Translations under genes and position numbers: made by a program
Notes under the pieces: model-generated
Told to the model about the DNA's origin: nothing
What the model saw: the letters and a program-made list of their open reading frames with translations, nothing else
The model's database searches: none
Shown here: in pieces, positions 1-64,000 of the stretch
Layout: the number at the start of each line of letters is the position of its first letter
How positions within the stretch are numbered: position 1 is the stretch's first letter
Assembly: GCA_038087875.1 (NCBI GenBank)
Contig: CM075987.1
Coordinates: forward strand, 21,328,001 to 21,392,000
DNA: 64,000 bases
Direction: 5' to 3'
Source of the DNA: Malacoraja senta
Taxonomy: Eukaryota

Positions 1-1117
1 AAACTCCATACTGACAGCACCCCTGGTCAGGATTGAACCCGAGTCTCTGGTGCTGTAAGGCAGCAACTCTACCACTGTGCTGCCCTTGAAAAGAGGTGGC
101 TGAACGATTAACCAGAGGGAGCCTTTATGATACAGAGAATTTGGTAGATTAGATGCTGAGATGTTACTACTAGTAGATGAGGAACAGAAATAGAAAATGT
201 ATTACTATTAAAGCCACAGGGGAATTTAACGGAAACTTCTTTAGACGTATGGTTGTGAGAAAGTGGAACTCGCTTCTCCAGTAGATGATTGAGGTAAGTG
301 GTGTTCCTCTTTTAAGATGAAGATGGCTAAGGACATGAGGTGTGAAAGGATATGTTTATAGTGCGTGAATGAAGATGGGAGAAGACTTGAACACACAGGG
401 AACTGCAGATGCTGGAATCTTGAGCAAAACACAAAACGCTGGAGGGATTTGGTGGGTCAGGCAGCATCTGTGGAGGAAATGGGCCCTTGGGAGAAGACTT
501 GTTTGGAGTAGACACATGTTAAAACTGAAATGTCTTCCCCTAGAGGGGGTGGATCTTCAGAAGCAGCCTGGATTAATTGTGCAGACAGTCCTGTTCCTGC
601 AATCAAGTTGATTTAAATCACTTACATTTCCTTTCATTAAAAATATTTCCCACTCATCATATATATCACCATTTCCTTCTATTCCATAGCCCTTTATGTG
701 TTTATTCTTCTACAAGTGCATCAGCAGTATTCAACTTATCTACTCCCTTTGAAAGCAAGTACCCTGCTTTTTAACATCTCTCTTGGTAAAGAAGTTTCTC
801 GTGAATTCTTTACTTGATTGAAACACTGAACTGCAGATTCTGATGCTACCCACAAAAAGAAAGCTCTTCTCTACTCTGGACTCAAATGGAAATGCCTTCT
901 CTTGATGCTGCATGATCTGCTGAGTTCCCCTAGCACTTGGTGTTTTGCTCAAAATTCCAGCATCTGCAGTTCCTCGTGTCTCCATGGAAATGCCTTCTTC
1001 ACCTCCGTCCTATCAAGTTATTTTTAAAATATCTTCAGCATTAATCGGGGCATCTTTCATTCTGCCTTTTTGAAGCGATGAGAGCTCCACACTGTCTAAT
1101 TATCCCATTGGGAATAA

Positions 1118-1333
<216 letters not shown>

Positions 1334-3429
1334 ACATTTCCATTCATGATTTTGAACAGACAACTGGATCTTTATGCAGAGAAGAATGGGATTTATTTAA
1401 AAGCTCACAAAACATTCACCCTTTGTTAACAGAGAGTGTGAATTGGTGCAATTCATAGCTTAAATCAGGTCTAAAGCAAACATCAGGGCAAGCTTGATAT
1501 TAAAATAAAATTAATGAATGTAGTCTTGTGCTGTTTGTTCCTAACTCCATTCAAGTGCTGGAATCTTGAGCAAAACACAAAGTGCTGGAGGAACTCAATG
1601 GGTCAGGCAAAAATAATAAGCAAAAATAAAATAAACAACTGAATTATCCTAAACACACAGCAATCCAGTACATTTGTGGAGGGAATGAACAAGTTAATGT
1701 TTCTGCTGTGATACTTAAGAACTAGTAACAGTGGTCTGCTTTTAAATGGGAACAAAGAACAGAAGAGAAAAAGGAACCAAAATATACAGATAGAATTATT
1801 GGTAGGAAGACTGTTCCGTGCACATGTTGTCTCTTTCATGGCCCTTTGTTTCACTTGAGTGCTGTTTTCCCTTTCCTGAAAAATTAGAGAGCAGAAGAAT
1901 ATTCTCTAAGGTCTGAGCCAATATTTATTTCTGCAAGAATGGAACCATATAATCTAATCATCATCTTGTATTGAATTGTTCTATTTGTAATTGGCTGCCA
2001 TATTTTCGACATGGCAACAATTGCTATTCTCACGGTTTCACTGGGCATATCAAATCATTTTAGAGCCCAAGGTCATGAAGGGTGCTGTAAAGATGCAAGT
2101 TCTCTTTTTTTCCTTTTTTTGTATTGAATCAATTTGCTTTGGTGCTGTGAAAATACAAATACCCTGATACATGGTTTCCACCTTGATTCATGACTTTCCA
2201 TCCTGCTTTAATTGCAGGAAAATTCAATTCTACCTCTTTTTAGATCGACAGTAGTTTAACAATCCAGGATACACCAGGTTTGTTTAGCAGAGTCAAGAAA
2301 AACTGTCCTCTTTTAGCTAAGGCAATTTAATAAATACAAACCTCCAGGTGTGGACTCATTAGGCTCTATATAACAGCAATACTGCTGCCCTCAAGATGTT
2401 TGAATTTTTGGCAAAGTGTGGTGGACAGGTACCAACTTCAAGACCACTTGATTTCCATCTTGAGTGGGAGTCATTTGGAATATCACCTCAGAAGTGTAAC
2501 TTGTACAGTGCACTGTTTATGATGTCTTCCCTCTGTTGTCTTCCCTCTGTTTTTTGTTTGCTTCTATCTCTCCTGATGATTAACACTTGCAGTTGCATTT
2601 TGTTGATTCAACAAAACTTCATTTCCCTAAAGTCAGTTTATCTAGTGATAAGGTAGACACTAAATGCTGGAGTAACTCTGTGGGGCAGGCAGCATCTCTG
2701 GAGAGAAGGAATGGGTGACGTTTCAGGTCGAGACCCTTCTTCAGACTACTTATCTAGCGTTTGTCTTTGTCTACTTATCTAGTGATAAAATGGGTATATC
2801 GGAATCTGATTATTTACGGGATGCATTTTCTGTTGATGCTTTTTGGGGTTGAGATGGAATCTCTTCATCCATTTATGAGATCTTCAGATGAAGGGGAATT
2901 GTAGATTTGTAGATCTGCATTTGTAGATGGATGATGCAAGTAGTATTAAATAAAAATCTGAATTTTATTGCATTCTGCTTTATTAAATGCTCGTTTACAA
3001 AAGGCAATAATCGAGTCATGAATTGAACATTATAAATAGGAACAGGATATAGTCCTTTTGCCTTTTAGTTTGCTCAACCATCATCTACCTCACTGTTACT
3101 TTACTTCATTATATTCATTTTAAAATTCAATCTCTTTGTAAATAATCTCTATGACCAAACCTCCACAGCATTCCACAGAAGACAAATCTTCCTCTGAATA
3201 AAAAATAAATCCTCATCTCAGTCCTAAATGATCCACCCCTTGTTCTGATGATCTCTGGTTCTAGACTATCCTGTGTCAAGTCCTCAAGTGTTAAATTTTG
3301 ATGTGATTTCTTATTCCACACTAGATTATGTAAGCTTAGTGTACTCAATCACACCTCCTACAACAAGCCCATCATCCCTGGATAGACACAAAATGCTGGA
3401 GTAACTGACAGCATCTCTGGAGAGTAGGC

Positions 3430-3805
3430 TGGGGGACTCTATTCCTTGGAACGCTGGAGGATGAGGAATGATCTTATAGAGGTGTATAAGATCTTGAAAG
3501 GAATAGGTGCACAGAGTTTCTTGCCCAGGGTAGATGAATCGAGGACCAGAGGACATAGGTTTAAGGAGAAGGGGAAAAGATTAATAGGAATCTGAGGGGT
3601 AACTTTTTCACACAAAGGGTGGTGGATGTATGGAACAAGCTGCCAGAGGGGGTAGTTGAGACACAGACTATCCCAACATTTAAGAAACAGACAGGTACAT
3701 GAATAGGACAGGTTTGGAGGAATATGGACCAGATGCATGTAGCTGGGGCATGTTGGCCAGTGTGAGCTAGTGGGGCCGTAGTGTTTCACTCTAGCACTTA
3801 ATGAC
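3430..3805 (+). mobile_element. CR1-clade LINE 3' end nested in a Penelope-like element
   Basis: LYSLERWRMRNDLIEVYKILKG and RTRGHRFK...FFTQRV-like C-terminal CR1 motifs plus 3' UTR. Confidence 0.8.
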
Positions 3806-4252
3806 TGAGAAGGAATGGGTGACATTTCGGGTCGAGACCCATCTTCAGACTGAGAGTCGGGGGGAGGGGAAGATACAGAGATAAGGAAGTGTAAGGTGTG
3901 AGAATGCAACATCAAAGGGGGTGGAGATCAAGGGAAGCAAGGGTTACTTGAAGTTAGAGAAGCCAATGTTCATACTGCGGGGGTGTAAGCTGCACAAGCG
4001 AAATATGATGTGCTGTTCCTCCAATTTGCACTGGGCCTCACTCTGACAATGGGAGGAGGCCCAGGACAGAAAGATCAGATTGGGAATGGGAGAGAGTGTT
4101 AAAGTGCTGAGCAACCGGGATATCAGGTAGGTTAAGGCGGACTGAGCGAAGGTGTTCAGCGAAACGTCTCGTCGATGTAGAGAAGTTGAACCAGGAACGG
4201 CGGATACAGTAGACGAGATTGGAGGAGGTGCAAGTGAACCTCTGCCTCACCC
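3806..4252 (-). mobile_element. Penelope-like retroelement 3' fragment (GIY-YIG endonuclease remnant plus pseudo-LTR with hammerhead motif)
   Basis: Minus ORF FTCTSSNLVYCIR...RRFAEHLRSV...PVAQHFN is typical of the PLE endonuclease. It is followed by KLEEQHIIFRL...FSNFK* and then CTGAAGA-T-GGGTCTCGACCC-GAAATGTC. The element resumes at 3382-3425 beyond a CR1 insertion. Confidence 0.85.
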
Positions 4253-4719
4253 TGGAATCAGGCTAATGAATCTACACTGGACTCCATCAATGGAAGGTAT
4301 ATACTTTTATAGGTAAGACTAACAGTGCACAAACCTCCAGATGTGGACTTGTCTAAGCTCTATATAATTGCAGTGCTTCTCTGTGCTCAAGTCCTTCACG
4401 ATGAAAGCCAATGTGCCATTTGCCTTCCCAATTGCCTGTGGTGCCTGTATATGTTCCTCAGTGACCTTTGAACAAATGAATGAAAGTTATGCAGAAAGCA
4501 ACGATGATCAAGGAAAGGTGGAGCCTGCAATGGTCCATTAAAATGTGCGGTAGGTGATAACGAGTTATACAGACACATTATATTTAGGAGGTATACTCAT
4601 CTTTTGCTTATATATGTATAAGAAGGGACTGCAGATGCTGGTTTACATCGAAGATAATTGTGTGTCTATCATCTGCTTGTATATCACGGATTGCAAAGGC
4701 CAACAAAGGGCTGTTAATA

Positions 4720-4971
4720 TTTGGAGTGGTTGCCATGGTTATCAACAGCAAGTATAACCCGGAAGTCCAGATGCTCGCTTTGAATGGGCGGGACCAGGTT
4801 CGGGGGAGAAACCAATCGGAGCGCGACAGGATCCGTTGAGGCGATTTGAATGGACCAACCAGAGGCGGTGAAAGCGCATCCGGACGTGACGTTCGGCTGC
4901 ACATCTGTCGGAAGTGGCTGCAAGCTTCAATCAATCGCTTCAGGTGGACGTTCGCGACGGAGCTTCACAAG
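4720..4971 (+). promoter_or_regulatory. CpG-rich promoter and non-coding first exon of ODF2
   Basis: Local CpG enrichment. X-box-like GTTGCCATGGTTAT (4729-4742), ETS CCGGAAGT (4759-4766), GC box GGGCGGG (4786-4792), CCAAT (4812-4816), TTTGAA (4779, 4845), CRE-like GTGACGT. Strong donor CAAG|gtgagg at 4971/4972. Confidence 0.7.
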
Positions 4972-4979
4972 GTGAGGAA

Positions 4980-5530
4980 GATGGACGCAAAATGCTGGGG
5001 TAACAGCGGGACAGGCAGCTGCTCTGGAGAGAAGGAATGCGTGAGGTTTCAGGTCGAGACCCTTCTTCAGACTGAGAGTCAGGGGAGAGGGAGACTAGAG
5101 ATAAGGAAGGGTAGTAAGGCGTGAAAACGACAGATCTAAACAGATGCCGATCATGGAAATGCAGATAATATGTTCATTGCTGGCTGAGGGGGAGATGACA
5201 AGGTGGTGTACAATCAGTAAAATTAATCAGGAGGACAGTGAAACTAGTCGGAGAACTAGGGTGGGGTGGGGACGGAGTAAGACTTTCATTGTGTAAGAAG
5301 GAACTGCAGATGCTGGTTTAAACCGAAGATGGACACAAAAAGCTGGAGTAACTCAGCGGGGACAGGCGGCATCTCTGGAGAGAAGGAATTGGTGGCGTTT
5401 CAAGTCGAGACCCTTCTTCAGACTTCCATTGTTCTATCTGGGACATATGACAATAAAACACTCTTGACTATTGAGAGAGAGAGAGAGAGAAAGAAAGCAA
5501 GGGTTACTTGAAGTTCGATAAATCAATATT
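4980..5530 (-). mobile_element. Tandem Penelope-like pseudo-LTR fragments
   Basis: Two copies of the gctggagtaactcagcgggacaggc...gagacccttcttcagac module plus PLE 3' UTR (gggttacttgaagtt). Confidence 0.75.
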
Positions 5531-5775
5531 CGTACTGTATGGTAAGGGTTATTAATGGAGCCGCTTTCAGTCATTTAACTAAACAATGGCATGGGTGGAT
5601 TCATTAGTGAAAGAATGGATCACTTCTGTTTAATCAGTTCCGTTTTTAGAAGTGTTGTCAACCCGCGAAGACAATCAAAACGGGGCAGTGACTTCTGCTG
5701 GGTGACAAAAATGACCGCCATTTATGTGCACAGCAAGATCGCACTATTGGTCGGCCAAGTAAGTACCTAGTCTGT

Positions 5776-5993
5776 GTAGGAAGGAACTGCAGATGCTGGT
5801 TTAAACCGAAGATAGACACAAAAAGCTGGAGTAACTCAGCGGGTCAGACACCATCTCTGGAGAAAAGGAATAGGTGACGTTTCGGGTCGTGACCCTTCGA
5901 GAAGACCCTTTTGGGTCACGACCCGAAACATCACCTATTCCGTTTCTCCAGAGATGCTGTTTGACCCGTTGTTACTCCAGCTTTTTGTGTCTA
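5776..5993. repeat. Inverted pair of Penelope-like termini (about 85-bp-arm hairpin)
   Basis: tagacacaaaaagctggagtaac...cgggtcgtgaccc followed by its reverse complement gggtcacgacccgaaac...gttactccagctttttgtgtcta. Confidence 0.85.
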
Positions 5994-6180
5994 CCTCCTA
6001 GTCTGTTCTGAGGGAAAGGCTGAATCAATGAACGTACCACGTCATTCGTACTTGGGGATGTTGGAGAGGAGGTAAAACAACAGGATTGTCGATGGTGTAG
6101 TGAAGTGTAAAGGCAGCGTGCCTTTTGGAAGGCGAGCAGCCGCTTCTCTACACTCTTTGGGTGAATGGTTAGGTTAATTT

Positions 6181-6485
6181 AGAGATACAGCGTATAAACA
6201 GGCCCTTCCGCCCACCAAGTCCACGCCGACCATCGGTCACCCGTTCACACCAGTTCTATGTTATCCCACATTCGCATCCACTCCCTACACAATGGGGACA
6301 ATTTACAGGGGTCAATTAGCATTCAAACCTTGCACGTCAAGGTGTGTGAGGAAACCGGAGCACCCAGAGGAAACCCACTTGATCACAGGGAGAACGTGCA
6401 AACATCACACAGACAACAGTACCCGGGGTCAGGGTCGAACCCGATCTTTGGCTCTGCGAGGCAGGAGGTCCACCAGCTGCGCCAC
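6181..6485 (-). mobile_element. tRNA-derived V-SINE (HE1-like)
   Basis: Minus strand has a tRNA-like head (B-box GGTTCGA), V-domain (GGGTGCTCCGGTTTCCTC) and CR1-type tail. Confidence 0.8.
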
Positions 6486-7064
6486 TTGTTGAAAAGGAGA
6501 GGTGGTGGAAGGCGGGGGGTGACATTAACTAGTGGCTAGGTGTTCTTATAGGTGCACCTATAAATTAGGTGCTCTTCTCTACATATCTCACCGGCCCCTT
6601 TAATCAACCCCACGTTTACCTTCGTTTCCTTGGATGGAACGACAGCCTACAACCACTTCTTTAACTCATCGGCGACCAAGGTTTACGTGTTTTCGACCCA
6701 TTCGTTAGCTGGTATTTCAGTCTTGGATCGCGACAATCACTGGTTCACAATCTGGACGTCGAAACAGACAGACAGACTTTTAACAAACGACAACACTGAC
6801 GTTAAGGGCATGTGCCCAAGCTGCCGTAGGACATTTTGAAAGCTTAAACTCGATACTAGGCAGCAGGCATAAGAGATCACTGGTGCCGGAATTTGGAGCA
6901 AACTACATAGCTGGTTTGCGTTGGTCTTTATTTGAAGTACATATTATACTGGAAGTCTTGCAGACGTAAGGTGTGACCCATTGTAACGATGGTAGTTTAG
7001 CTTTGTGACACTGGAACATCATTGTTACTCTATAGTTTAAGTTGAGCTACAATCACTGTGAAAG

Positions 7065-7325
7065 GTAGACAAAAATGCTGGAGAAACTCAGCGGGTGAGG
7101 CAGCATCTCTGGAGCGAAGGAGTAGGTGCTCCATCTTGTACATCATGGTTTCCAGCTCCAATTCCCTGCCTCTCGGTTCGGACCCAACCCGGACTATAGA
7201 TACCGACGGCAGTTCTCCTTCCGTGACCTACTCCTTAGCTCCATAGATGCTGCCTCATCCGCTGAGTTTCTCCAGCATTTTTGGCTGCCTTCGATTTTTC
7301 CCAGCATCTGCAGTTCTTTCTTAAC
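7065..7325. mobile_element. Penelope-like insertion with inverted termini and 11-bp target-site duplication
   Basis: Inverted arms (about 7065-7125 and 7228-7290) flanked by direct repeat CACTGTGAAAG at 7054-7064 and 7326-7336. Confidence 0.75.
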
Positions 7326-7659
7326 CACTGTGAAAGTATCACATTCATTATCAGCATTACTTTCTTTATCGACGACAGAAAATGGAGGAAACACTCAACA
7401 GATTAGACAATAAATGTGGAGAGAGAAACTTGCCATTTATGTTCACCAACCTATCCATTTCTTCTAAAGGTGAATGAGTGTAGTGGTGGAGAGGAAACTG
7501 GTTGGGCCTTCTGGCGTGAAAGGGCATCTAAATGGGTTTGATATCCTTGGTGAGCCAATGGGGACCAGGGGAAATGTCAAATTGGCAGATGGCATCAGAG
7601 ATGTCATGGATGTGATGGTGAGAGCATATTCCTAGCTGTGAATTAAACAGTAATTCAAA

Positions 7660-8015
7660 ACAGACTAGATGCAGGAAATATGTTCCCGATGTTGGTGGAG
7701 TCTAGAACCAGGGGTCACAGTTTAAGAATAAGGGGTAGAGATGAGGAAAAATTAGGACAGATGAGGAAAAACCTTTTCACCCAGAGAGTTGTGAATCTGT
7801 GGGGGAATTCTATGCCACAAATTCCAGCACTAATTCACTGGGTGTTTTCAAGAGAGAGTTAGGTTTAACTCTTCGGGCTAACAGAATCAAGGGATATGGG
7901 GGGAAAGCAGGAACGGGGTACTGATATTGGATGATCAGCCATGATCATATTGAATGGCGGTGCTGGCTCGAAGGGCCGAATGTCCGACTCCTGGCACCTA
8001 TTTTTTATGTTTCTA
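7660..8015 (+). mobile_element. CR1 LINE 3' end
   Basis: MFPMLVESRTRGHSLRIRG...FTQRVVNLW plus the conserved 3' UTR gatcagccatgatcatattgaatggcgg. Confidence 0.85.
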
Positions 8016-9054
8016 ATTGAAAATAAAAACTGCAGACTAAAAGCTAAGTGCTGGGGGGGACTCAGAATCGGGCAGTATATGTGGAGGGAATAGACAGGTG
8101 ACTTTTCAGGCCGGGATCTTCTCCAATCTGAAGAAGGTTCCCGACCTCAAACATTGTCTGTCCATTCCCTCCACAGATGCTGCCTGGCCCACTGAGTTCT
8201 CCAGCAGTTCGGTTTATGCTCAAGATTCCAGCATCTGTGTCTCTGTAAACTGCAGATATTGAATCTGAAAGAGTTGAAAATGCAGGAAATATTTTGCTGC
8301 CCAGGTGGCATTGGTGAGGGGAGAAACAAAATCAATATTTCAGCTCACTGACATTTCATCAACCTGAAATACATACTGATTCTCTCTCCAAAAGTACTAT
8401 CTGATCTGCTGAGAATTTCCATAATTTTCATTTTTTTCCTTGGATTTCTACCATCTGCAATATGTTGCTATTGGATACATGAGAAGCCAATTAACTGAAT
8501 GCTCTACTTAAGGTTACTTGCTTGTTTGAAAGCAGCTGCCTTGTGATAGAGCATTTAGAATTTCAACATAAATTATGGTGTTTGCAATATTTGAGCTTCA
8601 AGATGATTTCAACACAAATCAATCTTTTTTTTTTTTTTTTGCAGATGTGATAATTCGAGTGGTTGCATTATTAATCTTATTGCATAAAGGAATTCAATTG
8701 CATCTGTATTGTGTTGTTTCATTTTAATTCAGTTCAGATAGATGCTTTATAATGAATGCAACTTGCAAACATGCTGGAAATAGAGTTCAATTCCACAGAA
8801 AATTGATTTAAATCCCGATAAATTTTGGAAGGGAATGACTTATTCTCAGTTGAAACTCTTTGCTTTTTCTTTCATGCCGATGAAGAATTGTTACCCAATA
8901 TTTTAAATAAGTTGAGTCTTTTGATTTTGATTACTAACTGATTCACAGTAGTTTAGTTTGCATATAGTCTGGGTTCTCAAAATAGTTGCATTGCTACTAC
9001 TATGGCAGTATACTATTCATCTTCTTGAGCATCCTTGGGTTTAGTTTAGTTTAG

Positions 9055-9627
9055 AGAGACAGTGCCCACCGAGTCTTCGCTGACCAGCGATCCCCGTATG
9101 TTAGCACTATCCTACACACTGGGGATAATTTACAATTTTTGCCAAAGCCAATTAGACTACAAATCTGCACATCTTTGGAGTGTGGGAGGATACTAGAGCA
9201 CCCGAGGAAAACCCACGTGGTCACAGGGAGAACGCACAAACTCCATACAGACAGCGTCCATAATCAGGGTCATACACGGGTCTGCAATGTGAGGCAGCAA
9301 GTCTGCTGTGCCATCCATAACATAGATTTAGAGATACAACATGAAACAAGTGTTTTGGCCCACAAAATCCTTGCCGACCATCGATCACCCATACACTAGT
9401 TCTATGGTATCTTATTTTTGTATCCTACGAACTGGGAGAAAATACAGAAGCTAATTAACCTCCAAGCCTGCACATATTTGGAATGCGGGAGGAAACGAGC
9501 ACTCAGAGAAAACCCACCCAGTCACAAGGAGAACATACGAAGAACGGACAGACAGTACCCAAGGTCAGGATCAAACCCGAATTCAAATCTCTGGTGCTGT
9601 GAGACGGCAGCTTTACCGCTGTGCCGT
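9055..9627 (-). mobile_element. Two tandem HE1-like V-SINEs
   Basis: Two copies (about 9055-9312 and 9330-9627) of the same SINE body as 6181-6485. Confidence 0.8.
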
Positions 9628-10305
9628 TTTCTGTGTCATTTAATTACCTTTGTCAAATGTCTTGATGGCCAGCATTGAACCAAAGAGTTCTAATTGATCC
9701 ACCCCAGAGCCTTTTGACAGTAATTTCTATGTTTTCGCTATCCATCCTACTTGATCCTAGATTCATAACAAATACAGGTGTTGCAATTGTGTATTGATAT
9801 GTACCTTGTTAGACATAATGGACTGAATATTTACTCCTCGAGGTGAAAATAGTGTTCTATTTCATTTGAATTCAGTCTGAAGATGGGTCTCGACCAGAAA
9901 AGTCGCATAGTCCTTTTCTCCGTAGATGCTGCCTCACCCGATGAGTTTCTCCAGCATTTTTTGTCTACGTTCTATTTCATTTTGTTATTTTGAACACTTT
10001 ATATATAAAATGTTTCTACATAAACCATCTTGTATCACCTGGATAGACAATAGTAAACTTTTTCAACTAGATCGTATTTGAAGTATCAAATGCACTCCCG
10101 AAAATAAATTTCTGGACGAGTACTAAATTGCTACGGTGTAGACGATTAAGGACCAAGATCTAGGAAATTGTGTAAATTAGTATTTGACTGTTGGAATGAA
10201 CTGATGAACCTGCTTCTGTGTTGTATGATTCTGTGACCAGAATCTTTTGAAGATAAGCAGAACCAATTTGATTCTTTGCATTACTTTGCTCAGCTGAGAA
10301 GAGAA

Positions 10306-13300
10306 ATGAAAACAAGAACCTCTCCTCTACTTCATGTTCATGTTGATGAAACTACTCCTGTTCATGTTCATGTCAAGAAGAGTCCGAAACAAGGAAAGAG
10401 GGTCCAGGTAATTACATAGTTCTAGTAATATAAAAATACTCTATGTCAATCTTGCACGCTTTCCACCTCGCACACCTCTTCTTGATTTGTGCATGTTTTA
10501 CAACTATTAAAATATTTTCATCTTCCATGTTTATTAACTTTTAAATTGGAATACATTTGATTTGCTCTTTTAAAAAATAACATTGCAATTATTTTGCATC
10601 TTGCATATTCATACTATTATTTTGAGTGGAAATTGCTCTTTAAGGTCAGCACCAAGATACAGTTTATTTACATCTCAAAACAAACCCACTTATACCAAGT
10701 ACACCAATAACTGTACTTGCAATAATTGTACCTTCATCAATTGTCCTTTTAAACTGGGATATTTACTGTAAAATCAGGACACAAGTTGCACTGATGTATG
10801 TTATTTCTTCCCACATCCCATCATGTGACAGCTTTTGGGAACTTCAGTTTGGGAACGCATATGATCTCCACAAATTCTCTTGGCCCATGTTTGAGAGATT
10901 GCAGAATTTGTAATTTACAGATTGCAGAGTTTGTAAGAATGACACCCAAATATCACAGTTTGAAAATTATGTTGAGCAAAGCTTAACTTGCAGTTTTACC
11001 TCAGATGGCAGTGGTGGAGATATATTCAGCTGGCTTTCACCATTGTGGCAGTATGCAGCTTGGGAATTTTTTTTGCAAGAAAATTTGCCTCTCATCTGTT
11101 TTTGCTCCATCCTCTATTGCACACTCTTCCCGATGAAAACATTTTCCCACCTCCTCCATCCACTTTTTCCCTCCCTTTTGCTGTTTTCTTGTCCCTCCCT
11201 CCTGACCAAGTAGAAGATTTCCTTTGTAGGAAATCAGAAATAAAAGATCATGGTGGAGATATAATCCTTTCTCTCTAACTTATTGTCTCCACATCAAAAT
11301 ATTATTTAGATTAGAACATAACATGCTACCATGGTTGTTTTGCCAGCATACTGCTTAGCCTGTTTCAAGTGAACCCTGCACTGTTTTTGGTCTTTCATTG
11401 AAATTCTCACAACATTGACATACATTGCACCTGATGGCATTACAGCCTTTTTACTTTCAATATACAGCAGAAGCTGAAAGGAGCATTAGAATGTGGCAAT
11501 CTGCGACCATGCAGCAAGGTAAAGACCAAAGTACCATGGATTCCACCAGGCAAAACATCAGTAAGAGAACTTGGCTACAAATGGGAGGTTTGTATAATAA
11601 TTCCTTGGATATGCTTGTGGTTTTGATTTAAGAATATAGTTAAAGTGGGGGTTCCTAGTTTATATTAATGTTAAAGTTTTTATTTAAGTTCTGTTGTCAT
11701 AATGATTTTGGGGAGAGATTAGGAAGATTTGAGGGTGAACTATAGTGTGTTTCTCTGCTATTTATACAGATTTTTCTGCTGCTCTCATTGTCTCACAGTT
11801 TCTCAGAATCTCAAAACAAAGCCACTTTTTCCAGTAAGTCCAAAAACCTGGCTGGAGCAGGGTGATGGTATGTCTGTACTTTTCTGCCTTTTACTGAGCA
11901 GTGAGCTTGTGCTGTCAGTGGCTTTGAAAGTGGATGCTTAATTTTACATGATGGCGAACAGAACTGTATTTCTTGAGAATACAGAGAAAGTCTGACTAGT
12001 TTTTTTATACCACTAGATGGTGTAAATGTGCAAATGGAACACTCAATAGAGATGTTGCTTTCTTTAGAAATTTTAATTAATTTAATTGTTTACATAGCAT
12101 TATTAGAAGATGTTTATTACTGATTCCATAGATAATTTTAATACAACACATCTAGTCATTTTGGCTGGTAAGTAGCTGAAAGATAAAGACCGGGATGGAT
12201 CATCTTAATTCTCTGGTCTCTGCTGAGGTAACAAGAATTAACTTCCATATTCCAAATGTGATGGAAAATCTGATCATAATTCCATCATTGGATTAGTAAC
12301 CGTGAGTCCCAAGTGCACATCAACGAATTTTGATGAAGATGGGATGATATTTAGCTGTAGTTTTTAGTTTAGTTTGGAGATACAGCGCGGAAACAGGCCC
12401 TTCGGCTCGCCGGCTCCGCACCAGCCAGTGATACCCGCACATAAACACTACCCTACACTAGGGACAATTTTACATTTATACCAAGCCAATTAACTTACTA
12501 ACATGTACGTCTTGAGTGTGGGAGGAAATCGAAGATCTCAGAGAAAACCCATGCAGGTCACGTGGAGAACATACAAACTCCGTACAGAAAAGCACCCATA
12601 GTCAGTATCAAACCCTCTGGTGTCCTGTCTCTGGTGCTGTAAGGCAGTAGCTCTAATGCTCCACCACCGTGCTGCCCCTGATCAGACAGAAATCAAGTGG
12701 ATGATTGAAGAGAAGGAGGAGGAATTAGCTGAAGTCACTAAGGAGCTTGTTCTTACTGAGCATAAGAATGAGCTGCTACAAAGGAACATTGAAATGGTGA
12801 AAGAGGACACAGAAAATAGTGCTTTTGTAAAAAAAAAGATAATAATACAATCAAATATGAGAAGATCAAACTGATGGGCAAAATGGACAACCTGTAGATT
12901 TACATTCACCAAGGTTTATGAATATCTGTGAGAGAACAGATAAACCTTTTAAGATCTTTAGGTTGGGCCTATCATGCTTGATCAAGACTATTTTTCTGGG
13001 TGTTTCAGCTTTTAATATTTGTCTCAAGATGGTAATAACTTCAAATCTACATTTTGTTTGGATGTGTTGATTATTAGTAACAATTGTTGTCATACTATTT
13101 TTATTCCAGGGTCCAACACATCGACTGGATATAACACCTATTGACACTGAAAAATTCCACTCAACACTTCACCTGAGTGACCTCTCCACTGATGATGAGG
13201 AAGTTATACATGGGAAGATGAATCAGTATGAGAAAAAAATCAACTGTCTAATGAAGCAAGTGGGATCATTAAAGAGCGAGGTAAGATTCTAGTGCAGCAC

Positions 13301-16300
13301 GAAGGAAGATGTTATTTTACAGGCTGTTAATAGCATCCTTGTACTGTCACACCTCTTGGGATTTCAATGGGTTTCACAAAATAAAGTGTAGTAAGTTTTG
13401 TATCATCAAACACCACTTAAAACATGAACTGTTGGCTACATTCAAGTCTGGTAAGTCTGGTGTCTTGAATTGCATTGCTTGAGGGAAGAATGCAGGCTAC
13501 ATATCAACAGACTCAGTGACATTAAGCCTGTCTATACATTATGATTAAGGCAAGTCTTATTCTGTCCAATTCCATCAATTCTATTGGCATTCAGGAATCT
13601 ATCTTGGCCTTGAATACATGCAATTACTGAGCTTACACAGCTCTCCGAGGCAGATGAATCCTAATGGTGATTTATGTGTAAATTATAGGTTGAATTGAGA
13701 AAGAAAAATCATTTGCTGGAACAGCAAGAGGAGGAGCTAAACCTATCCAAGCAGTTGATTGAAGAGAAGGAGGAGGAATTAGCTGAAGTCACCAAGGAGC
13801 TTGTTGTTACTGAGCATAAGAATGAACTACTACAAAGGAGCATAGAAATGATGAAAGAGGACCAAGAAAATTCCCGGTACAAAGTGCTTCTTTTCTTCTG
13901 TATGATTTTGACCAACAATTTCTCCTCCATGCAACTTACCGCAATTGAGAGAACAGTCAATCTAGGCAATTACCATAGAAGGACCAGTATGGATTGGCTG
14001 ATGCATAATAAACATTATTTAACCTAGTAAATAATATTAGCAAAGAATGGCATTAAATTGAGTCTATTGAGAGTGTTGATAAAACCAAATGAATTGGAGT
14101 TCTGGATTCATTTTTAATCACTTTAACGAAAAATCTAAATAACCTCTATTAAAAAATTCTATAAAGGAGACTGACTGGGATTATGTGAAACTATATCTCC
14201 TAGATACTAGAGCTAGTTAAATGAGCCACATTTGACATTTTCTTACCATATTCTGGCCAATATGCGTCTCCAAATCCACAAGTGTTAATTCTCTTCTTTA
14301 TTCAGAGGTGACTGCGAATGGGCAATAATTTACCAACCATGCTATTGATACCCAATCTGATGAACAAATTAAATATCCCTCCCTTCCTGCTGAGTAATTA
14401 TTACTTTGTTCTCTTCGCTTCAAGACATCTTCTTGCACATAATGAGAATTACTGAAGTGCGTGTTGTTTTTCAAAGCTCAGAAAAAAAGCATTGGCGAAA
14501 AGGTGACACTGTGTTGAAAAAGCTGGTCGAGGCTGAAATGGATGCAGCTGCTGCAGCAAAACAGGTTGCAGCTCTACACAGCACTATCAGTAAGCTGGGC
14601 AGTGTAAGTATAACTTTTTCTTATCTTGGACCATGTAGGTTATTTTCTATGAGGAGATTTTTCCCTTTGCTGAAACATACTGGAAAGATTTGCTGAATTA
14701 CATGAAATATCTGTTGTTACATGGTGGTCTACCTTATGTGTAGATATGTTCCATTCAATTTTTGGAGTATTTGTACAAGACATCACCAATTGAATTGTTC
14801 TTTCCAGAAATTTTGACGCACTTGGTATTTTATCCTGAGACCAAGAGGAAAGTATCAAATAGCTAGTTTTGGGGGATAAATTTAAAGTTGAAACTACTAG
14901 TTCATTGATTTCCTAGGCAGTTTTGTCTTTTGCTGATTGTTGTGGACTGATGCAATGTGGTCTTGCACAATTACAAGATACACTGGAAGACCAAGGACAC
15001 TATAATGATTTAATGCTCTATAGAATAACACAAGATACTTAGTGTTATTCTATAGAGCATTAAATCATTATAGTGTCCTTGGTCTTCCAGTCTTAATACT
15101 TGAAGATATGTACCCCTGCGCTTTGGCTTAGGCTCTGTGCCCATAAACCCAGCGTGACCCTGTGTCCATCTTGTTGCTGTGCCAAGGATCTTGTTCAAAT
15201 TAGGAAATTGGAAGGGGGGTGTTAAACTGTTTGGGGCAAAGAGAGATATGGGATTGTCGGAGGGAATTCCAAGACTGAGAGATTAATTTTGAGGGTGTTT
15301 AATGAGGAAGATTGTTTACCTTCGGCTTTGCCTTCAAGAAAAGGGTGTGTGGGTGGGGGGGGGGGGTTGGATTTGATAAAAAATAATTATTACTGAAAAG
15401 AATGACAAAAAAGGAGGTGAAAGAGAAAATGTTTTTTTAATTAGGGAATAAATACTGGGATCCCAGCAGAAGAAAAGTGGACAGAAGTTTGGGTTTGGCT
15501 GAACATCCAAATAGAGGGTTTTTGTTGGATAGAAGTGTTTTTTTCAATGGGTTTTCCTGAAACTAGGAAATTGATGCCTGAAGAAATAGCTACTGTTTGT
15601 GAGGTACGGTACCAGAAGATGTGTATGGGAGCATAATACTGTAAATAACTAAGGAATCTTGGCCAAAACTATGGTACAGATCGAAGCGGCTCCTGGGGTT
15701 AATACTGGTTGTTGGAGGGGGTGGGTGGTGTGTAACGGATGGTATCAAATTATTTTTCCTCGAGAACTGAAATATCAGTAAGAGTTTGCAAAAATATTGG
15801 GTGCTAATGTGCAACTGGACTTTGTCAAGAAACAGTTGGAAACAGATAGAAAAGTTTGTCACTATTCAGTGCAGATGTGGAATGCTGTGTCAACGTGGAT
15901 AGGGCAAAAGAGAAACTGATTAATGGAATGATTTGTAATCCCAAAGAGGGTAGAGTACAAATTTCTCAATGGTCCCGTTTCTTAAAATTCTTCTCCAAAT
16001 TTGCAGTGTGCAACTGCAGTGCCTCAAAAGTTGTTTTTTTTCTCTGCATTAAGGAGAAGCAAATGTCAACTTCAGAATGTAACTTCTTAACACGTCAGAA
16101 GGAATTGCTATTGCAGAAATTGGAGACCTTTGACGCAACAAATCGAGCAGTTCGGGAGCTACTAAGAGAACAACATGCACAGGAGGTAAGAATTTGTCTG
16201 TGCTTGCATTGGTCAATTATTTTCCGTAGTTGTACTCAATTAGAAAAGCTTTCTCTTCTGGTTCACTTTTGTTGGAGTTGGGTCATTCTGTACATTTGAT

Positions 16301-19300
16301 AATAAATGTCCAAGGTAGCATTTTTTTTTGAGCCCTGGTACTGTGTAACTACTCTCAGTTTCAGGAAGATTTTTCATGGTCTAATCTCCACTTTTCTTTT
16401 AACCCAGGCTGATGCTTTGAGGCTATTCGAGCTAAAAGAAGTCCTCCTTGAAAAACTGGCTCAGTCAGAAGCAGAAAATGCGGTGAGAAGAACATATTGC
16501 AGTTGGTGATATTGTTTATGACAAAAGACCTTGACTGGTCTGAAGAAGGGTCTCAACCCGAAACATCACCCATTCCTTCTCTCCAGAGATACTGCCTGTC
16601 CTGCTGAGTTACTCCAGCATTTTGTGTCTATCACCATCTGTTTATGTTTTAGTTGTGCTTTCAGTAGTGGCTGGAATGGGTTAAAAAAAAATGTTTTTCC
16701 ATAACATCATTATTGTATAATTTTCCGAGTACTTATGTATGTGAGAAATCGGTTCAGTTGTGTTGTCTTCTGCACTCAAGTAGCTTTTCTTGGGGATGTA
16801 ATAACTATTTAGGAAAGATCAATATCTATGGATGAGATGGTGAAGATTGGCAAGAAAAATATGAACATTAATTTATAATTCATATTATAGAAAATCCCAA
16901 AATGATAAATTGACATGAGGCAAAAAAATCAGCATCAACAGTGAAAGGCTGATGAAACTGTTAGGTTTTAAGGAACTTTTTTGAAGGAATAGCGAGAAAT
17001 ATTCGGGGAATGAATACCAGAGGTTAGATTTGATATCGTGTAGTGGACATGATGGGAGTTGTGGAGAAGGGGTAATAATCAAGGAAGTGGGGAAGGTACA
17101 TGAGGCTAGAGTTGGTAGAATGCAGAATTCCTGGAGGGTAGTAGGATCAGAGGAGAAGCCAGATATGTGGCAGAAATGAGCTCTGAGGCCTTTTAATACA
17201 AATATGGGAATTTTAAACACAAGGTGTTGTGGACTAGGAGCCAAATCAGATCAGTGAGCAGTGAGTCACCGATAGATGTAGTGTGGGTTGGTATGTGCCG
17301 ACAAAACCTTATGGGATCAGGTTTTATGAAAAATATTTGATAGAGGCCTATCAGGCGAACCATAGTTGACTCTGGTTTACTCTAGATTTCAGCAGTGGAT
17401 GAACTAAGAGAAGAACAGAGTTGAGTGAAGTAATGCTGGTGGAATTAGGTGGTCTTTTCAATCAAAGACAATTTTATCAGCATAAAGTGAAAATGAAATG
17501 ACACCAGTTTTAAATGAAATCTGAAGGAGAATTCAAAATACCTTTAGAAGGATTATTGTGTGCTAACTAGAAGTATATTATTGAGAAATCTTTTGGATTC
17601 TTAAAATTACGAATTTTATTAAATTGTTTATTATTCCTTTTCAGCACCTGTTAGTGAAGCTACAGGAGATTGAACGCCGGACTGACCAGCTTCTTACTCA
17701 GTATCAAGCAGAAAAAGTAAGCAGAGATAAAAATAGAAATAAAATTACAAGCAATAAATTGAACTTACTGTCCCCATTTAATATAATAATAATAATAATA
17801 ATAATAGATTTATTTTATATAGCGCTTTTCAGGACTCAAAGTCGCTTTACAATTGAGAGTCAGGAATAAACAAAGGGACTAAGGGTATGCAGAGGTGAAG
17901 AGATGGGTCTTGAGGCGGGACTGGAAGATGGTGAGGGACTCAGAATTTCGGACCGGTTGTGGGAGGGAATTCCAGAGCCTGGGAGCTGCCCTGGAGAAGG
18001 CTCTGCCTCCAAAAGTGCAGAGGTTTGAATTCGGAGTGGAGAGGAGACCAGCTGATGTGGATCTGAGGGACCGTGAGGGTTGGTAGGGGGAGAGGAGGTC
18101 AATGAGATAAGGGGGGGCCAGGTTGTTGAGGGCTTTGTAGGTGAGGACACTGTTATATTCAGCCCTGTGTGTTAAAATGGTTGTGCATGCTAAATAATTT
18201 ATGCAGTTTCGTTCTCTTGCCTTTTGCTACATTTATATTCTGTATATGCAGCTCTCAGATGTTTTTTACATAGTTCCTTTCACTGATACACTCACATTTG
18301 TGTTGAAGAATTTCCTACTTTCATTTCCATTGAGTAAGGCTTTTTATTGGATATAAAAGCTCACTGAATTTGTTGAATAAATGTTGCCAAACATGTACAT
18401 GCAATGCAATTTCCATATCAAGTGAAAGCAACAAATTATTTGAACAAGATTTTCTTCACAATTTTAATAGTTTTGTTAATCAGCACATTTTTCGTGAGGT
18501 CTTGAGCTGGCAAATGGCCATTTTTAAGTTTCTGGTTTTGAAAATAGACAACCCTCAGTCATTGTCAGTGAACCTGTCAGATTCAATGGTAAAAGAAGAC
18601 CAATTCAGAATAGTTCGTTTTTTATGATCTTGGGTTTAATAAATTGCTTTGAGTTTGAATAATCGGGGCCTGGTGACAGTAGTACAATGGATAAACCTCA
18701 AGTGTTTTGGCCCTACTAATGTGCTGGTAGATGCACAGTAATCCCAGATTTTGCAGAAACTTGTCTATGTCTAATTATTATTTTGTTTTTGACTTGATAG
18801 GAATTCCTCCATTAAGTAATTTGATGTACTTAATGTAATTTAATTAAAAAGTAAATTTTAAGTAAAAAGTAATTTTTTTTGTTGTTGTTTTCTTTTGTCC
18901 TGTTTTAGTTACATTTTAGTTTATTGGGTTGTCTATGTGTGGGGTGGGGGGGTGAAACATGATTTTTGTCTCTTCCTTCAGGGGAGTGCGACTTTTTCTT
19001 GTCGTATCCCCCTTCTCTGCCTCCGTCTGCGCTGAGGCCAAAATGGCGGAGCTGCCGGCCTCCAACTCCAACTGCGACCGACCGACCTCGAGGCTCCGGA
19101 GGCAGAGCCAGGACTTACCAGCGCGGGGCTGGCCAACTTCGGGGCTGCAGTGGCGTTCCGGCGGTGGCGACCGAGGACGCTGGTGGCAACCTGAGTCCGG
19201 AGGCTCGGCCGCGGGCCCAGTGGACGACATCGTCGGGAGCTTGCAGGTCACAGGTGGGTGACCTGTTTTTCTGGGGCTCCCGCAACTACAGCTGCGTCCG

Positions 19301-22300
19301 CTGGACTGGAGGGCGGCAGCTTCGGCCACCCCGGGCCGCGGAGTTTGAACCGGCCCATCGCGGACGGAGCACGGATTCAGCCGCGGGATTGACTTACCAT
19401 CACCCGGCGGGGTCACAACGTCAGAAGCCTGGATCGCCTCAGCGCAGAGGAAGAACAAAGCGGGAAGAGACAGAGACTTTAAGACTTTTGCCTCCATCAC
19501 AGTGGGGAGGTGCCTGGTGAACTCACTGTGGTGGATGTTAATTTGTGTTTATTGTGTGTTTTGTTATTTATTATTATATGTATGACTGCAGGCAACGAAA
19601 TTTCGTTCAGACCGAAAGGTCTGAATGACAAATAAAGGAATCTCTCTAATGTATTGGAGAGATGAAATTAGAGACTGTTATAATGACAGAAGAGGAATGG
19701 TATTTTCTTGAGTAGAATAAAGTTTGAGATGTGATAAAGGTGTTTGACATCAAGAGAAATTTTTGAAAGATACATCAAGGAAAGCAATATTGATGAATTT
19801 GTGGTTAATGAGAATAAATATTTAGATCACCACAAAAATAATGATGGGAGATGTTAATGTAGTTAGTTTTTATATATCCTGACTCTGGGATTGTGTGGTT
19901 TAAAACTAAATTAAGTACAATAAATATTGATTATTTCCTGGTCTTCTATGATGGTTGTGTATTCAGCATAAAATACATTTCCAAAGTAGCTCTTTTAATA
20001 GACCATTTTAGAACCATGCATGTGAGTTGGCACAGCTACATCACAGTTCTGTTTCAATCAAAATGTCTTGTCTTTACGGAGGGAAATCATGTGAAGCTTT
20101 CAAATTCATAATGGATTATTGAGGCTAACTGGAGATTGTATTAGTGTCATGTTCTGTAACTTTTTTGTCCCCAAATTATTACTTCTTCGTCTTCCCACCA
20201 ATCAGCAAGATATTACTGAGATTTATGCCATTTTATTTCATCGTAAGATATAACCTGTTGTTTTACCAAATACTAAAACTAAATCATTGCATTGGTAAAC
20301 TGGCATTATAATTGATTTGTTACTCAGGAAAGAGCAATGAACTGTTTACTGAGCCACTTTCTTTCTTCCTCTTTAGGATAATGCTCACGCAGCAGCAGAG
20401 TTATCCAAATCACTTGAAAGCACTCGAGCCCATCTACAGGGACAGCTTCGCAGTAAAGAGGCAGAAAACAATCGTATGGCTGTGCAGATTAGGGTATTTC
20501 AATGTCTTTTCAAATTTTGATGTGACTAAACCAAAATACAAAACAAAATCTGGCTTGCCCCATGGGTATCCATGGATTTGACTTTCTATTACATATATAT
20601 TATTTTTTTTATTTGCTCAAGAGTAATTTATTAATTGTTAAGATGGGCACAATGACACCACCCAATGTTAACATTTATTTTGTGTCTAATTGCTGCTATA
20701 TTGTGTTGCTAGAAAATCTCTAATGGTATGAAGAAGGGTCTCGACCCGAAAAAAACACCCATTCCTTCTCTCCAGAGATGCTACCTGTCACTTCAGCTTT
20801 TTGTGCCTATCTAATGGTATTGGTCCCAGTCATAGGGTTCTTTTATTAAAGCACTGGAATCAGTGAGTCCTTTGATACATATTCAGTGAAAGGTTTATTC
20901 TCTGATAAATCTTATATGGCAGATACATGCGTGTATTCTTCACTGTTGCACTCCTGTCTAACTAAGCATCTAAATTGGTGCTTAAATGAAGGACTGAGAG
21001 GTTAGAGATACCACTTAGTGAAATAATCAGCTTTTGCCATAATTATATGCTCACGGCAGTGATATAGTAAAGTAAAGTAAACTTTATTGTCAATTCAAAT
21101 AATGCAACAAGTAGTTACACAGAGGATTGAAATTGCGTTTCCCCATACTCCAATGTGCAAGTAATATTTATAACACAGACAGACAATATACCAATATAGA
21201 TAGACAATGGACATATACATTATATAAAATATTCACAGTGTGCCAGAGTGTAGTAAAATTTTGAGGTATGTTATTAAGGTGCAATAATAAAAGGTGCAAT
21301 ATAGAAAAGTGCAAATAGCATACTGCAGACATTGAGTTAAAGTTAATTTGACAGTCAGTTGGTCTTTGTTTGTGTAATGTTCATGGAATTTTCTGGAGTG
21401 TGTTGAGTAGTCTGATGGCCTGAGGGAAAAAGCTGTTTTTGAATCTGGTGGTTTTGCTCCGCATGCTGCGGTAGCGCTTGCCGGATGGTAGGAGGGTGAA
21501 CAGTTTGTGTGCTGGGTGGGTGGTGTCTTTGATGATATTGGTTGCTCTCTTGCAACAGCGAGATGGGTATAAGTCCTGGATTGCTGGTTGGGGTGATCTA
21601 GTGATCTTCTCCGCTGTCCTCACCACTCTCTGTAGGGCCTTCTGGTCAGCAGCAGAGCAACTGCCATACCAGACTGAGAGACTGCTGGTAAGAATGCTCT
21701 CAATGGCACCCCTGTAAAAAGTGGTGAGGGCAGAAGGGGGGAGGTCGGCTCTCCTCATCCGTCGAAGGAAGTGGAGGCGTTGCTGTGCTTTCTTGACTAG
21801 GGAGATGGTGTTCGTGGACCATGTCTGATCATCTGTGATGTGCACTCCCAGGAACTTGGTGCTTTTCACAGACTCCACTGCACTGCCATTTATGGTGAGT
21901 GGGGTGTGTGCTGTCTGTTTCTTCCTGAAGTCCACAGTTATTTCTTTTGTTTTATTGACATTGAGTTGAAGGTTATTGATGTCACACCAGTTGATGAGTT
22001 GTTGTACCTCCTCTCTGTAGGCTGTTTGAACAGCAGCATGTTCTCCAAGTGTGTTGCCCTATATTGATCATCAAATTGAAAGACAATTGGAAGTGGTTTA
22101 AATCATCATTATTCTCATTGTTACTCTTGTAGAATTTCTGCTCATGCGAAATAGCTGCTATTTGTACCAACATCAATTAAATGCAAAACTAATTTATTGA
22201 AATTGTAATTGTTTAGGAGATTTTAAGGGATGCAACAACTTGCTATATATATAATGTGCATGTCATTTTTGGGCTACCTTTACATGTTCTGTTTTATATT

Positions 22301-25300
22301 TTATGGTCTCCAGCTGAAGTTTTCAATTTGTTCTAATATTACTCCTTCAGAATTTTGAGCGTACCATTGCGCAGCAGAAAGGGCAAGTGGACTACTTAAC
22401 AGAGCAATTAAGGTTGTTTCAAAACAAAGGGGACAGAGACAAAGAGGCCTTAAAGAAAGCCACAAAGGCTCAGAAACAACGAGCTGAACGCAGTGAAGAT
22501 GCAGTCGAGCTGCTCAATTCCCAGCTTGTTGGCAAGGTATTCAATTAGTATTGGGAAATAGAGTGGCATGGAATGTTGGCATCTAAAACTGAAATTGAAT
22601 AACACGTATATATTGAATTGGATTAATCATACCATGTACCTGGAGCAAATTATGAAAGGCAGAACTTTACGTCCTCCACACTGAAAGATAAATCTGAGCT
22701 GTCTAAAACTCTTTAGACATGTCAACTATGTACCCAAATAACTGTGCCAAGGAAGAAACCTCTTAGCTTTTTTAGAAAATAGGCTACATTGTAATTTTTG
22801 CTGTAGTATCTTTAACTTTATATTCCTTATTTAAAACAAGCAGTAATAAAATGTCACTTCCACTGTGAACCTTGTGTGGTTGGCTTGTTTATAGGAGACG
22901 CAGTTGGCAGATGCGCTGTCATCAGCTGAGACTTGGAGAAGTTGTTATAACAAGGTGATGAAAGAAAAGAGTCAACTGGAGATTGAGAACTCAATCGTGA
23001 ACAAGTAAGAAAGTTGAGAGCTTGAACAATTTGGGAGAAAATACAAACTTGGTATAATTTAGTATGATCGCACATTAACCATGATTAGTATTTTTAATTG
23101 TGAATTTGCACTGAGACTTTGCAATGTTCGTTTTAGAAAGATAGCAATTGTTTAGGGTATCTACTCGTGGCTTTCCCCAGGTTGGTACACTTCCTGGTAG
23201 AGCTTCCTTTTTCACTGTTTAAATATTTTTGAACAAATAAACCAGATTGTCTTAATATTCAGCTTATGAAATATTATGGGATACATTAGGACTCAAAGTT
23301 GCCTTAAAGTCTATTTTTAAAACACATTTTTGAAATGCGATTCTTATAAAACCATGTGATGCAAAACTGTGGTGAAGTAGAGATGCAGCTTGGTTTTATA
23401 TTGTGACCCTTTTATTTTCTGAAACAACCTTTGCAACACAGCTGTTGATATTCATTTATGAGGCATTGAATTTATTTGATGTGTTACAAACTCCCTTTCC
23501 TTAGCCAGATGATCTTCTTTGGCATTACAAGTTTTTCAAATGGACAGTAATGCAGGATATAAGGCGATAACAATACACTTAGTGGCTGCAAAGTGTAGCA
23601 AAAGCATAAACTAAATCTATTTGCAAAATGAATTTCAATTGACTAATTACATTGGCATTTTTTCATGTTGGCAACATATGAACAAAGATTGTGACCTGAA
23701 ATGAATTGTATGTGCAAAAGGAGAGCATGTGGACAGTATCTTTAAGGTAATAAGTTTTCTTCTGGCAGCCGTGTTACGGATCTACTGGATCAAACTCATA
23801 ATGTGGAGGATAAGGCTCGAGGAGACCTGGATTCACTCGTGGACAAACTCCACAAGATGTCCTCAGAAAGCACATCCATCAAAATAGAGAATGAGACAAT
23901 GAAGGTAAAGATTTTCTTGTTCAAAATTCTCCATTAACAGATATATAAAAGTCAACTGGCCAGGCAAATGTGGCAGGACCTAAATACCATCATGGGCTAA
24001 AGTTAAAATCATGGGTGATTTCTTGCAACAATGCAGTCTTCCTTTTAAACAACAAAGTTCTACCAAGGTGTCCTCTTCCATCTCGGTGGCAGATCTACTT
24101 TCATGAGGGTAAACTCTTGGAAAGCGATCAATCCAGATGGAGTCGATGGACAGTTCGTTACCCTCCATTTCACCAGAAACCTTACCTGGACCCCTTGCAT
24201 TGATTAAATGATCAAGGAGTGCATCATAGTTTTTACATTTTTATACAGCTGAGATGATTTGGCATGTCCACGAGGACTAGTATGACAACTGCTCTGCTTT
24301 TGATTGCCTGAACCCATAGAGATTGATGAACACTGCCCATGCCTGCACAAGCTTATCACTTCCTTCCATCTGGACTATCTTTGTAGTACATTGCATCAGG
24401 AAGGCTGGAAATATTGTCAAAGACACCTGTTACCCAGAGAAATCCCTTTTTTCTTTTTTCCATTTCGGGAGAATATATGGAAGGTTGAAAACCTGAACAT
24501 CCAGACAAAAAAACATCTTTCCCATGTTATGCTGCTGAACCAATTACCTATTTCACATCTCATTACCGGAGATGCTGCCACATGCAATTACTCTTGGCTC
24601 TTTCTCATTGGTTATTCCATTATTGCACTTTTTTGCACTACTTCAGATTAAACCACAATCTTTGCACTATTTTACTTTTGTTTTATTTATTGCTATATCT
24701 ATCATTGGCATACACTGTCTACTCTATAAGCTTGATGAAAAATGTCATAGCATCCTAGTATACATAGAACTCAGTCAACCATAAGGAACCTTATTAAAAG
24801 CCTTACTAAAATCCCTGTTCAACATCCACTACCCTACCTCTATCAATCTCATTCATCATCTCCCTAAAAAACTCAATTAAGTTAATTAATACATAACCTG
24901 CTGTGTACAAAGCTGTGATGTCTATCCCTAATTAGCCTACTCCTATTTGGAAGAGAGTGGGCTAATTAGGTATAGACAACACGGCTTTGTACGCAGCAGG
25001 TTGTGTATTAACTAACTTAAGAAAATGCTTCGAGAAAGGATTTCTGAAGTAAATCCTTTCTCGAAGCACTCTCTTCAATAGTTTTCCTACCACTGACGTG
25101 AGGCTAACTGGCCTATGTATAGTTCCCTGGATTCTCCCTACTTCCCTTTTTAAACAAAGGAACAATACTGGCCGCTCTCCGGTATTCCGGGATCTTGCCT
25201 GTGGCTAGAGAAAAAAATAAAGACCCCCGCAGTCTCCCCTCATGCCTCCCTCAATAACCCGGAATAGATCCCATCATGCCCTGGGGTCTTATCCACCTTC

Positions 25301-28300
25301 ATGCTCTTCAAGAGCCTCTGCAACACCACCTTCTTGATCTCAAACTGCCCCAGCTTATTTGTATTCTTCACATCGTTCTCCAATTCCTGTCCAATTCCTC
25401 CTCGGTGAATACAGATGCAAAGTACTCGTTTAGTATGCCGCCCGCCTACGTCCTCCGACTCCAAGCATAGATTCCCTCCTTTGTCCTTAATAATAGACTA
25501 ATCTAATCTACTCTGCAACAAAATTGCATCTAAAGGATGGGGAATATTATTTATGATTCATATCTATTATCTTAATTTATACTTGTGTAGAATAAACTAG
25601 ATTAATGATTCATATCTGATCTTGTTTCAATGATGTGTTTTGAGTTTGCATTTGAAAGACCTTCTTGGGATATAATGAGTCCCCTGAGTTACTCTAAGAT
25701 TAGATGTTGGGCAATATTGTGCATTATTCTGTAAGTGTGCAATCACTGTGCAATGTACCCAAGAGGATATTTTAAAGCAGACTAGAATGTTAAAATGATT
25801 AATTTGACATTTTTATTGCAATCACAGCAAAACCCCACATTGAATATTTTTTTATTTTCCAAACATATTTAGGCAAATATGAATGCTTTGGAGGAAAAGT
25901 TCATGTTTGCTCAGACTGAGATGCAACAACTAAAAGTCTCTATCAAACACTATGAAGGGCTGGTGGACAGTTACAAATCTCAGGTAAATAGTTGGGGATT
26001 TCAGAACATCTGAGAGTGTGTTTGACCAATTTGGTAGGCACAAATATTTTTTTGTAATTTTAGCCTATGATCCAACCTTTGGCACTCACGATTTTGGATG
26101 TTCTTCCAATGCAGATGGAATGTTAATTTTCTTTGTGTGGTTGCGTGAGAAGGCTTTTGTACAATATAAGAAGACGATAGTAAAAATGAACATTAAATGT
26201 GAATTAAAATTACTTTACAATCCCTGTGGTTAATCATTGAGGGAGGTGTACATTGACAATGCTGACAAAATATTCAACAGCTTCATTATAGGGATTTTGA
26301 ATATAATTGAAAAGTGGGTATTTTTTCAAATCTTTTCACATTTTTTCAAAGTTTGTCAAATTTTGCATTTCACTATTTTAAAATTCCAATGTAATAAAAT
26401 TCTTGTCAATGGATCTAGGTGATAAAGACACGTTTGGAGGCAGATGATTACAATATAAAGCTGGAGAAGGCAGAGAGGGAGAACAAATTACTGAAAGATG
26501 AAGTGAATATCGAAATTGACCAGGTGACCACTAGTTGTGAAGTAGGAAACAATTCCCTTATGCTAGCAGCTATTATTTATATTTTAAAATTCTCCACTGG
26601 CCCTTCAACTGGAGATAGAAAGGGAAACAGAATGGTGTCTATAACTGCGGCTATTTTGAAATGTGGCTTTGAAAGTTTGAGTAGTTCAATTACCGTTCTA
26701 TTTCGCTAGAGTTTAACGGAAATAATACATTTTGGAAAGAAAAATGTTTTGTGAAAAGTCATTTGATATTATTAAAGATAAATCTACATGGCATTAATTT
26801 GATGACCAAAAGGCTTATTTTATCGATTCAACTCCTTCACTTTTCTCTTTCCCCTTTGTTAACAATGAATTTCATTGCACTGGAGTGCATGTGACAAACT
26901 AACCTGAATCTGACTTGCATTAGATCAGAGAACTATTTTGTATGTTAGTCTGGCAGGGTAAAATATTTCCAGTTTTAGGATGCAGCTTTAGTGGGGTCTG
27001 GCGACATCCTTCTTGTCAGATGACTCGGTTAATTACTGGATGAATGTACCTGGGGAACAATAGGACATTTTTTTTCAAATGTTTATGGTATTAACATTTT
27101 GGTTTACAGCAATGAATATACTTTTGACGGTCTCTTTGATATCTGTATTTCTGCTGCAGGTGCGTAGACAAATGCAGAAAAAACTGAGTGATCTCGAACC
27201 TGTTCCTGAGTTGTTGAAGTTAACTGAACATAAACTACAGGACTGCCAGCAACAGCTGGCCATGTACGAGAAGAAAAATGTGGATCAGTCCTCCATTATA
27301 TGTGATCTCAGGATGGAGGTTTGGAAATTCTGTCTATGTAGCTTTTTATGTTAAATACAGCGATTAACTGAATGTAAAAGATTCTATATTAATGACAGTC
27401 AACAACTCTAAATTAATTTATGTTGTATCATGTGAGAGTTTGCTGTTTGTAAAATAGCTTTTATGTCTACTTACATAAGTCATTTGTGAAACATGGGATG
27501 CAAGGTTTTAAACAAAACAACTAAAGTGTGTGATTAATAACTCACTACAAAAACCAGAAAGCTCTAGCAGTTGTCTCAATTTATTCCTTGCCTCTAGTTT
27601 GACACATGTCTCGTTGACTATTGTATTTACTAAATGTATGTGGATGAGGAGCTTCCAATGGGATAGCCAGTATAAATCGGTTGAGGTTAAACTTTTTTTT
27701 TTGGCAGTGGTGACTAGCTTTCATTTTTTGTGTTTTCAACAAAAACAGCAGTTGGAAAATAACACGTGCTTCTGGTTCTCTCCTCTTACGAACATTCAAA
27801 TGTCTACATAGTTTTCCTCTTCCTTTGTTCATCCCTCCCATTACCTTCCACCACCTGGTTACATCTGCTCATCTGGTTCCACTTGTCCCCTACCTGCCTC
27901 TATCCCATCCTCTGTCTGATCCCATGATCAGTCTGAAGAAGGTTCTCGACCCGAAACGTCACCCATTCCTTCTCTCCAGAGATGCTGCCTGAGATACTCC
28001 AGCATTTTGTATCTACCGTCTATCCCATCCTCCTTTGTCCTGCTATATGATGACAATCTTTCCTGTTCGTCTTCCGTTCTGATGCGTGATCTCTGCCTGA
28101 AATGTTGACTTACACATTATCCTCTCTCTCTCTATCCCACCCCCACCCAAGTCGCATTAGCTTCTCATTTTCACTCTACAAACAGCTTACAATGGCCTGT
28201 TGCTTTATCTTTGTTACTTTTTTGCATATCTTTCATTCATTGTTCTTTATGTCTCCACATCACTGTCTATATCTCTCATTTCCCTTATCCCTAACCAGTC

Positions 28301-31300
28301 TGAAGAAGGGTCTTGGCATTGAAGGTTCTGCACTCAGCTGGCTCCGTTCCTACCTTTCCAACCGATCCCACTTCATCTCTCTCCACAACCACACCTCTGC
28401 CACAGCCACTGTCACTCAAGGCGTTCCCCAAGGCTCCGTTCTTGGTCCCCTCCTCTTCATCATCTACATCCTCCCCCTTGGTCATATACTCCGTCACTTC
28501 AACCTGGACTTCCACTGCTATGCTGATGACACCCAGATCTATCTCAGCACCAAATCCCCCCCACCACCCCCCTCTCTCCCATATCAACTCCTGCCTGTCA
28601 GCCATCAAATCTTGGATGCAACTCAACTTCCTTAAATTAAACAGTAACAAAACAGAATTTCTCCTCATTGGCTCCAAATCAACACTCACTAAAATTAACA
28701 ACCCCACTCTCACTATTGACGGCACCACTGTCTCCCCATCTCCTCAGGCCCGCAACTTTGGCGTGATCTTTGATTCAACCCTCTCCCTTGAGCCTCACAT
28801 CCGCCATGTTGTCAAAACATCATTTTTTCACCTCTGCAACATTGCCAAAATCAGATCCTCTCTCACACCCCCCGCTGCTGAAAGACTCATCCATGCCTTC
28901 ATCTCCTCCCGACTGGACTACTGTAACTCTCTTCTCTTTGGCATCAATTCCAGCAACATCAACCGACTCCAACAGGTCCAGAACGCTGCCGCCCGACTCA
29001 TTACCCACACCAAATCCTGGCACCACATCACCCCAGTTCTCAAAGAACTTCACTGGCTTCCCATTTCCCACCGGATCACCTACAAAATCCTGGTCCTCAC
29101 CTACAAAGCCCTCAACCACTTGGCCCCCCCCTTATCTCACTGACCTCCTCTCCCCCTACCAACCCTCACGGTCCCTCAGATCCACATCAGCTGGTCTCCT
29201 CTCCACTCCGAAATCAAACCTCTGCACTTTTGGAGGCAGAGCCTTCTCCAGGGCAGCTCCCAGGCTCTGGAATTCCCTCCCACAACTGATCCGAAATTCT
29301 GAGTCCCTCACCATCTTCCAGTCCCGCCTCAAGGCCCATCTCTTCACCTCTGCATACTCTTAGTCCCATGTCCCCCTCCCCTTTGCATCTCTGTCTTACT
29401 GCTCTATTTTGTTTTGTTTTTTTGACTCTCAATGTAAAGCGACTTTGAGTCCTTGAAAAGCGCTATATAAATAAAATGTATTATTATTATTAAAACATAA
29501 CCCATTCCTTCTCTCCAGAGATGCTGCCTGTCCCGCTGAGTTACTCCAGCTTTTTGTGTCTATCTTCATTAAATTTCATTATTTTTAACTTTCTGCAGTT
29601 TGATTCCTTATTTTCACAGATAGAGGAACTAGGTGGAAGGTCAAGAGAGAAGTATCACAGTGTGCAAGAAGAAAATCATAATTTAAAGTTGAAATTGGAA
29701 ACTTTGGAAAGGTTAGTTGAGTGTAATTTAAAGGAGGTAGATTGCACTGAAATTCTTGTTGTACTGAAAGAGGAAATTATTATTCCTTCACATTTAAAAT
29801 AAAATGTATATAGCCTTATTGTACATTTTATGGGGTTGGTGTCTCAGCGAGATTTCTTACCTGTTAACAGGTTATTCCCCCTTGTCCTAATGACCTGCTC
29901 TTAAAACGGCTATTGTTTCCTTGGCTTGTTCGGCTAGGTATTGGAATTTCCGATTCATCATTCCTAACTATTCTAGATTTTTGTTTGAAACAACCCAGTT
30001 CATGATAAAATCAGTTTATTTAATTTGCTGCAGTTTCTAAACAAATCTTTTGCATCTCTGCCATGGAATGTGTCTTTAAGGAGATGGGATGGAGAGATCC
30101 AAATACCATTATGCGATGATGTAGCCTAACCTGAGCTTTGGTTGAAAATTGATAAACTTTCGACCAAATTTTAAAATCAAATTATTGCACTATCTGTCAC
30201 TTGTTAAACGTTCTTGCAAACGTTCAAAAATTATCAACCAATCATAAGTACAAAACCAATAAACAAGTGAAATGACAATATTTGGAAGAACACGGATGGG
30301 TCATGAATTAAGGGGGTGCATATCCATGAGGCCATATTTTCTTGAAGAGTCAGATCAACACTGCCAGATGTAAAATATTTCATTTCATAGTGGTATAGTC
30401 GCATCCTTGCAAAACATTTTGCAGTGTGAAATCACGACTTTGATTTTTTGGAATTGGTTAAATTCTGAACTTGTTTGGCGAATTGAACGAGATATGTTTA
30501 TATTCCAATTACATAAACGTTCTCACCAGGGTAAATTACATAATGTCAAATTTCTTAACATAATTTTCACAAAATGCTCATGGCTTGCCATGTCAAAGAC
30601 AAAGGTGGCAGCTATTTGTGCTTGGTGTGCTGCCACAAACAGTGAAGAGGTGAATGAAAAGTTAATCAGTTAATCAGTATTTGTAGAAAACATGACCAGA
30701 ATATTGGGAGAGGTCATTTTCTCATCTACTTTCACATTTTTAATGCTACAGATGGCCCTGTTGATACAGAGTTCCACCATTTAAACCTAACAATGAGAAA
30801 TTAACCCTAATCATGCTATGGGATGTCAATATACTCCTGAACAATAAGAATAGCTAAATTGGCAACAGTTTAATATCACATCTCAAAGAGTATCACTACC
30901 CCTGCCTGACTAAGCGCTCAATCCCTGGAGTGAGGTAGAAGCCTACTTTTTTTTTTTTTTAAAAGGGGGTGTGAATGGAATAATCAAAATTAAATGGTAT
31001 GTCTTGTTACAAATACAGACAAAGCAATTTGTGAACTGTAAGGATATTGCATCTTAAAGAGTGCATTGATCACTTTTGTAGGAAACTGGAAGATGTCAGT
31101 ACACATAATCGAGAGCTAACACTGGTGGTGGCACAACGGGAGGACACAATTCATCATAATCAGCAGCGTTTGGAGGAGAAATCCCGTGAGTGCTCTAGCC
31201 TAGCTCGTCAGCTGGAGACTTCCATCGATGATGCCAGGCGCCAGGTTAGTTCATTGAGATTTACTAACAGTAGGAAGGTCATTTAGCCCCAGTATATAGG

Positions 31301-33629
31301 GCATTGGTGAGATCTGCAATACAGTATTGGTCTCCTTAGTTAAGGAAAGATTAAATATATATTTTTCTCAGGAAATGCTGCCTGATCCGATGAGTTACTC
31401 CAGCATTTTGTATCTATCTTTGGTATAAACCAGCATCTGCAATTTCTTTGTTTCTAGAAGATTTTCTGGACTGGTACGTGGAATGCGTAGATAGTCTTAG
31501 AGAATGGGTTGACAGACGAGTCTTGTGTAGGAGAATGACATTAAAACGTATAACATCCTGCAGGATCTTGACAAGGTGATTATGGAGAGGATGTTCCTGT
31601 GCCTCCATTGCCCTGAGCCATTGAGGTGGTAGATGTGAGTTTTTGGAGATGCAGGTGAAGTTCTGGACTTCTACAATTCTGGACTTGTGCAGAAGACCCC
31701 TGAGCCCATAATTTTAATGTCAGATTCTTGCTATTCATTTTAAGTCTCACCACTGCTAATTTATTTTAGAACTGTTGTACTTCGTGGTCCGGTATCTGTA
31801 CCACAACAAGAATTATTAATGATGCTTTTCCAAATGACTAAATTATATTTAAAAGTTGTTTCATTGGCTTCCATCCCTCTTTTTTTAAGTGCATTATTAC
31901 AGATGCTAATGCTTATCAAAAAAATCCATTGAATTTCCTTACTCCATTGTTTTATTTTGCTGTTCTACTCACCCTTCTATGAGATGAAACAATTCCTGGT
32001 ATGCAAGACAAATCTTAAACAGGAAAAGTTTAGCTGTTATGACCATATCCATTTGTTTGTGTAGGTGGACCAATCCAGAGAGAGGGCTACTTCAAAGGAG
32101 CGGACTGCACAGAACAAAATACTGGACCTTGAGGCTCAATTGAGCAGAACAAAAACAGAATTGACTCAACTACGGCGGAGCAAAGATGATGTAGGTTGCA
32201 AGTAACACAATTCCTGTTTTGATTAAACATATAAATTTGTCCTTCAGATATTTTGAATGAGGTATCAGGGAAGGGCAATGAGATTGCTTCTGGAGAACAC
32301 TCATAGTGTAGGATAGACTTTGGGAAAAACATTGACACTTAAAACTTGCAGGTAAATGAATAAGATGGGAAAATGCATGTGTAAAATAAAATTGGAACGG
32401 TTAATCCTCTGGTTAAAATGGTGTATAAATGCATAAAAGGCAATTACAGGAAGTGTTTATTTGGATTAATCTCCAACATAGCCCTTTATGCAGAGTATGC
32501 AAAATGATTCACCCTAGGATAGAGGTGTCCGTCCAAATTGTAATCTGTTAAACTCAGCTGAATGCTGCTGGTACTTGAGATAGAGTCATGAAGTCATACA
32601 GCATGGAAACAGGCCCTTTGGCCCATATCCTTTTAAACCTTTCCTATCCAAAAGGATGTTATGTTAAATGTGTTCAAGACAATGGTGAAGTTGCACTTGT
32701 GTTTTATTTTGGTTACTCTGCTGGAGCAAAGATACCGTTAACTGGAAAAAGGGCAGAGAAGATTTATAAGGACGTTGTCAAGACATGAAGGCATGAGCAA
32801 TAGGGAGAAGTTGGACAGGCTAGGACTTTAATCATTAGAGCGCAGGTACCTTAGGGGAAACTTCTTTAGACAGATGGTGATGGGTATGCCAGATGAGGTA
32901 GTTGAGGCAGGGTCAATAACAACATTTAAAAGAGATTTGGGAAGATACATGGAACAGAGTGGTTCAGAGGGAAATGGACCAAACGTGGGCAAATAGGATA
33001 AACTTGGATGGGACATCTTGTCGACAAGGATGAGTTGTGCCTAAGGGCTGCTTCATGCTATATGACTGATTCAATCCTATCTAGATCTCTGATCAGTACA
33101 CTCTCGCCCTACGATAGGAAGGAGAAAATGATTAGGCTTGCTACCACTGTTTATTATCCATTCATTGTCATTGGAAATTTACATGATAAGGAAGGAGAGT
33201 CTAAAGGCTGGATTGCTTTAACAGGCACTTAACCAAAGCTTACAGATAATGGTTCAAAGGAATGGTTCAAATAATGAACATTTGGGGGTGGTACAATGGG
33301 ACATCCTGGAAAATACAGGTGAGGAACAAGGGAATTAGTAAAGGGAGAGCATTTTGAGCTACTTGACCATGGAGAAACCACTGTGGTACTTCTGTGAAGC
33401 TGTTTATACTGAATGGTAAAGGCTTTCCAATATTACTGTTGAAAGTATCTTGTCAAATCCAATTATTTCTTAGGCTGAGAGGCGTTTCCAGAGTCGCTTA
33501 GAAGATTTGAAGGATCGCCTGGAGCAGTCGGAATGCACTAACCGCAGCATGCATAACTATGTCCAGTTCCTCAAATCCTCGTATGCCAACGTCTTTGGTG
33601 AAACTGCAATAACAAGTTCTCCAGTTTAA
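10306..33629 (+). CDS. ODF2: Outer dense fiber protein 2 / cenexin, long isoform, 815 aa, 19 coding exons
   Basis: Exons with GT-AG boundaries and consistent phases: 10306-10407, 11468-11587, 13110-13280, 13689-13876, 14477-14603, 16054-16185, 16408-16482, 17645-17716, 20377-20493, 22351-22536, 22895-23004, 23769-23904, 25873-25983, 26419-26523, 27160-27318, 29620-29711, 31082-31244, 32065-32190, 33474-33629 (2448 nt). Hallmarks: LHVHVDETTPVHVHVKK, KTKVPWIPPGK, LSDLSTDD, KLVEAEMDAAAAAKQV, HLQGQLRSKEAENNR, YVQFLKSSYANVFG. Confidence 0.96.
12378..12678 (-). mobile_element. HE1-like V-SINE, full length
   Basis: Head GGGGCAGCACGGTGGTGGAGC on the minus strand, V-domain, (TAAAC)n-like tail. Confidence 0.85.
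12694..12817 (+). pseudogene. Intronic partial duplicate of ODF2 coding exon 4
   Basis: Gap-free 124-nt copy of 13748-13871 with 12 mismatches by eye (about 90%). Encodes IEEKEEELAEVTKELVLTEHKNELLQR. Confidence 0.85.
14982..15091. repeat. Perfect 50-bp inverted repeat with 10-nt loop
   Basis: 14982-15031 is the exact reverse complement of 15042-15091. Confidence 0.95.
16537..16570 (+). ncRNA. Minimal type I hammerhead ribozyme motif (Penelope-like terminus), representative copy
   Basis: GGT-CTGAAGA-A-GGGT(CTCA)ACCC-GAAA-CA-TC-ACC: conserved core, 4-bp stem II, 3-bp stem I. Activity is not demonstrated. Confidence 0.55.
17783..18149 (-). mobile_element. L2-clade LINE 3' end
   Basis: Closely similar to the reverse complement of 29093-29490; (ATA)n tail. 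Confidence 0.88.
18873..19645 (+). mobile_element. GC-rich non-autonomous retroposon with LINE-type 3' stem-loop
   Basis: CpG-rich block inside an AT-rich intron, ending in hairpin TTCAGACC-GAAA-GGTCTGAA then TGACAAATAAA, a Rex1/Babar-like tail. Confidence 0.55.
21066..22030 (-). mobile_element. Rex1/Babar-clade LINE, 5'-truncated
   Basis: Minus ORF DFRK...KFLGVHI...KKAQQRLHFLR...FYRGAIESIL...WYGSC...LLPSGKRYRS...SFFPQAIRLLN; (TTTAC)n tail. Confidence 0.9.
24290..24770 (+). mobile_element. Degenerate Rex1/Babar LINE 3' fragment
   Basis: Decayed similarity to the C-terminal region of the 21066-22030 element. Confidence 0.45.
24785..25490 (-). mobile_element. CR1 LINE internal fragment
   Basis: Minus-strand DKTPGHDGIY...LLREA and RPVSLTSVVGKLL motifs. 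Confidence 0.8.
27928..28314 (+). mobile_element. Penelope-like pseudo-LTR fragments with hammerhead motifs
   Basis: CTGAAGAAGGTTCTCGACCCGAAACGTC at 27933-27960. A second copy starts at 28300, is cut by an L2 insertion and resumes at 29492-29567. Confidence 0.75.
28313..29491 (+). mobile_element. L2-clade LINE, RT C-terminal half with frameshifts
   Basis: GVPQGSVLGPLLF, YADDTQIY, LKLNSNKTE, SRLDYCNSLL, HITPVLKELHWLP, AFSRAAPRLWNSLP; (TAT)n tail. Confidence 0.92.
32690..33072 (+). mobile_element. Degenerate CR1 3' end
   Basis: Similar to 3430-3805 (gaggtagttgaggcagg...aacatttaaaaga...tatgact). Confidence 0.65.
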
Positions 33630-33889
33630 ATACGATAACCTGTGAGAACGACTGGTATCAAAAAAATCATCTTGCTGAATTGTTTTTTCTCTGAGCTACT
33701 CGTATCAAAACTATATTAAAAGGACACTATGTACAGCATGAAAGAGCAATCTCTGCTGTTTTGCCCTGAAATACAACTGGCCCTGTTAGCCCTATATTTA
33801 AATCGATCTTAAAGAATTACCTAAATACAAATTCCCAGACTTGGTATGGAACTAGATTTCTGAATAATAAGCTGAATTATCAGTCAAAA

Positions 33890-34450
33890 AAGGACATAAT
33901 GTGCTGGAGTAACTCAGCTGGTCCAGCAGCATCTCTGGAGAACATGGATAGGTGACATTACAAGTTGGGGCCCCTTCAGACTGAATGTAGGGGAAATAAT
34001 GCTAGAAGAGAGGAGAGGCAGGGCAGAACGTGGCAGGTAATAGGAGGATAATGGCAAGGAGGGTGGTTAGATCAAAGGCCAGAGCTTAAAACTGAAGGTG
34101 TGACAAGGATTGAAGTGTTGCAAATTGTGAAGCCAGAGAAAAGAATGTAAGCAGAGGGGGAGGGAAGAAATAGGTGCGAGCCCAGAGAATGGGGAGGGGG
34201 GTTACCTAAATTTGGAGAATTCAGTGTTTATACCATGGGGTTGTAAGCTACTCAAGCGGAATATGAGGTGCTATTCCTCCAGTCGGCTTGTGGCCTCAAT
34301 CTGGCAATAGTGGATGGCCAGGACAGGGAGGTCAGGATGGGAAGAGGAGTTCAAATGGTTAGCCACTAGGAAATCGAGTGGGCCTTGGTGGACTGAGCGC
34401 AAGTGTTTGGCGAAAAGGTTACTGAGTCTGTGCTTGGTCTCACCGATGTG
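33890..34450 (-). mobile_element. Penelope-like 3' fragment in the presumed ODF2 3' UTR
   Basis: Homologous to 3806-4252 (endonuclease C-terminus plus terminal module). Confidence 0.75.
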
Positions 34451-37400
34451 TCAGTCAGTAAAATTCCAGTATCTGTAGTTCTTTGTATCTCCGTGTTACC
34501 AGTCAGCTTATTTATAACTGAAAATGGCAAGATGTTTTACAATCCTCATTTGTTTACTCACTGGTAAATTGGGGCACATATGGATAACAGCAACTTGCAT
34601 TTATTTTTCAAGATGCAATCCTTGTGATTTCCAACACACTTTCACAGGGGAATTGTGCTGCTGTAATGACCTTCCTTGCACTGATGAAATGAGCTTCGCA
34701 GCTCCCACGAATGTAGTGAAAGAAGGCCTAGCATATTGTGAGGAGTAATGAGTGATGTTTCTTAATTCTTTGAAGGCACAAGAGACTGCAGATGCTGGAA
34801 TCTGGAGCCAAGAAAGGAAGCTGCTTTTCTCAGTCCAGATGAAGGACCTTGTCCTGAAATGTTGACCATCTTTTTCTCTCTACAGATATCCTCTGACCAG
34901 CTGAGTTCCCCCAGCAGCTCTCCCTTTTTTTCTTAATCTTTGGCATGTTCAATATAACTTCCTCACTCTTTAACATGCTGCTCTGAAATCTCCTTATCCT
35001 GGTTTCTTTGATCCATTCCCCTGTCATTTTAAACATTAATGTGCTTCTGCTCTCACTATACGCCTGGATGGTATATCTTCTGACTTAATCGCGGCTACAT
35101 AGGCAGTCTTCATGTACATCATGTGAACTGAAGCAGTTCCCTAGGATATTGTTGCAGCAAATGGGACCAGCATTGAAACACTGAAATTACTGCAATTTAA
35201 AATATGCCCATAATGTTTTTTTGAAATATTAATTTCTTAAAATTTACAAATATATTTTGGCTATAAAATTCTCATATGTCCATGTAATACCACAATATGG
35301 AAATCAAAATTCAGTCAGTCAGTGCAACATGAGCTTTCATTATTTTTAGGCCAACTATTGAAATTTAAGTTTCCCTCAGTCAAAAATGTTATGCATTTTT
35401 AAATTTACAATTGATAAAGCAGTGACCAAGATTACTCTGTATTGATTGATCAAGATTGATTTGTATTATAGTTGGCCCATGATTAGTTGATGCAGAGGCT
35501 GCACAATGTGTTCTCTATTTGTCAATGCCAACATATCTCATTTTGTTAAAAGTAAAGTACAAACTCTCTGACTTTAAAACAAGTTCTGGTATGAAGTAAC
35601 TTTTAAGGCTCTTGATACCAATTTTTTGGATCCAATTGTCAGGGCTGAAACAGCACCTGAAAAATACCTGATCATATCATCTCCGTTGGTTTAAAACTAA
35701 AGTCTCTTCCTATCTGTCTTTATCTCGCTAACATTCAGTATTCTCTTTTGCTCTTTCTCCAATTTTTGTGATTTATCTCTCAAAGCTCGGGGCTTGGTGT
35801 TATCCTAAGATCTTAAGTAGAATTTAGCTGAAAGATTGTCTCCTGTGTAATCTGTGTGAGAACTGCCCCTTTAATAATGGTGCAAGTTATCCATGCCAAA
35901 GTCTGAAGTTTTTTAAAAGCCAATTTAGCTAACAAAAGTCTCTCTTTCAACTATGTAGAGCAGCTTAGGAAATGCCGTGGTTTTCTTTTTTTAATGTTTT
36001 ATTGGTGTATATTTAAGCCTTGATTACATTTAATTGTGTGCCATTAAAATAATTGAAGTGAAGAGTGATTTTTTTTTTTCCTTATTATCAGGGAACTCGT
36101 TTGTGTAATAACTTGGATATTATATGACATTTCTCCATTCTCTGCTTAAGACATATTTTCATCTTAATTTTAAGTATTAAATACAAATGTGTATTTTAGA
36201 AGTAGTTGTGGCTCAGAAATAGATTTTTGTAACTACGCTTGCATATTTTTGTATTCACTATTTCTCAGTGCTTTGTGTTCCATAAATACTTAACAAGAAT
36301 CAGTCTGACACTCTATTCTTTTGATAGATGAATGTCTGGGAGCAGTTCCCAAATTCCCCCTACACATTATTGAGGTATGGCTTTGCACTGTGTTTTCAAA
36401 GGCAAAATTCCCCATAGTAATATTTCCTTGTCTAGTATAAGATATATTACATTATTATGAAACGGAGTACCATCTCTTAAATTGGCAAACTAAGAACTGT
36501 AATTCATTCTAGTTCATTGTCCTCATCCTCTCACATATAAAATTTTGAGATATGCATAATTATTCCAATTTTTCTTTTAAAGAGTTAACTGTATAGCTTG
36601 GGTTGACTGGTTTTCCATGTCAGGACGATTTTATATGTTAGTTTTAAGTAACCTACCCTTTCAGTTTATAATTTTATAATTCATCAAGATAACTTTTCAG
36701 ATTTCCACAGTTGCAAAGTCTGTTTGTTCATAATTCATACTACAATAGATTACAATGTAAGACAGAATTTTGTGAATTCAGCATGAGAGCAAACTATTCA
36801 CCCAACAATAAACATGTGCCTTTGTTCATGCTCTGCTTGAGCTATCCTCCCACATTCATCTCATCCTGCAATCTACTGTAACATGTTAAAGGCTAAGTCA
36901 TTGTTAAGAAATTGTGGCCGGTTCCTCGGGTTTCATATTCATTTTATATATGCAGCCACAACAGTTGACCATTCACTCATTGTCACTATTAAATTATGAG
37001 GGATTTAACCATTTCTGGTCCCATTGTACTCTGGTGCTTCAGCTAAACATTTTGTAAAACACATAATAAAATAAAAAATGATAATTTTCAGGATGAGATT
37101 TTGTTCATTAGTTGTAAATAATGTTTTTATACTTGTATGTTTTTAAATATTTACAAATGTTTATAATCAGTATCTTATTTTTATATGAACATATTAATAA
37201 AAATGCCCATTTGTTTGAAAGACATCAAATTTGTCAGATAGTGTCTTTCACAATAATTTATGCATTTGTCACCTACTTTGTACAACACATTTTCTGGCTG
37301 GAAATGGGCTAGTTCCAAACTCCAATGTTGGGTTTGACTTCATGATTCACTAGTTCTTGAATTCATCTTTGAGGAAGCAAAATCACTTACCAGTGATGGA

Positions 37401-38894
37401 ATGCCAAGAACAGTCTTAGCAGTAGCCCCAAATTTGTATATGCAATGTCGCCACAATGAAAATAAAAACTTCCCAACACGTGTAGGTATCTTGCATGATA
37501 AAGCATTGCAAAAGACTCGCATTTGGCTGATATAGTTCAATCAAAAAAAAACGTGAGTTGTAAATCTTAAAAACAGAAAATCCTGGATATGCTCAGCAGG
37601 TCATGCAGCATCTGTGGAGAGTAAAACGGTAATTTAAAAAAAATCTATGACCTTTTCAGGCAATGCCCACATTGAATGTCTGCTCTTCTCAATGGGATTT
37701 CTGTTTGTCTCGGCATTTTCTGTTTAGATGCTGCCTCCCCTGGATCCACCGCACTGCACAAAGAATCAGAATAATTGCTTCTTTTCATACCTCGCCAGTG
37801 TCCCAATGCATGCATCCTCCACAAAATGCACTAGTCTACAAGTCGGCTTCCATACTATTTCTAAATTTGCCCTTTTGTTCCTCTAGCTCATGCTCACCCC
37901 ACCAACGGTGCCAAATCCTTCATCAGTTAAATCTACACTCTTCAGATTTCTAGATACAGCTGGTTGTGTCTTTTACATATTTAAAACTGTCTTTGTGTAG
38001 GATCAGATTTTTCTCCTGTCTGACCTCCCCAAAGTCCTGCTCATGTTGTAATTTGGATCAGACAAATTGACAATTTGAAGATTGTTAATGTCATAGAAAT
38101 TAACTGAATAATATTTTTGATAATGCAAAACTACCTTTATCCTAGTTTGTGTCAATTCCCATTCACCAATCACTCCTATGTTTTAAACTGCATACAGTTT
38201 TAAAATCCTCATCCTTGGATTCAAATCTCTCCATGATCTCTCTTCCTTCCAGCTGTAAAATTTTCATGATATAATTGTTTCTTTAATTGTGACCCTGTGT
38301 GTCTCCGGTTTTCATTGCTACAATATTACCTTCAAGTCCCTGAACCCATATATCTCTTGTAAAATAAGGTATATCTTTCACATTTGAATAATTTCTTATA
38401 TGACTTGGTGCGAGACTTTGTGACTTAAGCAACTTGGGATGTTTCTACAATATAAGTACAAGGATGACTGCCAGGTTTTTGACAGTGTATTGTTATATGT
38501 TACTTTTTCATTATCTTGCCATTGAACATGACTTGCATGTAACCCACATGAGACACAAAGTGGCTTTGTGTCTAGAACAAGTGAATCCTTTTTTTCTCAG
38601 ATCAAGCTACCAAAGTTTCTTTGCAGCTGTAAGCCTAGATGTCAAATATCACATTTGTACTCAAAAAACTTTGGTGCTCAGTTACAAAATATTCTTGGAA
38701 TCCTTGCTTTATTCAAGTTAAAATAAGATTTCATTATGTGATGTGATGATAATCTCTCAGTGCTCCTGCATTGTAAACCACATGTTGACCCACATTTGCA
38801 TCTGAGATTCTTCAAGGGATTGGAATTTGAGAATAAATCATACCTCAGCTTCTATTTAACATCCAAGTATCGTTTCAAAAATCAAATTAAAGCA

Positions 38895-39300
38895 TGTCGG
38901 CTTTGGAAGTTTACCAGACTAATAATGGGCTAGTTGCCTTATGAAGAAAAGTTGGACGGACTAGGCTTGTTTGGAAGAATGAGTGATGACTTGATTGAAA
39001 CAAATACGATTCCGAGAGGATTTTGGCAGGGTAAATGTGGAGATGATGTTTTCTCAATTGGGAGAATCTAGAACAATGGGTCACTGTTTAAATATAAAGG
39101 GTTATCAATTTAAGATAGAAATTCAGAAGTATTTGGAAGTCTCCCCCTCAAACGGCAGTGGAAATGAAATCCTTAAATATTTTCATGTCAGAGTGAAATA
39201 GATGCTAGAAAAGTAAATGGGAATGCACGGATGAAGTTGCAGTGGTGCAGGCTTTGAGAGGCCAATAGCTTTCTCTAACTTCTAATTTGTATGTTTACAT
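38895..39300 (+). mobile_element. Degenerate CR1 3' end
   Basis: MFSQLGESRTMGHCLNIKG motif. Confidence 0.65.
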
Positions 39301-40187
39301 GACTGCAGAAGGGAAAAGGGCGAAACATGTTGAAAAGCCTTTTTTTAATAGTTGGTTCAGGTATACTGAGCCAGACAGCTGCCCCCCCTTCCACCCAACC
39401 CAACACCCTCCACCCCAGTTAGAAGGTGCTCTTATATGAATGATCACAATCAAACCTAATTTTTACCTGCAGATATGCTTGACAACCAGGAACATGTCCA
39501 GGTTTTTTTTAAAGGATTGCAGTGAATCCATCCTTGCTCTATATTTTGGTCAGCTGTTCAACAAGCTTGCAAAAAAAAGGTTATATCTCACCGAATTGGA
39601 AAAAAAACGAATTCTCTCGCTATTTATACCTGAAATGATGTTCCCAGATAGGTGATATACAAATTATCAGTGCCTGGAGCCCCCATATTGATCCCTGCAG
39701 TGCCTCATTACTTACAGTTCCCAATGTAATTGACATTTATTCTTACTAATTTCTCTGTCTGCTAAGCAATCCTCAGTTCTTGCCAAACATTACCCAATTC
39801 TATGTGCTCTAACTTGGCACCTTACCCAAAGGCCTTCTGGAAGTCCAAATGCATTGATTTGTTCTCATCAATTCTACAACCTATAATCTCAGAAAATTCT
39901 AACACATTTATCAAGCATAATTTCCTTTTCATAAATAAATGGTGACTCCAATCCTATGATCATTTTTAAGTGCCTTGTTACCTTGTTATACTTTCCTTAC
40001 TATTTCTGTCAGGTCAATTTACCTTTTTTCTGTCTCCCCTCTTAAACATTAGGGTTACATCTGTAAACGTCCAGTCTATGGGAACTATTTAGAATCTATG
40101 TAACTTTGAAACCTAGCAACCAGTGCATCACCTATTTCCAAAACCTCGAGCTGAAGATCATCAGCTCTTGGAAAAGTTCAATTTAGA

Positions 40188-40457
40188 AATAGAGCATGGA
40201 AACAGGCCCTTCAGCCCACCAAGTCCATGCTGACCAGTTCTATACTAGTGAACTAGTTCTATCCTACACACTGGGGACAATTTACAGAAGCCAATTATCC
40301 TACAAAACTTTCAGGTCTTTGGAATGTGGGAAGAAGCCAGAGCATCTGGAGAAAACCCACATGGTCACAGAGAATGTACAAACTATACAGACAGCACCCG
40401 CAGTCAGGATTGAACCCGGGATTCTGGTAGCAACTCTACCATTGCACCATTGTGCGG
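40188..40457 (-). mobile_element. HE1-like V-SINE
   Basis: Same SINE body as the other copies. Confidence 0.8.
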
Positions 40458-41249
40458 CGATATGTATTGGCTTTCAATCTTATTATTTTTCCAGTCCTTT
40501 AAAAAAATGGATGTACAGGTCCATCACTGATTTGACAGCACCCTTGGTTCCAGAGCATTTTGCTGGACCATGGCCACAGTTACAGCCTCTGAGAAGAGTT
40601 GAATGGTATTGAAATGGTCCGCCTAGGCCGCCAGGGATATACTGACCCCCAAAGTCAGCCTCGCATGTTGGCTATGGGAACGGATCTGCCGGCCAGGCCC
40701 GAGTCCCTGAGCCCCGTCCATAGGGTCCAAATTTGACCCGCCGATCGGCCGCAAAAGTTATGTGGTTGAGATTGGCCGGCCATCCTGGCTTAGGCGCCGC
40801 ATTTTTGGACTTCCGGGGGCGTGGGGGATTTCAAGTGCACTCTCATAATTTTGTCCAGTTTAAAGGAGGTGCCGGACCACCAGTTGACAGAAAATCGCGG
40901 GTGGACCTGGAACTTCTTTCAGCTTTTCATTCACTCCAGATCTGTTCTCCAAGAGGTTTTCTTTATTTTCCATGAAGGAGGACTCAAAATACTTGTTTAA
41001 TATCTCTATCTCCCTGATATAATTTCTCCTTGATTATAATGTCTCACAGAGGGGACCCTCACTAATTTTTGCTGATTTTTTTTCCTTTTCACAAATTCAC
41101 AAATACAGGTAGAGTTGGTCCTCTTGTTTCTTCCTAGATTACTTACGTTCTCTACTTTTCTTCACTATCAGTATTTTGGTGGTCTTCCCAAAATAATCCT
41201 TTTTTTTGGCTTACTGTTCTTCCTCGGCAACTTTATAAACATTTTCCTT

Positions 41250-43860
41250 TGACAATAGACAATAGGTGCAGGAGTCGGCCATTCGAGCCAGCACCGCCAT
41301 TCACTGTGGTCATGGCTGATGCATGGCAGATGAAGTTTAATGTGGATAAATGGGAGGTTATCCACTTTGGTATCAAAAACAAGAAGGCAGATTACTATCT
41401 AAATGGTGTCAAGTTGGGAAAAGGGGAAGTACAATGGGATCTGGGGGTCCTTGTTCATCAGTCTATGAAAGTAAGCATGCAGGTACAGCAGGCAGTGAAG
41501 CAAGCGAATGGCATGTTGGCCTTTATAACAAGAGGAGTCGAGTATAGGAGCAAAGAGATCCTTCTGCAGTTTTACAGGGCCCTAGTGAGACCACACCTGG
41601 AGTATTGTATGCAGTTTTGGGCCCCTAATTTGAGAAAGGACATTCTTGCGATTGAGGGAGTTTTACAAGGTTAATTCCCGGGATGGCGGGACTGTCATAT
41701 ACTGAGAGAATGGAGCGGCTGGGCTTGTATACTCTGGAGTATAGAAGGATGAAGGGGATCTTATTGAAACATATAAGATTATTAAGGGTTTGGACACGGT
41801 AGAGGCAGGAAACATGTTCCAGATGTTGGGGGCATCCAGAACCAGGTGCCACAATTTAAGAATAAGGGGTAAGCCATTTAGAACGGAGACGAGGAAACAC
41901 TTTTTCACACAGAGAGTTGTGAGTCTGTGGAATTCTCTGCCTCAGAGGGCGGTGGAGGCCGGTTCTCTGGATACTTTCAAGAGAGCTCGATAGGGCTCTT
42001 TAAGATAGCGGAGTCAGGGGTTATGGGGAGCAGGCTGGGGCGGGGTACTGATTGGGGATGATCAGCCATGATCACGTTGAATGGCAGTGCTGGCTCAAAG
42101 GGCCGAATGGCCTACTCCTGCACCTATTGTCTATTGACCTCTTTGCTCCTATATTCAACTCCTCTTGTTATGAAGGCCAACATGCCATTAGCCTTCTTCA
42201 CTGCCTGCTGTACCTGCATGCTTACTTTCAGTGAGTAATGAACAAGGACCCCCAGATCTCTTTGTACTTCCCCTTTTCCCAACTTGACACCATTCAGATA
42301 ATCTGCCTTCCTGCTTTTGCCACCAAAGTGGATAACCTCATTTATCAACATTAAACTGCATCTGCCATGCATCTGCCCACTCACCCAACCAATCCAAGTC
42401 ACCCTGCATCCTCATAGCATCGTCCTCACAGTTCACACTGCCACCCAGCTTTGTGTCATCTGCAAATTTGCTAATGTTACTTTGAATCCCTTCACCTAAA
42501 TCATTAATGTATATTGTAAATAGCTGCAGTCCCAGCACCGAGCCTTGCGGTACCCCATTAGTCGCTGCCTGCCATTCTGAAAGCGACCCGTTAATCCCTA
42601 CTCTTTGTTTCCTGCCTGCCAAACAATTTACTATCCATGCCAGTACCCTACCCCCAATACCATGTGTTCCAATGTTGCCCACTAATCTCCTATGTGGGAC
42701 CATATCAAATGCTTTCTGAAAGTCCAGGTACACTACATCCACTGGCTCTCCCTTGTCCATTTTCCTATTTACATCCTCAGAAAATTCCAGAAAATTAGTC
42801 AAGCATGATTTCCCCTTCGTAAATCCATGCTGACTCGGACCGATCCTGTTACTGCTGTCCAAATGTGCGGCTATTTCATCTGTTATAATTTACTGCAGCA
42901 TCTTCCCCACCACCGATGTCAGGCTAACTGGTCTATAATTCCATTTTTTCTCTCCTGCCTTTCTTAAAAAATAGGATAACATTAACTACCCTCCAAACCA
43001 CAGGAACTGATCCTGAATCTGTAGAACATTGGCAACCCAAATCTCGCTGTACCAATTGGTACAGTGACAATAAATGTAAACTTGAACTTGAACTTGAAAT
43101 GATCACCAATTCGTCCACGATTTCTAGAGCCACTTCCTTAAGTACACTGGGATGCAGACCATCAGGCCCTGGGGATTTATCAGCCTTCAGTCGCATCAGT
43201 CTACCCAACATCATTTCCTACCGATTGTGAATTTCCTTCAGTTCCTCCATCACCCTAGATCCTCCGGCCACCAGTACATCAGGGAAATTGTTTGTGTCTT
43301 CCTTAGTGAAGACGGATACAAAGTACCTGTTCAACTTGTCTGCCATTTCCTTGTTCCCCATCATAAATTCACCTGTTTCAGTCTTCAAGGGTCCAACTTT
43401 GGTCTTAACTATTCTTTTCCTCTTCACATACGTAAAGAAGCTTTTACTATCCTCCTTTATATTCTTGGCTAGCTTACCTTCGTACCTGATCTTTTCTCCC
43501 CGTATTGCCTTTTCAGTTATCTTCTGTTGCTCTTTAAATCCCAATCCTCTGGCTTCCCACTCATCTTTGCTATGTTATACTTCTTCTCTTTTATTTTTAT
43601 ACTGTCCTTGACTTCCTTTGTCAGCCACGGTCACCCCTTACTCCCCTTGGAATCTTTCTTCCTCTTTGGAATGAACTGATCCTGTACCTTCTGTATTATT
43701 CCCAGAAATACCTGCCATTGTTTTTCCACTGTCATCCCTGCTAGGGTATCTTTCCAATCAACTTTGGCCAGCTCCTCCCTCATGGCTCCATTTTTCCCCT
43801 TTGTTCAACTGTAATACTGATACTTCCGATGTTCCCTTCTCCCTCTCAAATTGTAGATTT
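41250..43860. mobile_element. Rearranged CR1 LINE complex (+ strand 3' part 41315-42135; - strand RT part 42137-43860)
   Basis: RT motifs QHGFTKGKSCLTN, YLDFQKAFD, GVPQGSVLG, KFADDTKLG on minus; WQMKFNVDK, ALVRPHLEYC, FFTQRVVSLWNSLP on plus. Confidence 0.92.
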
Positions 43861-44249
43861 GATCTAATTCTATCCTTAACTTCTTTTGTTAATTGCAGAT
43901 GAACTACTTTTCTTGACAAATGGCTCTTAAGCAGAAATATTAATTTTCTCTTTCCACAGGTGTTACTCGATCTGAGTGTTTTCAGCATTTTGGTTTTGAT
44001 ACAATTTTCTTATTGGGTGTTAGTGCTTTAAAATGTTTTTTTGCAAATTAGATATTAAGTTCTGCAATATGAGTTCCGAGGATTGTATTGTTGAATAGGG
44101 CTTATTGGGACTGTGCCAATGTTTGCTTAGAGTTCTCAGGACAGTGCCAATATTCACCTTACCTTTGGAGCTGGGGTAGTATTTACTGAGGGTCTGCAGC
44201 AATTTATATTACCATTTGTTTTAGTACAACTGTGCCAGTACCTGGTTAT

Positions 44250-44496
44250 TGATACTGGGAACATCCTAATGTATACTGCAGTCTTCTTGTATACATTTAA
44301 AACATTGCGGCAAACTTTGGTAATCTATCAAGGGTTAAATAACCCAATTTTCAAACCCCACCTCTTGCATCACACTGATGCCCTTTAAAAGGCTTTGGTT
44401 TCTTGCAAACCATCATTCTAGCCTTTCAGGTGACGTTTCCCAGTCTAGTGAAGTGAAGAATCTAAATACGGAAACCTTGTTCCGTGCACGCCTGAT
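44250..44496 (+). promoter_or_regulatory. Candidate promoter/5' UTR of the lipocalin gene
   Basis: TATA-like TTTAAAA (44384-44390) about 110 nt upstream of the ATG; TTGCATCA (44365), CTGGGAA (44255), near-palindrome GGGTTAAATAACCC (44332). Short motifs only; an upstream non-coding exon is also possible. Confidence 0.35.
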
Positions 44497-47400
44497 ATGA
44501 GGCTCAAGATGTTGACCCTTTACATCGTGGCTGCTTTCACCATCTCTGTGGTCTCAAGTGCAGCCGTGCCCCTCATGAACTGCACAGCAAAGGACAGTAA
44601 TGTATCCATGTTTGATATGTTTGAGGTGAGTTGAAAATTACAGTAATAGATCACTGTGTACATTTAACCAGAGGCTACCTTGTAGAGTTAGTGATAAGGG
44701 AATAGCTTTTGTGGCAAGATTCATGGCTTTGACTTTCTGATAGTGATGCTGAGCATTAAATATTATAGACAGTGTGATACAAACAGTATAGTAAACAGGA
44801 AATAGTGAGATGTGGACAGTTGGTGAAGAAGAATAACTGCCCATTAGGGTAATTCTAATGTATTTCTGGAAAAATAAACTAATTTTGATGAAATTTAAAT
44901 GGTTTCAAAGATTAGTCATTGAGGGACAACAGGGTGAGGAGAGGAGATTACAGGTTGCAAATGAATAGAAGATACAATAGAACAGATGAGGGTATGTTGA
45001 GATTGATGAATAAGCATAAAGCAGCAACAGCATTGTGCTTTTTATTCACATGGTAGAAATTTCATGAATTAACTTTATACTTGTTGGGGAGCAGGATTTT
45101 TGAATGTGCAGATCTTATCAGAAGTGCGTAATTGAATCACAGAATTGTTAATCTATTGGATTTTGTCTGTTTACAAACCTGTGAATCAATTGGCATATTT
45201 TACTATGTTAAAGATGTTATGTAAATGTAAGGTTCTTCAATTGTTGATTGTGATAATGTTTGGTTATGCCACTAGATGGTAGCTTACCCCATATTTTGGA
45301 AGCAGGTCAGGGATTTGAGTGGGAAATCAAATGCAAGATCTGTGAAAGAAAGGCAGGAAATGCTGGCGGAGAGAGCAGTCACTTTACGTGCAAGGCTGGT
45401 AACCCTTTGTTAGAGCTGAAGATTGAGAAATTACGTTTTTTATTGTGCAGGAAGGAACTGCAGATGCTGGTTTACACCGAAAATAGATACAAAATGCTGG
45501 AGTAACTCAGTGGGTCAGGCAGCATCTCTGGAGAGAAGAAATAGGTGATGTTTCGGGTCGAGACCCTTCTTCAGACTGCTTAGCAGGGGGGAGTAGGGAC
45601 AGGAGGAGATGCGGAAAGGCACGGACACAAAGAGAGTGAGTGGGAGAGATATTCTATTCAACCGATCAAACTTTTTTCTGAGCTGAGTAAGTCATGGAGT
45701 CATTGTGCTGTACAGCACGGAAACAGGCCCTTTAGAGTGAACAATGGAGCCGGAGGGGGGAGAAAAAAAATACAATGAGTAAACTGTGTGGGCTAGGCTA
45801 CGAGAAACACTGGACTCTGTGTGGACGTCCCATATACTGCTCACTACTCATGAGCCAAACCCCAAACTGTCCAAACTGACGTGAACAAAAAAAGGAGAAA
45901 ATTCAGAAACTGTACCAACTTCTAAAATACAAAATCATTTGACCTGAACTTGTAAATATATTCATGACACATTAACAATGCACCACTTATTAATAATCAG
46001 CTAGCAGGCTCTGGAGTTCATAAATATTATGTTGTGGGGGGGGGTAGATCAGCAAAATTTGCTGGTTGACTCGTATCACTCCAGACTCACTCCAATATTA
46101 GCCTTATGCTAATAATACCATACCCTAAACCTCTAATCTGTTTGCCAACTTGCTGGATTTGCATCTTAAGTGCTATTAAACTTGTATTAGAAAGTTAGGG
46201 CTGTTAAGTAAGTGTGCAAGAAACTGATTTTATTATTCTTCCTTGTATTACATCCCTCTCTCTGGATGAGATTTTTCTTATTGATTCTCCCTGTTTCTAT
46301 GCTTGTATTTCACTTACTTTGCCACGAGCAATGCTGCTCCAACTAAGATTTTGTTCAATATCTTAAATTAAAGCAGGTTTATTTCTATTTTGCATGTTTG
46401 ATAAGATTCCCATTAAAGGCTCCTTGGGAAAGGAAATAATTTTGTATTGCTCCGCATTTCAATATAAAACAGAGAACCTGTGCTAGCATGTTGGTCAAAT
46501 CTTTGCCAAAGTCTATGTGAGGCCAATGGGGAGGAATTTCTGAGACAGTCCCCAGCAAGCTCTTTTCAGAGGTACATCTGTGTATTTCATTGTTCGTCAT
46601 TCCTATTTTCTCCATAAGCCTTTTGGTGTTTGGCATACCATCGCAATTGCTTCAGCAGAAAATCATGATGGACTGAACAGCTTAACAATTTCTTTGAATG
46701 ATGAGAAGAACCTCTACCTCCAGATTGATTGGTAAGTTGATAAATTTATAGCAAAGTTTACAGAATAAAATTAATTACTCCGAGCATCATATGCTATTTA
46801 TCAGTATATTCAGAACCATGGTTTCCAAACAGAAGTGGGTGGGGTGAAATTTCCATAGGACATCAAAGGGATCCAATGTAAATCTTACCAGAATATTGTT
46901 TTGAGTAAAGTAGTTCCACATGGTTAACATGACATTTTCTACAGCATAATGTAGCAAGCACTTAGGTCTTTGAGTTCTGTGATCTACTGAACTTTGAGTG
47001 AATGATTTGTTAACTTTGCATTTTCTGTATTGATCAACACAACAGGAAGGGAGTATGCACAAAAATAGAAAAAATATTTTCCAGTACTTCTGAGGGTGCT
47101 AATGAAGGTTGGTGCAATGTTTTATTATATGATATATATTTCTTTGGGGTAAGCATTGAGAACATGACTGGAGCAGTCTTCCAATTAGAAAATTCCTGGG
47201 TGGCTCAGCTCAGGGACAATGGGTCTATCTGAACTGAGGGCAGCATCCCCTGCAGGGTTTGGTGAATGCTTTGCTGCCCATATCTTACTGAAACATCAAG
47301 TCCTACCTGCTCACTGACCTACATCACTCCCTCTGGCAATGCCTTGCTTTTAAATTTATTTTCCTTTTTTAGAAGTCCCTCCCTGACTTCCCCTCCTATC

Positions 47401-50400
47401 CATCTGTGCACATGTTCAAACCTACAACCTTCTTAGATATCTCCACTCTTCTGGTTCTGGCTTCTTATGAAGCTGTTGTATTTATCCCTCCTTGACCAGG
47501 CCTTGAGTGGCCTACACTCTAAGCACAGCAATTCCCTTCAAAAGGTTCCCCACCCTTTTCTCTTTTAAAATACTCTTTACAACTGACCAAGCCTTTTGTC
47601 AGGTCGCAGAATATAATCTTCGGCTTAATTATCACTCGGGGAGGTTTTTTGAGATGATGTGCTACTTTAAAAGTGCTATATAAATGCAAACTGTTTTCAT
47701 TTCCATTCCTTGCTCTCAGTTCAATTAACATACACCGCGACATATGTTATTGATACTATGCTTAACATTTGCATCTCATAATTGTTTGTGTTTTTTCCCC
47801 ACCAAATCTATCTGAGTCTGTAAGATGACTGTTACAACAAGAGTTTGCTGCAAATGTGCCATGTTCCAATCCAGGAATTGGGCATGCATCAAGATTTTTG
47901 AATTGAAAGGACTTTGGTGTCCTTTGATTGGGATGTTAAATTTAGGTCTAATTTGCTTGTTCCGTTGGACCTTCAAAGGTCTGTGTATCATCTCAAAGAT
48001 CTGTGCACCTTCCCAGTGATCCGGTCCTCCCTCCACCACTACTCGATAGAACTTTGGCTAAGTGGTAGCACCCTTTGCCTCCCTGGCTTTACTTAACTCT
48101 TCCTTTCTTGGATCAACACTTTTGCCTATGAGTTAAAGCACTATACGTTTGAGTTTCATTCTAGAGAAATAAATGGATGCCCAGGCTTCACACGAAGGAA
48201 TTGTTCACTGTTGGAGGAGTTGTTTTTCGATGAAATGTTAAAGTGAGCGTACATAAGAAATCTCACAGCATTAATTAAACACATGTCTGAAGTGTTGTGA
48301 TATTAATTATCCTTTAACAAACATTTATCTGCTGATTATCACATTTCGTTTAGAGATACAGCGCGGAAACAGGCCCTTCGGCCTACCGAGCCCACACCGA
48401 CCAGCGATCCCGGCACACTAACACTATCCTACACACACTGGAGACAATTTACATTTATACCAGGCCAATTAACCTACAAATCTGTATGTCTTTGCATTCA
48501 TGTGGGAGGAAACTGAAGATCTCGGAGAAAACCCACGCAGGTCACGGGAAGAACATACAAACTCCGCACAGACAAGCACCCGTAGTTAGGAATGAACCTG
48601 GGTCTCTGGCACTGTAACTCTACCGCTATGCCACCGTGCCACCCACTGACCCCATTTGTAGGAGCTCCGTTATTTAATGGGAACATCCAGAGATGATTAG
48701 GGGTGCTGTTTGAATGCAAACTTTCCCATTCACCCCCATCCCCCTTTTCAACCTTATGTAATACACTGGGTTCCTTCCAGGCAGTTAGCTTGTCAATGTG
48801 CTTGTGTTACAGAATCTTCAAGTGCTTCAGATCCTCACTTGGGACAGTGACAACTGTCACCACCACTTCCTCCAAGACTTAATTCTCCTTGTATTTTGTC
48901 TCTCCCAATCTTTCCTCCTACATTTCTGAGTCATTGGCTACTAAATTATATGGCAGGGTATTTTCATTCTAAGTCTGTACCCAGTTGGTTGTACTCTTGA
49001 CTCAGTTGCAAGGTACCAATTCCATTCTCAGAGACAAGCATAAAGTATTTCAAAAGTGAAGTGGTTTGAGATATTCTAAAGCCATGATAAGTGCTGTGTA
49101 AATTTTTTTTCCTTAACTTCTTCAGACAAATGGGATTACATAGCTATAAACGGGAATACTGAATATGTTATACTCCATCACCACCACCATAGAAAATGTG
49201 CAACCAACATCTTCCTCTTACTTGGTAAGAAGCAATTAGAAAAAAATTACAATTTATTATGTAATCTGCAGATGATATATGTAAGGGTAGCAAAGAACTG
49301 CCAATGCTGGTTTAAATCGGAGATAGACACAAAATGCTGGAGTAACTCAGCAGGACAGGCAGCTTCTCTTGAGAGAAGGAATGAGTGACGTTTTGGGTCG
49401 AGACCCTTCTTCAGATGATATATATAATATATTTAGCACAGCCTTAATGATTTCTTTATCCAAGTTGTAAAAGGAATGGTCCCTTTCCAGGGAGTTGATA
49501 ACATGTTTAACTAAATACTATTTGTTGCTCAAATCCTTGAACCTGATTAGTGCTGATGGGGTTAATTGAGGAAAAAATCCCTCAGAGGATTACTTCATGT
49601 TGGAGACGAATATTAACTATCTAACACATTCCATAGATGTAAGCTCATATAAAAATTTGCTGAGCATATCTAGACTAGTACTATAGCCTTTCAATTCAAT
49701 ACCCTTGTTTGTGCTGATCCACATTTTTCCAATGGTAATTTATCAGCACCTTGATTTTGAAATTCACATTCCTGCTCCTTTCAAAGCTCCATTGCTCACT
49801 GCTTTTGGAACATCCTATATACCTCCAACCCCAGCTAGAACTCTGCATCTCCCACTGCCTTCACCCCACCACAAAGCTCAAACTTAAGTCACCATGGTCC
49901 TAAGTTCAGTTTGTTCACTCGATCTTAAAGTCTACCCAGAGCCTAACTGTGTCAATTTCTGTCTGATTGCATTTCTCTCATGTTATCTTCATCCAGTTAA
50001 GGAACTATAAAAATTTAAACTGTTCTATTCCTGCACAGGCAGCTATTAACCCTCTCTGTTTACATTACATGTGAGTTTAATTCTCAAATCAAATTATTCT
50101 CCACTGATAACATAATATTGCATTCAAACTCAGTTTATTGAGAAATATAACACAACTTGTCATTATAGAGAATAGGAGTGGGAAAGCAGATAATTGAGGA
50201 CTTTGTACTTCTGGTATTACATGTGTAGTATATCAATATCCTCTGCAAAGAAATGAAAGATGATTTCCACAAGGTTTGAAATACAGATAACAAAATATAT
50301 TAATGAACCTCATTTGTCCTGCAAAATCTCGGGATGATGTTTGTAAAGTGGTATTTAGTGGATGCACAATATGCATTAAATTCATAAACTCTGTCATCAA

Positions 50401-51962
50401 TTAACAGCCATTTGTCTTTGCAGGAAAAAATCCAACAGCAAGTGTTGACATCATGGAAAGTTTCAAGAGGCTGGTAGATTGTTCAAATATTCCGGATCTC
50501 ACAATCTACACACTACCTCAGGAAGATGGTAAAAACAAGATTTCTATGAAAAGACATAAATGCTTTTGGGAATACTTGTCGACAGATTTAATCACCTTGC
50601 TATTGAATTGAGAATAATACTTTGGGAAAACGTTAAATCACATTGTTTTCATGTTTTGGTAGGTGAGATTTTAAGTGCCGTTACACAGCAAAACTTTGAG
50701 AACTCGGAGAGATGTGATAAAGGTCTTCACAGTACTAAAATATAAGGTTTCAATAAATTAGGTCACAAATTTGAAATCTGCAGTCCTTGCCTGAGATTAG
50801 AGGTGATATAAAACTTCAACATAAAAATAATACTCAGCAGGACAGACTTTGTGTTTTGCTCGTAAATGAGTAAGGACTATTGCATTTCTTGGAAAGTGCT
50901 GTTCTGGGTTGGGGGTTCCCCAGTGATAAAACAGAAGCTGTTGAAGTCAGCAATGAAACAACAGAGCAAAACAGATAGATTAATGTTCACCAAAAAATCT
51001 GTATTGGTTATACATTTATTGCATCTACTTTTCTTTAAAGGAATCTGCAAGACCAGCACACCACAGGTTGGTATATATATATTTTTTAAATTGCTTTAGA
51101 ACATTTAGCTAAATTCAGAACTTGTTATTAACAAACTGCAAAAATGAATATTACACTTTGTTTAAAAAATAGCATACTGTATTAATGAAACAAAGCTTTG
51201 TTCTGCACATTCAAGAAAATTAGAAAAATACTGTAGACTGCTGTTTGAATTATATTGTTCCATTTTTTATCCTCTCAAAGACCATCTTGACTTTGCAACT
51301 AATACTGCCACTTGAAGATATTTGCAACATTAGTATATTAACTGAGAATTTAACATGCTGCACAAAGTAAAACTCGGTAATTAATGACAATTGCATTATA
51401 GTTATGATATAATTTGAAACAATCTCTCAGGCCCAGAATGGGAAGGATGCAACGTACTCAGTCTCATTCTTGCACGTAATCATAGTCGAGTCAAGTTTAT
51501 TTGTCACATACACATACGAGATGTGCAGTTGTTAAAGATCTAAAACATATCACATTTTGGTTCATTTTTCCAACATTGCCCCTTTCCCTTTGTATTTCGC
51601 TTTCCACACCTAATTTGATTTTATGATTTACTTCTCCATTTTATCTTTTTTTCCCTTTCTGTATCCTTAAATCTAATTGTTGGTGCTATTATACCAGCTT
51701 GTACCCATAAATTAACATCCGAAAAAGAACTTCACTTAAAGGATGCAGAAAAAAATCTAGTTAACATTGTGAGGTGACAAAAAACATTGATGTTCCACGT
51801 TCTAGTTTGTTGTTATAGATTCTTGAGAGTCTGCCCAAGTTTGAAAGATTTGCTCTGTCGCAAGCGAGTTACGAACAATTGCACCCTTTGACCTTTTTTA
51901 AAATTAATTAGTTCTAGGTTCTCTCAGATCTTAGTTACAGTGTTTTTATATTACAGAAATAA
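44497..51962 (+). CDS. Secreted lipocalin, alpha-1-acid glycoprotein/ApoM-like cysteine pattern, about 179 aa
   Basis: Exons 44497-44625, 46619-46731, 47046-47107, 49126-49224, 50424-50528, 51041-51066 and tentatively 51957-51962. Intron phases 0,2,1,1,1 are the canonical vertebrate lipocalin pattern. Protein: MRLKMLTLYIVAAFTISVVSSAAVPLMNCTAKDSNVSMFDMFE/PFGVWHTIAIASAENHDGLNSLTISLNDEKNLYLQIDW/KGVCTKIEKIFSSTSEGANED/KWDYIAINGNTEYVILHHHHHRKCATNIFLLLG/KNPTASVDIMESFKRLVDCSNIPDLTIYTLPQEDG/ICKTSTPQ/K*. Signal peptide, GxW (SCR1) at the start of exon 2, exon-3 Cys and C-terminal Cys. AATAAA at 52146. The last splice is uncertain. Confidence 0.82.
45447..45577 (-). mobile_element. Penelope-like terminus with hammerhead motif in lipocalin intron 1
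   Basis: Reverse complement reads GT-CTGAAGA-A-GGGTCTCGACCC-GAAACATC-AC. Confidence 0.75.
48353..48642 (-). mobile_element. HE1-like V-SINE, full length
   Basis: Head GGGTGGCACGGTGGCATAGCGGTAGAG on the minus strand, V-domain, tail. Confidence 0.85.
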
Positions 51963-52651
51963 AGGAGATCAATTGGAACAAGAGAACGCTTGAGCAAATC
52001 GACCACAACTCACCATTTTGGAACCAATCTACGTTCAAGGATTCTGCAACAAAATATGAAATTATAGCTTTCATTTTCAGTTTATTTAGAGACACAAGTG
52101 TGTTAAGAAATCTTGTGATTCTATACAGATTTTTGCTTTTTTAGCAATAAAAATTTGCAAACAATATTTACATAAAATATAATAATGATTGTAACAATTA
52201 TACTAGCAAAGAGGACAAAGATTTTTCTGTAACAGCAGAGTTTGGCAAACTTGTATTTAAACATTAATTGATCATTAATTAACTTGAAAACATCTAAATA
52301 TAATACTACAGTTCATATTAAATGATGTGAGTTATTATTTGTTGCAAGTTGAGGCTGAGTATTATCAACAGGTGCATGGTATACTTCATCCTCTGATCAT
52401 GTTTCCAGCTATCATCCTTACCTTGTACAGTAGCTGTTGGTACCAAACAATGAGACAAAATACTAATAACTTGATTAACTCAGCCACATGAAAATTGAAC
52501 CCTCATAAAGAAATGCAATAATATTTGCAGCTAATACTTGATAACTCCCAAATGAATCTTTGCACTAGAATTAACAATCCTACGTGGTCACTGAGTCATA
52601 CAGCATGGAAACAGACCCTTCGACCCATTGAGTTCACACCAACCATTGATC

Positions 52652-53360
52652 CATGGGCGGAAATCCCGGGGGGGGGGACACATCCCCTCCATGTTTTGAG
52701 AGGTGGGAGCAATCCCCCCCCCCCACCTCCCCATGTTTTATAATCCGGATTTTTGAAATTCGGTGAAAAAAAAATCTATTAAAAATCTCCGCTTTCCGCG
52801 AGACAGTGGGGGTGGGAGTGATGATCGAGGGCGGCAGGGGGGGGGGCGGGACATGATGATTCAGCGCAATGATTGGAGGAGGGAGGTGTCGGTCAGAGGT
52901 GGAAGTAGGGGGGGGTTGGGACAGAGGATAGAACGCGGTGATTGGAGGAGGGAGGCGTCCTGGTGGAACAAAGATCACAGGCTTGAATCGGCCCGTTCGC
53001 GGGGCTTTTCATCGCCCGGCCCGGCGCGGCTTAAAACCGGCTGCGGCATCTTCCATCGCCCCGCAGTCAAATTGCTGTGTCGAGGCGATCGAGGCTCCCG
53101 ATGTTGAAGCCCCTGCCAGACGATGGAAGATCCCACGGCCAGTTATAAGCCACGCCGGGCGATGAAACACCACGCGAACGGGCCGATTGAAGCCCCACGA
53201 TTCAGTGTCGGTCACCAACCAGGTCAGCTCCCAATATTATCGTCCACAGGGCCCACGGCCGAAGCCTCGGCATGTGTGTGTGTGTGTATGCGCGCGCATG
53301 CGAGGGCGGCGGCAAGAAATTGTGTCCCCCCACGTTTTGACAGCGATTTCCGCCCCCATG
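52652..53360. mobile_element. Non-autonomous hAT-type DNA transposon inserted into a V-SINE
   Basis: TIRs CATGGGCGGAAATC / GATTTCCGCCCCCATG; 8-bp TSD CATTGATC at 52644-52651 and 53361-53368. Host SINE halves at about 52596-52651 and 53361-53600. Confidence 0.85.
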
Positions 53361-54994
53361 CATTGATCACCCAATCACACTAATTGTATGTGATCCCCAT
53401 TTTCTCATCTACTCGCAAAGACACCAGGGTCAATTTCCAAAGGCTGATTAGCCGACTAACATGCAAGTCTTTGGGAGGAAATCGGAGTAGTCAGAAGAAA
53501 CCCACCTGGTCAAAGGGAGAACATGCAAACTCCACACAGACAGCACCCAGGGTCTCTGGTGCTGTGCGGCATCGGCTCTACCAGCAGCGATACTGTGCCA
53601 TGAGGAAGTAATTTGAAGGCGTACTCTATGAGCCTGGACACAATTTAATACACATTATCTGTTAGAGATTGAGGAAGCTCAGTATTATGTAAAGCAGATG
53701 GAAATACTTGGAATATAGCAGATTCTTCAATGATTTGGAATGGAATGGAATACTTTATCACATGTGACAAGGCACAGTGAGATTCTTTGCTTGCATACCC
53801 AAGGTATGCAAATAGTCACTGCATACTGCGCTGACAAAGTTACAAAGTACCCCTGTCGGCTCTCCCCTCATGCTGTGTTAATTTCAGACCTGCACATAAA
53901 CCCAATTGATAGATCCAGGTCTTAACCTTTTCAAATAAGATAAATTTGTTGTTAGTTGATACTAACTTTAAAAGAGAATAACAAAAATCATAGACAAGGC
54001 TGATAGAAATATTTAAATTTTCACTGAGATCGCCATTTTCCACTCCGATCCCCTTTTCGTATACTTGTCCTGCAACTTATTCATTCTCAGCCAGACCCAT
54101 CAAGCCTTTCAGGAAGAAAGGAACTGCAGTGCTGGAATAACTCAGTGTGTCAGGCAGCATCTGTGGAGGGGATAGGCATTTTCTCAGACTCTCTTTTGAG
54201 TCCTTTATTTCACTAATCCACACTAGCAGTATCTTACAATAGTCAATTAACCTACCAATACGTCGTTGGGATTTGGGAGGAAGCCCACACTGTAAAGCGG
54301 AGAATGTTTTAACTCTTCATCGACAGCACTCATGGTCAGGATCAAATGGAGCTGTGGTGGTGGAGCATTCAATGCTGCGCCACTGTGCCACACAGGTAAT
54401 TGTTTATTGGCACTCCTACAATTCTGTATACGTACCTTATCGGGCAAATTCAAATGAATAAATGTAACCCTGTGCAAAAAGGGTATAAACATAAAAGTCC
54501 AAATTGGCCAGTAAATAAAAGTTAAGTGAAAGATTACTTTATGTTATTGGCTTTGTACTCTAGTCTCTCCAAACCCACCAGCTGTGAAATGCCTTCAAGT
54601 ATGCTAGAATGCATTTCATGAGTACACCAGGCATATTTGCAGGCGAGGGAGACTGTCAACGGGACCTGTTGGTGATCATTGGCCATTTCCAATGAAGACT
54701 ATTTGGAATCAGGGACTGCAAATGCAGGAATCCAGAGCAAAAAAAAGACAACTGCTGGAAGATGGGCAGGGCAGGCAGCATCTATGCAAGGAAATGGACA
54801 GTCAATGTTTTGGGTTGACACACTTTCTCTGAACTGAAAGAATATGGGGTGGTAATAGCCAATATAAAGGGAAGGGAAGAGCTAACAAGCAAAGGTGGAT
54901 ACAAATGAGGAGGGGTTGATTAGTTGATAAGAGTCAGGTGGGAGAAGAGAAGGGTGGAAAGAGCCACAGAGGCTGGGAGGTAATAAGTGGATAA

Positions 54995-55137
54995 GTGGGG
55001 TGGAAGATTGCAACCTTCACGTGGTTCGCCCTGTTTCGACGAATGCAACCAACCCGGCGTGCACAATCAAATAAGATCAAATAGAACAAGTTGTTCTACA
55101 ACTTTAGGCTGTGCACGCCATACGCAAGAAGAAGAAG
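54995..55137 (+). mobile_element. Short retroposon 3' end with (GAA)n tail, RTE-like
   Basis: Ends GTGCACGCCATACGC-AAGAAGAAGAAG; flanked by AAGTGGA direct repeats. Confidence 0.45.
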
Positions 55138-55364
55138 TGGACAAGTGTAGTGGGATCTGGGCCAAATACAGGCAAATGGGACTAGCTCAGATGGGGCATC
55201 TTTGTCGCCAGGAACTAGATGGGCCGAAGGGCATGTTTCCATACTATATTACTCTATATACAGATCACTGTCCTATTTAGAACAATTTGGAGTACTTCCT
55301 TGCATTAATATTGTGTCTCTTTCACATCAGTTAAGGATTCCGTGCTCATTTTATACTCTTTATG

Positions 55365-57104
55365 TAGGTATGTTACAAAACTTACCTTCAGCGGCGCTGC
55401 AGTTCTGCCACTGGCCGTGCGCGCGACTTTGAGAGGGGGGCGGGTTTAAAATGCCGTTTTCTCCAGCCTGTTGAAGTCAATCTTTGTCAGGCTGTTTAGC
55501 TGCTGAAGAATAATCGATCCGACTTGCGTTTTATCAAGTTTTTTAAAAACTTCGCTGGATAATTTAATTGCTGGAGTAAATTAAAAATCGACTTCTAAAG
55601 CCGTCAACGCCGACAACGGGACGGATCTCACGTACGGGACAAAGCAAGGTAAGCCGTTTATTTTTACATATAAACGTGCTTCTTAGGATGCCTTTAATCA
55701 AAATTTAACGTTGCGAAAAGGTGATTTAGGCCCCATACGAACCGGCAGTGTTTTTCCTGCCGATATGGGGTTTAAATTCACCACAAATGCAACGTTACAA
55801 ACGATCGTGTTCCACAAAATCCCACTCGCAAGATGATTTAAATGGCCATTAATTTAGGGAATTTAGGCCATTAAATTCCTTCCATTTGGCCTATAAATTC
55901 ATGACAATGAGATTTAAAAATCATGTTATATTGTGAATTCTTGTGTGAATGTTATTTGGACACTTAGGCTATTTAAAAATGTTAACCTTATCTTAAGAAA
56001 TGGATAGATATTTAAATCTAGTAATTGAATTGTGTAATTAGCTACAATTAGGTAACTAACTAATTATATGCTTTAATTTCAGGTCATCCAAGTAAGATTG
56101 TTTCATATTTGGTTCAGAATGCTTCAATCTATAATAACTGAAAATTTCATTCAGTTCTCTTAATTTTTAAGAAAGTTATCGGCTTTTGACTGTCCTCGAT
56201 CACAGCTTTTAAGTTAAGTCAATGGAAAAGCAATAGGGAACAAGATGCTAATTTCAGAGTATGAAAATGACCATAACTTTTTTAATACTGAAGATATTGT
56301 GAATTAGGCGTCAAATTAAACTTATTTTTATGCTTTATTATGGAAGTCATAAAACACTTAATTAAAACATTTATCATAGCCAGCAGATGTTGTAAGCTAT
56401 TGTATGTAATCAGACATCCTTAGACTCACGTGCTTGTTAGTAATCAGACATCCTTAGACTCGCGTGCTTGTTAGTTAGTTAGCAGCACTTAATTAAATCA
56501 TTTATCTAGTAATAAAGGCACTAAACAAGTTACTTCTTATTTTTACTTTTGCACCTTTGTATTCTTAATAAATACATTTTGTATCTTTGTGTGTAAACAT
56601 ATAAACCAATATGTAACAGTGTAATATGGTATGTGTAACCTTGGCTTTAAATTGGCTTTAGCTGAAACATAATGGTGGCAGGACAGGACGGTAGAAGTTA
56701 ATTTTAAGGGTGGCGAGTGAAGGGCGAGATATAAGAGGAAATGTAAAGTTTAATAAGATTGAACCAAGGTCGGAAACATAATGGTGGCAAGACAGAGAAT
56801 ATTAGAATTGAAGATAGATTGATGCGAAAGGAGTACAGCATGCAAGATAATGAAGCAGAGATAAGGCTGAAAGAGTGTAATAAAAAGCTGCTTGTGTCTG
56901 TGGATCAGAGAGCAATTAGAGAACGGGCAGGTGGTGTCGTCTCTGAATGTTCCAGCTGAATATTTGCAAATAAAGGCTTTCGTCTTCTTGAAGAATTCTC
57001 CGTGTCTGTGTCATCCTATCCAAACTTTGAGTCTTAAAACCACGACATTATCTGATGGGATAAATTGCAGACTTGATTATTAAAATCTCAAAATTTTGTA
57101 ACAT
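55365..57104. mobile_element. Non-autonomous DNA transposon, superfamily unassigned, interrupted by a solo LTR
   Basis: Termini TAGGTATGTTACAAAA ... TTTTGTAACAT; body is homologous, inverted, to 60111-61600. Confidence 0.7.
56339..57047 (+). mobile_element. Probable solo LTR (4-bp TSD, Gypsy-like)
   Basis: Splits the host sequence tatgctttat|ctgatggg; TTAT duplicated at 56335-56338 and 57048-57051; ends CCACGACA with AATAAA about 80 nt before the end; internal 34-bp tandem duplication. Confidence 0.65.
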
Positions 57105-57294
57105 TGCCACTAGATGGGCCAAAAGGCCTGTTTCCATACTATATGACTATATACAGATCACTGTCCTATTTGGAGTGCTTCCTTGCATTAATATTGTGTC
57201 TCTTTCACATCAGTTAAGGACTCCGTGCTCATTTTATACTCTTTATGAGCCACACACAAAGATAAAATAACCTCTCCTTCCATCCATGCAAAGC

Positions 57295-57439
57295 CTGCCC
57301 TGCCTGGTCTCCATGGCGACACGTGGGCGGGCCATAACCCGGAACTGGAAATGGCTGTGGGACGATTTTTTTAATTGTTGGTCGGGGGATAAGACGGTTT
57401 TAGGTTGTTTGACCGAAAAGTTACCTCGGGCGGGATATC
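57295..57439 (+). promoter_or_regulatory. GLE1 CpG promoter/5' UTR
   Basis: CpG-rich. X-box-like GTCTCCATGGCGAC (57307-57320), E-box CACGTG (57320-57325), GC box GGGCGGG, ETS-like AACCCGGAA and YY1-like AAATGGC directly upstream of the GLE1 ATG. Confidence 0.7.
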
Positions 57440-60018
57440 ATGCCCGCCGAGGATAAACGCTGGGAGACTTTGCAGGCGTTGCGCAACTCGAAGAAAGGGC
57501 GGCTGACCTACGACACGAGCTGGCTGGAGGACGGGGAGGTGAGTCCGCCCAGCATCTGTCTCCCGCCTGGGCCCCAACATCAGCCCCTCCAAGCCTAATA
57601 CAATAATTTTTATTTTTTGTGATAGACCAGTATCTGGAGGCCTGACTTTCCCCAAGAAAGAGGGTCTCAACTAGAAAAGTAGAAACTGTTCACTCCTTCC
57701 CCGGATGCTTCCTGACCCACTGAGGCTCTTCTATATTTTGTGTTTTGCTCAGGAGAGGTTTAGTGTTTAGGTTTATGATTGTCACATGAACCAAGGTGAA
57801 GAGGAAAGCATGTTAGACAGTCAAATCATATATTATACACAAATACAATCAAGCCAAACTCGTGCAATAGGTAGAGCAAAGAAAAAGATTCGGGGTGCAG
57901 AATAGAGTTCTCTGCGTTATAAGGTGACAATATATTATTAGAACAACTAGAAATGAAGCTATATTTATAAATAGAATAGAGATTTAAAGTAGTAGGGTGA
58001 TTGCATCAGAGGCCAGCAGATCTTCCTCTGGGACCATCATTGCAAAGAACCGCCATACTGCGGTGCCAGATTCCAGCATCTACACTTTCTTGTGTCTTCT
58101 AAATTCTGCTTACTTGGTATTACAGTTATTGATTTAGTGCATTAGTGATTTTTTAGTATCTGTGTGTTTGTAAGCCTGTTAAGCTGTCCCAAGTAAGAAT
58201 TTCATTATTTTGTTGTTGGTACATGTTAATAATTAAACACTCTTGATTTCACTCTTGACTTGTTTCCTCCCACCCCACACACCCCAAACATAGATTTTTT
58301 GTTTAAAGATGCAGCATGGAAACAGGCCCTTAGGCTTGCCGAGTCCATGCTGACCTTTGATCACCTGTTCACACTAGTTCTATGTTGTCCCACTTTCTCA
58401 TCCACTCTCTACACATTAGTGGCAATTTTAGAGGCCAATGTGGTCTTTGGGATGTGGGAGGAAACCAGAGAAAACCCATGCAGTCACAGCCAGAACATGC
58501 AAACTTGAAACACAGACCAGCCAAGGTCAGGATTGGACGTGCGACACTGCCGTTGTGAGGCAGCATCTCTATCAGCTGCGCCACTGTGCCGAATTTCTTT
58601 TTTTTTCATCCCAATTTCCCTTCAGTTGAATGTAAAAAAAATAAAAATTTGCAGATGTTAACAATTTGATGTCAAAGTAGAAATCCCTGGAAGTACTCGG
58701 CAGATCAGGCAGCATATGTGGAAAGAGAAACTGGGTAATGTTTTAGTTTGGAGACCCTTATTCGGTCTTTGACCAGATGCGTTAACTCTTTCTCCTAACA
58801 CAGATGTTTCCTGATCTGCTGAGTGTTTCCAGCATTTTCTCTTTCCTAGCCTACTTTTGGTGGATTGCGTGTTCCCTTCTGAGCTTCTGTGTTAGATTAC
58901 CCAAAAGCCTCTTTCCTTCCCCCCCCCCCCCCACCCCCCTTTTTTGATTCTGAGGTTTTGGGGAGAAGGCAGGAGAATGGGGTTAGGAGGGAGAGATAGA
59001 TCAGCTATGATTGAATGGCAGAGTAGACTTGATGGGCCGAATGGGCTAATTCTACTCCTATCACTTATGACCTTTGGAATTCCTTGTCTGGACTGAACAG
59101 CCCTCTTTTGGGATGCCTTGTTCTTTTTTTCAAACATATCTGTTGTGGTCAAATGTTATTCTCTTTAATCAGCATAACAACTTCAACGCATCTGATGCCA
59201 TTAATATTTTCCATTCCTGTTATTGAAATCAACAACAGGAAATTGCTTCAGTATTCTTGAAACACAGTTCATACAAAGTTTTGATACCTCGATCTGGTTC
59301 TACACTGCTCCCCACTCGCACATCCCCCCCCCCCCTATCCTTGTGAACCTACTTTGAAGAGGATCTTTGATAATTCAATATATGCACACGGTTTGAATGT
59401 GTCTGTACTGTACTTCACGAACTCTGAAATATCTCCACTTATATCACTCGGGCATTGGCTTGTAGAAATACAGGTAGTAGTTACAGGATGAGTGGGTGAA
59501 AATTTAAAACTCGGGTGCTCTGAATGCACAGGGAATGATGGATCCCTGGGATTTTCTGGTTGTGGAGACCAGATCACAGGGTAAAGATTAAAACGTGTAT
59601 TTCTTCTTGTTGCTATAATCCTAATAAAATGTGCACCGTGTTATAGACTTGAGGAGAAAGCGAATATGTTTTTGAGATAGAGCTGGGCAGGTTTAAAAAT
59701 TGAATGTTCTGCAGGTCATTGTGCATTTCGATAAAAAAGTCTTTCTTGGATCAAGTTATTTCACAGCTCTTAAATTTTATGTCATGCAAAGCCCTATTTT
59801 TTTTCTAGGATATTTTGGAACAATGTCAATCATCACCCAAGCTTTCTGTAACCTCAGCATGGGTACTGGACCACTTGTCACGACCCGAAACTCAGTCCAA
59901 CGCCACAGAGAATTTGACACCTCTGGTCAAGTGTCTTGCTGGAAACGACCAATTACCAGAGAAGTCTGTTCCTTCTCCAGATCCAAGAACCGAAGAGGAA
60001 AATAATAACAATGTGCAG
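57440..60018 (+). CDS. GLE1: mRNA export factor GLE1, coding exons 1-2; gene continues beyond the window
   Basis: Exon 1 57440-57538 [33 protein letters not shown]|gtgagt; exon 2 59809-60018 [23 protein letters not shown]...NVQ|gttagt. Matches the recalled human N-terminus [22 protein letters not shown]...[22 protein letters not shown]. ODF2-GLE1 adjacency is conserved in human. Confidence 0.93.
58308..58590 (-). mobile_element. HE1-like V-SINE in GLE1 intron 1
   Basis: Same SINE body as the other copies. Confidence 0.8.
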
Positions 60019-60110
60019 GTTAGTTCTCATTCATTAGTGTTCATTTTTTTCTGTAAATACAGAATAATAGATATTGTTGATCACTGACTTTGTTTAACTG
60101 AAACACTAAC

Positions 60111-61700
60111 TAGGGATGTTACAAAATTTTGAGATGTTAAAAATCAAGCCTGTAATTTATCCCATCAGATAAAGCATAAAAAGAACTTTAATTTGATACC
60201 GAATTCACTTTCATATCTTCAGTATTAAAAAAAGTTATGGTAATTTTCATACTCAGATATTAGCATCTTGTTCCCTAATGCTTTTCCATTAACTTAACAC
60301 AAAAGCTGTGATCGAGGACCGTCAAAAACCCATAACTTTCTTAAAAATTAAGAGAACTGAATGAAATTTTCAGTTATTATAGATTGAAGCATTCTGAAAC
60401 AAATATGATACATCTTACTTGGATGACCTGAAATTAAAGTATATAATTAGTTAATTACATAATTAAATAACTAATTATAAAATTAACTGTTGTGACAGAA
60501 ATAGTAATAAAAATTCAAAAATGTGATATTCTCAAGATCCGAACTTTAATATTAGTATTATTAGTATTATATGCTGTAAGTCCGTAACAGACTGGTAAAG
60601 AAATTTCAATTTCTAGCTAAAGACCAAGTCTTCATGGGGAAGATCAGCTACTAGCTGGTACATTGGCATATCATAATCAGTAGCATCATAATAATCCTCA
60701 GACTGCAATCAATAAACAACTCTGTACACCTTGTTTTTCCTCAACTTTTTAATTTTGGCATTGTGAACTACATGTTTTTGCTCTTCAAACCACGCATGAC
60801 ATGCTTTTCTGCCCACTACTTTCCCATTCAGACTGACTTTTTCCAAACGAGGTATACAAGTACAAGATGTGTCCATTTTTAAGATCCCTCTTAGACTCGG
60901 GCATGACAGAGAAATTCACTTCAAGGTGAGCTTTAGCTATGCCAGGCTGGGCATTTGGATTGACAATTTTGCATTTCTTCTTCGGAGACATCTGAAAAAT
61001 GTAAAGAAAAAAAACACTGAACAGCATTAAGTAGAAACAAGTTTTTATTTGCAGTTTTAGAAAAAAAAAGTTGAAATGATTTTGTTCAACAAAATGCCTA
61101 AAGGGCCTGTCCCACTTTCACGACCTAATTCACGATCTCTGCCGGGTTTGCCCTTGACTCATACTCGCAGCATGGTCGTCACGAGGTCGTAGGTAGGTCG
61201 TAGCAGGCCGTGATGCTAATCGTAGGTACTCGTGACATCAAGCAGGTCGGGGCGTTTTTCGAGCATGATGAAAAATGTCCACGAGTAAAAAAGGTTGTGG
61301 ATTAGGTCGTGAAAGTGGGACAGGCCCTTAACACAAGTTAAATGTTAAAACAAATAGTAAATACCCAACAAAAAATTCATATTCATCAGTGTCATCAATG
61401 CAATTAAATTAATCTAAATTCAATTACTAGATCTAAACATCTATCCCATTCTTAAGAAAAAGCTAAAAATAACATTTTAAATAGCCAAAGTATCCAAATA
61501 ACAAACTGATCCCATTCACGCAAGAATTCACAATATAATAAGATTTTTAAATCTCACTTTGTCATGAATTTCTTTGCCAAATCGAAGGAATTAACTGTTT
61601 AATTCCCATAAATTTTACTCTGTTGGTTTATAACACTGCAGCAGGCAAGGGCCGTTTTACACAGACATGTGTTCAAAATTCACAAACATCCACTCTCAAG
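60111..61700. mobile_element. Second, longer copy of the DNA transposon at 55365-57104, inverted
   Basis: Begins TAGGGATGTTACAAAA. 60111-60470 and 61400-61600 are reverse-complement matches to the upstream copy. The right boundary is approximate. Confidence 0.65.
61102..61328. mobile_element. PIF/Harbinger-type MITE
   Basis: 28-bp TIR AGGGCCTGTCCCACTTTCACGACCTAAT; TAA TSD at 61099-61101 and 61329-61331. Confidence 0.88.
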
Positions 61701-61774
61701 ATAATCATTTTTTGCACAATGTCATAAGAACATCTAAATTATCTATATTTTGTGTTATTGTCTATCCATGATCA

Positions 61775-61846
61775 ATATTTTCATACTAAATATCTGACTA
61801 AAAACTATGGTGGAAGTTTTTAGTCAGATATTTAGTATGAAAATAT
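61775..61846. repeat. Perfect 32-bp inverted repeat with 8-nt loop
   Basis: 61775-61806 is the exact reverse complement of 61815-61846. Confidence 0.95.
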
Positions 61847-61855
61847 ATATATATA

Positions 61856-64000
61856 TTTTTTAAATATTTTTATTTTATTAGAAGTACAATTGTATACAAT
61901 CATATTTTCATAATACATTTTATGTACAGCTTCTTATTTTTTTAAATTTTTATAATAAAGAAGAAAAAGAAAAAGAAGTTAGATAATGAAAAATAGAAAA
62001 ATGTGAGATATATAGTGTGTGGAAAAGAAAAATAGAGAGTGAAAGAAGAAAGTTAAAGAATAGAAAATAGGAAAAAGAGAATAAAAGAAGAAAAGGGAAG
62101 AAAAAGAAAAAAGAAGTAAGGAGATCTTATTTATAATCTTGACCATCCCTCGCCCAGTCACGAGTTAGCTTTTACAATTGTGTTGCACCATATGATTCCA
62201 AAAAGACGACAAATGGAGACCAACTCGTTGTGAATTGGTCAAATTTATCTATTAGGAGGAATCGCATTTCCTCAAGATGTGCGGTGTCCAACATACTTCC
62301 AATCCACATTTTGAGCGTTGGTATTGGTGTATTTTTCCAAAATTTCAATATTAATTTTTTTGCTATTATTAAACCATAATTAAAAAATAATTTTTGAGAT
62401 GGATTCAATTTATTCCCATCTTCCATTACCCCAAATATAATCAATTCATTATTAGGTTCCATTTTTATCTTAAATAATTTTGTGAATATTTTGAAAATAT
62501 CACTCCAAAATCTATAAAGTTTTATACAGGAAACAAACGAGTGTGTTATAGTTGCATCTTGGGTTAAACATTTATCGCAAGTGGGGGATATATTTGGGTA
62601 AAATTTATTTAATCTTGTTTTTGAGTAATATAATCTATGTAAAATTTTAAATTGAATTAGATTATGTCTTGCATTAATCGAACATTTGTGAATGTATGTC
62701 AAATACTTTTCCCATGTAACCTTCGTAATTTTTTCATTAATTCCCGTTCCCACTCTTCTCTAATTACCTCTGTCGCAGGTAAATCTATATTTAAAATACT
62801 ATTATATAAATATGATATTAATTTTTGTGTATCAGCTTTAATATTCATTACTACTTCCAATAAATCAGGAATTATTTTTTGATATCCTTGTATGTATGTC
62901 TTCAAGAAATTTCAAATCTGAAAATATTTAAAATAATGATTGTTTTTCAATTTAAATTTTAATTGTAATTGTTGAAATGATAGTAAATCTCCCATTTCAT
63001 ACATGTCCCCGATCCTTTTAATTCCTAAACTTTCCCATTGATTATATATTTTGTCCATAAGAGATGGTTTAAATAAAGGATTATTTGCTATCGGTGTTAA
63101 CAATGATAGGTTTCTTAATTTTAAGGATAATTTTATTTGTTTCCATATTCTTATTGTATCTTGTATAATTGGGTTCTTCTTATATATTGTATTGTTCATT
63201 TTTTTCGGGGAGAAGAGGATCGTTCCTATATTACAAGGGTAACAATCCTCTTTCTCCATTTTTATCCATTCTGTCTGTTGGGTTGAACTATCCAACCAAT
63301 AAATTATATTCTTAATATTTATTCGGGAGTGAAAGTCCCCCGACATCTTTTGGTTTACATAAGTGTTCTTTTTTAATTCTATGTGATTTATAGTCCCAAA
63401 CAAAATTAGTGATATTAGAGTTTAATTTAGAAAAAAAATATTTTGGTACATATACTGGTATAGACTGAAATAGGTATAATAACTGTGGTAGAAAGATCAT
63501 TTTTATAGCATTTATTCTACCTATTAATGATAAAGGAAGTGTTTTCTAAAATTTAATCATTATATTAAGTTTATTTATTAAAGGTATAAAATTGGCATTG
63601 AATAAAGCTTTGTTTTCTAGTAATCTGAATACCCAGATATTTAAATTTTTCTGTTGCTATTTTAAAGGGGAACTTCAGTAAGTGTGTGGATTCTTGAGGT
63701 TTTAACGTCATGATTTCGCTTTTGTTCCAATTTATTCTATATCCAGAAAAGGACCCAAATTCCTCTATTAAGTTTAATAAATTTGGTATGCTCGTTTCTG
63801 AGTTTGTTATATATAACAGAATATCGTCTGCATATAATGAAATTTTATTATTTGAATCCCTAGTATTATAACCCTGAATATTCGGATGACTTCTTATACT
63901 TTCAGCCAAAGGTTCTATCATAAGGGCAAATAGCAGGGGTGATAAAGCACATCCCTGCCTATTACCCCTTGATAATTGAAATTTTTGAGATAACATACTA
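61856..64000 (-). mobile_element. L1-clade LINE ORF2 3' part, frameshifted, antisense in GLE1 intron 2
   Basis: RGNRQGCALSPLLF, LYADDIL, SGYRINWNKS, KYLGI, GGLSLP, C-terminal CDKC...HSFVSC; A-rich tail near 61856-61880. Confidence 0.92.

Follow-up and report, generated by a model that had tools for sequence, protein, structure and literature searches.

The DNA analysed here, a stretch of 64,000 nucleotides from the skate Malacoraja senta (the window; all positions refer to it), carries a genuine, transcribed gene for a small secreted lipocalin in the interval between ODF2 and GLE1. The gene is single copy within the window. A sequence-only reading had placed a signal-peptide lipocalin gene of six small exons at this site, and the matches to ODF2 and GLE1 on its two sides bear this out (Table 1).

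Table 1. Features of the lipocalin gene and of its neighbours in the window
Feature	Position	Strand	Remarks
TATA-like box TTTAAAAGG	44384..44392	+	read from sequence; putative promoter element
Exon 1	44415..44625	+	5' UTR 44415-44496; CDS 44497-44625, 43 codons; next intron phase 0
Exon 2	46619..46731	+	113 nt; next intron phase 2
Exon 3	47046..47107	+	62 nt; Cys85; next intron phase 1
Exon 4	49126..49224	+	99 nt; next intron phase 1
Exon 5	50424..50528	+	105 nt; next intron phase 1
Exon 6	51041..51066	+	26-nt microexon; Cys172; next intron phase 0
Exon 7	51957..52311	+	Lys179, TAA stop (51960-51962), 3' UTR; end at or beyond 52311
ODF2, last mapped exons	31074..32187	+	upstream; tblastn with the ODF2-derived N-terminus of the whale-shark model P0008
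GLE1, 5' part	57149..60110	+	downstream; GLE1 from about 57.4 kb

All six exons of the earlier model were located with GT-AG borders, their intron phases (0,2,1,1,1) were confirmed from sequence and translation, and each predicted junction occurs in spliced transcript contigs of related skates. The model was incomplete, however: exon 6 stops at 51066, and a seventh exon at 51957 had been missed. The sixth intron is in phase 0 and lies one codon ahead of the stop. As exon 6 splices to exon 7, the protein has 179 amino acids and is not a read-through product of 188 amino acids. The Rhinoraja RefSeq model contains the same microexon.

The RNA evidence comes from related skates, namely Logan contigs of the runs X1-X4 and the contigs L004 and L005; a search for RNA runs of the window's species itself returned none. 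In the Logan contigs introns 1, 3 and 4 are removed at GT..AG. An X1 contig joins 44623 to 46617 (intron 1, GT..AG), contigs of X2-X4 join 46729 to 47044 and 47105 to 49124, and the joint between exons 4 and 5, 49223 to 50423, again shows GT..AG. Exons 2 and 3 are joined in a contig whose record covers exon 3 in full (62 nt), the aligned cut being off by 2 nt. In the skate contigs 24 letters of exon 6 sit between 50526 and 51953; the alignment of L004 gives a block at 51040-51066 for this exon. L004 and L005, full-length transcript contigs of 986 nt, have exactly seven alignment blocks in the window. They align from about 44415, which marks the transcription start, straight after 20 extra nucleotides that we take to be template-switch oligo. 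A TTTAAAA box is situated 31 nt 5' of the start mapped from the 5' end of L004. At the other end the skate transcripts extend beyond the AATAAA at 52146 and reach at least 52311, and an ATTAAA is located at 52317. Altogether the gene is transcribed in three related skates, with a very high contig depth in one run.

The mature protein comprises about 156 amino acids (17.6 kDa, pI 5.4); signal peptide cleavage probably occurs at about A23/V24. The translation contains the cysteines 29, 85, 126, 154 and 172 and the sequons N28 (NCT) and N35 (NVS); all of these except Cys126 had been named in the earlier reading. Exon 1 encodes the signal peptide, Cys29 and both sequons. Exon 2, which as a query retrieved P0001 with 95% identity (E 1.2e-14), encodes the GxW motif (G46-V-W48), strand A and an invariant GLNS loop. 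The most variable stretch of the protein, with a low pLDDT in the predicted model, is encoded by exon 3, which has just 84% identity to L004. Exon 4 contributes SCR2 (the TEY motif), the run of His from H119 to H123 and Cys126; in the transcript contigs of organisms B and C it is longer by 6 nt, inserted in frame after 49174. Exon 5 encodes SCR3 (G135-K136), the C-terminal helix, Cys154 and strand I.

The positions of C29, C85, C154 and C172 are kept across skates, sharks and the chimaera, and these four conserved cysteines are compatible with both disulfides proposed before. By analogy with known lipocalins, C85-C172 would be the universal lipocalin bridge and C29-C154 would join the N-terminus to the end of the helix. 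C126, which is missing in the whale shark orthologue, would remain a free thiol. Selection on the protein is purifying yet fairly relaxed (dN/dS 0.25-0.58).

Membership in the lipocalin family was apparent from gene structure, sequence profiles and predicted fold. The gene has the vertebrate lipocalin architecture claimed for it, i. e. the intron phase pattern that Sanchez et al. (2003) reportedly gave as the norm. Pfam PF00061 is matched by six of six family members; for the orthologue P0004 (91.6% identity) the match covers profile positions 2-145 of 145 and reaches 35.5 bits, the cut-off being 23. Exon 5 of the window alone reaches E 0.013 at positions 112-145 of the 145, and on the family HMM the complete protein of the window obtains 324 bits. 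The predicted model shows the fold that had been expected, an antiparallel barrel of eight strands with a helix and strand I after it, with low confidence at the N-terminus and in strand E (mature residues 71-80). The protein had also been described as an outlier lipocalin without a TDY motif, which proved incorrect. G46-V-W48, T113-E114-Y115 and G135-K136 take the places of GDW, TDY and GR in the alignment with Can f 6, alpha-2u-globulin and OBP3. A sister skate shows TDY itself, as recorded for P0001 and P0005, and sharks have GR at the third motif. With GxW, TEY/TDY and GK/GR all present, the protein is thus a kernel lipocalin and not an outlier. We consider it highly probable that the locus is a single-copy, seven-exon, TATA-driven gene for a secreted kernel lipocalin which belongs to a cartilaginous-fish orthogroup flanked by ODF2 and GLE1. 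The barrel would carry a small hydrophobic ligand in extracellular fluid.

The gene is not hidden or undescribed, as had been supposed, since RefSeq and UniProt already list its orthologues, annotated as uncharacterised proteins with a lipocalin domain. XP_078282573.1 is 91.6% identical to the window protein. Orthologues were also found in other cartilaginous fishes, with identities of 44-53% (E 1e-32 to 1e-45) for bamboo shark, elephant fish and whale shark. Among 5.8 billion proteins searched, also with profiles, members were found in cartilaginous fishes only; the word-index protein searches among them overlook distant relatives, and the exhaustive search used a 37-aa exon query. Among AlphaFold-DB clusters the sole close match was the bamboo-shark orthologue (47% identity), all others having 21% or less. 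The orthogroup as found so far is restricted to cartilaginous fishes, comprising skates, bamboo shark, whale shark and elephant fish. ODF2 lies upstream in the window, bamboo shark and whale shark, and GLE1 downstream in the window and Rhinoraja, these being the flanks that were checkable. The whale-shark model P0008 is chimeric, and its ODF2 part matches the window at 73-85% identity (E 1e-25 and 2e-17); the ODF2 genes adjoining the shark orthologues contain Pfam ODF2_N and ODF2_C. The GLE1 region is colinear with L001 (from 20318) at 87-93% identity, and for this colinear part a GLE1 product of 693 aa with PF07817 is annotated in the Rhinoraja record.

Among proteins of solved structure, Can f 6 (E 4e-9) and alpha-2u-globulin (2e-5) were the closest sequence matches to the skate family profile. 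Kernel lipocalins of the MUP/alpha-2u-globulin/Can f 6/OBP3 type are of similar size, likewise have a signal peptide and a seven-exon layout, and carry GxW, T(D/E)Y and G(K/R) in register with the skate protein; the Cys of DGICTKI aligns with that of NGKCTKI. However, the identity to the MUP type is only about 20%, and the skate protein adds the conserved N-terminal Cys, the helix-end Cys, the His-rich strand G and the free Cys126. In contrast to human AGP, which carries five glycans, the window protein has two sequons, and its chromosomal context is unlike that of ORM and ApoM. It differs from AMBP in having no Kunitz fusion and in the loop that holds the free Cys. To our knowledge, the extra N-terminal disulfide is absent from AMBP, C8 gamma, Ex-FABP/siderocalin and PTGDS. 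Neither a siderophore-binding triad nor a counterpart of the catalytic Cys65 was established in the skate protein. Whereas ApoM has six cysteines, forming three disulfide bridges as in RBP4 (PMC8420045), the window protein has five. MUP-type proteins are mammalian newcomers (PMC8420045), and orthology with the skate lipocalin is thus excluded.

More difficult is the question to which branch of the lipocalins the orthogroup belongs. The sequence-only reading had assigned it to the group of ORM and ApoM. It would then represent the clade of ApoM, orosomucoid and the fish TBT- and toxin-binding proteins in cartilaginous fish, as an ancient ORM-like plasma carrier bearing on the origin of ORM, which we regard as unlikely. 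In favour of this assignment are the cysteine pattern and the Atlas neighbours. With the known residue pairings of AGP and ApoM, the N-terminal Cys and helix-end Cys together with the pair from the D strand to the C-terminus fit both disulfides of AGP and two of the three of ApoM. AGP itself has two (PMC8217824). For three divergent orthologues the ESM-Atlas features gave an 'Apolipoprotein M' cluster the first or second rank (score 0.93), and with the elephant fish protein a PSTBP1-like cluster ranked third. The top shape neighbour for two models was an 'alpha-1-acid glycoprotein 1-like' cluster, Foldseek ranked ApoM 2yg2_B second, and Pfam ApoM gave a weak C-terminal match (best E 0.0063). 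ApoM is reported absent from cartilaginous fish (PMC8420045), leaving a gap that the ODF2-GLE1 lipocalin could fill. Yet the skate protein shows all three conserved motifs, of which AGP, an outlier, keeps one (PMC8217824). Queried with the six-sequence profile or with terminal pieces (44 aa from the C-terminus, 41 aa from the N-terminus), the PDB returned neither ORM nor ApoM at E<=10; AGP chains turn up in the fold searches and are thus present in the structure library searched. The PDB matches were instead Can f 6 (4e-9), alpha-2u-globulin, OBP3, MUPs, AMBP and OBP2A. The Pfam ApoM profile (PF11032), proposed as a check, stayed below its cut-off (14 bits vs 22), covered the C-terminal 47 residues only and matched two of six members. 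With VIA-align, ApoM had a Z of 9.0 (rank 35) and AGP one of 12.0, level with Ex-FABP, C8 gamma, A1M and PTGDS, and the ApoM and AGP neighbours in the Atlas were nearly tied with NGAL-like, LCN10, Can f 2 and AMBP clusters. The exon number differs, with seven in the skate gene, including a terminal microexon, and six each in ORM and APOM. Only the cysteine pattern and the language-model and shape neighbours lean to ApoM/AGP, and the orosomucoid/ApoM link is weakly supported. That the gene is the missing cartilaginous-fish member of the ApoM/ORM clade, on a 9q34-type chromosome rather than in an MHC-type region, appears quite improbable. If true, ORM-like two-disulfide lipocalins would be older than the split of bony and cartilaginous fish, and ORM, which has been proposed as a tetrapod offshoot of ApoM (PMC8420045), and ApoM could be whole-genome-duplication paralogues.

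The kernel motifs, and best sequence matches to kernel lipocalins, would also suit a member of the PTGDS-derived lipocalins of the human 9q34-equivalent chromosome (PTGDS, C8G, AMBP, LCN2/Ex-FABP and others) that gained an N-terminal disulfide; we give this slightly less than an even chance. The protein could then be an old positional relative of the 9q34 cluster, possibly of LCN2, which in human is about 0.3 Mb away from ODF2. Like many 9q34 lipocalins, the gene consists of seven exons, the last but one being short, and in the Atlas the scores of NGAL-like and LCN10 clusters are 0.92-0.93. However, the structural and feature scores are statistically tied with those of AGP/ApoM-type clusters, and we know of no counterpart in PTGDS, LCN2, C8G or AMBP to the pair of N-terminal Cys and helix Cys. 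LCN2 is moreover regarded as a mammalian newcomer (PMC8420045). Descent from neither group, i. e. a seventh, early-branching jawed-vertebrate orthogroup that was lost in bony vertebrates, seems rather doubtful. It agrees with the restriction to cartilaginous fishes of all members returned from the 5.8 billion proteins and with the lone close match in AlphaFold-DB. The published catalogue contains other C. milii lipocalins, at least AMBP, APOD, PTGDS and RBP4; there the Ensembl id of PTGDS_Cmil is three from that of AMBP_Cmil (15302 vs 15299), a hint of a different locus. The blindness of word-index searches to distant relatives and the restriction of the exhaustive search to one short exon count against this explanation.

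In the secreted kernel lipocalin as described above, the end of strand G, which is rich in His, and the adjoining G-H loop (HH[H/Y]xH, then K-C) would be situated at the cavity mouth. This stretch might add an ability to bind metal or haem or to take part in redox chemistry, in analogy to the free Cys34 and His123 of alpha-1-microglobulin (PMC8389303), but on balance we doubt it. The penta-His run differs by species (HHHNH, HHHDH, HHYNH, HHYKH and DHYNR in relatives), which, together with the whale shark protein being without Cys126, weakens its interpretation as a conserved metal site. Such a variable His-rich stretch beside a putatively free cysteine could be assayed cheaply for binding of metal or haem.

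Six genes make up the current catalogue of lipocalins in early vertebrates, ApoM being the one absent from cartilaginous fish (PMC8420045). This catalogue does not appear to include the ODF2-GLE1 lipocalin, a further orthogroup with conserved position and high transcription. In other respects the protein is an ordinary lipocalin, uncharacterised but of a known family, whose orthologues annotation pipelines already predict. Its placement in the lipocalin tree bears on the origin of ApoM/ORM and of the PTGDS-derived groups, and on a possible loss of the gene from the ODF2-GLE1 interval in bony vertebrates.

The window holds a single lipocalin gene of seven exons (see table). Reading of the sequence from 44200 to 52400 and assembly of the exons reproduced the six exons of the sequence-only reading, joined in frame with intron phases 0, 2, 1, 1, 1 and with AG/GT borders throughout. 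Its statement that no exon appears in the ORF track also holds, as no single lipocalin exon contains a 60-aa ORF starting with ATG, GTG or TTG. However, it had missed the seventh exon and the small size of exon 6. Past exon 5, transcript contigs carry 24 letters of this 26-nt stretch and then resume at 51953/51957. Thus exon 6 is a microexon with a phase 0 splice to the seventh exon, which adds one Lys codon and a TAA stop and gives a lipocalin of 179 aa. A model in which exon 6 reads through (188 aa) was discarded for the microexon splice. The predicted N-terminus is hydrophobic and signal-type, and exon 2 opens with G46-V-W48. The cysteines are residues 29, 85, 126, 154 and 172, and N28 and N35 each lie in a sequon. 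The mature protein has a computed mass of 17.6 kDa and a pI of 5.4.

Features of the lipocalin gene and its surroundings, in window positions
Feature	Position	Strand	Remark
ODF2 exons	31074-32187		
RVT_1 reverse-transcriptase fragment	42341-42889	-	E 2e-20, upstream of the lipocalin gene
TTTAAAA box	44384		31 nt upstream of the cap site
Cap site	44415		
Lipocalin exon 1	44497-44625		
SINE-like repeat	45450-45580		intron 1
Alternative 5' stretch	45550-45681		intron 1, partly SINE-derived
Lipocalin exon 2	46619-46731		
Lipocalin exon 3	47046-47107		
Codon 94	47083-47085		AAT to AGT, Asn-to-Ser
SINE-like repeat	48344-48640		intron 3
Lipocalin exon 4	49126-49224		
His run	49174-49190		HHHHH
SINE-like repeat	49320-49415		intron 4
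Lipocalin exon 5	50424-50528		
Lipocalin exon 6	51041-51066		26-nt microexon
Lipocalin exon 7	51957 on		
AATAAA	52146		
GLE1 5' region	from about 57.1 kb		colinearity with the Rhinoraja longicauda locus
zf-RVT fragment	62175-62759	-	inside AT-rich GLE1 intron region
Putative RT-like ORF	63574-63999	-	inside AT-rich GLE1 intron region

To obtain transcript evidence, Logan contigs were mapped on the lipocalin locus; they stem from four runs of three related species, named organisms A-C. Exon depth was high (up to about 1,500-3,200 in run X1) and intron depth low, interspersed repeats excepted. Introns 1, 3 and 4 are skipped at GT..AG. Exons 2 and 3 are joined as well; the mapped cut lies 2 nt off, yet all 62 nt of exon 3 are in the record. 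Two contigs of 986 nt each from another skate, L004 (SRR13269331) and L005 (SRR13269355), give exactly seven alignment blocks each on the window. The predicted junctions are therefore used in spliced transcripts of related skates. As the last exon was found in no RNA run from the species of the window itself, the evidence for expression comes from relatives only. In one low-depth contig of run X3 (organism C) exon 1 is replaced by an intron-1 stretch that is joined straight to exon 2. This stretch was ruled out as coding, since in hand translation its sole ATG puts exon 2 in the wrong frame; the joint represents either an isoform that is non-coding or an error of assembly. In introns 1, 3 and 4 there are SINE-like interspersed repeats of one or more types, with a word depth of 10^4-10^6 in every run; nearly all spurious joints in the read tables stem from them.

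The 5' ends of L004 and L005 consist of 20 nt which we take to be a template-switch oligo. This tag abuts the first transcribed position and thereby marks the cap site, upstream of which a TTTAAAA box is present. At the other end the transcripts reach at least 52311, past the AATAAA. By eye, the stretch upstream of the TATA-like box (44330-44380) shows an inverted repeat, GGTTA-AA-TAACC, and a TTGCATCA element (opposite strand TGATGCAA, C/EBP-ATF-like). These might be candidate liver- or stress-type control sites.

For the family searches, exon pieces and a 91.6%-identical RefSeq orthologue served as stand-ins for the window lipocalin. The one exhaustive HMMER search, with exon 2 (37 aa) as query, found a skate orthologue, P0001; its other two matches (P0002, P0003) were bacterial Ig-repeat and repeat proteins and are due to chance. 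The 90% cluster of P0001 includes XP_078282573.1, 'uncharacterized protein LOC144608542 [Rhinoraja longicauda]', which has 179 aa and is the stand-in just mentioned. Projection of the seven window exons on the Rhinoraja locus yields exactly this protein. Profile searches added orthologues from Rhincodon typus (LOC125486389, 53% identity), Chiloscyllium punctatum (chiPu_0013021, 50%) and Callorhinchus milii (XP_007898435.1, 44%), and protein database searches, profile searches included, returned no member beyond the cartilaginous fishes. In the AlphaFold-DB clusters the single close match was the bamboo-shark orthologue (47% identity). Literature searches found no paper on the gene, XP_007898435 or the SRR runs. 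The lipocalin belongs to a known family but is itself uncharacterised; it had been put forward as possibly undescribed, but annotation pipelines already predict its orthologues.

Pfam searches with the flanking ORFs of the window named neither ODF2 nor GLE1, only reverse-transcriptase fragments, and synteny was decided through orthologous loci. In Rhinoraja the GLE1 gene (PF07817) lies 4.3 kb downstream of the lipocalin on the same strand, and in bamboo shark the lipocalin is preceded, at a distance of about 10 kb, by the end of an ODF2 gene (ODF2_N and ODF2_C). In the window, ODF2 exons and, by colinearity with the Rhinoraja locus, the GLE1 5' region lie on either side of the lipocalin, as had been proposed. 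The whale-shark RefSeq model of LOC125486389 (243 aa, 10001-44365 of locus L003, NC_063359.1) is a chimera whose first ~100 residues stem from ODF2 3' exons, followed by lipocalin exons 2 onward. The true exon 1, with the signal peptide and the N-terminal DCP cysteine, is at L003 22204-22332 and was skipped by this model. Retroelement remnants are present on both sides of the lipocalin gene in the window.

XP_078282573.1 matched the Pfam Lipocalin profile over its whole length (35.5 bits, cut-off 23). Single window exons gave only a weak match for exon 5, and when exon 5 by itself was searched against the PDB, the matches were spurious ones to PPR repeats. AF2 with the signal peptide retained gave a poor model (pLDDT 55), and the mature protein was used instead with an alignment of six sequences (pLDDT 71, pTM 0.72). 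The model contains strands A-D and F-H, the C-terminal helix and strand I, and the 50 Foldseek matches listed are lipocalins only. The predicted structure thus supports the calycin fold which the sequence-only reading had expected. Comparison with known structures (VIA-align Z) gave Ex-FABP 12.8, C8 gamma 12.5, alpha-1-microglobulin 12.4, AGP 12.0, PTGDS 11.8, siderocalin 11.7, RBP4 10.0 and ApoM 9.0; with this predicted model, structure comparison does not discriminate the lipocalin subfamily.

An affinity to ApoM and orosomucoid (ORM, or AGP), as had been proposed, appears unlikely. In AGP, ApoM and RBP4 one bridge connects the N-terminus with the region after the helix and a second one strand D with the C-terminus. 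The positions of Cys 29, 85, 154 and 172, which are kept from chimaera to skate, are compatible with this pattern. ApoM, AGP-1-like and PSTBP-like clusters also recur among the ESM-Atlas neighbours, near-tied with NGAL-like, LCN10, Can f 2 and AMBP clusters. However, the PDB profile search returned Can f 6 (4e-9), alpha-2u-globulin, OBP3, darcin, MUPs and AMBP (0.004), in this order, and no ORM, ApoM, LCN2 or PTGDS at E<=10. Neither ORM nor ApoM was found with the C-terminal 44 aa or the N-terminal 41 aa alone, and the Pfam ApoM match, restricted to the C-terminus, stayed under the threshold of that profile.

The motifs likewise argue against this affinity. With the six-sequence HMM, GxW aligned to GDW, 'dGiCtki' to 'NGKCTKI', 'nTEY' to 'kTDY' and 'llGK' to 'LYGR' of Can f 6, alpha-2u-globulin and OBP3, and TDY itself is present in P0001 and P0005. 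As GxW, TEY/TDY and GK/GR are all in register with these proteins, the window protein counts as a kernel lipocalin, the three conserved regions all being present, and its earlier description as an outlier without TDY was wrong. AGP, in contrast, is by definition an outlier lipocalin with one conserved region (PMC8217824).

The dN/dS of the lipocalin was 0.25 against Rhinoraja (dS 0.16) and 0.58 against L004, and its CDS identity 93.9% versus 86-91% across long non-coding blocks. The gene is thus under purifying but relaxed selection. The fastest-evolving part is exon 3 (84% identity to L004), which corresponds to the poorly modelled strand E region. The His run of the window reads HHHNH, HHHDH (organism A), HHYNH, HHYKH or DHYNR in relatives, and organisms B and C have two extra His from an in-frame 6-nt insertion (CCATCA), along with two substitutions. 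H120 is the sole invariant His, and the penta-His run is restricted to the window's species. The sequon N94-x-S96 is kept unchanged in the six relatives compared, chimaera and skate among them, and was lost in the window by an Asn-to-Ser change.

Most likely the protein is secreted in abundance and carries a small hydrophobic ligand, with two putative disulfides to stabilise it. Lipocalin topology would place the His-rich G-H region and the adjoining free Cys126 at the cavity mouth, and they could serve in metal or haem binding or in redox chemistry, as in alpha-1-microglobulin, where Cys34 and His123 are involved (PMC8389303). Because the His run varies between species, such a role is a minority bet.

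Among the early vertebrate lipocalins, APOM is the sole absentee in cartilaginous fish, and the origin of ORM was placed in APOM, within terrestrial vertebrates (PMC8420045). The supplement of that study names at least AMBP, APOD, PTGDS and RBP4 among the C. milii Ensembl lipocalins. The id numbers of PTGDS_Cmil and AMBP_Cmil listed there (15302 and 15299) are three apart, which suggests that PTGDS_Cmil sits at another locus than the ODF2-GLE1 lipocalin.
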